In this document: piece by piece, positions 1-64,000 of the stretch
Layout: each line of letters starts with the position of its first letter
How positions within the stretch are numbered: the stretch's first letter is position 1
Assembly: GCF_028641065.1 (NCBI RefSeq)
Contig: NC_073412.1
Location: forward strand, 1,736,001 to 1,800,000
From: Leucoraja erinacea
Taxonomy: Eukaryota
DNA: 64,000 nucleotides
Reading direction: 5' to 3'
The notes under the pieces: generated by a model
What the model was told of the DNA's origin: nothing
The model's database searches: none
The model's input: only the letters and a program-made list of their open reading frames with translations
Program-made: the position numbers and the translations under genes

Positions 1-2994
1 TCATGCCCCATACATCCCACAAAGCTTTGCCCACCAGCTGACATCTGTGTGTTATATTGCTCTTAACTCCCTCTAAACGGTGATTATCTGTGTGTGCCTT
101 GTGCTTAAATACATTTGCACTTTGTCAGGAGTGTCGAGAGAAAAAATACAGCGCAGTATTTGGATAGTGTCATTGGAAACATGAGCCACCAGAATGCACA
201 CACATAACCTATGTCAAGAGCCAAGAGCTTCTTCAGATCCGATATTGAGGGGCAATCTTTTATCACAAATATTCAGTTTCCCTCCTTTTGATTTTCAAGT
301 CTTTGGAAGGTTGATTGCTCAGGGTTTAGGGCATAAATAGAGTGGATGTGGAGAGGATGCTTCCACTTGTGGGAGAGTCTAGGACTCAGAATCGATGTGT
401 CGAAAGGAACTGCAGATGCTGGTTTACACTGAAGAGTAATTCTTCGGAGTCTGCAGAAGTGTCTCGACCTGAACAGGTCACCTATTCCTTCTATCCAGTG
501 ATGCTGCCTGGGGTGGGGAGATTGCAACCTTCATGTGGTCCGCCCTGTTTCGACTAATGCAATCAACTCGACGTGCACAAACGGAAGATCAAATAGAACA
601 AGTTGTCCGACAACTTTAGGCTGTGCACGCCACATGCAAGAAGAAGTGATGCTTTCTGATCCGCTGAGTTACTCCAGTATTTTGTGTTGAGTCTCAGAAT
701 TTCGTTTAGTTATTAGAATGTTGGAACAGACTTGTTGGTCTGAAGGATTTTCTCTCAGTTCTATGTTTCTATATCCTTTCATTGGTGTATATTCACCCAA
801 GAATAAAGGGCATTCAGGTGTTGTCATTTAGCTCTTAGGGCTAATGGAATCGAGGGATATGGGGGAAAAAGCAGGAATGGGGTACTGATTGGGGATGATC
901 AGCCATGATCACATTGAATGGCGGTGCTGGCTCAAAGGGCCAAATGGCCTCCTCCTGCACCTATTGTCTATGTTTCTATGTCACAAGCTATATTGGACAG
1001 TCTGTTTAGAGACACAGCAGTGAAACAGGCCATTTGGCCCATCAAGTCCATGCTGGCCACTGACCACTAGTGACCACACCAGTTTTAGGTCATCCCATTT
1101 CCTCATCCATTCTCTCCACACTCGCGCTGACTACGGGTGCTGTCTGTGCGGAGTTTGCACGTTTGTCTGGGTGCTTCCTCGCACATTCACAAAGATGTGC
1201 GGGTTTGTAGGTTAATTGGCATCTGTGGATTGTCCCTAGTTTGTAGGATAGAACTAGTGTGTGGGGGATTGCCCCTTGGTGCAGACATGGTGGGCCGAAG
1301 GGCCTGTTTCAATGCTGTATCTATAAACTGCAGGCTTGGTTACTCTCTCTCCATTCTTTTCTCCCCAATGTGACCCATCTACCAATCAACCCCCCCCCCC
1401 CCCCACCTGGATCTACCTATCATAGGGTCTTACAGCATGGAAACAGGCCCTTTGGCCCAACCTGCCATAGACACAAAATGCTGGAGTAAGTCAACGGGAC
1501 AGGCAGCAACAGTCCAGGGATATGGTGAGACGGCAGGAATGGGGTACTGATTGTAGATGATCTGCCATGATCACAGTGAATGATGGTGCTGCCTCGATGG
1601 GCTGAATGGCCTACTCTTACACCTATTATCTATTGTCTATTGCATCTCTGGAGTGGAGGAGTGGGTGAAGTTTTGGGTCTAGTCCCTTCTTCACTTGCTA
1701 GCAATCCATCATTTTTCTCATTACTGCATTAGCCTGAAGAAGGGTCCTGACCCGAAACGTTGTCTGTCCAATTCCCTCGTTAGAGGGCGTTGGGGTGGTT
1801 TGGAGAGCGTTCAAGTGCGTTAGAGGCCGTTAGGTGGCATGAGTACTGTGGAGGTCATTCCAGGTCCTCCACTGTAAAATATTGCGGGAGGAATCCCTGA
1901 CATGACAGCACATCCAGATGTGAGCCTTCCTACCATTCCATGAGTTCTTGCTCGCAGTTAGTTCTGTATTTAGTTCAGTGTCCGCCTTCATCGCTGACTG
2001 CTCACGGTCGACATCTGGAATGCAGTAAGATTCTTTGACTGAGTGCGAGTTTTATGAAAACACTGGAACAACTAAAGGATATTGGCGAGTGAGTTAGTGC
2101 TGTCATCAATTAGATATTCCTAAGTATGATCGCAGATGTCAATACTGTACATGTGGCACTGAAGCCAGACCTCTGCAGTGGACTTCCATGGACTCTAGTT
2201 TAGTTTAGAGATACAGCGCGGAAACAGGACCTTAGGGTCCACACCGACCAGCGACCCCCGCATATTAACAATTTTTTTTCCCTTTACCGAGCCAATTTAC
2301 CTACATAGCTGTACGTCTTTGGAAAGCTGCTGAGTTACTCCAGCACTTTGTGCCCTTCTTTGGTATAAACTAGCACTTGCAGTTACTTCCTGCACATTGA
2401 ACCTGCAGTCCGAGATCTCTACGCTCTACAACACTCCCTACAACATATACAGGGCCCGATGCTTGTGCCTATGAAGCAGGACAAATCCCACCCTGCCAAC
2501 CACCTCTTCACTCTGCTACCCTCTGAGAGGCGATACAGGTCCCTGAAAACTAAAAAATAGTTCCTACCCATGTGCGATAAAAGAATTTTCTATTTATTTA
2601 AAAAAATAAAATTTATTAGAAGTACAATACAGTGGTACAAAAATTATGTTTACATATTACATTCTCTGTACAACTTCCTTTTTTTTTAAAGAAAGGAGAG
2701 AGGAAAAAGAGGTTGTGAAAAGTGAGGGATAGACTAGTGAGCGTGAGTGAAAAACACATAAAGAAAAAAGGAATGAGTGAAGGAGAGCAGGAGGGACATT
2801 ATTCAATCGCCACAAGGAGATTTTTAATATTCTGAATCGTCTTATCTCCCATACGTGAAACGTTTCGGTTTCACGATACTATGTCACCACATGACCGCGA
2901 TAAAAGGACTTAACTCTAACAGAGAACACTGGGGAAAGCACAATATAATTCGGGGTGCAATATAATGGGCAAAACTCTTTTTAAATGGGCTTTT

Positions 2995-3212
2995 TAAATC
3001 ACAATGGACTAAGTGTTCGGCTGGTGACCGGAAGGTAGCCGGTTCGAATCCCGCTTGGAGCGCATACTGTCGTTGTGTCCTTGGGGCAAGACACTTCACC
3101 CACCTTTGCCTGTGTGTAATGTAATGTAATTATGTGAAGCACTTTGGGGTCAATGCAAGTTGACTGAAAATGTGCTATATAAATAAGTTTATTATTATTA
3201 TTATTATTTATT
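2995..3212 (+). mobile_element. CORE-type tRNA SINE with an L2-like tail
   Basis: B-box GGTTCGAATCCC, CORE-like TGTGTCCTTGGGGCAAGACACTTCACCC, tail GTGAAGCACTTTGGG...AATGTGCTATATAAAT(TTA)n. Confidence 0.65.
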
Positions 3213-3819
3213 ATGTGTATTGTTATGTGCCTTACATCGCCCGGCGCGGCTTTAAGTGGCCGTGGGACTTGCTAGCGCCCGCCGGGGGCTTTGACTTTGA
3301 CTTTGACTTTGGGAGAGGAATGGAGAGCAGGGGAGAGAGAGACAAGACTTTGCCTTCCATCACAGTGAGCTGGAGATACACTGTGATGGATGTTTGTGTG
3401 AATTGTGTTGGTGTGTGTCTTGGTTCTTTTCTTGTATGTCTGCAGAAACCAAATTTCGTTTGAACGTCATGTCAGGTTCAAATGACAAAATAACGCTATT
3501 GTATTGTTGCATATGTTATGTGGATTTTGTGTATATGGGAGTCAATGGCTGTTGTGTTTTGTTATTTTTAAACGAAGGAGATGCAATGTGATTTTGCTGC
3601 ACAGTATTGTACCATCACAAATAACGTATTCGATTCTATTCTCCCCAAGTGAAAGAAAGGCTGGGATTGTTCCCGATGGCCTTGCCAACATTCTTTCCTT
3701 AACCAGGAAAACTGATGAACAGTGAGGAATGTTGGCCTGTTGAATTGGAGATATCACTGCCGGCTATAACCGGTGGCGCAGCGGTAGAGTTACATGGAAA
3801 CATAGACAATAGGTGCAGG

Positions 3820-4520
3820 TGATGAAGCCGAATTTTAGTTAAAAATATAAGAAGATATTAAATTGGCTTCTGGGCTAGCTTACAGCTTATATTTAGTGTC
3901 AAATTAGGCTTGCCTTAGGTTGTGGTGTGTGTGAGATAATAAATCCTATAACATTGTCTCCCAAGTGAGGAAGTGACAGAGAGGAGAAGCTAGAGATATC
4001 TTTGAAGTAAGATGCCATAAACCAAATGGCCAATGTTTATGGGGGAGGAGGCAATAAAGGAAGAGAGACATAGCCAGTCACATCTTTGTAAACAAATGAC
4101 CTATGTTTATGAGGGACCAAATGACAGAGGAAGCAGCGAAAAAGCTAGGGTGGTCTATTTGGAGATAAAATGACCTAAAGCAAATGGCCAATGTTTTTAG
4201 TATATCTTGTACCATGTAAACAAAAGGTTTGATGTGATGCATTCTGTGGAAACCTTTTCCTGTACCTCTGACCATGACTAATGTCTGTGGAATGTGCTAA
4301 GGGGACAAAAAAACCCTATTTAAGGCAATGTAAGTCTGTTGTTAAGGGAAGAGGACCGAGGATGGTCAAGTGTCTACATTGGTCACTTAGCTGGAAATTC
4401 TCGCTCCCTTCCATCGGCCCATGTTAAGTAAAGTTTTGAACTGGTCTACCAAACAGTCTGTGTGGTGTCTGTTTATTAAGAAGCGAACCTGGTTTAGTAG
4501 TTATAAAAGTAACTTTTTCA
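3820..4520 (+). mobile_element. Solo LTR (701 bp)
   Basis: TGATG...TTTCA termini and a 4-bp TSD CAGG (3816-3819, 4521-4524). Interrupts a CR1 3' tail (aggtgcagg|agtagagg). Confidence 0.85.
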
Positions 4521-6645
4521 CAGGAGTAGAGGCCATTCGGCCCTTTGAGCCTGCACCGCCATTCAATATGATCAAGGCTGATCATCCAACTCGGTATCCC
4601 ATCCCTGCCTTCTCTCCATACCCCCTGATCCCTTGAGCCACAAGGGCCACATCTAACTCCCTCTTAAATATAGCCAATGAACTGTGGCCTCAACTACCTT
4701 CTGTGGCAGAGAGTTCCAGAGATTCACCACTCCCTGTGTGAAATTTTTTTTTCTCATCTCGGTCCTAAAAGATTTCCCCCTTATCCTTAAGCTGTGTGAC
4801 CCCTTCTGAGACGGGATATTGACCCCAGAATCAGTCTAACATCTCACACCTTTGAAAGGAAGGATCTGACAGATAGACAAACCTTTGAGGTCCTTTGGCA
4901 GCTTGCAACCCCAGCCCTATGAATATCGATTTCTCTATAACTCCGTAACCCTCAGATAGACACTAAATGCAGGTCAAGGGGAGAACGCACAAACTCCGTG
5001 CAGACACTAGAATTTAGAAAATTGAGGGGGGATCTTAAAGAAACTTACAAAATTCTTAAGGGGTTGGACAGGCTAGATGCAGGAACATCATTCCCGATGT
5101 TGGGGAAGTCCAGAACAAGGGGTCACACAGTTTAAGGATCAAGGGGAAATCTTTTAGCACCGAGATGAGGAAAACATTTTTCACACAGAGAGTGGTGAAT
5201 CTGTGGAATTCTCTGCCACAGAAAGTAGTTGAGGCCACAGTTCATTGGCTATATTTAAGAGGGAGTTAGATGTGGCCCTTGTGGCTAAAGGGATCAGGGG
5301 GTATGGAGAGAAGGCAGGTACAGGATACTGAGTTGGATGATCAGCCATGATCATATTGAATGGCGGTGCAGGCTTGAAGGGCCGAATGGCCTACTCCTAA
5401 AGGATTTGAGTATAGGTTCTTGAAGGAAATAGGCAACGTTTCGGGTCGAAACCCGGAAGGGTTTCGTCCTGAAACGTTGCCTATTTCCTTCGCTCCATAG
5501 ATGTTGCTGCACCCGCTGAGTTTCTCCAGCACAGCCATAATCATATTGAATGGCGGTGCAGGCTCGAAGGGCCGAATGGCCTACTCCTGCACCTATTGTC
5601 TATGTTTCTAAGAGCTGAGTGGTAGCACTGGCAGATTTTTCCCCACGAACAGGGTCTATTTTAGTGTTACATTTCAGTGATTCTAATAAATGGGGCCACA
5701 GTTTTGGAGTCTCGTTGCTGCAGTGCTGGAAGTGTATTAGCCATCCAAGATCCTGCTCCCTATCGCCACCTAATGATTCTTGCTGGTACACAAAATTGCT
5801 GGAGAAACTCAGCGGGTGCAGCAGCATCTATGGAGCGAAGGAAATAGGCGACGTTTCGGGCCGAAACCCTTGCTGGAAGGTTTAGTTTAGTTTGGAGATA
5901 CAGCGCAGAAACAGGCCCTTCGGCCCAACGTGTCCGTGCCGACCAGCGACCCCCGCACACTAACACCATCCTACACACACTAAGGAAGAATTTACTATTT
6001 TAACTGAAGCCAATTAACCCACATCTTTGGAGTGTGGAAGGAAATCGGGGAACCTGGAGAAAACCCACGCGGTCCCAGGGAGAACGTGCAAACTCCGTAC
6101 AGACAGCACCTGAGGTCAGGATCAACCACGTGTGTCTGGTGCTGTGAGGCCCTGTGTTATATCCTTTATCAGATCCTTGATTCAGATTCAGATTCAATTT
6201 TAATTGTCATTGTCAGTGTACAGTACAGAGACAACGAAATGCCTTGAGATGAGGAGGTTTTTTTTTTTTTAGCGGTATAGATACACTTTTAAAGAATAGG
6301 CAGGAACGTTGATTCACGCCAATGATCTTGGTGAATGAGGAACAGCCTCAGAAGGCTGAGTGGTCTGTTTGAGCAAAATGCTCCCCGTATAATCCCATCA
6401 CTTTGGTTATGTTTCTCAAGATGTAGCACAGAACGCCATAGGAGATCCTTCTTCCCTGTGGCTATCAAGCTGTACAACTCCTCCCCACCCCACCCCCCTT
6501 CTAGCGTGGGGTAGACTGAGACTGACTCCTCTCCCCCCCTCCTCCCCAAACCTTTCCACTTATCACTTTAATTTAGTGTTTATAATGGTTGAACACAAAC
6601 TCAAACCCGATGCTAGGGTCGGGTGAGTGGGTGTAGGGAAGGAAG

Positions 6646-7248
6646 TGAAAAAGTTACTTTTATAACAACTAAACCAGGTTCGCTTCTTAATAAACAGACA
6701 CCACACAAACTGTTTGGTAGACCAGTTCAAAACTTTACTTAACATTGGCCGATGAAAGGGAGCGAGAATTCCAGCTAAGTGACCAATGTACACACTCGAC
6801 TGTCCTCGGTCCTCTTCTCTGAACAACAGAATTACATTGCCTTAAATAGGTTTTTTTTGTCCCCTTAGCACATTCCACAGACATTAGTCATGGTCAGAGG
6901 TACAGGAAAAGGTTTCCACAGAATGCATCACATCAAAGGCCTTTTGTTTAAATGGTACAAAATATACTAAAAACATTGGCCATTTGCTTTAGGTCATTTT
7001 ATCTCCACTTCCCTGGTTCTTCTTTGTCACTTGGCCATCTGCTTTATTGCCTCTTGCTTCAAAGATGTGACCAACTATGTCTCTCTTCCTCTATCACCTC
7101 CTCACTTGGGAGACAATGTTATGGTATTTATTATCCCACACACTGCAACCTGAGACAAGCCTAATTTGACACTAAATATAAACTGTAAGCTAGCCCCGAA
7201 ACCTATTTTAATTTTTTCTTATTTTTGTAACTTTATTTGGCTTCATCA
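6646..7248 (-). mobile_element. Solo LTR, same family, inverted (603 bp)
   Basis: Reverse-complement homolog of 3820-4520 with its own 4-bp TSD GAAG (6642-6645, 7249-7252). Confidence 0.85.
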
Positions 7249-7462
7249 GAAGGGCAGTGGGATAAATCTCCGCTTCTTTCACTTCTTCATTCGTTTTTCT
7301 CTTCTCTTTTTATAAAAAATAATAATTTAGTGTTTCATGTATCTCGTGTGTTTATGACTGTTGGCAGATCAATTTCCCTCCTGGGATAAATAAAGTTCTA
7401 TCGTATTGTATGTGGATTCCTTAACCCATGGTCACCAACTGCTTGTTTGTCCAATCCTGCAG

Positions 7463-7578
7463 ACACTTGGTCGATGTTGTTGTCGGGGTCGTGAAGGGCA
7501 GAGCATCGTCAGACAGGCAGATCTTCTAGACGATCTTCATTCTGCCTTCATCACCAACACTCCCCACCATCCTCAGCG
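7463..7578 (+). other. CD276: CD276 5' UTR part of the first coding exon
   Basis: Acceptor ttgtttgtccaatcctgcAG ends at 7462 and is contiguous with the signal-peptide CDS. It implies a further upstream non-coding exon, which was not identified. Confidence 0.55.
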
Positions 7579-7636
7579 ATGCCCTTCGCCATCTTCCCGC
7601 TGTGTTTACTGCCTCTACTGCTGGGACTTTGCAGAG
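7579..7636 (+). CDS. CD276: CD276/B7-H3 signal-peptide exon (MPFAIFPLCLLPLLLGLCR+G)
   Basis: ATG at 7579 with G at -3, 19 mostly hydrophobic codons, then a phase-1 donor G|GTAAGC at 7637. It joins in frame to the IgV exon to give ...LCR-G-ALDIQVP (human: ...FCLT-G-ALEVQVP). Not in the ORF track in this frame. Confidence 0.85.
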
Positions 7637-9789
7637 GTAAGCCGCAAACTTTGCATTGCATTCGCCTGCTCGCCCTCAAAGGCACAAGGCAGGCCCAGGC
7701 CCTTTGGCCCAACTCGTCCACACTGACCGATTGTTAAGGGCTTGGGCACTCTGGAGTTTAGAAGGATGAGAGGGGATCTCATTGAAACATATAAGATTGT
7801 TAAGGCTTGGACACTCTAGAGTTTAGAAGGATGAGAGGGGATCTCATTGCAACATATAAGATTGTTAAGGCTTGGACACGCTAGAGGCAGGAAACATGTT
7901 CCCGATGTTGGGGGAGTCCAGAACCAGGGGCCACACACAGTTTAAGAATAAGGGGTAAGCCATTTAGAACGGAAACACTTTTTCTCACAGAGAGTGGGTG
8001 AAGCTGTGGAATTCTCTGCCTCACAGAGGGCGGTGGAGGCCGGTTCTCTGGATGCTTTCAAGAGAGAGCTAGATAGGGGTCTTAAAAATAGCGGAGTCAG
8101 GGGATATGGGGAGAAGGCAGGAACGGGGTACTGATTGGGGATGATCAGCCATGATCACATTGAATGGTGGTGCTGGCTCAAAGGGCCGAATGGCCTACTC
8201 CTGCACCTATTGTCTATTGACCATAATGCCCTTGCAAGCTTTCCATAAGACAGAGGAACAGAATGAGGCCATTCAACCCATTGAGTCTACTACGCTATTA
8301 AATCATGGCTGATCTATTTTCCCACAGGACTCCATTCTCCTGCCTTCCCCCATAATCTTCCTAATCAAGTACCTATCAATCTCCGCTTGAAAATACCAAA
8401 TTTGACCTCCGCAGCCGTCTGTGGCAATGAATCCCACAGATTCACCACCCTCTGGCTTAAGAAATTCTTCCTCATCTCCTTTCTAAACCAAGTCTTACAA
8501 CTTTCCAAACGATCGATGGGTTAGCTAAATAAACTTTCCTGGGATTTCCTTGCTTCATGTATGAAAAGGTTGGTCATGACCAGGCTGGCTCGATCATGTT
8601 GGTTTGTTGTTTCCAGGTGAACTGAGAAAATGTGATAAAACTTTGTGTGCTATCCTTTCAAATCATGCTGTACATGAAATTAATCAAACCACACTGAGGT
8701 AGGGCATGAAGAAGGGTCTCGACCCGAAACGTCACCCATTCCTTCTCTCCAGAGATGCTGCTTGTCCCGCTGAGTTACTCCAGCATTTTGTGTCTGTCTT
8801 CAGTGTAAACCAGCATCTGCAGCGANNNNNNNNNNNNNNNNNNNNNNNNNNNNNNNNNNNNNNNNNNNNNNNNNNNNNNNNNNNNNNNNNNNNNNNNNNN
8901 NNNNNNNNNNNNNNNNNNNNNNNNNNNNNNNNNNNNNNNNNNNNNNNNNNNNNNNNNNNNNNNNNNNNNNNNNNNNNNNNNNNNNNNNNNNNNNNNNNNN
9001 NNNNNNNNNNNNNNNNNNNNNNNNNNNNNNNNNNNNNNNNNNNNNNNNNNNNNNNNNNNNNNNNNNNNNNNNNNNNNNNNNNNNNNNNNNNNNNNNNNNN
9101 NNNNNNNNNNNNNNNNNNNNNNNNNNNNNNNNNNNNNNNNNNNNNNNNNNNNNNNNNNNNNNNNNNNNNNNNNNNNNNNNNNNNNNNNNNNNNNNNNNNN
9201 NNNNNNNNNNNNNNNNNNNNNNNNNNNNNNNNNNNNNNNNNNNNNNNNNNNNNNNNNNNNNNNNNNNNNNNNNNNNNNNNNNNNNNNNCAGACAAACATA
9301 CAGACAACACACACACACACACACGAGCTAGAGTTCAGATTATAGTGTTACAGAACTATAGCTTTACAGTTACAGAGGAAGTGCAAGAAAAAAATGCAAG
9401 TACCACAGTATGGTAGGGTGGAAGATTGGGAAGACACCCTAGCTAATAGTGTAAGGAAATGGTCGAACTGTTGATCTACAAACTTGTTCTTGCATGGCAC
9501 AAACAACCAAANNNNNNNNNNNNNNNNNNNNNNNNNNNNNNNNNNNNNNNNNNNNNNNNNNNNNNNNNNNNNNNNNNNNNNNNNNNNNNNNNNNNNNNNN
9601 NNNNNNNNNNNNNNNNNNNNNNNNNNNNNNNNNNNNNNNNNNNNNNNNNNNNNNNNNNNNNNNNNNNNNNNNNNNNNNNNNNNNNNNNNNNNNNNNNNNN
9701 NNNNNNNNNNNNNNNNNNNNNNNNNNNNNNNNNNNNNNNNNNNNNNNNNNNNNNNNNNNNNNNNNNNNNNNNNNNNNNNNNACGCTGGC

Positions 9790-10020
9790 AATTGGGCGAG
9801 TGCGTGTGTGCCCGTGTGCATGCGCGGGGGAGTGTGTAAGAGGGTGTGTGCTAGTGCGTGCGCATGTGCACACGCGTGTGAGAATGCGCGGGGGATTGTG
9901 TGAGGGTGTGTGTGTGTGCACGCGTGTGCGTGCAAGTGTGGGCGTGCGAGTGTGTGCGAGTGTGCAAGGGCACAGATGAGTGAGAGGAGCGTGACTGGTG
10001 CAGGTTGAACGAGTGTGTGT
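9790..10020. repeat. Degenerate (GT)n microsatellite
   Basis: Direct inspection; adjacent to N runs 8826-9288 and 9512-9781. Confidence 0.9.
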
Positions 10021-10591
10021 TGCAGTGAGTAATGGAAGCAAGGTGTGGGTGACAGATCACACAGCAGTATCTGCTCCTCTGCTGCAGCCCTGTCACTGGC
10101 AAAGGCAAGAATGATGTGGTGTTTGTAAAATGTATTTTAAAGATGGTTCCCATGCTGTGATTACAGTCGCTATCCATCGTCTGACCTAGTTATCCATAAC
10201 TATAATATACCACCACTGCCACATTCCATATCCACAATCCATGGTGTCTTTGCGTTCCTGACCTTAGTCTTAAAACAATGATGTGTACCGTCCTGCAGGG
10301 ACTGTCTGCTGTAAAATATAGTCCCTGTGAAAGCGCGAGTGAAAGACTATCATTCTATCTTGCAGCAGTAATAATAATACAGGCTGCCTTCTCTTCTCTA
10401 GTTTATGGCATTTCCAAAACCCCTCAATCAAATAACTCTTAAATTACTTATTTGAACCGTGCACAATCACAGGTTTGTGACACTTCTACGGGAATACTCT
10501 TCAGGTAGAAGTTCACTGGTTCAAGTCCCGCACCGGCTTTAAATCTTGTCAAGGGAGGCCACGGTGTTGCAGTGGTAGAGTTGCTGCCTTA

Positions 10592-10817
10592 TGCCCCTGT
10601 CCCACTTAGGAAACCTCCATGGAAACCTCTGGAGACTTTGCGCCCCACCCAAGGTTTCCGTGCGGTTCCCGGAGGTTGCAGGTGGTTGCCGGAGGTTGCA
10701 GCTAGTGGAAGCAGGTAGGGAGACTGACAAAAACCTCCGGGAACCGCACGGAAACCTTGGGTGGGGCGCAAAGTCTCCAGAGGTTTCCGTTCAGGTTTCC
10801 TAAGTGGGACAGGGGCA
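10592..10817. mobile_element. PIF/Harbinger-type foldback MITE
   Basis: TIR TGCCCCTGTCCCACTTAGGAAACCT with a TTA duplication; nearly palindromic; inserted in an HE1-like SINE head. Confidence 0.85.
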
Positions 10818-11779
10818 TTACAGCGCGTGCAGCGCCGGAGATCCGGGTTCAATCCCAACTACGGGTGCTGTCTGTACGGAGTTTGCACGTTCTCCCCGTG
10901 ACCTGCACAGGGTTTCTCTGAGATCTTCGGTTTCTTCCCACACTCCAAAGACGTGCAAGTTTGTAAGTTAATTGGCTTGTTGTACGTGTAAATTGTCCCT
11001 AGCGTGTGTTACTCAGTTACTCCAGCATTTTGTGTCTATCTTTAAGGTTTCAATTGACGACACAAATGTCTGTCTCCACAGACGTTGCCTGGTCTGATGG
11101 CTATAACCATATAACCATTACAGCACGGAAACAGGCCATCTCGACCCTTCTAGTCCGTGCCGAACACATAATCTCCCCTAGTCCCATATACCTGCGCTCA
11201 GACCATAACCCTCCATTCCCTTCCCGTCCATATAACTATCCAATTTATTTTTAAATGATAAAACGAACCTGCCTCCACCACCTTCACTGGAAGCTCATTC
11301 CACACAGCTACCACTCTCTGAGTAACGAAGTTCCCCCTCATGTTACCACTAAACTTCAGTCCCTTAATTCTCAAGTCATGTCTCCTTATGACTATGTTCA
11401 ACAAATTCCAAATTAATTTAGATCTCTATCATTCTGTTGCCTCCTGTTTTGGCATTGAAGAACTGTGTAATTAACCCTGGGAGGAGATAAACACAGTGTT
11501 GAGAAAATACAGGCTATGGATAGTGGGGCTGTGTGGGGTGAAATTGCATTTAAAAAACGCACTGGAATTTTTGATCTGTAAGGAATATTGAAAAGTATAT
11601 GTAGACATTAGGAACTGCAGATGGTGGTTTATTTTAAAAAAAAAGGCAAAGTGCTGGAGTAACTCAGCGGGTCAGGCAGCATCTCTGGAGAACATGAATA
11701 GGCGACGCTTTGAGCTGCGGCTTTGCCTGCGATAGCTGGTGGGGCAATGGTGCCAAATTAGTACCGGTAGATGATCTGC

Positions 11780-12310
11780 AGATCTATCAGAGGAAGGATA
11801 TGCTGGCCTTGGAGAGAGTCCAGAGGAGGTTTACAAGAACGATCCCAGGAATCAGAGGGTTTACCTATGATGAGCGTTTGTCGGCATTGGGCCTGTACTC
11901 GCTGGAGTTTAGAAGAATGAGTGGGGAGGGGCGGGGGCTGATTGAAAAGTACAGAATAGTGAAAGACTTGGATAGAGTGGATGTGGAGAGGATGTTTCCA
12001 CTAGTGGGAGAGTCTAGGACTAGAGGCCACAGCCTCAGAATTAAAGGATGTTCTTTTAGGAAGGAGATGAGGAGGAATTTCTTTAGTCAGAGGGTGGTGA
12101 ATCTGTGGAATTCTTTGCCACAGTTGGCTGTGGAGGCCACAAGTCAGTGGATATTTTGAAGGCAGAGATAGATAGATTCTTGATTAGTGTGTGTGTGTGT
12201 CAGAGGTTATGGGGAGAAGGCAGGAGAATGGAGTTGGGAGGTAGAGATAGATCAGGCATGATTGAATGGCAGAGTAGACTTGATGGGCTGAATGGCCTAA
12301 TTTTACTATC
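11780..12310 (+). mobile_element. CR1 LINE 3' fragment
   Basis: LERVQRRFTRTIPG...VVNLWNSLPQ plus 3' UTR. Confidence 0.88.
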
Positions 12311-13667
12311 ACTTATGACCAGGCAGCATCTCTAGAGAGAAGGAATGAGTTAGTGTTTCTTCTATCTAACTTCAATCGTGGATTTCTCGGTGATGGCAGC
12401 TTTCTCTTTAATTTGCAGTAAAATATTTCTAATAACCACCCACTTGAGCAGGTGATGGGATGTGTGTGATCACACAGTGGCCTGTAGCACAGCTGGTAGT
12501 CAACACATTATTATTATTCATCCAAAGACAGAAATATTTGTCTGATGAAAAGGAATCAGTAGCTCAGATGGAAAGCTGGTATCTTTGGTGTTAGGTTTTA
12601 GAGATACAGCGTGGTAAACAGGCCTGTAGAGTCTGCACCGACCACACATTAACACTATCCTATACACAAGGGGTTGCCAACATTACTCATCCCGTTTGCC
12701 CCAGGCAACTTTAATAGCACATATCAAAGTTATTTTCTTTTTTTGTAAAGTATTTTTATTAGAAGCATGTACACAAATAATAGTGAGTGACAATTTAATT
12801 ACTGATTTCTTACAAAGCTTCAGTTTTTAACAATGTTATTTTCATTTATTTATCAACAACTAATAATGAACAGATACCGCACCGATCAATGAGAACAAAT
12901 ATCCAGAGTTACCCCTGGGGCTAAATATACTGTAGGTTGGGAAACCTTTATACACACTATACACACACTACGGACAATTTACACACACACCAAGCCAGTG
13001 GATCTACTAACCTGTACGTCTTTGGAGTGTGAGAGGAAACCGAAGATCTCGGAGAAAAGTCACGGGGAGAACGTGCAAACTCCGTACAGACAGCGCCCGT
13101 AGTCGGGATCGAACTTGGATCTCCGGTGCTGCAAGCGCTGTAAGGCAGCGACTCTACCGCTGCGCCACCGTGACCGCCCTAAAGTTGTCTCTCTCTGGTG
13201 CTGGGATGACCTTCGGACGAGAGAAAATATTTTGTGCTTGCACGAGGTTTGATTCACACCCTGGTGCTCTCTGTTCGACACTTTGCAATTTGTAGGCTGG
13301 TGTTGCTCCCAGATTTGCCAGCCAACCTGCTGTAACAAATGGTGGCTATCACCAGCGCTGGCAGGTCATTACCAGAGTAACAGACACAACTGTAACAGCA
13401 GCGGGATTATCTGCATCATCTCCACACTGTTACTCACCGCTCCATGTCCGACCTCTTATCTTGCTGCAGATGAGTAACGTTAATGCGTTATTGACTGAGT
13501 AGAGAGCGACGGGCTTGTTGGCAGATGGGACACGGGACGGGTAGCGTTGCAAAGATTATCGCAGTGGTTGGATGAGGCTATCCATTAAGTTAACGCTGGC
13601 GGTGAATGTAATAACACGCTGGTGCAGCGGTAGTGTTGCTGCCTTACAGCGTGTACAGACAGCACTC

Positions 13668-14112
13668 AGAGTTACTCCAGCACTCTGTGACACGTCACTT
13701 ATCCATGTTCGCCACATATGCTGCCTGACCCGCTACGTTACTCCAGCACTCTGTGAAACGTCACCTATCCATTTTTCTCCACAGATGCTGCCTGACCCGC
13801 TGAGTTATGGTGCAGCAGCATCTATGGAGCGAAGGAAATAGGCAACGTTTCGGGCCAAAACCCTTCTGGAAATAGGCAACGTTTCGGTCCGAAACCCGGA
13901 AGGGTTTCGGCCCGAAACGTTGCCTATTTCCTTAGCTCCATAGATGCTGCTGCACCCGCTGAGTTACTCCAGCACTCTGTGAAACGTCACCTATCCATGT
14001 TCTCCACAGATGCTGCCTGACCAGCTGGGTTACTCCAGCACTCTGTGAAACGGCACCTATCCATGTTCTCCACAGATGCTGCCTGACCCGCTGAGTTACT
14101 CCAGCACTCTGT
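13668..14112. repeat. Tandem array of a ~66-bp Penelope-end unit with an inverted insert
   Basis: About five copies of ctgtgaaacgtcacctatccatgttctccacagatgctgcctgacccgctgagttactccagcact. Confidence 0.8.
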
Positions 14113-14957
14113 GTGTCCTTTTACAAAATAAACTAAACGCTGACCAAAACTAAAATGTCCAGCGACGTTGGTGCTGTTGTCAAACATGGCTTTTGACTCA
14201 TTCGCAAAGAATTACACGCAGCTAGACTTAATTTCCGCACCTTTTGCCAAACGCTTCAGAAACTAAAATCCTTGGCAAATGTTCCGTCCTCAGAAGCTGC
14301 CCGAACTCATGAATCTTTAATGTTAATCCCCAGTTTTTATTTCAAATCCCATGCGCTTTGCAGTTAAGCAGGAACTTGGAGCCCAGAGGGGAAGCTATCT
14401 AATGATTGCACGATACTGTATGGAGTAATCCCACACAAACTGGGACTCTAACTTAACTTAACCATGGAGTGTGAGCCTGTTTTATTCATCGTATTAATTA
14501 TACAGTGAAGCCTTATGGAACCATCATCATCAATGAGGAATATTAGAATAACTCGAAAGTCTTGCAGATATCTGGAATAAACCAGCAGCATCATTGCATT
14601 TTACCGGGCTGCATCACAGCATGGTTTGGGATGTGGGAGGAATCTGGAGCTCCTGAAAGAAACGGGGATAACATGCAAACTCCGTACAGACAGTATAGAA
14701 TCTGTATAGAGTTTGTGTGTTCTCCCTGTCTCCACGTGTAAAAGTTTCATGTATTCAAGAGAGATAGCTAACGGAATCGAGGGATATGGGGAGAAAGCAG
14801 GAACGGGGTACTGATTGTGGATGATCAGCCATGATCATATTGAATGGGGGTTCTGGCTCGAAGGGCCGAATGGCCTCTACTCCTGCACCTATTTTCTATG
14901 TTTCTGTTTTGTGCTGCTGGCTTCCTTCACTGATGAATTCTCTTTCAATGCTTGCAG

Positions 14958-15308
14958 GAGCTCTGGACATCCAGGTTCCAATGGACCCAGTGATTGCCCG
15001 CTACGGGGAAGACGTGACACTGAACTGCACGTTCACCAGCGAGGGCAACTTCTCCCTGGGGGATGTGAGTGTGATCTGGCAGCTGACAGAGACCAAGACC
15101 ATGGTGCACAGCTACTCGCAGCAGTGGGAAGTGCAGAGCGACCAGGCGGACAGCTTTGTCAACCGGACCGCACTGTTCATGGACCAGCTGGGCAAGGGCA
15201 ACGCCTCGCTGCTGTTGAGGAATGTGAAGATTGAAGATGAAGGCAGCTTCACCTGCTTTGTCCGTGTCCTAGACTACAACAGTGCCCCCATCATGCTCCA
15301 ACTCGCAG
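14958..15308 (+). CDS. CD276: CD276/B7-H3 IgV exon (351 nt, phase 1-1)
   Basis: ttgcAG acceptor and G|GTACAA donor. Encodes GALDIQVPMDPVIARYGEDVTLNC...IWQLTETKTMVHSY...NRTALF...GNASLLL...DEGSFTCFV, matching B7-H3 (ALEVQVPEDPV, IWQLTDTKQLVHSF, NRTALF, GNASLRL, DEGSFTCFV). The ORF-track Met at 14831 lies in a LINE tail and is spurious. Confidence 0.96.
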
Positions 15309-15419
15309 GTACAACACTATCCTAAACATACTTCCAAATGTGACGTGGAACATAGAATGTTACAGCACAAAGATACAGGAAAGATATTGTCAATCTTCAA
15401 AGGGTTCAGTAAAGATTTA

Positions 15420-15752
15420 AAGCCCTGTCCCAGGGTACGAGTTCATTCCAAGAGCTCTACCTCCCGAGTTTGCCCTGATTCGAACGCGGAGATTTACGGT
15501 AATGTCCACTCGTCGGTACTCGGGGCTCTCGTGGACATTTTGCAACGTTGAAAAATCTTCACGAGTCTTCCCGTGATTACCTGCCGTCAGCGAGTCTTCC
15601 CGAGTACCTGCCGTTAGCGTTACGAGCCGCTAAGAGACGTCCCCGAGCTCCGACGTACCCGCTACGTTCATTCTCCGCGCTTACCACGAGTTTGATTTTT
15701 TTTTAAACTCGGGAGATCTCTTGGAATGAACTCGTACCGTGAGACAGGGCTT
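15420..15752. mobile_element. PIF/Harbinger-type MITE (333 bp)
   Basis: TIR AAGCCCTGTC..GGTACGAGTTCATTCCAAGAG and TSD TTA (15417-15419, 15753-15755); splits a CR1 ORF2 fragment (RVQ*RF|TRMLPG). Confidence 0.85.
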
Positions 15753-16205
15753 TTACGAGGATGTTGCCAGGACTAGAGGGTGTGAGCTGCTATAGGGAGA
15801 GGTTGAGTAGGCTTGGGTCTCTATTCCATGGAGGATGAGGGGGATCTTATAGAGGTGTATAAAATCATGAGAGGAATAGATCGGGTAGATGCACAGAGTC
15901 TCTTGCCCAGAGTAGGGGAATCGAGGACCAGAGGACACAGGTTCAAGGTGATTGGGAAAAGATTTAATAGGAATCTAAAGGGTAACTTTTTCACACAAAG
16001 GGTGGTGGGTGTATGGAACGAGCTGCCAGAGGAGATAGTTGAGGCTGGGACTATCCCAATGTTTAAGAAGCAGTTGGATAGGTACATGGATAGGACGGGT
16101 TTGGAGGGATATGGACCAAGAGGAGGCAAATGTGTAGCTGGGACATGTTGGTCGGTGTGGGCGAGTTGGGCCAAAGGGACTGTTTCCATACTGTATCACT
16201 CTATG
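15753..16205 (+). mobile_element. CR1 LINE 3' fragment (second subfamily)
   Basis: GDLIEVYKIMRGIDRVD...RVVGVWNELP. Confidence 0.88.
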
Positions 16206-16799
16206 ACACAAGAAGTTACCCTTCGGCCCACAATGTCTGTGCTGAACATGATGTCAAGACCATCTTTTATCTGCCTGTCTGAGATCCATTTCCCTTCATT
16301 CCCTGCAAGTGTGTCAATCTAAATGCCGCCAAAATATCTGCCTTCACCACCACCCCTGGCAGCGTGCTCCTGGGATTCATCACTCTCTGTGTAAAAAATG
16401 TGTAATCACTCTCTTCCTATTTGATTGTTCCATCCTAGGGGAAAAGGCTCAGGCTGTCTACCTTATCTACGCATCTTATTATTTTATATACTATTATCAA
16501 GTCTCCCTTCAATCTTCAACATTTTATGTTTGTTTGTGATAGGAGCAGAATTTGGCCATTCGGCCCATCAAGTCTGCTCCGCCATTCAATCATGGCTGAT
16601 CTATCATAAAAACATAGAAACATAGAAATTAGGTGCAAGAGTAGGCCATTCGGCCCTTCGAGCCTGCACCGCCATTCAATATGATCATGGCTGATCATCC
16701 AACTCAGTATCCCGTACCTACCTCCCCCAACATCGGGAACAATCTTCCTGCATCTAGCCTGTCCAACCCCTTAAGAATTTCTCCCTCCTATCTCTCCCT

Positions 16800-17175
16800 C
16801 CTAACCCCATTCTCCATAACCCCTGACACCCGTACTTATCAAGAATCTATCTATCCTTGCCTTAGAAATATCCATTGACTTGGCCTCCACAGCCGTCTGT
16901 GGCAAAGAATTCCACAGATTCACCACCCTCTGATTGAAGAAATTCCTCCTCATCTTCCTAAAGGAACATCCTTTAATTCTGAGGCTGTGACCTCTAGTCC
17001 TAGACTCTCTCACTAGTGGAAACATCCTCCCCACATCCACTCTATCCAGGCCTTTCACTATTCGGTACGTTTCAATGAGGTCCCCCCTCATCCTTCTAAA
17101 CTCCAGCGAGTGCAGGCCCAGTGCCGACAAACACTCATCATATGTTAACCCACTCATTCCTGGGATCATTCTCGT
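16800..17175 (-). mobile_element. CR1 LINE 3' fragment
   Basis: MIPGMSGLTYDE...VVNLWNSLPQ. Confidence 0.85.
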
Positions 17176-17468
17176 AAACCTTCTCTTTCTTATTTATTAA
17201 TTCATCCTAGATTAACCCAAAGCTGCAGCTTCTTATTAGACAAAGAAACATAGACAATAGGAGCAGGAGTAGGCCATTCGGCCCTTCGAGCCAGCACCGC
17301 CATTCAATAAGATCATGGCTGATCATCCAGAATCAGTACCCTGTTCCTGCTTTCTTCCCATATCCATTGGTTCCATTAGCCCCAGGAGCTAAGTCTAACT
17401 CTCTGTTGATGGGGCACGAGCCCTCAGATGTGGGTCCACCATGCTGATGCTCCTACCTCTTCTTTCAG

Positions 17469-17765
17469 CCTCTTACTCCAAGCCCAACCTGCACCTGGAG
17501 CCCAGCAAGAACCTGAAGCCTGGAGATGAGGTGAGCATTGCGTGCCATTCCTCAGGGGGCTACCCGCAGGCAACGGTGCTGTGGTTTGACGGGAAGGGGG
17601 GCAACGTGACGGAGAATGTCAGCACCTCGCAGGTGGCCAACGAGCGGGGCCTGTTTGAGGTGAGCAGCGTGATGAGAGTCACCCTGGAGCCCAACAGCTC
17701 GTACAGCTGCACGGTGAGGAACAAGCTACTGGGAGAGGAGACCCATGCTGCAGCGACAATCACAG
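17469..17765 (+). CDS. CD276: CD276/B7-H3 IgC exon (297 nt, phase 1-1)
   Basis: cttctttcAG acceptor and G|GTCAGT donor. Encodes ASYSKPNLHLEPSKNLKPGDEVSIAC...GGYPQATVLW...NVSTSQVANERGLFEV...YSCTVRN...TITG, matching the B7-H3 IgC (YSKPSMTLEPNKDLRPGD, SQMANEQGLFDV). Confidence 0.96.
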
Positions 17766-19769
17766 GTCAGTCCCACCTCACCACCACGCCCAACACCCTC
17801 CTCTCCTCTCCTCTACCCACCAATGCTAACATGCACATCCCACACGGTATGGAACAAGCTGCCAGAGCAGGTAGTTGAGGCTGGGACTATCCCAACGTTT
17901 AAGAATGGTCCCTGTGGCTAAAGGGATCAGGGGGTATGGAGAGAAGGCAGGGTTGGGATACTGAGTTGGATGATCAGCCATGATCATGTTGAATGATATT
18001 GTACTCGCTAGAATTTAGAAGATTGAGGGGGGATCTTATAGAAACTTACAAAATTCTTAAGGGGTTGGACAGGCTAGATGCAGGAAGATTGTTCCTGATG
18101 TTGGGGAAGTCCAGAACAAGGGGTCACACAGTTTAAGGATAAGAGGGAAATCTTTTAGGACTGAGATGAGAAAAACATTTTTCACACAGAGAGTGGTGAA
18201 TCTGTGGAATTCTCTGCCACAGAAGGTAGTTGAGGCCACACAGTTCATTGGCTATATTTAAGAGGGAGTTAGATGTGGCCCTTGTGGCTAAAGGGATCAG
18301 GGGGTATGGAGAGAAGGCAGGGTTGGGATACTGAGTTGGATGATCAGCCATGATCATATCGAATGGCGGTGCAGGCTCGAAGGGCCGAATGGCCTCTACT
18401 CCTGCACCTATTTTCTATGTTTCTATGTAAGAAACAGTTAGACAGGTACATGGATAGGACAGGTTCGGAGGGATATGGACCAAACGCAGGCAGGTGGGAC
18501 TAGTGTAGCTGGGACATGTTGGCCGGTGTGGGCAAGATGGGCCAAAGGGCCTGTTTCCACACTGTATCACTCTAAGACACTATCTGCCGCCTGAGATCAG
18601 ATGCCATTACTGAAACCCGAAATGAGACGAGAGTAATATCTGGTGAAAATTGTGATTTTCGTAAGCTTATTGGATTTGAAAAGCTCCACTTAATGCCGTG
18701 TAAGTTCGAGGAGGGCTGTTTGAATCTGTATTTACAAGCACACATGCAAAATGGTCTTAAAAGACATGATTGTTACTGTGTGATTGATGTGGAATCCACT
18801 GGGTCCTGGGCCCTGTCACATTGACATTAGATCAAAGGTTTGATTGATGGAACCTTCTGGTTCATTCCGCAATCATCTATCTTGCCCGTTAATGGCTGAG
18901 TGTGTAATCCCGCTGATATTAAATGCCGTTGACTAGCCAAATATTAAGGGAGCTAAACTGACAGGGAAACTTTAGACGAAGGAACCTGGCCTCTAACAAG
19001 GTGGAAATATCCACCTGAGACCCATCCCTGAAGTCAGCCTTTAGTTCTGTTAACATACAGAGGGAATTATTAACTAAATGCTACATGTATAAAGCAAGTT
19101 GGAAGAGCAACGTGTTTGAGGAATATAGAATTCTACAGCGGAAATGTTCCATCTGGAATCCCTCTGGTTTTAACACTAATGGAATGAAAGGATATATTTA
19201 AGGCAGAGATGGATAGATTTTTGATTAGTGCGGGTGTCAGGGGTTATGGGGAGAAGGCAGGAGAATGGGGTTAGGAGGGAGAGATAGATCAACCATGATT
19301 TGAATGGCGGAGTAGACTCGATGGGCCGAATGGCCTAATACTGCTCCTATCACTTAAGACCGGATAGAGTGGATGTGGAGAGGATGTGTCCACCAGTGGG
19401 AAGTCTAGACCATAGGTCGTAGAAACATAGAAAATAGGTGCAGGAGTAGAGGCCATTCGGCCCTTCGAGCCTGCACCATTCGCCATTCAATATGATCATG
19501 GCTGATCATCCAACTCAGTATCCTGTACCTGCCTTCTCTCCATACCCCCTGATCCCTTTAGCCGCAAGGGCCACATCTAACTCCCTCTTAAATATGTCAT
19601 AGCCTCAGAATTAAAGGGCGTTCCTTCAGGAAGATGAGGAGGGATTTCTTTCGTCAGAGGGTGGTGAATCTGTGGAATTCATTGCCACGGAAGGCTGTGG
19701 AGGCCAAGTCAGTGGATTTTTTTTTTAAATGCTGGAGTAACTCAGCGGGTGAGGCAGCATCTCTGGAGA

Positions 19770-20225
19770 GAAGGAATGGGCGATGTTTCGGGTCGAGACC
19801 TTCTTCAGATTGGTGTCGGGGAGAGGGTGGGACAAGGAAAATACTGTAAGTACAGACAGTAAGACTAGTGGGAGAACTGGGAATGGGGAGGGGATGGAGA
19901 GAGAGGGAAAGCAAGGGCTATTTGAAGTTAGAGAAGTCAATATTCATACCGCTGGGGTGTAAGCTACCCAAGTGATATATGAGGTGCTGTTCCTCCAATT
20001 TGCGCTGGGCCTCGCTCTTGACAGTGGAGGAGGCCCAGGACAGAAAGGTCAGTGTGGGAATGGGAGGGGGAGTTGAAGCGCTGAGCTCAAGTAGGATATC
20101 AGGATAGGTTGAGGCGGACTGAGCGGAGGTGTTCAGTGAAACGATCGCCCAGCCTGCGCTTGGTCTCGCCGATGTAGAGAAGTTGACACCAGGAACAGCG
20201 GATACAGTAGATGAGGTTGGAGGAT
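19770..20225 (-). mobile_element. Penelope-like element, GIY-YIG endonuclease 3' fragment
   Basis: Frameshifted ORFs NLIYCIRCSWCQLLYIGETKRRLGDRFTEH and EEQHLIYHLGSLHPSGMNIDFSNFK, followed by the 3' pseudo-LTR motif. Confidence 0.85.
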
Positions 20226-21359
20226 GCTGGTTTAAACTGAAGGTCGACACACAGTGCTGGAGTAACTTGGCGGGACAGAAGGAATGGGTGACGTTTCGGG
20301 TCTGAAGAAGGGTCTCGACCCAAAACGTCACCCATTCCTTCTCTCCAGAGATGCTGCCTGCCCCGCTGAGTTACTCCAGTATTTTGTGTCTGTGGAGGTG
20401 TATGGATTTTGTACAGACAGAAAGGAGTTGGCATGGCCTTCGTGTTCGACACAGACAATGTGGGCTGAAGTTGGTCATGTGGGGGGTTTTGTCAAAGAGC
20501 AGTCACTGTCTTCCTGAGGAAACATGAAGGCAGCTGCAGTGTTGATCATTGACAGTAGGTGTCAGTGCCACATCATACCTTGGGCCATGAATCCCTTCCA
20601 ATCCAGTCTTGGGGATGAGCCTATTAATTGGATCATAAGATCAAAAGTGATGGGAGTAGAATTAAGCCATTCGGCCCATCGAGTCCACTCCGCCATTCCA
20701 TCATCTCTGCCTCCTAACCCCATTTTCCTGCCTTCTCCCCATAACCCTTGACACCCGTTCTAATCAAGAATTTCTCTTTCTCTGCCTTAAAAACATCCAC
20801 TGACTTGTGGCCTCCACAGCCGTCTGTGGCAAAGAGTTCCACAGATTCACCACCCTCTGACTAAATCAATTCCTCCTCGTCTAAGTAAACTTCACACTCC
20901 TCCACGCTCCCGTCTCACGCTACCACACGCACCCATGAGTTGCAACGCGTCAATCTATTTTACATGTGTTGCGTAAATGAGGCGTAAATTACAGCCATGT
21001 GGGACAGGCCCTTCAAGTCTGTAGGTTAATTATTCTTAGTTTGTTTTGTAGGTTAATTGGCCACTGGGTATTGCCCTTAGTGTGTAGGGAGTGAATGTGA
21101 AAGTTTAGTTTATTGTCACGTGTACTGAGGTACAGTGAAAAGCTTTTGCTGCGTGCTAACCAGTCAGCAGAAAGACAATACATGATTACAATCGAGCCGT
21201 CTACAGTGATTGGGGAATAGCGTTTAGTGCAAGGTAAAGCCAGCAAAGTCCGATCAGGGATAGTCCGAGAGACACCACTGAGGGCCACCAGCTACCAAGA
21301 CAGATGTGTACAGCAATTCGTTCTACCCCCGCACACACAATTAAAGCATGGAATAATCT

Positions 21360-21860
21360 CCCTCTGTGGCAGAGAATTCCAGAGATTCACCACTCTCTGT
21401 GTGAAAAAAGTTCTTCTCATTTCGGTTTTAAAGGATTTCCCCCTTATCCTTAAGCTGTGACCCCTTGTCCTGGACTTCCCCAACATCGGGAACAATCTTC
21501 CTGCATCTAGCCTGTCCAACCGCTTAAGAATTTTGTAAGTTTCTATAAGATCCCCTCTCAATCTCCTAAATTCTAGAGAGTATAAACCAAGTCTATCCAG
21601 TCTTTCTTCATAAGACAGTCCTGACATCCCAGGAATCAGTCTGGCGAACCTTCTCTGCACTCCCTCTATGGCAATAATGTCCTTCCTCAGATTTGGAGAC
21701 TAAAACTGTACGCAATACTCCAGGTGTGGTCTCACCAAGACCCTGTACAACTGCAGTAGAACCTCCCTGCTCCTAGACTCAAATCCTTTCGCAATGAAAG
21801 CTAACATACCATTCGCTTTCTTCACTGCCTGCTGCACCTGCATGCCTACCTTCAATGACA
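21360..21860 (-). mobile_element. HER1/CR1 LINE fragment
   Basis: ORFs containing RVLVRPHLEYCVQF and RLIPGMSGLSYEERL...VVNLWNSLP. Confidence 0.9.
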
Positions 21861-22547
21861 TGGTTGGCTGTGTGTACCTCTGCTCCACATTCACAGGCTG
21901 GGCTCTGGCAGACTGACTGAGGGGAGCTAATGGATATTTATCGCCGAGAGTCGGTGCAGCTTTTGTGCATTCACTTTTCAAGCTGTCAATGATTTTTTTG
22001 TTTGCCTTGAGATGTGGCATTGTTCCTTGTGATCAGCGGGGATTTGTGATCATATTGTGGGTAAAACTACTGGGCAACCTGTCACATTGGAAGGAAGGCT
22101 TTGCCCTGCCACTGTGTGTTTTTTGACGTTCATGTTCGTATCATCGAGAGGGTCAGTTTATTGGCGTTTCTTAACCCACCCTCTCTAGAGAAGAATGGTG
22201 TTAGGAAGGAACTGCAGATGCTGGTTTACACCGAAGATAGGCGCACAAAAATGCTGGAGTAACTCAGCGGGACAGGCAGCATCCCTGGAGAGAAGGGTCT
22301 CGACCCGAAACGTCACCCATTCCTACTCCGCAGAGATGCTGCCTGTCCCGCTGAGTTACTCCAGCTTTTTGTGTCTGCCTTCCTTTCAGGGAAGGGTTGT
22401 TTGAGTACAATAGACAATAGAAAATAGGTGCAGGAGTAGGCCATTCAGCCCTTCGAGACAGCACTGCCATCCACTGTGATCACGGCTGATCATCCACAAT
22501 CAGTACCCCGTTCTTGCCTTCTCCCCATATCCCCTGACTCCGCTATC

Positions 22548-23044
22548 TTTAGAAACATAGAAAATAGGTGCAGGAGGAGGCCATTCGGCCCTTTGAGCCA
22601 GCACCGCCATTCATTGTGATCATGGCTGATCGTCCCCAATCAATAACCCGTGCCTGCCTTCTCCCCATATCCCTTGACTCCACTAGCCCCTAGAGCTCTA
22701 TCTAACCCTCTTAAACCCATCCAGTGATTTGGCCTCCACTGCCCTCTGTGGCAGGGAATTCCACAAATTCACAACTCTCTGGGTGAAAACGTTTTTTCTC
22801 ACCTCAGGCTTAAATGGCCTCCCCTTTATTCTAAGACTGTGTGGCCCCTGGTTCTGGACTCGCCCAACATTGGGAACATTTTTCCTGCATCTAGCTTGTC
22901 CAGTCCTTTAATAAATTTATATGTTTCTATAAGATTCTCCCCTCATCCTTCTAAACTCCAGTGAATACAAGCCTAGTCTTTTCAATCTTTCTTCATATGA
23001 CAGTCCCGCCATCCCAGGGGCCAATCTGGTGAACCTACGCTGCA
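22548..23044 (-). mobile_element. CR1 LINE fragment split by the P-like element (continues at 26850-26915)
   Basis: ...GAACCTACGCTGCA | ACGCTGCACTGCCTCAATCACAAGGATGTCC reconstitutes the continuous LINE sequence seen at 34681-34730. Confidence 0.85.
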
Positions 23045-23144
23045 CAAAGATCGTAGAGGGACAAGATAGACCACTCCTCGAAAAACGCGTAGTATGACGT
23101 GTGTGACCGTCGACGCCATATTGTTAAGCATTTATTGGGCTGTA

Positions 23145-23254
23145 ATGGCGTCCTCAGCTAAATCTTCATCTCACTGCTCCGCTATCAAGTATTCTAATCG
23201 TAAATCTAAACGACCCAACCTGTCATTCTTTAGGTTCCCCAATAAAAAAGAAAG
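23145..23254 (+). pseudogene. THAP-domain exon 1 of the transposase (MASSAKSSSHCSAIKYSNRKSKRPNLSFFRFPNKKER)
   Basis: THAP N-terminal pattern C-x4-C...SFFRFP...ER, with the second Cys read as Tyr (TAT). Ends at a phase-2 donor AG|GTGAGA. No downstream THAP or catalytic exon was found. Confidence 0.75.
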
Positions 23255-23624
23255 GTGAGAAAATATTTTTATTATTTTCAGTCGATATTCTGTCGTGAAA
23301 ATGGTATTTTCTGTTCTCCCATCAACGGCCATTGGGAAACATTAGTCGGTACATTAGAAAGTTCTTAGACTTATTTTTAATAGTTCTTTACTCACCACAA
23401 TAATAAAGACAATTTTAACACTTCTGTACGTTTTTGGTTTTGTTTTGTAAGGGATTAGTCTGCACAATATGGCCCGCGGACACATTAGGTCCAGTGACCA
23501 GGAGATTTTTCGAGTCCGAGAATGGGCGGCTGTTACCCATTATATTCCTCGAACATAGGGACATAGCAAACAACACTCACATACATACAAGACATCACAA
23601 GCCCGCCGTGAAGAAGGGTGCAAT

Positions 23625-23657
23625 CAAATATTATATAACTCTGCTCTATCATCTTTG
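23625..23657. mobile_element. 33-bp P-like fused-termini remnant (footprint)
   Basis: CAAATATTATATAACTCTGCTCTATCATCTTTG flanked by a perfect 8-bp direct repeat GGTGCAAT (23617-23624, 23658-23665). Confidence 0.7.
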
Positions 23658-23709
23658 GGTGCAATGGTGGGTCGGGGAGGTCGGCAGCAGTGGCGGCGAT
23701 GGTCGCAAT

Positions 23710-23745
23710 CAAATATACTAGTGGAGCTCTGCTCTATAATCTTTG
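23710..23745. mobile_element. 36-bp P-like fused-termini remnant (footprint)
   Basis: CAAATATACTAGTGGAG+CTCTGCTCTATAATCTTTG flanked by GTCGCAAT / GTCGTAAT (7 of 8 match). Confidence 0.7.
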
Positions 23746-23930
23746 GTCGTAATGGGACGGCTGCGCGTTATAATGTGCTNNNNNNNNNNNNNNNNNNNNN
23801 NNNNNNNNNNNNNNNNNNNNNNNNNNNNNNNNNNNNNNNNNNNNNNNNNNNNNNNNNNNNNNNNNNNNNNNNNNNNNNNNNNNNNNNNNNNNNNNNNNNN
23901 NNNNNNNNNNNNNNNNNNNNNNNNNNNNNN

Positions 23931-24245
23931 CCTGTCCCCTTCTCCCTCCCCCCTTCTCCCTGTCCCCCCCTTTTCCCTTCTCCCTCCCCCTTCTCCCTCT
24001 CCCCCTTGTCCCTGTCCCCCTTCTCCCTGTGTCCCCCCCCCCCTCCCCCCCCCCCTTCTCCCTCTCCCCCTTCTCCCTCTCCCCCCTCCCTCTTTCGATC
24101 TCTCTCTCTCTCCTCCCCTCCTCTCCTCTCTCGCTCTCCCTCTCTTCTCTCTCTCTTCTCTCTCTCTCTCTCTCTCTCCCTCCCCTCTTCGCGATCTCCT
24201 TCCCTTCCCTCTCTCCCACCCTTCCATCTCTCCCTCCCTTACCTC
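23931..24245. repeat. Polypyrimidine (CT-rich) tract
   Basis: Direct inspection. Confidence 0.9.
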
Positions 24246-24763
24246 TCCGTGAGAGTTGGCAGCTCTGCTATGCCTTGGGTCCAAAAGAGGATAGATAGAA
24301 AATACTTAATTGTCTTTGTAAGAAGATTTTAATAAGCTCTTCTACATTTAAGGTAAATTGACATATTAGAGGCAAAACACATTTTCAATATACAGGTCTC
24401 TCCACACAACTGAAAACAATTGCATTTAAGTGATATATCATCCATTGTTCAGGCAAGTAGCACTAGGTTACAATAAACTTCCTGCATATTCCAGGAATTC
24501 ATCTCATAAAAATGGGAGAGGCTTAAATGCATTGTAAAATCATAAATCCATGTTGACTTGGACTAATCCTTTTACTGCTATCCAAATGCCCCATTATTAC
24601 ATCTTTAATAATTGACTCCAGCATCTTTCACACCACCAAAGTCAGGCTAACTGGTCTGTAATTCCCCATTTTCTCTCTCGCTCCTTTCTTGAAAAGTGGG
24701 ATAGCATTAGCTATCCTCCAATCCACAGGAACTGATCGTAAATCTATTGATCGTTGGAAAATA

Positions 24764-25935
24764 ATAGAAACATAGAAATAGAAATTAGGTGCAGGAGTAG
24801 GCCATTCGTCCCTTCGAGCCTGCACCGCCATTCAATATGATCATGGCTGACCATCCAACTCAGTATCCCGTACCTGCCTTCTCTCCATACCCTCTGATCC
24901 CCTTAGCCACAAGGGCCACATCTAACTCCCTCTTAAATATAGCCAATGAACTGGCATCGACTACCCTCTGCGGCAGAGAGTTCCAGAGATTCACCACTCT
25001 CTGTGTGAAAAAGGTTCTTCTCATCTCGGTTTTAAAGGATTTCCCCCTTATCCTTAAGCTGTGACCCCTTGTCCTGGACTTCCCCAACATCGGGAGCAAT
25101 CTTCCTGCATCTAGTCTGTCCAACCCCTTAAGAATTTTGTAAGTTTCTATAAGATCCCCTCTCAATCTCCTAAATTCTAGAGAGTATAAACCAAGTGTAT
25201 CCAGTCTTTCTTCATAAGACAGTCCTGACATCCCAGGAATCAGTCTGGTGAACCTTCTCTGCACTCCCTCTATGGCAATAATGTCCTTCCTCAGATTTGG
25301 AGACCAAAACTGTACGCAATACTCCAGGTGTGGTCTCACCAAGACCCTGTACAACTGCAGTAGAAACTCCCTGCTCCTATACTCAAATCCTTTCGCTATG
25401 AAAGCTAACATACCATTCGCTTTCTTCACTGCCTGCTGCACCTGCATGCCTACTTTCAATGACTGGTGTACCATGACACCCAGGTCTCGCTGCATCTCCC
25501 CTTTTCCTAGTCGGCCGCCATTTAGATAATAGTCTGCTTTCCTGTTTTTGCCACCAAAATGGATAACCTCACATTTATCCACATTATACTGCATCTGCCA
25601 AACATTTGCCCACTCACCCAGCCTATCCAAGTCACCTTGCAGTCTCCTAGCATCCTCCTCACAGCTAACACTGTCCCCCAGCTTAGTGTCATCCGCAAAC
25701 TTGGAGATATTGCCTTCAATTCCCTCATCCAGATCATTAATATATATTGTAAATAGGTGGGGTCCCAGCACTGAGCCTTGCGGTACCCCACTAGTCACTG
25801 CCTGCCTAATGAAGAACTCAACCATATTATGGTCACTCTTGCCCAAGGGGGCAGTACAACAAGATTGCTAACTAACCCTTCCTCATTACTCAATACCCAG
25901 TCTAAAATAGCCTGCTCTCTCGTTGGTTCCTCTAC
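24764..25935 (-). mobile_element. HER1/CR1-clade LINE, internally deleted, nested in the P-like element
   Basis: 328-aa ORF 24860-25846 with SGVPQGSVLGP, FADDTK and LVRPHLEYCVQFWSP. An endonuclease-region piece (GKSDHNMVEF) is fused to the RT region; (CTATGTTT)-type tail. A further RT fragment lies at ~24590-24763. Confidence 0.92.
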
Positions 25936-25944
25936 ATGTTAATC

Positions 25945-26070
25945 ATATGTATAAATATATATGTATGTGTATATATATGCATGTATATGTATATGTGTGT
26001 ATATATGTATGTATATATATGTTTATATGTGTGTATGTATGCATATAAATGTATCCATATGTATGTGTGT
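25945..26070. repeat. (TA/TG)n microsatellite
   Basis: Direct inspection. Confidence 0.9.
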
Positions 26071-26447
26071 NNNNNNNNNNNNNNNNNNNNNNNNNNNNNN
26101 NNNNNNNNNNNNNNNNNNNNNNNNNNNNNNNNNNNNNNNNNNNNNNNNNNNNNNNNNNNNNNNNNNNNNNNNNNNNNNNNNNNNNNNNNNNNNNNNNNNN
26201 NNNNNNNNNNNNCCTTTATGGTTTATGTATATCATCTTACAAGACAAATAAATTAATAGTGATGATTTAAATCAAAGTAGCTTCTGATACATGAGAATAA
26301 ACTATTATCTCTAACTTGCCTCTCACACACAGACACACATTCATATAAATATATAAATATATATACGTTAAATTTAATTTTTTGCAGTTTTTGCAATACA
26401 ATGTGGGTGAGGGTCTGTTTACAAGCTTGAGGATCTTTGCTTTGGAT

Positions 26448-26475
26448 CAAAGATTATAGCGGAGGAAAATCTTTG
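26448..26475. mobile_element. 28-bp P-like fused-termini remnant (footprint)
   Basis: CAAAGATTATAGCGGAG+GAAAATCTTTG flanked by CTTTGGAT / CTTTGAAT (7 of 8 match). Confidence 0.6.
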
Positions 26476-27697
26476 CTTTGAATACAGCGGGTGGAATACC
26501 GGAAGTCGAGTGTCGGTAACAAATCTGACGTTCCCGCTACACGTCAGATGAACTTCGAGGATCTATCTTGCGATCTTTGACGGCACTGCCTCAATCAAAG
26601 GATGTCCTTCCCTCAAATTAGGCTGTACACAATACAATCTTTAAGAGCTCTCTAGCTCTCTCTTAATCCAGAGAATTTCCACTGCTTTGCCAGTGCTCAC
26701 ATCTGCAGCCTCCTCAGACAGCCTATCTTTCAAGAATGGTCACATAGGAAGTCGAGTGTCGCTGTAACAAATTGACGTTCCGTTGCGTACTACACGTCAG
26801 CCCATTGAATTTCGAAGGAGTGGTCTATCTTGTCCCTCTACGATCTTTGACGCTGCACTGCCTCAATCACAAGGATGTCCTTCCTCAAATTAGGAAACCA
26901 AAACTGTACACAATACAATCTTTAAGAGCTCTATCTAGCTCTCTCTTGAAAGCATCCAGAGAATTGGCCTCCACTGCCTTCTGAGGCAGAGAGTTCGTTG
27001 CAGCCAGTGCTGTGCTAGATAAATCTGCAGCCTCAGACAGCCTATCTTTCAAGTAATGGGCTCTGCCTTGGTCAACATAGAGTGTAAAATCTTTGTCTGC
27101 CGACTGCTATACCATACGGTGGAAGCACAGTGGCCCTGGTTATTGAAGCTGTGTTAGAGGATTAAGTGGGATCCAGTCCCACTTTCGGCTTTGCTATATC
27201 TTAGTAGAGATATAATTCTAAATTCTCTTAACTTGGCAAACCAGCACTAAACTGCGATTTATCAGAGTATTCTGCAAAAAGTGACAAACTTCACCTTTTC
27301 TCAATCCACTCCTGCTGTGTCGACCCAGAACCGACATCAGAGGTCAATAGACAAAGACTAAAAATAGGCTAGCCTGATCCGGTCAAAGCTGCCCGCAAGT
27401 CCTGACAGAAAATTGACGTATTTCACCTTTATCTTCCTTCACTCCAGTTATTTTTGCTGAAGTACTTTGTAGGGGAAGGCAACGCAGAGGCTGGAAATCT
27501 AAAAATAAAACGAGGGGAGGTNNNNNNNNNNNNNNNNNNNNNNNNNNNNNNNNNNNNNNNNNNNNNNNNNNNNNNNNNNNNNNNNNNNNNNNNNNNNNNN
27601 NNNNNNNNNNNNNNNNNNNNNNNNNNNNNNNNNNNNNNNNNNNNNNNNNNNNNNNNNNNNNNNNNNNNNNNNNNNNNNNNNNNNNNNNNNNNNNNNN

Positions 27698-27995
27698 TGT
27701 GCGAGTGCGCGCGTGTGTGTGTGAGTGCGCGTGCGGGTGTGCGTGTGTGTGTGTACAACTGCGTGTATGTGCGTGTGTCTGTACTTGTGTGTGTATGTAC
27801 GTGTGTGGGTGCGTGTGTGTACGACTGCGTGTATGTGCGTGTGTCCATACGTGTGTGTACGACTGTGTGTATGTGCGTGTGTCTATACGTGTGTACGTGT
27901 GTGTACGACTGTGTGTATGTGCGTGTGTCCATACGTGTGCGTGTGTGTGTACGTGTGTGTCCAACTGCGTGGGTGTGCGTGTGTGTGTACGTGTG
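27698..27995. repeat. Degenerate (GT)n microsatellite
   Basis: Direct inspection. Confidence 0.9.
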
Positions 27996-28433
27996 CTATG
28001 TACATGACACAATAGAACTTTATTTATCCCAGGAGGGAAACTGATCATCCAACAAGATACATGAGATTAAAGGGATGAGTGGAAAGGATTGGGGTTTCTC
28101 GGTGTATAACCAGCATCTGCAGTTCCTTCCCACACCGTATTTCTCTGCTGCCTGAACAGTTGAAGGTCTCAGGATGACTGAATATTGTTCTCACTTCCTT
28201 TCATTATTTCAGCTGGTAGCTTGGTGGTGCATCAGTTAGTGCTGCTGCCTCCCAGCTCCGGGGCCTTGGGTTCAGTCCTGACCTTGTTATTTCCCCATCT
28301 GACCTGCAAATATTTTAAACCGGGCTGCTCCGGACTCCTGTACTTGGGATCATTGTACCCGGGTGGGTGATTTGACAGGCGGCAGGCAAACATTTTCACT
28401 GTGTCACAGTACATGTGACAATAGCAAGCCAAT

Positions 28434-28722
28434 TGGTGGCACGGTGGTTCAGCGATAGAGTTGTTGCCTCACAGCGCCAGAGACCACGGTTCAATCCTGA
28501 CCTCAGGTGCTGTCTGTGTGGAGTTTGCATGTTCTCCCCATAACCACGTGGGTTATCTCTGGGAGCTCCGGTTTCCTCCCACACTCCAAAGACATACAGG
28601 CTTGTGGCTTGGTAAATTTGTAAATAGTCCCTAGTGTGTGTAGGATAGTGTTAGTGTTGCAGGTTGGCACAGACTCGGTGGGCCGAAGGGCCTGTTTCCG
28701 AGCTGTATCTCTGAACTAAAAA
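28434..28722 (+). mobile_element. HE1-like V-SINE
   Basis: Same head, V-domain and tail organisation. Confidence 0.82.
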
Positions 28723-29139
28723 ACTAACCCAAACTTTTGCACAAGTTCACTCAAGTCTGGGAATATTCTCCCGAGTGAAATGGTTGAGTAAAGATTTATT
28801 ATTTTAAGATGAATTAATATGTGTTGCATGTAGGAGCAATCTCATTTGTGTGATTTAGTTATGACATGTTTTATGAGTGTCAAATGTACATAATTCAAAA
28901 TGAAGGGGTGCTTTTAAATTATGATGGGCTTTTAAAGGAATGAGAAAGAACATATAGATGTCTTGATTTCAAGCCCAGCTCGTCCAAGCTGGGAGCTGGA
29001 CATCTGCCAGATCTTAAACTGCCTTCTCCCCAGGATATTAGTCCACGGACTGACGCTCGCTGGCACGTGAGTAGGTTTCACGCCTTTCAACTACGTTCAG
29101 TATCTCAGTACTAAACGCAAAGGGATTTGATGGGCATTC

Positions 29140-29306
29140 GAGAAGAGGGGGAGAGAGAGAGGTAGGGGAAGAGGGGGAGGGGAAGGGAAGGATTGTGTGG
29201 GAGGGAGGGGGAGAGAAATATAGATATGGAGAGGGAGGGAGGGAAGAGAGAGGAGATAGATATATAGATAGATATATATATATATAGAGGGATAGAGAGA
29301 GATAGA
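29140..29306. repeat. GA-rich / (TA)n low-complexity tract
   Basis: Direct inspection. Confidence 0.85.
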
Positions 29307-29619
29307 NNNNNNNNNNNNNNNNNNNNNNNNNNNNNNNNNNNNNNNNNNNNNNNNNNNNNNNNNNNNNNNNNNNNNNNNNNNNNNNNNNNNNNNNNNNNNN
29401 NNNNNNNNNNNNNNNNNNNNNNNNNNNNNNNNNNNNNNNNNNNNNNNNNNNNNNNNNNNNNNNNNNNNNNNNNNNNNNNNNNNNNNNNNNNNNNNNNNNN
29501 NNNNNNNNNNNNNNNNNNNNNNNNNNNNNNNNNNNNNNNNNNNNNNNNNNNNNNNNNNNNNNNNNNNNNNNNNNNNNNNNNNNNNNNNNNNNNNNNNNNN
29601 NNNNNNNNNNNNCAAATAG

Positions 29620-30165
29620 ACAATAGACAATAGGTGCAGGAGGAGGCCATTCAGCCCTTCGAGCCAGCACCGCCATTCAATGTGATCATGGCTGATCATC
29701 CCCAATCAGTACCCGTTCGTGCCTTCTCCCCATATCCCCTGACTCCACTATCTTTAAGAGCCCTATCTAGCTCTCTCTTGAAAGTATCCAGAGAACCTGC
29801 CTCCACCGCCCTCTGAGGCAGAGAATTCCACAGACTCACAACTCTCTGGGTAAAAAAGTGTTTCCTCATCTCCATTCTAAATGGCTGACCCCTTATTCTT
29901 AAACTGTGGCCCCTGGTTCTGGACTCCCCCAACATCGGGAACATGTTTCCTCCCTCTAGCGTTTCCAAACCTTTAATAATCTTATATGTTTCAATGAGAT
30001 TCCCTCTCATCCTTCGAAACTCCAGAGTATACAAGCCCAGCCGCTCCATTCTCTCAGCGTATGACAGTCCCGCCATCCCGGGAATTAACCTTGTAAACCT
30101 AGGCTGCAGTCCCTCAATAGCAAGAATGTCCTTCCTCAAATTAGGGGGCCAAAACTGCACACAAT
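29620..30165 (-). mobile_element. CR1 LINE 3' fragment
   Basis: LEYCVQFWPPNLRKDILAIE...VVSLWNSLP. Confidence 0.88.
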
Positions 30166-31126
30166 ACTCTAGATTCACAATGCTATCATTTGATGTAATC
30201 ACCAGTGACTGAAGCGTGACACATCTTTCTGATGATACTGTCACTGCTAAATCCAAGTAATAAATCTCTGACCTACCCGGTTATGAGAGTACGTCTAATT
30301 TAGATGGTGTTTTAGGTTGCTTAGTAACGGCCGTTAGTAGCCCTGGTTGTGTTATTGAGGGAGAAGGAACATTGACAAAGAAAGGGTCGACGGGGCTTGT
30401 TATATTCGCTGGAACTTAGAAGGATGAGAGGGAATCTTATCGAAACATATAAGCTTCTTAAAGGATTGGGCAGGCTAGAATGCAGGAAACATGTTCCCCA
30501 TGTTGGGGGAGTCCAGAACCAGGGACCACACAGTTTAAGAATAAGGGGCAGGCCATTTAGGACTGAGATGGGGAAAAAACGTTTTCACCCAGAGAGTTGC
30601 CAATCTGTGGAATTCTCTGCCACAGAAGGCAGTGGAGGCCAATTCACTGGATGTTTTCAAGAGAGAGTTAGATTTAGCTCTTAGGGGTAACGGAATCAAG
30701 GGATATGGGGAGAAAGCAGGAACGGGGTACTGAGTTGGATGATCAGCCAAGATCATATTGAATGGCGGTGCTGTCTCGAAGGGCCAAATGGCCTACTCCT
30801 GCACCTATTTTCTATGTTTCTATGTTTCCTTTTCCACTTTTCAGTCCTAATTCTTAAACTGTGTGTGACCCCTGGTTCTGGACTCCCCCAACATCGGGAA
30901 CATTTTTCCTGCATCAAGCCTGTCCAACCCCTTAAGAATTTGATATGTTTCTGTAAGATCACCTCTCATCCTTCCAATTTCCTAGTCGACCCATTCTTTC
31001 ATTATACGTCATAGGATGTTGGGAACAGATTTAGGCCATTCGGCCCATCAAGTCCACTCCGCCATTCAATCATGGCTGATCTATCATCCCGCTGAGTTAC
31101 TCCAGCATTTTGTGTCGATCTTCAAA

Positions 31127-31263
31127 TGACGTCACGCGCTCCAGACGGCTGTGCGTACGCATGTAATCGCGCCCGACCTTCGCGGGACCATCGCGGCGGC
31201 TCAACGCAACCACGAGGTTGCGTAATTTGCGTGCCAAAGACACGCAAGTGGGACAGGCCCTTA
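31127..31263. mobile_element. Harbinger-like MITE right half
   Basis: Ends ...AAGTGGGACAGGCCCTTAA. Related ends occur at ~20900-21013 and 49175-49274. Confidence 0.5.
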
Positions 31264-32933
31264 AGGAAGCCAGCAAAAGCAAGATTCATTCTTTGCCGTT
31301 AAGACTGTGTAATTACATCGACTTCTCAGTTAAATTAGTATTACACTCGAGACCTGGCTCCTCCCTGACTCATCTCACATTCCCAGCGGCAGCCTTCGCT
31401 AACTGCTGAAGAGACCGATGCTAATCACAGCCTTCCCCCTGGAATTGTCTGCATGTTCTGTGGGAAGGAACTGCAGATGCTGGAGACACAGATAATGCTG
31501 GAGCAACTCAGCGGGTCAAGCAGCGTCTCTTGAGAGGAGGAATATCGGTGACGTTTCGGGTTGAGACACGTCCCGAAACGTCACCCGTTCCTTCTCTCCA
31601 GAGACGCTGCCTGTCCCGCTGAGTTACTCCAGCATTTTGTGTCTATCTTCGGTGTAAATCAGCATCTGCAGTTCCTTCCCACACAATAAATCGGTCTTAA
31701 CATAGAAACATAGAAATTAGGTGCAGGAGTAGAGGCCATTCGGCCCTTCGAGCCTGCACCGCCATTCAATATGATCATGGCTGATCATCCAACTCAGTAT
31801 CCTGTACCTGCCTTCTCTCCATACCCCTGGTCCCTTTAGCCACAAGGGCCACATCTAACTCCCTCTTAAATATAGCCAATGAACTGGCCTCAACTACCCT
31901 CTGTGGCAGAGAGTTCCAGAGATTCACCACTCTCTGTGTGAAAAAAGTTATTCTCATCTCATCTTCTGAAGGAACTATCCCTGGACTGTTCCATTGCCAG
32001 ACTGCATAACTCCACATAGACTGGGGGTTTGAAACACAATTCCTGTGCATAGGCTCCCATCAGTCTGAAGAAGGGTTTCGGCCCGAAACGTCGCCTATTT
32101 CCTTTGCTCCATAGATGCTGCTGCACCCGCTGAGTTTCATAGAAACATAGAAATTAGGTGCAGGAGTAGGCCATTCGGCCCTTCGAGCCTGCACCGCCAT
32201 TCAATATGATCATGGCTGATCATCCAACTCAGTATCCCGTACCTGCCTTCTCTCCATACCCCCTGATCCCCTTAGCCACAAGGGCCACATCTAACTCCCT
32301 CTTAAATATAGCCAATGAACTGGCCTCAACTCCCCTCTGTGGCAGAGAGTTCCAGAGATTCACCACTCTCTGTGTGAAAAAAGTTCTTCTCATCTCGTCT
32401 TCTGAAGGAACTATCCCTGGACTGTTCCATTGCCAGACTGCATAACTCCACATAGACTGGGGGTTTGAAACACAATTCCTGTGCATAGGCTCCCATCAGT
32501 CTGAAGAAGGGTTTCGGCCCGAAACGTCGCCTATTTCCTTTGCTCCATAGATGCTGCTGCACCCGCTGAGTTTCTCCAGCATTTTTGGGTGAGATGCCCT
32601 TCTGGGTGAGATGCTAACTGCATTCCGTTGACTCTGTACTGTACACTGCACAATGATAATAAATATTGAATCTAAATCTGAATCTGACCCTGCGGGTTTC
32701 CTCGGGCGCTCCAGTTTTCTCCCACATCACAAAGACGTGCGGAGGTTTGTAGGTTGACTGGCCTCGGTAAGATTGTCCCTGGTATGTGTAGTATTGTATT
32801 GTATTGTATTGTATTCAAATTTGAGACAACAAAATGAATTTCCCTTACAGGCAGTATCATAAAAAAAATCACAAAAAAAACCACACACAAATAAATAAAT
32901 AATAAAACATTTTTAAAGTAAAATTGAAATTGA

Positions 32934-32964
<31 letters not shown>

Positions 32965-33607
32965 AAACACAGAAAGTCCACGACACAACATAACATAAAT
33001 GGCACCAATGCATTTCGTTGTCTCTGTACTGTACACTGACAATGACAATTAAAATTGAATCTGAATCTGAATCTGACCAAGGTGAGTGTAGGACAGAACT
33101 AGTGTGAATGCTGGAGAAACTCAGCGGGTGCAGCAGCATCTATGGAGCGAGGGAAATAGGCAACGTTTCGGGCCGAAACCCGGAAGGGTTTCGACCCGAA
33201 ACGTTACCTATTTCCTTCAGGATTTCGTCCTGAAACGTTGCCTGTTCCCTTTGCTCCATAGATGCTGCTGCACCCGCTGAGTTTCTCCAGCATTTTTGTC
33301 TACCTTCGATTTTCCAGCATCTGCAGTTCCTTCTCAACCACTCCCATGCAGTATGTTGGGGGCCTGCTTCTGCGCTAGATCTCTAAGCTCAGTTGCATCC
33401 ATTATAGGCACATTCTATGGGGAATGCACGCGGATTTTTTTTTTTAAAAAGGTCGTAGAGTCTATGTGGAGTTAGAGGGCCTGGCAACCCTGGATAGTTT
33501 CTCCAGGGATAGTTTCTTCAGAAGGCCGAATGGCCTCATTTTTATTGTGCAGGAAGGAACTGCAGACGCTGCTTTGCACCGAAGATAGACACACAATTCT
33601 GGAGTAA

Positions 33608-33823
33608 TGCCCCCTGTCCCACTTAGGAAACCTGAACGGAAACCTCTGGAGACTTTGCGCCCCACCCAAGGTTTCCGTGCGGTTCCCGGAGGTTTTTGTC
33701 AGTCTCCCTACCTGCTTCCACTACCTGCAACCTCCTGCAACCTCTGTGAACCGCACGGAAACCTTGGGTGGGGTGCAAAGTCTCCAGAGGTTTCCATTCA
33801 GGTTTCCTAAGTGGGCAGGGGCA
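33608..33823. mobile_element. PIF/Harbinger-type foldback MITE (family of 10592)
   Basis: Same TIRs with TAA-like flanks, in the opposite internal orientation. The duplicate copy at 51713-52729 is split by a LINE. Confidence 0.8.
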
Positions 33824-35281
33824 TTAACTCAGCGGGACAGGCAGCATCTCTAGAGAGAAGGAAATGGGTGATGTTTCCTTCTCTCCAGAGACGCTGCCTG
33901 TCCCGTTGAGTTACTCCAGCTTTTTTGTGCCTATCTTTGGCCACATGTTATCGCTGCTCCACTTGTACACTTCAACATGAGGAGAGGAGTTATCATTCTG
34001 TTTTTGCTCAGCGCAGAAAGAATTGAACGGGAGTGAGCCAGTGATGTTAGTGGCCAAGCGATCAGTCACAGATACCTCTCCTCACACTGACATCCACGTC
34101 CCCACAAATCAATTAGAACATTCATTGTGTGAAACCAAGTCCTTCCAAGCATCAAGTCCTTTATCACTTTCTTAACCCTGCTTGACGATCAAGTTACAGT
34201 CACTGTCATCGAAACATAGAAAATAGGTGCAGGAGGAGGCCATTCGGCCCTTCGAGCCAGTGCCGCCATTCATTGCGATCATGGCTGATCGTCCCCTATC
34301 AATAACCCTTCTCCCCATATCCCTTGACTCCACTAGCCCCTAGAGCTCTATCTAACTCTCTCTTAAATCCATCCAGTGACTTGGCCTCCACTGCCCTCTG
34401 TGGCAGGGAATTCCACAAATACACAACTCTGGGTGAAAAAGTTTTTTCTCACCTCAGTCTTAAATGACTTCCCCTTTATTCTAAGACTGTGTGTGGCCCC
34501 TGGTTCTGGACTCGCCCAACATTGGGAACCTTTTTCCTGCATCTAGCTTGTCCAGTCCTTTTATAATTTTATATGTTTCTATAAGAAACCCACACATCCT
34601 TCTAAAACTCCAGTGAATACACGCCCAGTCTTTTCAATCTCTCCTCATATGACAGTCCCGCCATCCCAGGGATCAATCTGGTGAACCTACGCTGCACTGC
34701 CTCAATCACAAGGATGTCCTTCCTCAAATTAGTCTCTGGAGCTGTAGGGCTTTGGACTGTGGGAGGAAACCTAAGATCTCGGAGAAAACCCACGCGGGTG
34801 ACGAGGACGAGCTACAAACTCCGTCGATCAAACCCGGGGTCTCTGGCGCTGTGAGGTAGCTTTAAAAATACCCGATGAAACCAACTAAAACCTCATGCAA
34901 GATTTTCTCTTTGCGTTCAATAAAGTGCCCTGCAAATACATTCCTGCAGTGTATATTTTTGGAAGCTATTAAATAAATGAAGCTAAGTAGAAATGCTAAT
35001 ATTAGGCAGTCAAGTGATCTTCAAATGTAGTTTACAAAATGGGATTCATAATCTCAGCCAGCAATCCCATCTCCTCAATTGGTTGGAAGGAATAGGGATT
35101 ATTCCATCAGTATTTGATGAATTCCTTGCAATCATTAACCACTTGATATTATGGATCTTGTCACTGCTTTATGAGCATGCTGTCATTTATAGAATACTTT
35201 TATTATGCAACTGGATTGAAGATTTACTCAGGCTGGAGATGAATGAGTAGGGCCCAGCGTGCAGTCTCTGGCACATAGACT

Positions 35282-35720
35282 ATGTCATATGCTGAGAGAA
35301 TGGAGCGGCTGGGCTTGTACACTCTGCAGTTTAGAAGAATGAGAGGGGGTCTTATTGAAACATACGAGATTGTCAAGGGTTTGGACACGCTAGAGGCAGG
35401 AAACATGTTCCCGATGTTGGGGGAGTCCGGAACCAGGGGCCACAGTTTAAGAATAAGGGGTCAGCCATTTAGAATGGAGACGAGGAAACACTTTTTCTCA
35501 CAGAGAGTGGTGAGTCTGTGGAATTCCCTGCCTCAGAGGGCGGTGGAGGCTGGTTCTCTGGATACTTTCAAGAGAGAGCTAGATAGGGCTCTTAAAGATA
35601 GTGGAGTCAGGGGATATGGGGAGAAGGCAGAAACGGGGTACTGATTGGGGATGATCAGCCACGATCACATTGAATGGCGGTGCTGGCTCGAAGGGCCGAA
35701 TGGCCTGCACATATTGTCTA
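35282..35720 (+). mobile_element. CR1 LINE 3' fragment (duplicate at ~54240-54790)
   Basis: SYAERMERLGLYTL...VVSLWNSLP. Confidence 0.88.
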
Positions 35721-37055
35721 TGTGATCATCAAAGGAACCATTGTCAGCTGAAGTACATTGGATAGATTGAGGGGTCTGAAGAAGGGTCTCGACCCCTGTC
35801 TCCTTTCGGTAAGGTTTAGAGGGAGATGGGCCAAATGCAGGCAGGTGGGACTAGTATAGATGGGACATCTTGATCGGCATGGGCAAGTTGGGCCGAAGGA
35901 CCTGTTTCCATGTTGTATGTCTCGAAAGTAAATGTACGATTCACTAAACTAAATGAGCATGCTGTCGTTGATAGAATATTTTTATTATGCAACTAGATTG
36001 AATATTTACCCAGGCTGAAGATGAATGAGTAGGGCCCAGCGTGCAGTCTCTGGCACGTGGACTATGTCATATGCTGAGAGAACGGAGGTGATACAGGATC
36101 AAAAATGGTGGGAGATTGCAACCTTCACGTGGTCCACCCTGTTTCAACGAATGCAATAAACCCGGCATGCACAATCAAATAGAACAAGTTGTTCTACAAC
36201 TTTAGGCTGTGCACGCCACACGCAAGAAGAAGAAGGAGCAAAAATAATATCTTCATAAAAATGTGGAGAATAGAGGATGTTTGCATGAGGCCAAGATCAT
36301 TGTATTCATTTACAGTATTGTGCAGGGCGGGCTGGATTGATGGGGAATTTGCCCAATTATCCCCATTTTGATGGGTTCTAGTAATGACACCAATCGGTGC
36401 CAGAAACTCCCACATTTCACCGATGAAGAACAGTAAAGCATGAACGGTTTAAGGAACATGCCAATTGTTTTTGTTTGTGATGAGCTTCACACAGCAGCCT
36501 AATGGAAGTCATTACTGCAGTTGACAGTGTTGGTTCTGCTGCATATCATCCGCTAATTCTCCCAGCTCCCGCACAACAGCTCATTGGAATAATTTCAATT
36601 GGTGCCTTTTTCTGGATGACACTGAATCTTATGCTGAAGGTCCCCACTCACTCGCTGCTCTCTTAATGTACCAGCTGGTTGACCTTATTCAACACTGCAA
36701 AACTAAGGGGACTTTGTTCTTCTTGTTCTACAAGGCGCAGTGTGTATGAAGAGAATCATTTATGAAGGGAATCTGTTTATTTAGTTTAGTAAGTAAGTAA
36801 GTTTATTGGCCAAGTATTCACATACAAGGAATTTGCCTTGGTGCTCCACCCACAATTGTATTGTATTGTATTGTATTCAAATTTATTGTCATTGTCTCAA
36901 TTTGAGACAACGAAATGAATTTCCCTTACAGGCAGTATCATTAAAAAATAAAAATAAAAATCATTCAACAAATAAAATAAAAAATTAAATAATAAATAAA
37001 TAATAAAACATATTAAAAATAAAATTGAAATTGAAATTGAGCAACAAGTAACAAC

Positions 37056-37620
37056 ATGACATACTGCGTACAGTTCTGGTCTCCTAATCTGAGGAAAGAC
37101 ATTCTTGCCATAGAGGGAGTACGGAGAAGGTTCACCAGACTGATTCCTGGGATGGCAGGACTTTCATATGAAGAAAGACTGGATAGACTCGGCTTGTACT
37201 CGCTAGAATTTAGAAGATTGAGGGGGGATCTTATAGAAACGTACAAAATTCTTAAGGGGTTGGACAGGCTAGATGCAGGAAGATTGTTCCGGATGTTGGG
37301 GAAGTCCAGAACAAGGGGTCACACAGTTTAAGGATAAGAGGGAAATCTTTTAGGACCGAGATGAGAAAAACATTTTTCACACAGAGAGTGGTGAATCTGT
37401 GGAATTCTCTGCCACAGAAGGTAGTTGAGGCCACACAGTTCATTGGCCATATTTAAGAGGGAGTTAGATGTGGCCCTTGTGGCTAAAGGGATCAGGGGGT
37501 ATAGAGAGAAGGCAGGGATGGGATACTGAGTTGGATGATCAGCCATGATCATATGGAATGGCGGTGCAGGCTCGAAGGGCCGAATGGCCTCTACTCCTGC
37601 ACCTATTGTCTATGTTTCTA
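37056..37620 (+). mobile_element. HER1/CR1 LINE 3' fragment (duplicate at ~56114-56670)
   Basis: YCVQFWSPNLRKDILAIEG... plus tail. Confidence 0.88.
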
Positions 37621-38060
37621 TACAGTGACTGTTACGAATTACTAGATATACAGAATAGAATATACAGACTAGATATACAGATAGAAATTCTAGATGTACA
37701 GCGCGGAAACAGGCCCTTCTGCCCAGTGGGTCTGCGTTGACCAGCGATCCCTGCACATCAACACTACCCTACACACACACACACACACACACACACACCG
37801 GGGACAATTTTTGTCAAACAGGTGCTGACTGAGTGGAGTTTGCACGTTCTCCCTGTGACTGTGTGGGTTTCCTCTGGGTACTCCGGTTTCCTTTCAAATC
37901 CCCAAAGGCGTGTGGGGTTTGTAAGTCCATTGACCTCTCTAAATTGCCTCTCGTGTGCAGGGAGTGGATTAAAAAATTGGGATAACATAGAACTAGTGTG
38001 AACGGGTGACCGATGGGCTTGGAGGACCAAAGAGCCCGTTTCCATGGTGTAGCTCTAAAC

Positions 38061-38191
38061 CAAAGATCTTTGGGCATAACAGAGATGGGGTTCTTATTCC
38101 TAAAATGGCGGAAGTGACGTTCCGTTGCGCTCCGATCCGTACTACACATCAGTCCATTGGAGCGATCTGCCTTGCTCCTCTAGAATCTTTC
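38061..38191. mobile_element. 131-bp MITE of the CAAAGAT family, copy 1
   Basis: CAAAGAT...AATCTTT(C) with TSD CTCTAAAC / CTTTAAAC. Shares ggaagt..gacgttccgttgcg..tactacac.tcag.ccatt with the right subterminal region of the 3.8 kb element. Confidence 0.75.
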
Positions 38192-38944
38192 CTTTAAACT
38201 ACACTACATTTAGTTTTGAATATAACTCAGTTTCTTTCGTGAGTTAGACCATTCAGGATAGTCTGCTTGGATTGGTAAAATTGCCCGAATTCTCTCCTAG
38301 AATATAAATCGGTTCAATTTGGGTCACGGTATCCAATCCTCATAATATTAATGACCTGTTCTAATGCTGAAACCTAATATTCTGTGATTGTGGCATAATA
38401 TTGGGTTATTAATGATTTATTTGTTTTTCGTTACTTATATGGTTTGTCAATGGTCTGTGAAACATTAAAATCTAAATGGAAGCAGCTGAAAAATCCCAAT
38501 AAAACCCACCAGAGCATTAACAACGCTTTCATAAACAAGAAAGCAGGGAAACATTAATGTTTCCCAAGAATGGGGTAAAACTATAACTCAAGCCGCTTAG
38601 ACTCCTTGCATCTCGTATGAATAAATTTTTACGAATTCGTAACATTTTTAATTACTTGTGTGTGTTCTGCGGTGGGAAGATTCTGCATGATCAGAATGCA
38701 TGAACTAATTGCACCAGATCTCTGATACAAACTAACTGAGATGCATCGCTGGTCTGTTCAAGACTGTTCATCACAGTGGAGGCCAAGTCAATGGGTATTC
38801 TTCGAGATATACTTGGAAATGAGGAGGAATTTCTTCAGCCAGAGGGTGGTGAATCTGTGGGTTTCAATGCCGCAGACAGCTGTGGGGTCCAAGTCATTGG
38901 GTATTTTTAAGGCGGAGATTGAATTATATTTTATTAGTAGGTAC

Positions 38945-39250
38945 ACAAAAAAGCTGGAGAAACTCAGCGGGTGCAGCAGCATCTATGGAGCGATGGAGAT
39001 AGGCAACGTTTCGGGCCGAAACCCTTCTGGAAATAGGCAACGTTTCGGGCCCGAAAACCTTCTGGAAATAGGCAACGTTTCAGGCCCGAAAACCTTCTGG
39101 AAATAGGCAACGTTTCGGCCCGAAACCCTTCGGGTTTCGACCCGAAACGTTGCCTATTTCCTTCACTCCATAGATGCTGCTGCACCCGCTGAGTTTCTCC
39201 AGCATTTTTGTGTACCTTTGATTTTCCAGCATCTGCAGTTCCTTCTTAAA
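38945..39250. repeat. Inverted Penelope-end pair with an internal ~35-bp tandem repeat (duplicate at ~57985-58280)
   Basis: (aggcaacgtttcgggcccgaaaaccttctggaaat)x3-4, then a fold-back. Confidence 0.8.
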
Positions 39251-39344
39251 CACTTAGATATTTTATTAGTGCGGGTGTCAGGGGTTATGGGGAGAAGGCA
39301 GGAGAATGGGGTTGAGAGGGAGAGATAGATCAGCCATGACTGAA

Positions 39345-39620
39345 TGGCAGATTTTAGACTTGGAGTCTGCGGCCCACTGAGTCTGCACTGACCACCGAAC
39401 TAGCTCTACGCCAGCACTATGGGACTATTTACAACTTTACAGGAGCCGATGAACCTGCACGTCATTGGAGTGTGGGGGAAACCGGAGCTCCCGGAGAAAA
39501 CCCACGCTGTTACGGGGAGAGCGTGCAAACTCTGTACAGACAGCGCCCGTGGTCAGGATCGAATACGGGTCACTGGCGCTGTGAGGCAGCAACTCTACCG
39601 CTGCACCACCGTGCTGCCCA
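39345..39620 (-). mobile_element. HE1-like V-SINE (duplicate at ~58390-58665)
   Basis: Reverse complement of the above. Further copies at about 5879-6150, 10558-11005, 12945-13180 and 45990-46167. Confidence 0.8.
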
Positions 39621-40539
39621 CAGTTACCTCCAGAAATAGGTGAAAGAGTATATCAGCGATTGGGTGTTAGCAGAGATTACACATGGGACGGTCTCACCTC
39701 TACAAGGTCAACATAGAAGGCGGCCTTCTCAATCAAACCCATTTCTCAAAATAACCAGAATGTCAGATTATGTCGCCGTTTCTGTGGAGGAGAGTTATTT
39801 ACTGCGTGCCCGTGCCGTTAAACGTTGATTTACAAGCCTTCAAATTTTTTGCCGTAACCATGGCAACGCAAGTTAATTATCGGAGTCACAAACCAGAGAC
39901 GGATTCTGTTCATTCCAGACATTTACAGGTTCAATATCTGCAGCGCTAATAAATGTTTTATCTGCTGTTTCAGATATGAATAATTTTGGTTCCCAGCCGT
40001 TGAAATTAATTTATTTCCCGTTCGATAAGCGATCGAATCATTTCTTGTCTTTAATTTCATTTAATTAGTTTGTTCGCACGTTGACACGTTCTTAAAGGGG
40101 CAGTGACCCATCTAATGGCAATTCCACGCTGGGATCAGTGCTCCTCCTACACGCAGTGTGTAAAACATCTCACCGTAGCGCAGCGGTAGAGTTGCTGCCT
40201 CACAGCGCCACGGACCTGGGTTAGATCCTGAACTCAGGTGCTGTCCCCACGGAATTCATAAAGTCATAACTGATAGCCGCAGGATGAGGAGAAGAGGAGA
40301 TGTAAGGACAGGTGTTGCATCTCCAGTGGTTGCAGCGAAATGCATTTCGTTGTCTCAGTACTGTACACTGACAATGACAATTAAATTGAATCTGAATCTG
40401 AATCTGATCTGCAGGCGAAGATTCTCTGTACAATCGGTCTCCCTCCGTGGCCTTCTACTGAATGTTTACCTTTTCCAATTGAGGAACATTACTGAACCTT
40501 TCATCGCCTTGCAATAGTTTTATAAAAAGCTTAATTGGT

Positions 40540-41090
40540 TTCTGTGTCCAGTTTTGGTCTCCTAATTTGAGGAAGGACATCCTTGTGATTGAGGCAGTGC
40601 AGCGTAGGTTCACCAGATTGATCCCTGGGATGGCGGGACTGTCATATGAGGAAAGATTGGAAAGACTAGGCTTGTATTCACTGGAGTTTTGAAGGATGAG
40701 GGGAGATCTTATAGAAACATATAAAATTATAAAAGGAATGGACAAGCTAGATGCAGGAAAAATGGTCCCAATGTTGGGCGAGTCCAGGACCAGGGGCCAC
40801 ACACAGTCTTAGAATAAAGGGGAGGCCATTTAAGACTGAGGTGAGAAAAAACGTTTTCACCCAGAGAGTTGTGTATTTGTGGAATTCCCTGCCACAGAGG
40901 GCAGTGGAGGCCAAGTCACTGGATGGATTTAAGAGAGAGTTAGATAGAGCTCTAGGGGCTGGTGGAATCAAGGGATATGGGGAGGACGGGTCATTGATTG
41001 GGGACGATCAGCCATGATCACAATGAATGGCGGGGCTGGTTCAAAGGGCCGAATGGCCTCCTCCTGCACCTATTTTCTATGTTTCTATGA
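40540..41090 (+). mobile_element. CR1 LINE 3' fragment (duplicate at ~59610-60150)
   Basis: QFWSPNLRKDILVIEAVQRRF... plus tail. Confidence 0.85.
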
Positions 41091-41526
41091 ATACTTTTAT
41101 TCCGTTTTCTGTTGCCGTGGTGATTTGCTGCAAGGTTTCCCGATAAAGATATCTGACTGATTCAACAATTGAGTTTTCTTTACTCATTTCTGTCATTTTT
41201 GAGTAGTTTTGTTCAGTTTAGATTTGTGTTGTCGTGTGGGAAACAGTCCCAACAAGTTCACGCCTGCCATCGATCACCTCCTACTCTGGGTCTATGTCCC
41301 ACACACACACTAGGGACAATGTACACAAGCCAATCAACCTACAAACCCACCCGCCTTTGGAGTGTGGGAGGAAGCTTGGAGCACCCGGAGAAAACTCGCT
41401 TGGCCACGGGGAGAACGTACAAACTCCGTACAGACAGCAGCACCCGCGGTCAGGATCGAACCTGGCGCAGTGAGGCAGCAACTCCACCGCTGCCTATTGT
41501 TTCTATCATTGAACCTTGGTTCTCTT

Positions 41527-41558
41527 CTGAAGAAGGGTCTCGACCCGAAACGTCACCC
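41527..41558 (+). ncRNA. Minimal type-I hammerhead ribozyme core in a Penelope end (duplicate at 60594-60625)
   Basis: CTGAAGA-A-GGGT/CTCG/ACCC-GAAA-CG-TC-ACCC: CUGANGA, stem II, GAAA and a GUC site. The 5' strand of stem I is not complementary at this copy. Confidence 0.5.
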
Positions 41559-41779
41559 ATTCCTTCGCTCCATAGACGCTGCCCGTCCCGCTGAGTTACT
41601 CCAGCGTTTTGTGTCTATCTTGGTTCTCTGGCATTNNNNNNNNNNNNNNNNNNNNNNNNNNNNNNNNNNNNNNNNNNNNNNNNNNNNNNNNNNNNNNNNN
41701 NNNNNNNNNNNNNNNNNNNNNNNNNNNNNNNNNNNNNNNNNNNNNNNNNNNNNNNNNNNNNNNNNNNNNNNNNNNNNTA

Positions 41780-42280
41780 CCGCACAAAACAGTACAGTGG
41801 AACCGAATTTTAGGTGCCAACTATGTAATACCGTAATCCATTCTATGTACAACCTCTAGTTTTATGTTATAAGAAGGAAGTAAGCAGGACAAGAAAAAGA
41901 AAACAATAGAAAGGGGGAAAAGTGGAAAAATAGATGGTAGAGAGTAGAAAAACGTGAAGTGTGTATATATATAAAAAATAAAAAAAGGAAGAGAGAAAGT
42001 GGAAAGTAGAAATAGAAGAGAAGGCCCCTTAAAAGAGAAATTTTCAAATCTGTATTCGGAGATGTAGATCTATCCGCGGCATGAACTGAAATCAGCAATC
42101 CTTACGGTACCGCTGCATCACATGATTCCAAAAAGTCGATGAAAGGAGACCAACTCCTTAAGAATTGGTCATATTTATCTATTAGTCGGAGTCTCATTTC
42201 TTCAAGGCGTGCTATGTCCATTATATTCCTAATCCACATTTTAACAGTTGGTGTGGTTGTTGCAATAAATTCCTATCCAA
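41780..42280 (-). mobile_element. L1-clade LINE 3' end (duplicate at ~60845-61345)
   Basis: Manual minus-strand translation of ~42130-42270 gives TPTVKMWIRNIMDIARLEEMRLRLIDKYDQFLRSWSPFIDFLES, a typical L1 ORF2 C-terminus. Confidence 0.7.
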
Positions 42281-43706
42281 TTTCTTGCGGATGAGAGTCT
42301 GTGGTGCAGTAAACACCGGCTCCACGTTGCCTTGAATTGGACAATCGAGCTCCGAGGACAAATGTGGCTTGAGTGTCCCGGGAATAGATTTGTGGCCCAA
42401 CCACACCAATCCTGACGTGTAAAATAAAGCGGTTACTTTGTGCAACAAAATCATTCAGCGATGTAGTTAAATAATCAATAATAAATGTATTTATTGTCAA
42501 TTTCTGATTGAAACTGGATGGATCTGTTGAGATATAGATTGACCTTCATTGTTATTGGAGTCTGTGGTTTTCACATTGCTCTCGACCAGTGATTGCTGCA
42601 CACTGCAGATGGTTTAGTTTAGGTTCGAGACATAGAGACATAGAAACATAGACAATAGGTGCAGGAGTAGAGGCCATTCGGCCCTTCGAGCCTGCACCAT
42701 TCGCCATTCAATATGATCATGGCTGATCATCCAACTCAGTATCCCGTACCTGCCTTCTCTCCATACCCCCTGATCCCTTTAGCCACAAGGGCCACATCTA
42801 ACTCCCTCTTAAATATAGCCAATGAACTGTGGCCTCAACTACCCTCTGTGGCAGAGAAGTCCAGAATTCACCACTCTCTGTGTGAGACACAGCGCAGAAA
42901 CAGGCCCTTCGGCCCACCGAGCCCGTGCCGGCCAGCGATCCCCGCACACTGGTCGAGGGAAGTGTGTGTTGTGCAGGAGAGTGGGTGAGCTACCAAGACT
43001 CCATCTTAGGGAGCAGCCGTGAGCTCAGTGAAATGTCTGCTGCTTGCACCGTGCTCCGATCCGACCAGGAACTCCACGCTGGACACACAGTCTCCCCCCC
43101 CCCCCCCCCACCCCCCCCATCCCTGTCTGGCTCATGAACTCACACCGTGTCTGTCAGCGCCAACAATGACAGCTCGGGCTAACCTATAGGGCGGCACAGC
43201 GGTAGAGTTGCTGCCTCACAGCGCCAGAGACCCCGGTCCGATCCTGTCTTCTCCCCATAACCCCTGACACCCGCACTAATCAAGAATCTATCTATCTCTG
43301 CCTTAAAAATATCCACTGACTTGTGGCCTCCAAGGCCTTCTGTGGTAAAGAATTCCACACATTCACCGCCCTCCGACTAAAGAAATTTGAAGCCTTTTAC
43401 AGTCAGTCTGAAGAAGGGTCTCAACCCAAAACATCACCCATTCCTTCTCTCCAGAGACGCTGCCTGTCCCGCTGAGTTACTCCAGCATTTTGTGTCTACC
43501 TTCGATTTTACCAGCATCTGCAGTTCTTTCTTAAAGATTAGGGACTTCAGATGCTGGTTTACACCGAAGATAGACACAGAATGCTGGAGTTATTCAGCGT
43601 CTCTGGAGAGAAGGAATGGGTGACGTTTTCAGATTGTGATCTATTGTGCTCCTGTGAATCTGCCCAGCGGTGTGACACACCTGTTCTCTGCCTCTCTCCA
43701 CCACAG

Positions 43707-43838
43707 GGCAGCACCTGAGGTTCCCAGCCGTGGCGTTGTGGCTGACTGTCGGCCTGTCCATCTGCCTGCTGGCGTTGTTGGCTGCGCTGGGCTACGTGTG
43801 CAGGAGGAAGATTCAGCAGAGCTGCAAGGACGAGGGAG
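43707..43838 (+). CDS. CD276: CD276/B7-H3 transmembrane exon, copy 1 (132 nt, phase 1-1)
   Basis: ctctctccaccacAG acceptor and G|GTGAGT donor. Encodes GQHLRFPAVALWLTVGLSICLLALLAALGYVCRRKIQQSCKDEG (human GQPMTFPPEALWVTVGLSVCLIALLVALAFVCWRKIKQSCEEE). This frame is absent from the ORF track. Confidence 0.93.
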
Positions 43839-44569
43839 GTGAGTCCATGTTTTGTAGGCGACCCGAGCGGAATTAGGCCATTCGGCCCATCAAGTCTACT
43901 CCGCCATTCAATCATGGCTGATCTACTCTCAACCCCATTCTCCTGCCTTCTCCCCCTTACAATAGACAATAGACAATAGGTGCAGGAGTAGGCCATTCGG
44001 CCCTTCGAGCCAGCACCGCCATTCAATGCTGATCATCCCCAATCAGTACCCCGTTCCTGCCTTCTCCCCCTATTTTTAAGAGCCATATCTAGCTCTCTCT
44101 TGAAAGCATTCAGAGAACCGGCCTCCACCGCCCTCTGTGAGGCAGAGAATTCCACAGACTCACCACTCTCTGTGAGAAAAAGTGTTTCCTCATCTCCGTT
44201 TTAAATGTCTTACTCCATATTCTTAAACTGTGTGGCCCCTGGTTCTGGACTCCCACAACATCGGGAACATGTTTCCTGCCTCCAGCGTGTCCTCTGACAG
44301 GTAAGTCTGATGAGAGTCCCCAGCTTCGAGACTAATGTTTCCTCCTCTAGAATGAATGAACTGATGACAAATCACAATGAAATCCTTTGCTTGCCGGCCC
44401 AAGGTATGCGAATAGTCGCTACATAAAGGACAAAGTCGCAAAGTGTAAACATTATTCACGCCAGCTCCCCCTTTGTCCACCCCCCCCTCGAGATATTGGA
44501 ATATTAATAAATAGATAAATGAAGCCATTCTTCAATTTCCTTAGTTTGATCAATATGGGTGTTTTTAAT

Positions 44570-45303
44570 AGTAATAATAATAAATTTAATTTATGGGCGC
44601 CTTTCAAGAGTCTCAAGGACACCTTACAAAAATTTAGCAGGTAGAGGAAAAATGTGTAAGGGGAATGAAATAAATAGTAGAGACATGACTAGTACACAAA
44701 GTAAAGACAGAATTCAATACAAAACACAATACGAGGCAATTCTTGCACAGATGAAAAGGGAGGGGGACGTGGGGCTAAGGATAGGCAGAGGTGAAGAGAT
44801 GGGTCTTGAGGCGGGACTGGAAGATGGTGAGGGACACGGAATTGCGGATCAGTTGGGGGAGGGAGTTCCAGAGCCTGGGAGCTGCCCTGGAGAAGGCTCT
44901 GTCCCCAAAACTGCGGAGGTTGGACTTGTGGATGGAGAGGAGACCAGCTGATGTGGATCTGAGGGACCGTGAGGGTTGGTAGGGGGAGAGGAGGTCAGTG
45001 AGATATGGGGGGGCCAGATGGTGGAGGGCTTTGTAGGTGAGGACCAGGATTTTGTAGGTGATCCGGTGGGAGATGGGAAGCCAGTGAAGTTGTTTGAGGA
45101 CTGGAGTGATGTGATGCCAGGATTTGGTGTGGGTGATGAGTCGGGCGGCTGCGTTCTGGACCAGTTGGAGTCGGTTGATGTAGGTGGAGCTGATGCCAAG
45201 GAGAAGTGAGTTGCAGTAGTCCAGTCGGGAGGAGATGAAGGCATGGATGAGTCTTTCAGCAGCGGGAGGTGTGAGAGAGGGTCTGAGTTTGGCGATGTTG
45301 CTA
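44570..45303 (-). mobile_element. L2-clade LINE 3' end
   Basis: IHAFISSRLDYCNSLL...LQLVQNAAARL...LHWLP...GDRAFS..APRLWNSLP...LKTHLF, followed by a stem-loop tail and (TTA)n. Confidence 0.92.
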
Positions 45304-45576
45304 AATAGTAAGTTGTGGTTGAATGAGTGGAAAGGGATGCAGTTCATGAATTGAACTTTAGGCCAACAGTAAATGACAAAGTGATTGCTCATACATGTAG
45401 TGCTGATCAGTCACACAGTAGCAACTGAACGCTTTTATAAAATTACTTCACAAAATTGATCAACGCTATTTAATAACACACCATTGAGTGACAACGAGTC
45501 TCAAAGTCATCAGATTTTCACCACGTTTGAAGCTCACCTTAAGCAATAGAATCGGCTTATTAGTTATCAGTAAGTT

Positions 45577-45870
45577 GGTGGCGCAGCGGTAGAGTTGCTG
45601 CCTCACAGCGCCAGAGAACCGGGTTTGAACGGCTGCTGTCTGTACGGAGTCTGTACATTCTGCCTCTGACAGTGTGGGTTTTCTCCGGGTGCTCCGGTTT
45701 CCTCCCACACTCCAAAGACGTGCAGGTTTGTAGGTTAATTCGGTAAAAGTTGTAAATTGTCCCGTGGGTGTAGAATAGTGCGTGCGTACGGGGTGATCGC
45801 TGGTCGGCGTGGACTCGGTGGGCCAAAGGACCTGTTTCCGCGCTGTATCTCTAAACTAAACTAAACTAAA
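45577..45870 (+). mobile_element. HE1-like tRNA-derived V-SINE, near full length
   Basis: Head GGTGGCGCAGCGGTAGAG, V-domain GGTGCTCCGGTTTCCTCCCACACTCCAAAGAC, tail CTGTATCTC(TAAAC)n. Confidence 0.85.
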
Positions 45871-46436
45871 ATAAATATCAGATTGACATCGCAAGGCATG
45901 GATCGGAGAACTGATAGATAGACACAAAAAGCTGGAGTAACTCAGCGGGACAGGCAGAGAATGTATGGGTGCCGTTTCGGGTCGAGACCCTTCATCAAAC
46001 CTGTACGTCTTTAGAGTGTGGGAGGAAACCGGGGCACCCAGAGAAAACCCACGCAGGTCACGGGGAGAACGTGCAAACTCCACACAGACAGCACCCGTAG
46101 ACAGGATCGAACCTGGGTCTCTGGCGCTGTGAGGCAGCAACTCTACCGCTGTGCCACTGTGCTGCCCAATATGGAGTGATTAGCATTGAATAATATTTAC
46201 ATACACAAAGAGAAAGTCTTGGCACTGACATTTGCATGTGTACAGACACATTCTAATTTTAAATGATTTTAAAGATGAAAATCCTCACAACAAAAATTCT
46301 GACATAATTATTTGCATTATTTCATTCCATGTTTTAAAATTATTTCACTTCAAAAATTGGGTTGATGGTGTAAATATGTGCATGCCCTACATGCATGCAT
46401 AATGCTTATATATGTACATATCTTGTGCACACTTAG

Positions 46437-46600
46437 AAAGCAAAGAGTCCTTTGATGAAAATCCCACAGGCCTAACTGCTCAGGAACTGGAGCTGCTCAC
46501 GAATTAACAAATTATTAATTATCAGAGAGCTCACATCAAAACACTTGCCTATTAGAGGTGGACGTGAAGTTGATTTGCTCAATGAATTTCGCAGAATAAA
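46437..46600 (+). CDS. Speculative CD276 terminal exon (ESKESFDENPTGLTAQELELLTN*) with AATAAA at 46595
   Basis: cacttAG acceptor, open in phase 1 to TAA at 46505-46507, acidic peptide, nearby poly(A) signal. The polypyrimidine tract is weak and there is no clear homology to known B7-H3 tails. Confidence 0.2.
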
Positions 46601-47679
46601 TTTGCAAACATTGAAGTACTGGCAATAGTTTTTAGTTTCAGAGATGCAGCGAGGAAACAGGCCCTTCGGCCCACCGAGTCCGTGCCGACCAGCGATTCTC
46701 CTAGCACTGATACACTACCAGCACACACTGGGGACAATTTTACATTTGTGCAATTTTAACCTGCAAACCTGTACGTCTTTGGAGTGCGGGAGGAAACCTG
46801 GAGCACCCGGAGAAAACCCACGCAGGTCACGGGGGGAACGTACATAGAAACATAGAAATTAGGTGCAGGAGTAGGCCATTCGGCCCTTCGAGAGTACAAC
46901 GAGAGTACAAACTCCGTACAGACAGCGCCGTAGTCAGGATGGAACCCGGGTCTCTGGCGCTGTGAGGCTGCAACTCTACCGCTGGGCCACCGTGTCACCC
47001 AATAATGGAGTGATTTGCATTGAATAGTAACTGAAGGCGGAGAGAGAAAGACTTGTGTATAACTCATGCAGGAAGGAACTGCACAGTAGATAGACACAAA
47101 ATGCTGGAGTAACTCAGCGGGACAGACAGCATCTCTGGAGAAAAGGAATGGGTGATGTTTTGGGCCGTTCAGCCCATCGAGTCCACTCCACCATTCAATC
47201 ATGGCTGATCCCCTTTTGCTGCCTTCTCCCCATAACCCTCGACACCCGTTCTCATCAAGAATTTGTCTATCCCTGCCTTAAAAATATCCACTGACTTGCC
47301 CTCCACAGCCCTCTGTGGCAATGAGTTCCACAGATTCACCACCCTTTGACTAAAGAAGTTCCTCCTCACCTCCTTTCGAAAAGAGCGCCCTTTAATTCTG
47401 AGGCTGTGCCCTCTGGTCCTAGACTCTCCCACCAGTGGAAACATCCTCTCCACATCCACTCTATCGATGCCTTTCATTATTCTGTACGTTTCAATGAGGT
47501 CCTTCCCCTCAACCTTCTAAACTCCAGCGAGTACAGGCCCAGTGCTGTCAAACGCTCATCATATGCTAACCCATTCATCCCACTGTTATCCTTGCAGTGC
47601 CAGAGACCCGGGTTTGATCTTGACTGCGGGTGCTGTCTGTACGGAGTTTGCAGGTTCTCTTTGTGATAGTGGGCAAGTT

Positions 47680-48208
47680 GAGTCGAGTCAAGTCAAGTCA
47701 AGTTTATTTGTCACATACACATACGAGAAATGAAAGTGGCAATGCTCGCGGACTTTTGTGCAAAAGACAAACAACAAAACAACCAAACAAATTATAAACA
47801 CAATCATAACACACATATTCTTTTACATAATAAATAATGGAAGGAAAAACGTTCTGTAGAGTTAGTCCCTGGTGAGATAGGCGTTTACAGTCCGAATTGC
47901 CACTGGGAAGAAACTCCTTCTCAACCTCTCCGTTCTCACCGCATGGCAACGGAGGCGTTTGCCTGACCGTAGCAGCTGGAACAGTCCGTTGCTGGGGTGG
48001 AAGGGGTCTCCCATCATTTTGTTTGCACTGGAGTTGCACCTCCTGTTGTATAGTTCCTGCAGGGAGGTGAGTGAAGTTCCCATAGTGCGTTCGGCCGAAC
48101 GCACTACTCTCTGCAGAGCCTTCTTGTCCTGGGCAGAGCAATTCCCAAACCAGATGGTAATGTTCCCAGACAAGATGCTTTCCACTGCCGCTGCGTAGAA
48201 GCACTGGA
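47680..48208 (-). mobile_element. Rex1/Babar-like LINE 3' end
   Basis: FY...VESILSGNITIWFG..SAQDKKALQRVVRSAER...HP...F.LL.SGKR...RSFFP.AIR, with a (CTTGA)n tail. Confidence 0.85.
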
Positions 48209-48747
48209 GCCTTGGGGACTCTACGAACAGGACATACACTGGTCCACAGAAGAGATGGACATTTCCCAATGGGATGGTTTGTACGCCATCTTGTTGGAAA
48301 GGCCGCAATATTTTGATTGCTTCGCTGAAAAATAACGTTTGTTGTTTTCTTCAAAAGAGATAAATAGATGGCGACAGCTTTTCTCCCGCTTGTTACATCG
48401 AATAACCCATCTGTTCGAAGAATTTTGTGTTCTTACAATCAGCAAACAAAAAAAAAACCCGCAAAGAATTGTTATATTTGAAACAATGTGGAAACAGGCC
48501 CTTCAGCCCATCGAGTCCACGCCGACCAGCGATCGGCCGTATACTATTTCTTTAGTCAGAGGGTGGTGAATCTGTGCGATTCTCCCACGACCGTTACATG
48601 TGGGCAGCTTCATTTAATACCCAACAAACTGATGCCCCCCCTGCCTTCCTAGGCAGAGAGAGGAATGTTACAGCAAGTGCAGGGAAGAGAGGGATAAAGA
48701 TGCAATGGAAACAGGCCCTTCGGCCCAACTTGCCCATACCGGCCAAC

Positions 48748-49015
48748 TGGAGGAGCAGCACCTCATATTCCGCTTGGGCAGTCTGCACCCTAGCGGCATA
48801 AACATTGACTTCTCCAATTTCCGGTAGCCCTTGCTGTCTCCTCCCCTTCTCAGCTCTCCCTCAGCCCTCGGGCTCCTCCTCTTCCTTTCTCCTTTCTTCT
48901 CCCCCCCCGCCCACCACATCAGTCTGAAGAAGGGTTTCGGCCCGAAACGTTGCCTATTTCCTTCGCTCCATAGATGCTGCTGCACCTTCTGAGTTTCTCC
49001 AGCATTTTTGTCTAC
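48748..49015 (+). mobile_element. Penelope-like element 3' end
   Basis: EEQHLIFRLGSLHPSGINIDFSNFR* followed by a 3' UTR and CTGAAGAAGGGTTTCGGCCCGAAACGTT. Confidence 0.8.
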
Positions 49016-49074
49016 CTATCCCAGCTACACTAGTCCCACCTATCCCTCCAAAGCTGTCCTATCCATGTACCCGT

Positions 49075-49174
49075 NNNNNNNNNNNNNNNNNNNNNNNNNN
49101 NNNNNNNNNNNNNNNNNNNNNNNNNNNNNNNNNNNNNNNNNNNNNNNNNNNNNNNNNNNNNNNNNNNNNNNNNN
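49075..49174. other. 100-N assembly gap
   Basis: Exactly 100 N, the conventional unknown-size gap; the other N runs are 142-463 nt. Confidence 0.8.
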
Positions 49175-50499
49175 TGCGTACGCATGTAATCGCGCCCGAG
49201 ACCATCGCGGCTCAACGCAACCACAAGGTTGCGTAATTTGCGTGCCAAGGACACGCAAGTGGGACAGGCCCTTAAGGAAGCCAGCAAAAGCAAGATTCAT
49301 TCTTTGCCGTTAAGACTGTGTAATTACATCGACTTCTCAGTTAAATTAGCATTACACTCGAGACCTGGCTCCTCCCTGACTCATCTCACATTCCCAGCGG
49401 CAGCCTTCGCTAACTGCTGAAGAGACCGATGCTAATCACAGCCTTCCCCCTGGAATTGTCTGCATGTTCTGTGGGAAGGAGCTGCAGATGCTGGAGACAC
49501 AGATAATGCTGGAGCAACTCAGCGGGGCAGGCAGCGTCTCTTGAGAGGAGGAATATCGGTGACGTTTCGGGTCGAGACACGTCCCGAAACGTCACCCGTT
49601 CCTTCTCTCCAGAGACGCTGCCTGTCCCGCTGAGTTACTCAAGCATTTTGTGTCTATCTTCGGTGTAAACCAGCATCTGCAGTTCCTTCCCACACAATAA
49701 AATGAGGCCATTCGGTCTTAACATAGAAACATAGAAATTAGGTGCAGGAGTAGAGGCCATTCGGCCCTTCGAGCCTGCACCGCCATTCAATATGATCATG
49801 GCTGATCATCCAACTCAGTATCCCGTACCTGCCTTCTCTCCATACCCTCTGATCCCCTTAGCCACAAGGGCCCACATCTAACTCCCTCTTAAATATAGCC
49901 AATGAACTGGCCTCAACTACCCTCTGTGGCAGAGAGTTCCAGAGATTCACCACTCTCTGTGTGAAAAAAAGTTATTCTCATCTCGTCTTCTGAAGGAACT
50001 ATCCCTGGACTGTTCCGTTGCCAGACTGCATAACTCCACATAGACTGGGGGTTTGAAACACAATTCCTGTGCATAGGCTCCCAGCAGTCTGAAGAAGGGT
50101 TTCGGCCCGAAACGTCGCCTATTTCCTTTGCTCCATAGATGCTGCTGCACCCGCTGAGTTTCTCCAGCATTTATGGGCGAGATGCCCTTCTGGGTGAGAT
50201 GCTAACTGCATTCCGTTGACTCTGTACTGTACACTGCACAATGATAATAAAGATTGAATCTAAATCTGAATCTGACCCTGTGGGTTTCCTCGGGCGCTCC
50301 AGTTTTCTCCCACATCACAAAGACATGCGGGGTTTGTAGGTTGACTGGCCTCGGTAAGATTGTCCCTGGTATGTGTAGTATTGTATTGTATTGTATTCAA
50401 ATTTATTGTCATTGTCTCAATTTGAGACAACGAAATGAATTTCCCTTTACAGTCAGTATCATAAAAAAAAATCACACACAAATAAATAAATAATATAAT

Positions 50500-51088
50500 A
50501 TAACCATATAACCATATAACAATTACAGCACGGAAACAGGCCATCTCGACCCTTCTAGTCCGTGCCGAACACATAATCTCCCCTAGTCCCATATACCTGC
50601 GCTCAGACCATAACCCCCACTCCCTTCCCATCCATATAACTATCCAATTTATTTTTAAATGATAAAAACGAACCTGCCTCCACCACCTTCACTGGAAGCT
50701 CATTCCACACAGCTACCACTCTCTGAGTAAAGAAGTTCCCCCTCATGTTACCCCTAAACTTCAGTCCCTTAATTCTCATGTCATGTCCCCTTGTTTGAAT
50801 CTTCCCTACTCTCAGTGGGAAAAGCTTTTCCACGTCAACTCTGTCTATCCCTCTCATCATTTTAAAAAACCTCTATCAAGTCCCCCCTTAACCTTCTGCG
50901 CTCCAAAGAATAAAACCCTAACTTGTTCAACCTTTCTCTGTAACTTAGTTGCTGAAACCCAGGCAACATTCTAGTAAATCTCCTCTGTACTCTCTCTATT
51001 TTGTTGACATCCTTCCTATAATTCGGCGACCAAAATTGTACACCATACTCCAGAATTGGCCTCACCAATGCCTTGTACAATTTTAACG
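50500..51088 (-). mobile_element. CR1 LINE 3' fragment present only in duplicate copy 2
   Basis: LYKALVRPILEYGVQFWSP...; absent at the homologous site ~32900. Confidence 0.8.
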
Positions 51089-51910
51089 TTAATAAAACAT
51101 TTTTAAAGTAAAATTGAAATTGAATTAAAAAAAAAAAAAAACCAACACAGAAAGTCCACGACACAACATAACATAAATGGCACCAAGGTGAGTGTAGGAC
51201 AGAACTAGTGTGAATGCTGGAGAAACTCAGCGGGTGCAGCAGCATCTATGGAGCAAGGGAAATAGGCAACGTTTCGGGCCGAAACCCGGAAGGGTTTCGA
51301 CCCGAAACGTTACCTATTTCCTTCAGGATTTCGTCCCGAAACGTTGCCTATTCCCTTCGCTCCATAGATGCTGCTGCACCCGCTGAGTTTCTCCAGCATT
51401 TTTGTCTACCTTCGATTTTCCAGCATCTGCAGTTCCTTCTTAACCACTCCCATGCAGTATGTTGGGGGCCTGCTTCTGTGCTAGATCTCTAAGCTCAGTT
51501 GCATCCATTATAGGCACATTCTATGGGGAATGCACGCTGATTTTTTTTTTTTAAATGGTCGTAGAGTCTATGTGGAGTTAGAGAGCCTGGCAACCCTGGA
51601 TAGTTTCTCCAGGGATAGTTTCTTCAGAAGGCCGAATGGCCTCATTTTATTGTGCAGGAAGGAACTGCAGATGCTGCTTTGCACCAAAGATAGACACACA
51701 ATTCTGGAGTAATGCCCCCTGTCCCACTTAGGAAACCTCTGGAGACTTTGCGCCCCACCCAAGGTTTCCGTGCGGTTCCCGGAGGTTTTTGTCAGTCTCC
51801 CTACCTGCTTCCACTACCTGCAACCTCCGGGAACCTCCGGGAACCGCACGGAAACCTTGGATGGGGCGCAAAGTCTCCAGAGGTTTCCATGGAGGTTTCC
51901 TAAGTGGGAC

Positions 51911-52720
51911 AAATGTGAGGTTATCCATTTTGGTGGCAAAAACGGGAAAGCAGATTATTATCTAAATGGTGGCCGATTGGGAAAGGGGGAGATGCAGCGA
52001 GACCTGGGTGTCATGGTACACCAGTCATTGAAGGTAGGCATGCAGGTGCAGCAGGCAGTAAAGAAAGCGAATGGTATGTTGGCTTTCATAGCAAGAGGAT
52101 TTGAGTATAGGAGCAGGGAGGTTCTACTGCAGTTGTACAGGGTCTTGGTGAGACCACACCTGGAGTATTGCGTGCAGTTTTGGTCTCCAAATCTGAGGAA
52201 GGACATTATTGCCATAGAGGGAGTGCAGAGAAGGTTCACCAGACTGATTCCTGGGATGTCAGGACTGTCTTATGAAGAAAGACTGGATAGACTTGGTTTA
52301 TACTCTCTAGAATTTAGGAGATTGAAAGGGGATCTTATAGAAACTTACAAAATTCTTAAGGGGTTGGACAGGCTAGATGCAGGAAGATTGTTCCTGATGT
52401 TGGGGAAGTCCAGGACAAGGGGTCACAGCTTAAGGATAAGGGGGAAATCCTTTAAAACCGAGATGAGGAGAACTTTTTTCACACAGAGAGTGGTGAATCT
52501 CTGGAACTCTCTGCCACAGAGGGTAGTTGAGGCCAGTTCATTGGCTATATTTAAGAGGGAGTTAGATGTGGCCCTTGTGGCCAAGGGGATCAGAGGGTAT
52601 GGAGAGAAGGCAGGTACGGGATACTGAGTTGGATGATCAGCCATGATCATATTAAATGGCGGTGCAGGCTCGAAGGGCCGAATGGCCTCTACTCCTGCAC
52701 CTAATTTCTATGTTTCTATG
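51911..52720 (+). mobile_element. Young 5'-truncated HER1/CR1 LINE
   Basis: Uninterrupted ORF2 C-terminus (DKCEVIHFGGKN...EKAGTGY*) plus 3' UTR and tail. Inserted in a MITE TIR and absent from the homologous site at ~33816. Confidence 0.92.
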
Positions 52721-54470
52721 ACAGGGGCATTAACTCAGCGGGACAGGCAGCATCTCTAGAGAGAAGGAAATGGGTGACGTTTCCTTCTCTCCAGAGACGC
52801 TGCCTGTCCCGCTGAGTTACTCCAGCTTTTTTGTGTCACATGTTATCGCTGCTCCACTTGTACACTTCAACCTGAGGAGAGGAGTTATCATTCTGTTTTT
52901 GCTCAGCGCAGAAAGAATTGAACGGGAGTGAGCCAGTGATGTTAGTGGCCAAGCGATCAGTCACAGATATCGCTCCTCACACTGACATCCACGTCCCCAC
53001 AAATCAATTAGAACCTTCATTGTGTGAAACAAAGTCCTTCCAAACATCAAGTCCTTTATCACTTTCTTAACCCTGCTCGACAATCGAGTTACAGTCACTG
53101 TCATCGAAACATAGAAAATAGGTGCAGGAGGAGGCCATTCGGCCCTTCGAGCCAGTGCCGCCATTCATTGCGATCATGGCTGATCGTCCCCAATCAATAA
53201 CCCGTGCCTGCCTTCTCCCCATATCCCTTGACTCCACTAGCCCCTAGAGCTCTATCTAACTCTCTCTTAAATCCATCCAGTGACTTGGCCTCCACTGCCC
53301 TCTGTGGCAGGGAATTCCACAAATACACAACTCTCTGGGTGAAAACGTTTTTTTCTCACCTCAGTCTTAAATGACTTCCCCTTTATTCTAAGACTGTGTG
53401 TGGCCCATGGTTCTGGACTCGCCCAACATTGGGAACCTTTTTCCTGCATCTAGCTTGTCCAGTCCTTTTATAATTTTATATGTTTCTATAAGATCCCCCC
53501 CTCATCCTTCTAAAACTCCAGTGAATATACGCCCAGTCTTTTCAATCTTTCCTCATAATGACAGTCCCGCCATCCCAGGGATCAATCTGGTGAACCTACG
53601 CTGCACTGCCTCAATCACAAGGATGTCCTTCCTCAAATTAGTCTCTGGAGCTGTAGGGCTTTGGACTGTGGGAGGAAACCTAAGATCTCGGAGAAAACCC
53701 ACGCGGGTGATGAGGACGAGCTACAAACTCCGTCGATCAAACCCGGGGTCTCTGGCGCTGTGAGGCAGCAACTCTACCGCTGCGCCACCGTGCCGCCCCA
53801 ACCCGTCATTCTCTGCTTTAAAAACACCCGATGAAACCAACTAAAACCTCATGCAAGATTTTCTCTTTGCATTCAATAAAGTGCCCTGCAAATACATTCC
53901 TGCAGTGTATATTTTTGGAAGCTATTAAATAAATGAAGCTAAGTAGAAATGCTAATATTAGGCAGTCAAGTGATCCTCAAGCATGGTTTACAAAATGGGA
54001 TTCATAATCTCAGCCAGCAATCCCATCTCCTCAATTGGTTTGAAGGAATAGGGATTATTCCATCAGTATTTGATGAATTCCTTGCAATCATTAACCACTT
54101 GATATTATGGATCTTGTCACTGCTTTATGAGCATGCTGTCATTTATAGAATACTTTTATTATGCAACTGGATTGAAGATTTACTCAGGCTGTAGATGAAT
54201 GAGTAGGGCCCAGCGTGCAGTCTCTGGCACGTGGACTATGTCATATGCTGAGAGAATGGAGCGGCTGGGCTTGTACACTCTGCAGTTTAGAAGAATGAGA
54301 GGGGGTCTTATTGAAACATATAAGATTGTCAAGGGTTTGGACACGCTAGAGGCAGGAAACATGTTCCCGATGTTGGGGGAGTCCAGAACCAGGGGCCACA
54401 GTTTAAGAAGGTACACATAAATGCTGGAGAAACTCAGCGGGTGCAGTAGCATCTATGGAGCGAAGGAAAT

Positions 54471-54506
54471 AGGCAACGTTTCGGGCTGAAACCCTTCTTC
54501 AGACCC
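54471..54506 (-). ncRNA. Minimal hammerhead-like motif with stem I, in a 99-bp insertion
   Basis: Minus strand GGGT-CTGAAGA-A-GGGT/TTCA/GCCC-GAAA-CG-TT-GCCT. The insertion 54410-54508 has a 13-bp TSD CACAGTTTAAGAA. Confidence 0.45.
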
Positions 54507-57098
54507 GGCACAGTTTAAGAATAAGGGGTCAGCCATTTAGAATGGAGACGAGGAAACACTTTTTCTCACAGAGAGTTGTGAGTCTGTGGAATTCTCTGCC
54601 TCAGAGGGCGGTGGAGGCTGGTTCTCTGGATACTTTCAAGAGAGAGCTAGATAGGGCTCTTAAAGATAGCGGAGTCGGGGGATATGGGGAGAAGGCAGGA
54701 ACGGGGTACTGATTGTGGATGATCAGCCACGATCACATTGAATGGCGGTGCTGGCTCGAAGGGCCGAATGGCCTGCACGTATTGTCTATGTGATCATCAA
54801 AGGAACCATCGTCAGCTGAAGTACATTGGATAGATTGAGGGGTCTGAAGAAGGGTCTCGACCCCTGTCTCCTTTCGGTAAGGTTTAGAGGGAGATGTGCC
54901 AAATGCAGGCAGGTGGGACTAGTATAGATGGGACATCTTGGGCAAGTTGGGCCGAAGGGCCTGTTTCCATGTTGTATGCCTCGAAAGTAAATTTACGATT
55001 CACTAAACTAAATGAGCATGCTGTTGTTGATAGAATATTTTTATTATGCAACTGGATTGAAGATTTACCCAGGCTGGAGATAAATGAGTAGGACCAGCGT
55101 GCAGTCTCTGGCACGCGGACTATGTCATATGCTGACAGAATGGAGGTGATACAGGAGCAAAAATGGTGGGAGATTGCAACCTTCACGTCGTCCACCCTGT
55201 TTCAACGAATGCAATCAACCTGGCATGCACAATCAAATAGAACAAGTTGTTCTACAACTTTAGGCTGTGCACGTCACATGCAAGAAGAAGAAGGAGCAAA
55301 AATAATATCTTCATAAAAATGTGGAGAATAGAGGATGTTTGCATGAGGCCAAGATCATTGTATTTATTTACAGTATTGTGCAGGGCGGGCTGGATTGATG
55401 GGGAATTTGCCCAATTATCTCCATTTTGATGGGTTCTAGTAATGACACCAATCGGTGCCAGAAACTCCCACATTTCACCGATGAAGAGCAGTAAAGCATG
55501 AACGGTTTAAGGAACATGCCAATTGTTTTTGTTTGTGATGAGCTTCACACAGCAGCCTAATGGAAGTCATTACTACAGTTGACAGTGTTGGTTCTGCTGC
55601 ATATCATCCGCTAATTCTCCCAGCTCCCGCACAACAGCTCATTGGAATAATTTCAATTGGTGCCTTTTTCTGGATGACACTGAATCTTATGCTGAAGGTC
55701 CCCACTCACTCGCTGCTCTCTTAATGTACCAGCTGGTTGACCTTATTCAACACTGCAAAACTAAGGGGACTTTGTTCTTCTTGTTCTACAAGGCGCAGTG
55801 TGTATGAAGAGAATCATTTATGAAGGGAATCTGTTTATTTAGTTTAGTAAGTAAGTAAGTTTATTGGCCAAGTATTCACATACAAGGAATTTGCCTTGGT
55901 GCTCCGCCCACAATTATATTGTATTGTATTGTATTCAAATTTATTGTCATTGTCTCAATTTGAGACAACGAAATGAATTTCCCTTACAGGCAGTATCATA
56001 AAAAAATAAAAATAAAAATCATTCAACAAATAAAATAAAAAATTAAATAATAAATAAATAATAAAACATATTAAAAATAAAATTGAAATTGAAATTGAGC
56101 AACAAGTAACAACATGACATACTGCGTACAGTTTTGGTCTCCTAATCTGAGGAAAGACATTCTTGCCATAGAGGGAGTACGGAGAAGGTTCACCAGACTG
56201 ATTCCTGGGATGGCAGGACTTTCATATGAAGAAAGACTGGATAGACTCGGCTTGTACTCGCTAGAATTCAGAAGATTGAGGGGGGATCTTATAGAAACTT
56301 ACAAAATTCTTAAGGGGTTGGACAGGCTAGATGCAGGAAGATTGTTCCCGATGTTGGGGAAGTCCAGAACAAGGGGTCACAGTTCAAGGATAAGAGGGAA
56401 GTCTTTTAGGACTGAGATGAGAAAATCATTTTTTACACAGAGTGTGGTGAATCTGTGGAATTCTCTGCCACAGAAGGTAGTTGAGGCCAGTTCATTGGCC
56501 ATATTTAAGAAGGAGTTAGATGTGGCCCTTGTGGCTAAAGGGATCAGGGGGTATGGAGAGAAGGCAGGTACAGGATACTGAGTTGGATGATCAGCCATGA
56601 TCATATCGAATGGCGGTGCAGGCTCGAAGGGCCGAATGGCCTCTACTCCTGCACCTATTGTCTATGTTTCTATACAGTGACAGTTGCGAATTACTAGATA
56701 TACAGAATAGAATATACAGACTAGATATACAGATAGAAATTCTAGATGTACAGCGCGGAAACATGCCCTTCTGCCCAGTGGGTCTGCGTTGACCAGCGAT
56801 CCCTGCACATCAACACTACCCTACACACACACACACTGGGGACAATTTTTGTCAAACAGGTGCTGACTGAGTGGAGTTTGCACGTTCTCCCTGTGACTGT
56901 GTGGGTTTCCTCTGGGTACTCCGGTTTCCTTTCAAATCCCCAAAGACGTGCGGGGTTTGTAAGTCCATTGACCTCTCTAAATTGCCTCTCGTGTGCAGGG
57001 AATGGATTAAAAAATTGGGATAACATAGAACTAGTGTGAACGGGTGACCGATGGGCTCGGAGGACCAAAGAGCCTGTTTCTATGGTGTAGCTCTAAAC

Positions 57099-57229
57099 CA
57101 AAGATCTTTGGGCATAACAGAGATGGGGTTCTTATTCCTAAAATGGCGGAAGTGACGTTCCGTTGCGCTCCGATCCGTACTACACATCAGTCCATTGGAG
57201 CGATCTGCCTTGCTCCTCTAGAATCTTTG
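57099..57229. mobile_element. 131-bp MITE of the CAAAGAT family, copy 2
   Basis: CAAAGAT...AATCTTTG with a perfect 8-bp TSD CTCTAAAC (57091-57098, 57230-57237), inserted in a SINE tail. Confidence 0.8.
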
Positions 57230-60200
57230 CTCTAAACTACACTAAATTTAGTTTTGAATATAACGCAGTTTCTTTCGTGAGTTAGACCATTCAGGGTAGT
57301 CTGCTTGGATTGGTAAAATTGCCCGAATTCTCTCCTAGAATATAAATCGGTTCAATTTGGGTCACGGTATCCAATCCTCATAATATTAATGACCTGTTCT
57401 AATGCTGAAACCTAATATTCTGTGATTGTGGCATAATATTGGGTTATTAATGATTTATTTGTTTTTCGTTACTTTTATGGTTTGTCAATGGTCTGTGAAA
57501 CATTAAAATCTAAATGGAAGCAGCTGAAAAATTCCAATAAAACCCACCAGAGCATTAACAACGCTTTCATAAACAAGAAAGCAGGGAAACATTAATGTTT
57601 CCCAAGAATGGGGTAAAACTATAACTCAAGCCGCTTAGACTCCTTGCATCTCGTATGAATAAATTTTTACGAATTCGTAACATTTTTAATTACTTGTGTG
57701 TGTGTGTTCTCTGGTGGGAAGATTCTGCATGATCAGAATGCATGAACTAATTGCAGCAGATCTCTGATACAAACTAACTGAGATGCATCTCTGGTCTGTT
57801 CAAGACTGTTGATCACAGTGGAGGTCAAGTCAATGGGTATTTTTCCGGATATACTTGGAAATGAGGAGGAATTTCTTCAGCCGGAGGGTGGTGAATCTGT
57901 GGGTTTCAATGCCGCAGACAGCTGTGGGGTCCAAGTCATTGGGTAGTTTTAAGGCGGAGATTGAATTATATTTTATTAGTAGGTACACAAAAAAGCTGGA
58001 GAAACTCAGCGGGTGCAGCAGCATCTATGGAGCGATGGAGATAGGCAACGTTTCGGGCCCGAAACCCTTCTGGAAATAGGCAACGTTTCGGGCCCGAAAA
58101 CCTTCTGGAAATAGGCAACGTTTCGGGCCCGAAAACCTTCTGGAAATAGGCAACGTTTCGGCCCGAAACCCTTCGGGTTTCGACCCGAAACGTTGCCTAT
58201 TTCCTTTGCTCCATAGATGCTGCTGCTGCACCCGCTGAGTTTCTCCAGCTTTTTTGTGTACCTTCGATTTTCCAGCATCTGCAGTTCCTTCTTAAACACG
58301 TAGATATTTTATTAGTGCGGGTGTCAGGGGTTATGGGGAGAAGGCAGGAGAATGGGGTTGAGAGGGAGAGATAGATCAGCCATGACTGAATGGCAGATTT
58401 TAGACAATAGTCTGCGGCCCACTGAGTCTGCACTGACCACCGAACTACCTCTACGCCAGCACGATGGGACTATTTACAACTTTACAGGAGCCGATGAACC
58501 TGCACGTCATTGGAGTGTGGGGGAAACCGGAGCTCCCGGAGAAAACCCACGCTGTCACGGGGAGAGCGTGCAAACTCTGTACAGACAGCGCCCGTGGTCA
58601 GGATCGAATACGGGTCTCTGGCGCTGTGAGGCAGCAACTCTATCGCTGCGCCACCGTGCCGACCACAGTCACCTCCAGAAATAGGTGAAAGAGTATATCA
58701 GCGATTGGGTGATAGCAGAGTTTACACATGGGACGGACTCACCTCTACAAGGTCAACATAGAAGGCGGCCTTCTCAATCAAACCCATTTCTCAAAATAAC
58801 CAGAATGGCAGATTATGTCGCCGTTTCTGTGGAGGAGAGTTATTTACTGCGTGCCCGTGCCGTTAAACGTTGATTTACAAGCCTTCAAATTTTTTGCCGT
58901 AACCATGGCAACGCAAGTTAATTATTGGAGTCACAAAGCAGAGACGGATTCTGTTCATTCCAGACATTTACAGGTTCAATATCTGCAGCGCTAATAAATG
59001 TTTTATCTGGTGTTTCAGATATGAATAATTTTGGTTCCCAGCCGTTGAAATTAATTTATTTCCCGTTCGATGAGCGATCGAATCATTTCTTGTCTTTAAT
59101 TTCATTTAATTAGTTTGTTCGCACGTTGACACGTTCTTAAAGGGGCAGTGATCCATCTAATGGCAATTCCACGCTGGGATCAGTGCTCCTCCTACACATA
59201 GTGTGTAAAACATCTCACGGTAGCGCAGCGGTAGAGTTGCTGCCTCACAGCGCCACGGACCTGGGTTAGATCCTGAACTCAGGTGCTGTCCCCACGGAAT
59301 TCATAAAGTCATAACTGATAGCCATAGATGAGGAGAAGAGGAGATGTAAGGACAGGTGTTGCATCTTCAGTGGTTGCAGCGAAATGCATTTCGTTGTCTA
59401 ATGCATTTCGTTGTCTCTGTACTGTACACTGACAATGACAATTAAATTGAATCTGAATCTGAATCTGATCTGCAGGCGAAGATTCTCTGTACAATCGGTC
59501 TCCATCCGTGGCCTTCTGCTGAATGTTTACCTTTTCCAATTGAGGAACATGACTGAACCTTTCATCGCCTTGCATTAGTTTTATAAAAAGCTTCATTGGT
59601 TTCTGTGTCCAGTTTTGGTCTCCTAATTTGAGGAAGGACATCCTTGTGATTGAGGCAGTGCAGCGTAGGTTCACCAGATTGATCCCTGGGATGGCGGGAC
59701 TGTCATATGAGGAAAGATTGAAAAGACTAGGCTTGTATTCACTGGAGTTTAGAAGGATGAGGGGGGATCTTATAGAAACATATAAAATTATAAAAGGACT
59801 GGACAAGCTAGATGCAGGAAAAATGTTCCCAATGTTGGGCGAGTCCAGAACCAAGGGGCACACACAGTCTTAGAATAAAGGGGAGGCAATTTAAGACTGA
59901 GGTGAGAAAAAACTTTTTCACCCAGAGAGTTGTGAATTTGTGGAATTCCCTGCCACAGAGGGCAGTGGAGGCCAAATCACTGGATGGATTTAAGAGAGAG
60001 TTAGATATATCTCTAGGGGCTAGTGGAGTCAAGGGATATGGGGAGGACGGGTTATTGATTGGGGACGATCAGCCATGATCACAATGAATGGCGGGGTTGG
60101 TTCAAAGGGCCGAATGGCCTCCTCCTGCAACTATGTTTCTATGTTTCTATGAATACTTTTATTCCGTTTTCTGTTGCCGTGGTGATTTGCTGCAAGGTTT

Positions 60201-62778
60201 CCCGATAAAGATGTCTGACTGATTCAACGATTGAGTTTTCTTTACTCATTTCTGTCATTTTTGAGTAGTTTTGTTCGGTTTAGATTTGTGTTGTCGTGTG
60301 GGAAACAGTCCCAACAAGTTCACGCCTGCCATCGATCACCTCCTACTCTGGGTCTATGTCCCACACACACACACACTAGGGACAATGTACACAAGCCAAT
60401 CAATCTACAAACCCACCCGTCTTTGGGAGTGTGGGAGGAATCTTGGAGCACCCGGAGAAAACTCGCTTGGCCTCGGGGAGAACGCACAAACTCCGTACAG
60501 ACAGCAGCACCCGTGGTCAGGATCGAACCTGGCGCGGTGAGGCAGCAACTCTACCGCTGCCTATTGTTTCTATCATTGAACCTTGGTTCTCTTCTGAAGA
60601 AGGGTCTCGACCCGAAACGTCACCCATTCCTTCGCTCCAGAGACGCTGCCCGTCCCGCTGAGTTACTCCAGCGTTTTATGTCTATCTTGGTTCTCTGGCA
60701 TTNNNNNNNNNNNNNNNNNNNNNNNNNNNNNNNNNNNNNNNNNNNNNNNNNNNNNNNNNNNNNNNNNNNNNNNNNNNNNNNNNNNNNNNNNNNNNNNNNN
60801 NNNNNNNNNNNNNNNNNNNNNNNNNNNNNNNNNNNNNNNNNNNNTACAGCACAAAACAGTACAGTGGAACCTAATTTTAGGTGCCAACTATGTAATACCG
60901 TAATCCATTCTATGTACAACCTCTAGTTTTATGTTATAAGAAGGAAGTAAGCAAGACAAGAAAAAGAAAACAATAGAAAGGGGAAAAAGTGGAAAAATCG
61001 ATGGTAGAGAGTAGAAAAACGTGAAGTGTGTATATATATAAAAAATAAAAAAAGGAAGAGAGAAAGTGGGAAGTAGAAATAGGAGAGAAGGCCCCTTAAA
61101 AGAGAATTTTTCACATCTGTATTCGGAGATGTAGATCTATCCGCGTCATGAACTGAAATCAGCAATCTTTACGGTACCGCTGCATCACATGATTCCAAAA
61201 AGTCGATGAAAGGAGACCAACTCCTTAAGAATTGGTCATATTTATCTATTAGGCGGAGTCTCGTTTCTTCAAGGCGTGCTATGTCCATTATATTCCTAAT
61301 CCACATTTTAACAGTTGGTGTGGTTGTTGCAATAAATTCCTATCCAATTTCTTGCGGATGAGAGTCTGTGGTGCAGTAAACACCGGCTCCACGTTGCCTT
61401 TAATTGTACAATCGAGCTCCGAGGACAAATGTGGCTTGAGTGTCCCGGGAAATAGATTTGTGTCCCGACCACACCAATCCTGATGTGTAAAATAAAGCGG
61501 TTTCTTTGTGCAACAAAATCATTCAGCGACGTAGTTAAATAATCAATAATAAATGTATTTATTGTCAATTTCTGATTGAAACCGGATGGATCTGTTGAGA
61601 TATAGATTGGCCCTTCATTGTTATTGGAGTCTGTGGTTTTCACATTGCTCTCGACCAGCGATCACTGCACACTGCAGATGGTTTAGTTTAGGTTCGAGAC
61701 ATAGAAACATAGAAACATAGAAATTAGGTGCAGGAGTAGAGGCCATTCGGCCCTTCGAGCCTGCACCATTCGCCATTCAATATGATCATGGCTGATCATC
61801 CAACTCAGTATCCCGTACCTGCCTTCTCTCCATACCCCCTGATCCCTTTAGCCACAAGGGCCACATCTTACTCCCTCTTAAATATAGCCAATGAACTGGC
61901 CTCAACTACCCTCTGTGGCAGAGAGTTCCACAGATTCACCACTCTCTGTGTGAGACACAGCGCAGAAACAGGCCCTTCGGCCCACCGAGCCCGTGCCGGC
62001 CAGCGATCCCCGCACACTGGTCGAGGGAGGTGTGTGTTGTGCAGGAGAGTGGGTGGACTACCAAGACTCCATTTTAGGGAGCAGCCGTGAGCTCAGTGAA
62101 ATGTCTGCTGCTTGCACCGTGCTCCGATCCTACCAGGAACTCCACGCTGAACACAGTCTCCCCCCCCCCCCCCCCCCCGTCCCTGTCTGGCTCATGTACT
62201 CACACCATGCCAACCCACAGACAAAGGTGTCTGTCAGCGCCAACAATGACAGCTCGGGCTAACCTACAGGGCGGCACAGCGGTAGAGTTGCTGCCTCACA
62301 GACCCAGGTTCGATCCTGGCTTCTCCCCATAACCCCTGACACCCGCACTAATCAAGAATCTACCTATCTCTGCCTTAAAAATATCCACTGACTTGTGGCC
62401 TCCAAGGCCTTCTGTGGTAAAGAATTCCACAGATTCACCGTCCTCCGACTAAAGAAATTTGAAGCCTTTTACAGTCAGTCTGAAGAAGGGTCTCAACCCA
62501 AAACGTCACCCATTCCTTCTCTCCAGAGACGCTGCCTGTCCCGCTGAGTTACTCCAGCATTTTGTGTCTACCTTCGATTTTACCAGCATCTGCAGTTCTT
62601 TCTTAAAGATTAGGGACTTCAGATGCTGGTTTACACCGAAGATAGACACAGAATGCCGGAGTTATTCAGCGTCTCTGGAGAGAAGGAATGGGTGACGTTT
62701 TCAGGTTGTGATCTATTGTGCTCCTGTGAATCTGCCCAGCGCTGTGGCCCACCTGTTCTCTGTCTCTCTCCACCACAG

Positions 62779-62910
62779 GGCAGCACCTGAGGTTCCCAGC
62801 CGTGGCCTTGTGGCTGACTGTCGGCCTGTCCATCTGCCTGCTGGCGTTGTTGGCTGCGCTGGGCTACGTGTGCAGGAGGAAGATTCAGCAGAGCTGCAAG
62901 GACGAGGGAG
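62779..62910 (+). CDS. CD276: CD276/B7-H3 transmembrane exon, copy 2
   Basis: Same as 43707-43838 except one synonymous change (GCG>GCC, Ala). Both splice sites are intact. May be a haplotypic duplicate. Confidence 0.8.
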
Positions 62911-62996
62911 GTGAGTCCATGTTTTGTAGGTGACCCGAGCGGAATTAGGCCATTCGGCCCATCAAGTCTACTCCGCCATTCAATCATGGCTGATCT

Positions 62997-63233
62997 CAAG
63001 TCAAGTCAAGTCAAGTTTATTTGTCACATACACATACGAGATGTGCAGTGAAATGAAAGTGGCAATGCTCGCGGAACAACAAAACAACCAAACAAATTAC
63101 AAACACAATCATAACACACATATTCTTTTACATAATAAATAATAGAAGGAAAAACGTTCTGTAGAGTTAGTCCCTGGTGAGAAAGGTGTTTACAGTCCGA
63201 ATTGCCTCTGGGAAGAAACTCCTTCTCAACCTC
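62997..63233 (-). mobile_element. Rex1/Babar-like 3' fragment present only in duplicate copy 2
   Basis: Same tail and 3' UTR as 47680-47930; absent at homologous ~43924. Confidence 0.75.
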
Positions 63234-64000
63234 TACTCTCAACCCCATTCTCCTGCCTTCTCCCCCTTACAATAGACAATAGACAATAGGTGCAGGAGTA
63301 GGCCATTCGGTCCTTCGAGCCAGCACCGTCATTCAATGTGATCATGGCTGATCATCCACAATCAGTACCCCGTTCCTGCCTTCCCATATCCCCTGATTCC
63401 GCTATCTTTAAGAGCCCTATCTAGCTCTCTCTTGAACCGGCCTCCACTGCCCTCCGTGAGGCAGAGAATTCCACAGACACCACTCTCTGTGAGAAAAAGT
63501 GTTTCCTCATCTCCGTTTTAAATGTCTTACCCCTTATTCTTAAACTGTGTGTGTGTGGCCCCTGGTTCTGGACTCCCACAACATCGGGAACATGTTTCCT
63601 GCCTCCAGCGTGTCCTCTGACAGGTAAGTCTGATGAGAGTCCCCAGCTTCGAGACTAATGTTTCCTCCTCTAGAATGAATGAACTGATGACAAATCACAA
63701 TGAAATCCTTTGCTTGCCGGCCCAAGGTATGCGAATAGTCGCTACATAAAGGGCAAAGTCACAAAGTGTACACATTATTCACGCCAGCTCCCCGTTTGTC
63801 CATCCCCCCCCCTCGAGATATTGGATTATTAATAAATAGATAAATGAAGCCATTCTTCAATTTCCTTAGTTTGATCAATATGGGTGTTTTTAATAGCAAT
63901 AATAATAATAATAAATTTAATTTATGGGCGCCTTTCAAGAGTCTCAAGGACACCTTACAAAAATTTAGCAGGTAGAGGAAAAATGTGTAAGGGGAATGAA

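What the first reader, a model, noticed from the sequence alone, without database searches (positions are those of the whole stretch)
23045..26849. Young P-element-like THAP transposon in an elasmobranch intron
Seen: perfect 34-bp TIRs starting CAAAG, an exact 8-bp TSD (ACGCTGCA), a CR1 LINE split cleanly at that TSD, and 100 bp inside the left end a THAP first exon (HCSAIK[Y]SN...LSFFRFPNKKER|GTGAGA). Known: a THAP N-terminus, ~30-bp CA...TG TIRs and 8-bp TSDs characterise the P superfamily (Drosophila P, zebrafish Pdre, domesticated THAP9); THAP12-type hAT elements also combine THAP with 8-bp TSDs. Inference: this is a recently mobile, internally deleted copy, which implies an autonomous transposase elsewhere in the genome. 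I do not know whether this family has been described.
Basis: partly seen in the sequence, partly recalled or inferred. Interest (0 to 1): 0.8.

Follow-up and report, generated by a model that had tools for sequence, protein, structure and literature searches.

The report
Dead P-element-type transposon copy in skate
This is a real but crippled copy of a P-element-type "cut-and-paste" transposon in the little skate genome, belonging to a family that moved fairly recently in skates and has a surprisingly close relative in a priapulid worm.

Summary
Window 23045-26849 has perfect 34-bp terminal inverted repeats (TIRs) and an exact 8-bp target-site duplication (TSD, ACGCTGCA). Removing the element restores one continuous LINE sequence.

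The superfamily call also holds. The 37-codon exon, 100 bp inside the left end, has no Pfam or PDB match alone. It is 83% identical to the start of a little skate protein with a full THAP domain. Three more copies in the little skate assembly share the left 100 bp at 99-100% over the bases they keep; one is complete, with both TIRs and an 8-bp TSD. A longer, decayed relative in the same genome carries every P-specific transposase domain, including the GTP-binding insertion. No hAT domain was found.

The window copy is non-autonomous:
- about 5.8 kb is deleted, including the rest of the THAP domain and the transposase;
- the second zinc-binding Cys is Tyr;
- a younger LINE is nested inside.

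Both assembly gaps lie in tracts that other copies also have. A garbled duplicate of the right end (26497-26745) is probably an assembly artefact. No intact autonomous copy was found. "Young" is only relative, and "intron" and "CR1" remain untested.

Side lead: a Priapulus caudatus copy is about 85% identical in DNA to skate copies, suggesting horizontal transfer. The scan has not reported this family on other DNA.

The parts
23037..23044 (.). Left copy of the 8-bp target-site duplication (ACGCTGCA)
   Evidence: empty-site reconstruction
23045..23078 (+). Left 34-bp terminal inverted repeat (starts CAAAG)
   Evidence: identical or 1 mismatch in L002/L003
23079..23144 (+). Left subterminal region / 5' leader. 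It holds a TGACGTGT motif mirrored at the right end. The first 100 bp of the element are 99-100% identical in other copies.
23145..23254 (+). Remnant of THAP exon 1 (37 codons, last one split; donor GT at 23255-23256). The second zinc-ligand Cys is mutated to Tyr, and an Asn is changed to Lys.
   Evidence: no Pfam or PDB hit on its own
23255..23779 (+). Intron-1-derived sequence of the family. It includes two palindromic units that resemble TIR tips (about 23620-23667 and 23705-23755).
23780..23930 (.). Assembly gap inside the family's CT-rich tract
23931..24255 (.). CT-rich low-complexity tract, also present in L003 and L007
24256..24461 (+). Sequence that precedes THAP exon 2 in longer copies (24330-24455 matches L003 10856-10981). 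It ends at the left breakpoint of the internal deletion.
24462..24539 (.). About 75 bp of filler at the deletion junction. It matches neither side in L003. The deletion removes L003 ~10981-16798: THAP exon 2, exon 3 and everything downstream.
24540..24769 (-). Old LINE reverse-transcriptase N-terminal fragment shared by all copies of the family (94% to L002-L004)
24770..25940 (-). Copy-specific nested 5'-truncated LINE (RVT_1 ORF 24860-25846). It is absent from L003/L004 at this point and 96-97% identical to LINE copies elsewhere in the skate genome.
25941..26070 (.). TG/TA microsatellite, a family feature also present in L003 17037-17269
26071..26212 (.). Assembly gap inside the microsatellite region
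26213..26496 (+). Right internal region with TIR-tip-like palindromes (about 26420-26480). It pairs as a 20-nt inverted repeat with 23729-23748.
   Evidence: (I5)
26497..26745 (+). Deletion-riddled duplicate of the right end, the TSD and about 135 bp of LINE flank. Probably an unmerged low-quality overlap beside the gap (assembly artefact).
26746..26815 (+). Right subterminal region
26816..26849 (-). Right 34-bp terminal inverted repeat
26850..26857 (.). Right copy of the 8-bp target-site duplication
22548..23036 (-). Left part of the LINE 3' fragment that received the insertion. It continues at 26858-26917.

Best explanation
Window 23045-26849 is a non-autonomous, internally deleted copy of a P-superfamily (THAP9 / P-element-type) DNA transposon of the little skate.

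Shown:
- It inserted by cut-and-paste into a LINE fragment and made an 8-bp target-site duplication.
- Its ends are 34-bp terminal inverted repeats shared with other copies in the same genome.
- About 5.8 kb present in longer copies is missing, with about 75 bp of filler at the junction.
- A younger LINE sits inside it.
- Longer relatives in the same genome encode THAP, a linker, the P-type helix-turn-helix, and an RNase H domain split by the GTP-binding insertion.

Inferred:
- The copy was mobilised in trans by a transposase of that type, which recognises the TIRs and subterminal sites.
- The internal deletion arose by interrupted gap repair, as in Drosophila P derivatives.
- The copy can no longer make any useful protein.
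- It could move only if a working transposase still exists.
For: - TIRs, TSD and a clean empty site.
- Exon homology: the exon scores E=6.6e-7 at 83% identity to P0001 (Leucoraja erinacea) in a library of 1.8 billion proteins. P0003 shares even the upstream leader residues.
- Domains in relatives: all hits have Pfam THAP. Several have Tnp_P_element, and one also TNP-like_RNaseH_N, mostly just under the Pfam cut-offs.
- Sister copies: L002, L003 and L004 come from assembly GCA_028641065.1. Their left 100 bp are 99-100% identical to the window over the bases they keep (L004 lacks the first 10). They are about 91% identical to the window overall and about 98% identical to each other.
- Second complete copy: L003 has both TIRs and the 8-bp TSD CTTCAGAC.
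- Long relative: L007, from the same genome, is 86-90% identical in DNA to L003-type copies over shared parts. It holds PF12017 (31.6 bits), PF21787 (126), PF21788 GTP-binding insertion (39.9) and PF21789 (28.4).
- Link to the Drosophila enzyme: the related intact core P0015 matches Drosophila P transposase structure 6P5A at E=3.4e-43.
- Cys-to-Tyr change.
- Published P-element hallmarks for comparison (31-bp TIRs, 8-bp TSD, THAP N-terminus, internally deleted derivatives): PMC7776569. Zebrafish Pdre2: PMC10983969.
Against: - No copy was found that has both these TIRs and an intact transposase gene.
- L007, the transposase-bearing copy, is broken into at least five reading frames. Its left tip is replaced by a right-end copy and its right end was not found.
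- The link from these TIRs to the P-type core therefore runs through 86-90% DNA identity between L003-type copies and L007, not through one single element.
- Only two complete copies give TSD lengths.
- The exon alone has no significant THAP hit.
- Read-level support for the junctions could not be obtained.
Confidence: 0.9

Rival explanations
1. It is a hAT-superfamily element with a THAP N-terminus (THAP12-type). hAT elements also make 8-bp TSDs.
Against: Every longer relative of the exon that extends beyond the THAP domain and linker, apart from the chimeric TRIM gene models, carries P-type domains: PF12017, PF21787, PF21788, PF21789. None carries a hAT dimerisation or DUF4371 domain. The core matches the P transposase structure 6P5A.
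Confidence: 0.02
2. The copy is an old, fixed relic rather than a recently mobile element. The perfect ends reflect the slow substitution rate of cartilaginous fishes or chance.
For: - The interior is 5-8% diverged from sister copies.
- The THAP exon carries inactivating changes.
- A LINE has inserted inside.
- By my own calculation, 84 unmutated end sites only bound the divergence since insertion to about 3.6% or less per site at the 5% level.
- No autonomous copy was found.
Against: - Perfect TIRs and TSD.
- Sister copies L002-L004 differ from one another by only 0.6-1.0% substitutions and lie on different chromosomes, so the family moved recently.
- The interior divergence may be subfamily difference that predates this insertion.
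Confidence: 0.35
3. The element structure is partly an assembly artefact: the two gaps and the duplicated right end mean the 3.8-kb element is stitched from different copies.
For: - Two N gaps lie inside the element.
- 26213-26745 has 5 substitutions but 16-17 gap openings against L003, and duplicates the junction.
- No public run was listed for the right-junction words.
Against: - Order and orientation of all pieces match the other copies.
- Both junctions carry the same TSD, and the two flanks rebuild one LINE.
- The garbled duplicate shows the same junction a second time.
Confidence: 0.1

Closest known systems
Drosophila melanogaster P element and its internally deleted derivatives
   Same: - Long perfect TIRs (31 bp there, 34 bp here) and an 8-bp TSD.
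- A multi-exon transposase gene that starts about 100 bp inside the left end with a THAP domain.
- The same domain order in the family's long copy: helix-turn-helix, then RNase H split by a GTP-binding insertion.
- Non-autonomous copies made by internal deletion (PMC7776569).
   Different: - No DNA similarity, and different TIR sequence.
- The host is a vertebrate.
- The long copies seen here are 6-8 kb, swollen by nested LINEs and simple repeats.
- GTP dependence and the 17-nt staggered cut were not testable.
Zebrafish Pdre2 / zfTHAP9 P-like transposon
   Same: - A vertebrate P-like element with an 8-bp TSD.
- Multiple internally deleted copies.
- Subterminal inverted repeats a few hundred bp inside the ends (PMC10983969; PMC7776569). 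Here, TIR-tip-like inverted repeats lie about 575-700 bp from the left end and about 370-430 bp from the right end.
   Different: - Pdre2 has 13-bp TIRs with a different sequence; here they are 34 bp.
- The skate family sits in a different clade. Its nearest intact cores are unnamed Logan/ENA proteins, and its nearest named relatives are partial proteins from a second skate, Priapulus and, more distantly, teleosts.
- No intact skate transposase was found.
Domesticated THAP9 genes of tetrapods
   Same: Homologous transposase architecture: THAP plus the P-type core.
   Different: THAP9 is single-copy and has no TIRs or TSDs (PMC7776569). The skate sequences are multi-copy, TIR-bounded, decayed and at different loci.
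THAP-bearing hAT derivatives (THAP12 / PRKRIR type)
   Same: A THAP N-terminus, and 8-bp TSDs in the hAT superfamily. Some relatives are auto-named '52 kDa repressor of the inhibitor of the protein kinase-like'.
   Different: No hAT dimerisation or DUF4371 domains were found. The core is P-type. The automatic names reflect the THAP domain only.

Membership tests
P superfamily of DNA transposons | Terminal inverted repeats bounding the element | tested here: met
   Perfect 34-bp TIRs with 0 expected by chance. The same TIRs occur in L002 and L003.
P superfamily of DNA transposons | 8-bp target-site duplication | tested here: met
   Window: ACGCTGCA. L003: CTTCAGAC. Only two complete copies were available.
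P superfamily of DNA transposons | Transposase with an N-terminal THAP domain | tested here: met
   Family members P0001, P0003 and P0011 have Pfam THAP at E 1e-12 to 1e-17. The window copy keeps only a mutated first exon.
P superfamily of DNA transposons | P-type helix-turn-helix, and an RNase H catalytic domain interrupted by a GTP-binding insertion domain | tested here: met
   L007 (same genome, same family at 86-90% DNA identity to L003-type copies): PF12017 31.6 bits, PF21787 126, PF21788 39.9, PF21789 28.4, all above cut-offs. It covers P0015 residues 3-668 in tblastn. P0015 matches 6P5A at E=3.4e-43. The L007 gene is frame-broken.
P superfamily of DNA transposons | One element carrying both these TIRs and the P-type transposase (autonomous copy) | tested here: inconclusive
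   Not found among the loci fetched or in three protein searches. The skate genome could not be searched by DNA with these tools.
P superfamily of DNA transposons | GTP-dependent transposition with a 17-nt staggered donor cut | not testable with these tools
   This is a biochemical property (PMC7776569).
hAT superfamily | hAT transposase (BED or THAP N-terminus plus DDE core with a C-terminal hAT dimerisation domain, DUF4371 in some) | tested here: not met
   Pfam scans of all relatives and of the L007 reading frames gave only P-type domains.
THAP zinc-finger domain (for the window's own exon) | C2CH zinc ligands and the C-terminal AVPTIF box | tested here: not met
   The first Cys is present. 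The second is Tyr, where all eight homologues have Cys. The third Cys, the His and the AVPTIF box lie in exon 2, which is deleted here. There is no Pfam or PDB hit. The exon is a remnant of a THAP domain, not a domain.

The most novel reading that the evidence does not exclude
The family has been active in rajid skates until very recently: three copies about 98% identical overall (0.6-1.0% substitutions) lie on different chromosomes. It also belongs to a P-element lineage that crossed animal phyla by horizontal transfer. A Priapulus caudatus copy is about 85% identical in DNA, and 72% in protein, to skate copies. That is as close as copies from two skate genera are to each other. More distant relatives occur in hagfish, moray eel, pipefish, sea urchins and octopus. 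If an intact source copy exists, this would be a second mobile vertebrate P element after zebrafish Pdre2.
Probability: 0.5. Interest if true: 0.65.

Novelty: new member of a known kind. Interest (0 to 1): 0.45.

Why it matters
Mobile P-type elements are textbook in flies. In vertebrates, the characterised mobile case named in the papers read here is zebrafish Pdre2, and tetrapods keep only the domesticated THAP9 gene.

A TIR-bounded, multi-copy P-like family in a cartilaginous fish has fly-like long TIRs and copies that differ by less than 1% in substitutions. This extends the record of P-element mobility in vertebrates. It also gives natural ends and relatives for testing THAP9-type transposases.

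The near-identity with a priapulid copy, if confirmed, would be a cross-phylum horizontal transfer of a P element in the sea.

For genome annotation, the family produces misleading gene models: 'THAP2-like' proteins, and a THAP-TRIM chimera named TRIM55-like.

The particular copy in the window is itself an inert relic.

Tried and rejected
- Pfam and PDB searches with the 37-aa exon alone found nothing, even at E up to 1 and 10.
- Rfam on 20-30 kb found nothing.
There is therefore no read-level check of the junctions, the duplicate right end, copy number or insertion polymorphism.
- The look-up of sequencing runs gave three results:
  - The left end is held by many DNA and some RNA runs of two coded organisms.
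  - The left-junction 60-mer had too few indexed words.
  - For the right-junction 60-mer, none was listed. This is not evidence of absence.
- L001 (the intact core P0015, from a Logan contig of unknown organism) has no DNA similarity to the window and lacks ends.
- The L007 right end was not found. Only an inverted right-end fragment lies 24 kb away.
- The Amblyraja copy L006 has a TIR-like left tip 96 bp before its ATG, but no matching right TIR within the locus.
- Searches for an intact skate transposase found none closer than about 70%.
- Pfam scans of long ORFs downstream of the element found no host exon.
- The literature searches found no paper on P-like elements in Leucoraja.
- The hAT reading was considered and rejected.
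Full report
**1. What is in the window**

The two arms 23045-23078 and 26816-26849 are perfect 34-bp inverted repeats beginning CAAAG. They are the only matches in 64 kb at up to three mismatches, and none occurred in 100 shuffles. Weaker complementarity continues to 58 nt.

The octamer ACGCTGCA flanks both ends. I removed the element and one octamer. The joined flanks then align across the junction, without a gap, to an independent copy of the same LINE family at 24770-25320 (79% over 559 bp). This is the signature of a cut-and-paste insertion into a pre-existing LINE fragment.

The LINE encodes a reverse transcriptase (RVT_1). I could not test whether it is CR1.

**2. The assembly gaps**

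The gap at 23780-23930 lies in a CT-rich tract. The gap at 26071-26212 lies in a TG/TA microsatellite. Other copies of the family have the same tracts at the same positions, and the sequences on either side are collinear with those copies. I see no sign of a misjoin, and no reading frame crosses a gap. The gaps were not filled.

One piece does look unreliable. The stretch 26213-26745 differs from copy L003 by only 5 substitutions but 16-17 gap openings, whereas the left end shows 30 substitutions and 6 gaps. Its last 250 bp (26497-26745) repeat the right end, the TSD and about 135 bp of flank with many 2-22-bp deletions.

Substitution-poor, deletion-rich duplication next to a gap is best explained as an unmerged low-quality overlap. 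If so, the true element is about 250 bp shorter. The same junction is seen twice either way.

**3. The exon**

An ATG at 23145, the 101st base of the element, opens 37 codons. They end at a donor AG|GTGAGA, with the exon's last base at 23254. Alone, the exon gives no Pfam or PDB match.

An exhaustive HMMER search of 1.8 billion representative proteins gave nine hits below E=0.001. The key hits:
- **P0001:** 83% identical over the exon. It is a Leucoraja erinacea RefSeq protein.
- **P0003:** shares even the 17 residues upstream of the ATG. It is annotated three times in the little skate.

All nine contain the Pfam THAP domain. Several extend into the P-transposase helix-turn-helix, and one into the start of the RNase H domain, mostly just under the Pfam cut-offs.

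In the alignment, all eight homologues have Cys where the window has Tyr. So the second zinc ligand is mutated in this copy. The exon boundary matches the exon 1/2 junction of the skate gene models.

**4. Other copies in the same genome**

The earlier scan note s1-141734 named the genome as little skate. This agrees with what I found.

The three P0003 loci (L002, L003, L004) come from assembly GCA_028641065.1 and lie on different sequences. How they compare:
- Their first 100 bp are 99-100% identical to the window's over the bases they keep; L004 lacks the first 10.
- The rest is about 91% identical to the window.
- They are about 98% identical to one another, with 0.6-1.0% substitutions.

The state of their ends:
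- **L003** is complete: 7,750 bp, both TIRs, and an 8-bp TSD CTTCAGAC. Both TIRs carry the same G-to-C change at position 9.
- **L002** has lost its right end.
- **L004** has both tips damaged.

Against these copies, the window element differs in two ways:
- It lacks L003 ~10981-16798, which includes THAP exon 2 and exon 3. About 75 bp of unmatched filler sits at the junction.
- It has an extra 1.2-kb 5'-truncated LINE at 24770-25940. That LINE is 96-97% identical to LINE copies elsewhere in the genome.

**5. The transposase**

L007 is the locus of P0001/P0010. It is a more diverged relative, 86-90% identical in DNA to L003-type copies over exon 1, intron 1, exon 2, intron 2, exon 3 and a 3' block. 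L003-type copies lack L007 13018-16328.

That segment, with its surroundings, aligns to residues 3-668 of P0015, an intact 674-aa P-type core. The L007 reading frames score above the Pfam cut-offs for four families:

| Pfam family | Domain | Bits |
|---|---|---|
| PF12017 | Tnp_P_element (HTH) | 31.6 |
| PF21787 | TNP-like RNase H N-terminal | 126 |
| PF21788 | GTP-binding insertion | 39.9 |
| PF21789 | RNase H C-terminal | 28.4 |

P0015 matches the Drosophila P transposase structure 6P5A at E=3.4e-43. No hAT domain appears anywhere. The superfamily is therefore P, not hAT.

L007 is not autonomous:
- The gene is split into at least five frames.
- A right-end copy abuts left-end position 47 at 9947/9948.
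- No right end follows.

The RefSeq models there splice the P-type N-terminus onto TRIM B-box exons, which looks like a chimeric prediction.

An Amblyraja radiata locus (L006) holds another decayed full-length gene. It has a TIR-like tip 96 bp before its ATG but no matching right TIR.

No intact skate transposase turned up in three protein searches. The nearest intact cores (P0015, P0016) are 63-66% identical to the L007 translation and come from unnamed samples. Absence here is weak evidence, because the skate genome could not be searched by DNA.

**6. Mechanism**

The following are shown: the insertion, the TSD, the shared ends, the internal deletion, the nested LINE and the dead exon.

By analogy with Drosophila P and zebrafish Pdre2 (PMC7776569; PMC10983969), I infer:
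- mobilisation in trans by a THAP-bearing, GTP-dependent transposase that binds subterminal sites and the TIRs;
- origin of the deletion by interrupted gap repair.

The ends are much better conserved between subfamilies than the interior. They differ by 0-1% over the outer 100 bp and by 5-8% inside. This fits selection on cis-acting sites.

**7. Age**

Perfect TIRs and TSD mean no change at 84 sites. By my own calculation, this bounds divergence since insertion to about 3.6% or less per site at the 5% level. That is not very tight for a slowly evolving lineage.

The three near-identical sister copies show that the family moved recently. For this particular copy, "young" is plausible but unproven. 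The read-based tests failed.

**8. Context**

An IgV exon (14831-15322) and a butyrophilin-like Ig-C exon (17441-17875) lie upstream on the same strand. No downstream exon was detected. "Intron" is therefore possible but not established.

**9. Side observations**

*TIR-tip-like palindromes.* Short palindromes built from TIR-tip-like 12-17-mers occur at 23620-23667, 23705-23755 and 26420-26480. These are the subject of scan note s1-141733. They are conserved in L003, L004 and L007, and a comparable 23+23 palindrome sits in the Priapulus copy. They are thus family features, not events in this copy. They could be subterminal inverted repeats like those of P and Pdre2, or ancient footprints inherited by all copies.

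*The Priapulus relative.* The Priapulus caudatus locus L005 (P0006, XP_014671368) compares with the skate copies as follows:
- It is 81-86% identical in DNA to skate copies over about 1.1 kb, including some intron sequence.
- It is 72% identical in protein to the Amblyraja copy.
- The two skate genera differ from each other by about as much: 82% in DNA and 66-67% in protein.
- Its 9-kb flank shares no repeats with the skate window, against 127 hits for an Amblyraja flank. Its exon 1 is contiguous with a MARVEL-domain gene. It is therefore not skate contamination.

More distant relatives occur in Myxine, Gymnothorax, Dunckerocampus, Diadema and Octopus. This pattern points to horizontal transfer, but I did not test it formally.

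**10. Verdict**

The copy itself is an inert deletion derivative. The family is a new member of a known kind. I found no paper describing it, and Repbase and Dfam could not be consulted.

Noticed in passing
window 26497-26745 (and the whole piece 26213-26745): A second copy of the right end, the TSD and about 135 bp of flank, full of 2-22-bp deletions. The piece has 5 substitutions but 16-17 gap openings against L003. It is probably an unmerged low-quality overlap beside the gap at 26071-26212, not biology.
   Followed up: partly
window 23620-23667, 23705-23755, 26420-26480; L003 10473-10629 and 17500-17570; L005 14726-14773: Palindromes made of TIR-tip-like 12-17-mers. They are conserved in all skate copies examined, including the diverged L007, and have an analogue in the Priapulus copy. 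They are therefore a family feature (subterminal inverted repeats or ancient inherited footprints), not excision events in this copy.
   Followed up: partly
L005 10001-13818 (Priapulus caudatus scaffold KQ715490.1): A P-like copy 81-86% identical in DNA to skate copies, including some intron sequence. It is as close as copies from two skate genera are to each other. Its flanks share no repeats with skate DNA. This suggests cross-phylum horizontal transfer. More distant relatives occur in hagfish, moray eel, pipefish, Diadema sea urchins and octopus.
   Followed up: partly
L007 9884-9960: A right-end copy of the element abuts position 47 of a left end (head-to-tail junction with the left tip missing), just upstream of the only transposase-bearing skate copy found.
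   Followed up: no
L007 10001-97253 (LOC129716485): RefSeq models named TRIM55-like or uncharacterised splice the P-type THAP N-terminus (up to the start of the HTH) onto B-box/coiled-coil TRIM exons tens of kb away. This is either a chimeric prediction or a transposon-host fusion transcript. Three 'THAP2-like' models (P0003) are likewise transposon remnants with a frameshift in exon 1.
   Followed up: partly
window 14831-15322 and 17441-17875 (+ strand): An IgV exon and a butyrophilin-like Ig-C (C2-set_3) exon of a B7/butyrophilin-type gene, 5-8 kb upstream of the element.
   Followed up: partly
L003 9952-9985 and 17668-17701: Both TIRs of this copy carry the same G-to-C change at position 9, so the two ends stay perfectly complementary. 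This may be a subfamily variant or end homogenisation.
   Followed up: no
L001 (Logan contig from SRR29906530): An intact 674-aa P-type transposase exon, with upstream THAP exon 2 and a linker exon, from an unidentified organism. It is the closest uninterrupted core to the skate family: 66% to L007 overall and 86% over the 36-aa overlap with P0001.
   Followed up: partly

What the first reader, a model, noticed from the sequence alone, without database searches (positions are those of the whole stretch)
23617..26483. Three 28-36 bp fused-terminus remnants resembling P-element excision footprints
Seen: three tiny units, each a left end (CAAA[G/T]AT..TA...) joined directly to a right end (...ATCTTTG) and flanked by its own 8-bp direct repeat. 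They are 23625-23657 (14+19 nt, GGTGCAAT perfect), 23710-23745 (17+19 nt, 7/8 match) and 26448-26475 (17+11 nt, 7/8 match). Known: Drosophila P transposase cuts with 17-nt staggered ends, and end-joining repair leaves about 16-17 nt of each terminus between both TSD copies, whereas hAT excision hairpins the flank and leaves no transposon ends. Inference: these are germline excision scars of a sister family, indicating P-type cleavage chemistry in a vertebrate and favouring P over hAT. All three lie inside the large element, so they may be inherited from its master copy or reflect a preference for inserting into itself.
Basis: partly seen in the sequence, partly recalled or inferred. Interest (0 to 1): 0.8.

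Follow-up and report, generated by a model that had tools for sequence, protein, structure and literature searches.

The report
Fossil P-type transposon excision scars
The three tiny units are real repair scars left when P-element-like jumping genes cut themselves out of the skate genome; thousands of such scars genome-wide show that this vertebrate family cuts its ends with an 18-20 nucleotide stagger, like the fruit-fly P element.

Summary
Observation confirmed. All three units sit at the stated coordinates with 8-bp flanking repeats (8/8, 7/8, 7/8). No such unit appeared in 100 simulated windows. None touches an assembly gap.

Interpretation supported, with corrections.
- The genome holds about 6,000-8,000 such units, against about 2,200 for a reversed-pattern control.
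- In 81 sampled units, 52 have TSDs matching at 7/8 or better. A shifted control gave none at 6/8 or better.
- Junctions vary between independent sites, but retained ends stop sharply where parent termini read GAGC|AAGATAG. That is 20 nt in one terminus class and 18 nt in the other. No sampled unit needs more.
- The commonest products are full+full minus a 2-nt GC overlap (38 and 34 nt). Others use internal microhomology or carry templated insertions.
- This anatomy matches experimental Drosophila P-element repair junctions. hAT chemistry does not predict it.
- The most recurrent variant (94 copies) always has the same flank. It is a passenger of a host repeat, not a mobile micro-MITE.

The three window units were not made at this locus. 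Paralogous copies of the 3.8-kb non-autonomous element carry them too. A fourth 13-bp scar is absent here and present in about 80% of copies, which gives an empty site.

The link to a P-type transposase gene is only positional.

The parts
23617..23665 (+). U1: 8-bp TSD GGTGCAAT, a 33-nt fused-terminus unit (23625-23657), then the TSD again
   Evidence: L005, L010 and L018 carry the same unit and the right-hand TSD copy; L005 has a small deletion over the left TSD copy.
23702..23753 (+). U2: TSD GTCGCAAT/GTCGTAAT around a 36-nt unit (23710-23745). The unit is a full 18-nt left arm plus a full 20-nt right arm, joined on a 2-nt GC overlap.
   Evidence: The same unit with matching flanks is at C1:2847590, 5908899, 9501001 and 26400437.
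26440..26483 (+). U3: TSD CTTTGGAT/CTTTGAAT around a 28-nt unit (26448-26475). It is a mutated copy of a 31-nt ancestral scar (18+15-2).
   Evidence: No empty-site copy exists in the genome at up to 3 mismatches.
23594..23601 (+). Empty site for a fourth scar (U0). The window has a single ATCACAAG. Most paralogous copies have ATCACAAG-CAAAG-ATCACAAG instead.
   Evidence: alignment; 315 copies show only two states, 0 or 13 extra nt; 19 of the first 100 listed are empty.
26422..26439 (+). Possible further degenerate scar that abuts U3's left TSD. It ends in GGATCTTTG. Other copies read CAAGATACTCGAGGATCTTTG here. No TSD is recognisable.
   Evidence: not resolved.
23045..26849 (+). Host of the scars: a 3.8-kb non-autonomous P-like element. 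It has roughly 40-bp TIRs starting CAAAGATCGTAGAGGGAC|AAGATAG and a perfect 8-bp TSD ACGCTGCA (23037-23044 and 26850-26857).
   Evidence: Its first 218 bp have at least 812 candidate copies, of which at least 35 are listed at 100% identity. Copies in L005, L010 and L018 are 86-95% identical.
23145..23255 (+). Relic first exon that encodes the N-terminal half of a THAP zinc finger (…HCSAIKYSN…SFFRFP…). The second Cys has become Tyr. The exon ends at a GT splice donor.
   Evidence: It matches the THAP start of P0083, a P-transposase homologue, at 15/27 residues. There is no Pfam hit.
24860..25846 (-). Nested LINE reverse-transcriptase fragment carried inside the element. It is part of the master copy.
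   Evidence: 328-aa ORF. L005 aligns through this region at 95% identity.
57099..57229 (+). A 131-bp one-sided deletion derivative of the same superfamily. It keeps 7-8 nt of the left end and about 123 nt of the right end, with a perfect TSD CTCTAAAC.
   Evidence: A duplicate lies at 38061-38191 inside a 2.5-kb segmental duplication at 96.7% identity.

Best explanation
The units are donor-site repair scars. A P-superfamily cut-and-paste transposon inserted and made an 8-bp target-site duplication. Its transposase later cut it out. On each end, the strand that stays attached to the flank was cut 18 or 20 nt inside the element, just before the conserved AAGATAG. Each flank therefore kept a 3' single-stranded tail made of the element's first 18-20 nt. 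End joining then fused the two tails.

Three kinds of junction result.
- Most often the self-complementary terminal GC anneals, which gives 34-nt and 38-nt near-palindromes.
- Otherwise an internal microhomology is used, at TATAGC or GATC.
- Some junctions carry short templated insertions.

The result is TSD, then up to 18/20 nt of the left end, then up to 18/20 nt of the right end, then TSD.

U1, U2 and U3 formed in this way inside an ancestor of the 3.8-kb non-autonomous element. They were then copied to hundreds of loci, including this one, as that element amplified.

What is shown: the anatomy, the TSDs, the sharp arm-length ceiling, the microhomology use, the inheritance by copies, and one empty/scarred site pair.

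What is inferred: the cleavage chemistry itself, the repair pathway, and which transposase did it.
For: 1. Excess over control. The loose pattern gives 9957 matches against 2216 for the reversed control. The strict pattern with flanks gives 4108/4065 against 705/711.
2. TSDs. Of 81 sampled units, 38 have 8/8 and 14 have 7/8. A shifted control gives none at 6/8 or better. Independent TSDs show a palindromic GTNNNNAC preference.
3. Parent termini read CAAAGATC[CT]TATAGC[GA]GAGC|AAGATAG (20-nt class) or CAAAGATNNTAGAGG[AG][AG]C|AAGATAG (18-nt class).
4. Arm lengths. Among 76 arms of 38 independent units, the mode (21 arms) lies exactly at this boundary. The two arms scored beyond it are explained by the other arm.
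5. Boundary in larger lists. 1047 strand hits of units have a full 20-nt arm and 1005 have a full 18-nt arm. In the 100 listed rows of each search, none needs retention past the boundary.
6. Overlap at the junction has its mode at 2 nt (14 of 38 units). Templated duplications occur in L008, L036, L049, L055 and at C1:27111770.
7. Arm pairs mirror real parents. A TTA-type left end with a CC-type right end is seen in 34-mers and in full elements.
8. Paralogous empty versus scarred site for U0.
9. Experimental Drosophila junctions have the same layout: TSD, up to 17 nt, microhomology or templated insert, up to 17 nt, TSD (PMC2895639). The 17-nt stagger is specific to P transposase (PMC7776569).
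10. P affinity of the family. The THAP-like first exon is most similar to the THAP of a P-transposase homologue. The genome holds about 40 P-transposase genes with open frames up to 773 aa. One of them lies between a family terminus and a family 5' marker in the right order and orientation.
Against: - No full element was seen at any site that elsewhere carries a scar. Excision is therefore inferred from products, not observed.
- The transposase that mobilises CAAAGAT-ended elements is not identified. The 3.4-kb loci around intact P-transposase ORFs contain no family terminus. The link at C1:34.50 Mb is positional only.
- The exon-1 peptide has no Pfam hit.
- CAAAG termini and the GT....AC target motif also fit hAT (PMC3276498).
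- The arm ceiling could reflect a protein that protects the termini rather than the cut position itself.
- The TSDs of U1 and U2 agree at 6/8 positions, so an old local duplication is not fully excluded.
- The sample used for arm statistics is small: 38 independent units from the first 29 Mb of one chromosome.
Confidence: 0.8

Rival explanations
1. The units are mobile micro-MITEs. On this view they are minimal two-TIR elements of 24-40 bp, each inserted by transposition and making its own TSD, rather than scars left at a donor site.
For: Every unit has an 8-bp TSD with the family's target preference. The full+full 34-mers and 38-mers recur at many sites with different TSDs.
Against: - Junctions are heterogeneous nested truncations, not one sequence with point mutations.
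- The most recurrent variant (94 copies) always has the same flank, so it spread as a passenger of a host repeat. The same holds for other recurrent units (TSDs AGCTGCAC and CTGCACAG) and for U1-U3.
- A sharp arm ceiling at 18/20 nt has no reason to exist in a MITE model.
- By inference, with an 18-20 nt stagger a unit of 40 bp or less has almost no double-stranded core left to excise.
Confidence: 0.08
2. The elements are hAT-type, and the units arise by some process other than P-like staggered cleavage. One candidate is deletion within small palindromic hAT MITEs through hairpin or slippage events.
For: - The TSD is 8 bp.
- The termini fit the hAT YARNG rule (CAAAG).
- A GT....AC target motif is also typical of hobo (PMC3276498).
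- No autonomous copy with these termini was sequenced here.
Against: - From established knowledge, hAT excision hairpins the flank and leaves no transposon ends.
- Slippage in a roughly 40-bp TIR palindrome should leave arms of any length up to 40. No arm passes 18/20 nt.
- The relic first exon is THAP-like, not BED-like.
- A P-transposase gene lies inside a family-bounded interval.
Confidence: 0.05
3. U1 and U2 are not independent events. On this view one scar was duplicated locally together with about 85 bp of flank, so the window holds two scars rather than three.
For: The two TSDs agree at 6 of 8 positions (GGTGCAAT against GTCGCAAT). The right arms differ at one base.
Against: The left arms differ in length and sequence: about 11 nt plus filler in U1 against a full 18 nt in U2. 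Flanks beyond the TSDs show no convincing similarity. Related right arms are expected if the donors belonged to the same subfamily.
Confidence: 0.07

Closest known systems
Drosophila P-element donor-site repair junctions after transposase excision (17-nt 3' tails; alt-EJ products, PMC2895639; mechanism reviews PMC7776569, PMC10983969)
   Same: The layout is the same: TSD, terminal nucleotides of the left end up to a fixed ceiling, microhomology or a templated insertion, terminal nucleotides of the right end, then TSD. Both systems have 8-bp TSDs and a GT....AC target motif. The tails are non-complementary and join on short self-complementary microhomology.
   Different: The ceiling is 18 or 20 nt, not 17. 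The termini are unrelated in sequence (CAAAGAT... against CATGATG...). These are fixed germline scars in a vertebrate genome, numbering in the thousands, and many were later amplified as passengers of other repeats. They were not recovered from an assay.
Zebrafish Pdre2 / THAP9 P-like elements (PMC10983969)
   Same: Both are vertebrate P-superfamily elements with 8-bp TSDs and short TIRs. Non-autonomous copies dominate in both.
   Different: For zebrafish the cut stagger has not been determined, and excision assays gave larger flanking deletions. In the skate the scars themselves report the stagger. The skate family also has copies identical over the 218 bp compared and intact 773-aa transposase frames.
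hAT transposons (hobo, Ac, Hermes)
   Same: Both have 8-bp TSDs. The termini fit YARNG. The target motif GTNCGNAC of hobo resembles the GTNNNNAC found here.
   Different: hAT footprints carry no transposon ends. No hAT-type transposase was found linked to this family. The relic exon is THAP-like.
MITEs born by microhomology-mediated internal deletion (for example Stowaway-like MITEs from Tc1/mariner, PMC3814204)
   Same: The 131-153-bp one-sided derivatives (window 57099-57229 and L021:1658-1810) look like abortive gap repair followed by end joining.
   Different: The 12-46-bp units show no sign of self-amplification. Their recurrence is explained by host-repeat amplification.

Membership tests
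P-superfamily excision footprint | Both copies of an 8-bp target-site duplication are kept around the remnant | tested here: met
   Of 81 sampled units, 52 have TSDs at 7/8 or better. A shifted control gives none at 6/8 or better. The three window units score 8/8, 7/8 and 7/8.
P-superfamily excision footprint | The remnant consists of terminal nucleotides of both transposon ends, up to a fixed length set by a long staggered cut (17 nt in Drosophila) | tested here: met
   The arm-length mode lies exactly at the GAGC|AAGATAG boundary (20 or 18 nt) and no arm goes beyond it. The length differs from 17 nt.
P-superfamily excision footprint | Junctions show short microhomology or templated insertions typical of alternative end joining of non-complementary 3' tails | tested here: met
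   The overlap mode is 2 nt (GC). Internal GC and GATC joins also occur. Templated duplications are seen in several units. Compared with PMC2895639.
P-superfamily excision footprint | An empty (pre-insertion) state of the same site exists | tested here: met
   Met for U0 only: the window has a single ATCACAAG, while about 80% of paralogous copies have TSD+CAAAG+TSD. Not found for U3. Not tested for U1 or U2.
P-superfamily excision footprint | The same site is seen occupied by a full element | not tested
   This needs other individuals or species.
P superfamily transposon (the parent family) | An autonomous copy encodes a THAP plus RNase H transposase with a GTP-binding insertion domain | tested here: inconclusive
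   The genome has about 40 such genes (PF21787, PF21788, PF21789, PF12017). One lies between a family terminus (C1:34496784) and a family 5' marker (C1:34506194) in the right orientation. The relic exon resembles the THAP of P0083. No autonomous copy with both termini was read.
P superfamily transposon (the parent family) | GTP-dependent cleavage with a long stagger, shown biochemically | not testable with these tools
   Requires purified transposase and a cleavage assay.
hAT superfamily | Excision by flank hairpin, so footprints contain no transposon ends | tested here: not met
   The units retain up to 18-20 nt of each end.
hAT superfamily | 8-bp TSD and YARNG termini | tested here: met
   The TSDs are 8 bp and the termini start CAAAG. 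Both features are shared with P-like elements, so they do not discriminate.
MITE (self-amplifying miniature element) | One sequence is amplified to many loci, each with its own TSD | tested here: not met
   The most recurrent variant (94 copies) has one flank throughout. Independent sites carry different junctions.

The most novel reading that the evidence does not exclude
The little skate carries a recently or currently active P-superfamily transposon system. Evidence for recent activity is copies identical over the 218 bp compared and intact 773-aa transposase frames. Its thousands of fixed donor-site scars give the first natural, genome-wide readout of P-type cleavage in a vertebrate. They indicate a stagger of 18-20 nt placed just before a conserved AAGATAG. 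They also record how a cartilaginous-fish germline repairs long non-complementary 3' tails: by microhomology and templated insertions, which resemble a polymerase-theta signature.
Probability: 0.6. Interest if true: 0.7.

Novelty: new member of a known kind. Interest (0 to 1): 0.6.

Why it matters
The 17-nt staggered cut is the most unusual feature of P transposase. It has been shown biochemically only for the Drosophila enzyme. For vertebrate relatives (zebrafish Pdre2/THAP9 and human THAP9) the cut positions were not reported in the papers I searched (PMC10983969, PMC7776569).

The skate genome records the cut itself. Scar arms end at one position of the terminus, 18 or 20 nt in. This gives three things:
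- a concrete prediction that an in vitro cleavage or excision assay can test;
- a candidate active vertebrate P-like system to work with;
- a set of several thousand scars (an unknown share independent events) for studying end-joining signatures in an early-branching vertebrate.

It also settles the P-versus-hAT question for the host element in favour of P.

For annotation, these 12-46-bp palindrome-like units should be read as scars, not as a MITE family.

Tried and rejected
- **Fetching more genome sequence.** Arm statistics therefore rest on 81 units, 38 of them independent, from the first 29 Mb of one chromosome.
- **Linking intact P-transposase ORFs to CAAAGAT termini.** The 3.4-kb loci L061-L068 contain no family terminus or THAP exon. 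An ATCTTTG that I first took for a terminus lies inside the ORF.
- **Outside homologues.** P0001, P0002 and P0004 gave either no DNA or contigs without termini.
- **Searching for copies of the first exon that keep the second THAP cysteine.** Only two exist in the genome, and neither is next to a transposase hit.
- **Empty site for U3.** None found at up to 3 mismatches.
- **Pfam on the 37-aa exon-1 peptide.** No hit even at E=10.
- **Reads from other individuals or species.** I therefore have no orthologous or polymorphism test.
- **Target motif as a discriminator.** GT....AC is shared by P (GTCCGGAC) and hobo (GTNCGNAC), so I dropped it.
- **Low-complexity match.** The CT-rich similarity between the host element and the transposase loci is not meaningful homology.
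Full report
**1. What is in the window**

- U1 (23625-23657) is flanked by a perfect GGTGCAAT repeat.
- U2 (23710-23745) is flanked by GTCGCAAT/GTCGTAAT.
- U3 (26448-26475) is flanked by CTTTGGAT/CTTTGAAT.

I searched the window with relaxed rules: up to 1 mismatch per 7-nt terminus, length 12-60 nt, TSD at least 7/8. The search finds exactly these three units and none in 100 Markov-simulated windows.

All three lie inside a 3805-bp element (23045-26849). That element has roughly 40-bp TIRs and a perfect 8-bp TSD, ACGCTGCA.

The two assembly gaps in the finding's span touch no unit or TSD. An ungapped paralogous copy (L005) is collinear on both sides of each gap. I did not read or fill gap letters.

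**2. The phenomenon is genome-wide**

- In the 2.19-Gb assembly, CAAAKAT-N10-30-ATMTTTG occurs 9957 times, against 2216 for the reversed control.
- With strict ends and 9-nt flanks the counts are 4108/4065 against 705/711.
- I fetched 60 of the listed places with flanks.
- Among 81 units in these loci and the window, 38 have 8/8 TSDs and 14 have 7/8. When the right flank is shifted by 8 nt, no unit reaches 6/8.
- After collapsing sites with the same TSD, 38 independent units remain. Their TSDs show a palindromic GTNNNNAC preference: G1 58%, T2 68%, A7 71%, C8 58%.
- That motif is shared by the P element (GTCCGGAC) and hobo (GTNCGNAC) (PMC3276498). It shows that a transposase made the duplications. 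It does not tell P from hAT.

**3. A sharp ceiling on the retained ends**

Longer elements with the same first 7 nt have termini of two classes:
- CAAAGATC[CT]TATAGC[GA]GAGC followed by AAGATAG (20-nt class);
- CAAAGATNNTAGAGG[AG][AG]C followed by AAGATAG (18-nt class).

The window's host element belongs to the 18-nt class.

I aligned each arm of the 38 independent units to parent termini taken from the held loci. The commonest arm length, 21 of 76 arms, ends exactly at the GAGC|AAGATAG boundary. A second peak lies 5 nt short of it, at an internal GC. The two arms scored as longer are explained by the other arm.

Genome-wide, units with a full 20-nt arm give 528+519 strand hits, and units with a full 18-nt arm give 497+508. 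The control gives zero in both cases. In the 100 rows listed for each search, none needs retention past the boundary.

The dominant products are:
- full+full joined on the terminal, self-complementary GC (38 nt and 34 nt);
- blunt full+full (40 nt and 36 nt);
- joins at the internal TATAGC (28, 31 and 33 nt) or at GATC (the 12-nt CAAAGATCTTTG).

The junction overlap has its mode at 2 nt. Several units carry short direct duplications of neighbouring arm sequence at the junction: L008, L036, L049, L055 and C1:27111770.

**4. Comparison with the known mechanism**

Drosophila P transposase cuts the 3' strand at the element end and the 5' strand 17 nt inside. Each donor flank is left with a 17-nt, non-complementary 3' tail (PMC7776569, PMC10983969, PMC2895639).

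Sequenced repair junctions from the P{wa} assay read as follows: 8-bp TSD, up to 17 nt of CATGATGAAATAACATA, microhomology or a templated insertion, up to 17 nt of the other end, then the TSD (PMC2895639). The skate units have this layout, with a ceiling of 18 or 20 nt.

From established knowledge of the other superfamilies:
- hAT excision hairpins the flank and leaves no transposon ends;
- Tc1/mariner leaves 2-3 nt;
- piggyBac excises precisely.

The long, sharply bounded arms therefore point to P-type chemistry. This step is an inference from products. The cut itself was not observed.

**5. Not a micro-MITE**

It is a 40-mer with characteristic substitutions that recurs on many chromosomes. 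All 94 copies have the same right flank, TG[TC]GTGACGAC. The unit therefore spread as a passenger of a host repeat.

The same holds for other recurrent units (flanks AGCTGCAC, CTGCACAG, CTACTGAC) and for U1-U3. Independent sites carry different junctions.

By inference, with an 18-20 nt stagger from both ends, a unit of 40 bp or less has almost no duplex core left to excise. Such units should be dead ends.

**6. The three window scars are inherited**

- Copies of the host element in L005, L010 and L018 (86-95% identical) carry U1, U2 and U3 at the same positions and in the same flanking context. L005 has a small deletion over U1's left TSD copy.
- A copy whose first 218 bp are identical to the window's (C1:26399783) also has U2 at the same offset.
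- The intact forms show the ancestral states. U2 is 18+20-2 nt. U3 is a 31-mer (18+15-2) that the window copy has mutated to 28 nt.
- U1's CAAATAT start is shared by all four aligned copies. U2's CAAATAT start is private to the window copy.

So the events happened in an ancestor of the element, not at this locus.

The alignment also revealed a fourth scar, U0. Most copies read ATCACAAG-CAAAG-ATCACAAG where the window has a single ATCACAAG (23594-23601). Across 315 copies only these two states exist, and about 19% are empty. This is a paralogous empty/scarred pair. It shows that the TSD and the remnant arrive together.

With three or four scars in 3.8 kb, against a genome average near 3.5 per Mb, the ancestor was hit far more often than chance predicts. 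Sampled loci also hold a second validated unit within about 2 kb some 8 times more often than expected. This suggests local or self-targeted insertion, which I did not test further.

**7. Who are the donors?**

Scar arm pairs mirror real elements. For example, 34-mers with a TTA-type left arm and a CC-type right arm match full elements with those two ends (L010; pairs). These are older relatives of the window's host element. The donors therefore include the same family, not only a sister family.

**8. P or hAT for the parent family**

- The host element is non-autonomous. It carries a LINE reverse-transcriptase fragment (24860-25846, minus strand) and low-complexity DNA.
- It starts with a relic exon (23145-23255). 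Its peptide matches the THAP start of P0083, a P-transposase homologue, at 15/27 residues, with the second zinc-binding Cys changed to Tyr. Pfam does not detect the peptide.
- The genome holds about 40 P-transposase genes with open frames up to 773 aa. They carry the HTH, RNase H-N, GTP-binding insertion and RNase H-C domains.
- The 3.4-kb loci around those genes contain no family terminus.
- One transposase hit, C1:34500071-34500472 (minus strand), lies 3.3 kb inside an inward-facing 18-nt-class terminus at C1:34496784. It also lies 5.7 kb downstream of the family's 5' internal marker at C1:34506194, on the same strand.

This positional link is unlikely to arise by chance. I could not read the interval, so I count it as suggestive only.

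**9. Verdict**

The corrections are:
- the ceiling is 18/20 nt, not 17;
- the length peaks are set by microhomology;
- all three scars are inherited from the master copy.

The kind of thing, a P-type excision footprint, is known from Drosophila experiments. I found no report of it as a fixed, genome-wide record in a vertebrate in the searched literature, nor any report of the cut position for a vertebrate P-like family. Repbase and Dfam could not be consulted.

Another note of this scan (s1-141734) identifies the genome as the little skate. I did not check that.

Noticed in passing
window 23594-23601; L005, L010, L018; 315 copies genome-wide: A 13-bp scar (TSD ATCACAAG plus CAAAG) splits the host-element family into two subfamilies. 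About 19% of listed copies, the window's among them, are empty at this site and about 81% carry the scar.
   Followed up: yes
window 26422-26439: Directly upstream of U3's left TSD lies another ...GGATCTTTG end. In other copies the sequence reads CAAGATACTCGAGGATCTTTG. It may be a further degenerate scar, which would mean repeated insertion at the same 8-bp target. No TSD is recognisable.
   Followed up: partly
window 26490-26745 versus 26746-27060: The host element contains an older, diverged right end (ending at 26579). About 165 bp follow that resemble the sequence just outside the present right end (77% identity, many gaps). In L005 the element ends at the position that corresponds to 26579. 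The young subfamily therefore seems to have captured former flanking DNA and gained a second right end.
   Followed up: partly
window 23045-23262 and genome: The first 218 bp of the host element have at least 812 candidate copies, and at least 35 are listed at 100% identity. Several unplaced contigs carry nearly identical 773-aa open P-transposase frames (L063-L068). Both point to very recent, possibly ongoing, activity.
   Followed up: partly
G000 C1:34,496,784-34,506,800: This roughly 10-kb interval is bounded by an inward-facing family terminus and a family 5' marker. It contains a P-transposase RNase H hit in matching orientation, so it is a candidate transposase-bearing member of the family. 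Terminus pairs 4.5-7.2 kb apart also exist on C1.
   Followed up: partly
window 57099-57229 and 38061-38191; 36943-39455 versus 56000-58500: A 131-bp one-sided deletion derivative keeps 7-8 nt of the left end and about 123 nt of the right end, with a perfect TSD CTCTAAAC. It sits inside a 2.5-kb intra-window segmental duplication (96.7% identity). In the second copy the end is mutated to ATCTTTC.
   Followed up: partly
L059:2010-2108, L012:2010-2299, L006:2010-2888, L036, L015: Scars cluster. There are up to three within 100 bp, and about 8 times more second units within 2 kb than the genome density predicts. Several lie inside other members of the family (L011:1159-2202, L054:1821-2412). This suggests local hopping or self-targeting.
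   Followed up: partly
L014:2010-2309: A 300-bp element with a perfect TSD (CACAGAAC) begins with a complete 38-nt scar-like palindrome and ends with a normal right terminus. The structure (left arm, right arm, about 240 bp, right end) is unexplained.
   Followed up: no
window 24860-25846 (minus strand): A 328-aa LINE reverse-transcriptase fragment lies inside the host element. L005 has it too, so it belongs to the amplified master copy and is not a later insertion.
   Followed up: partly
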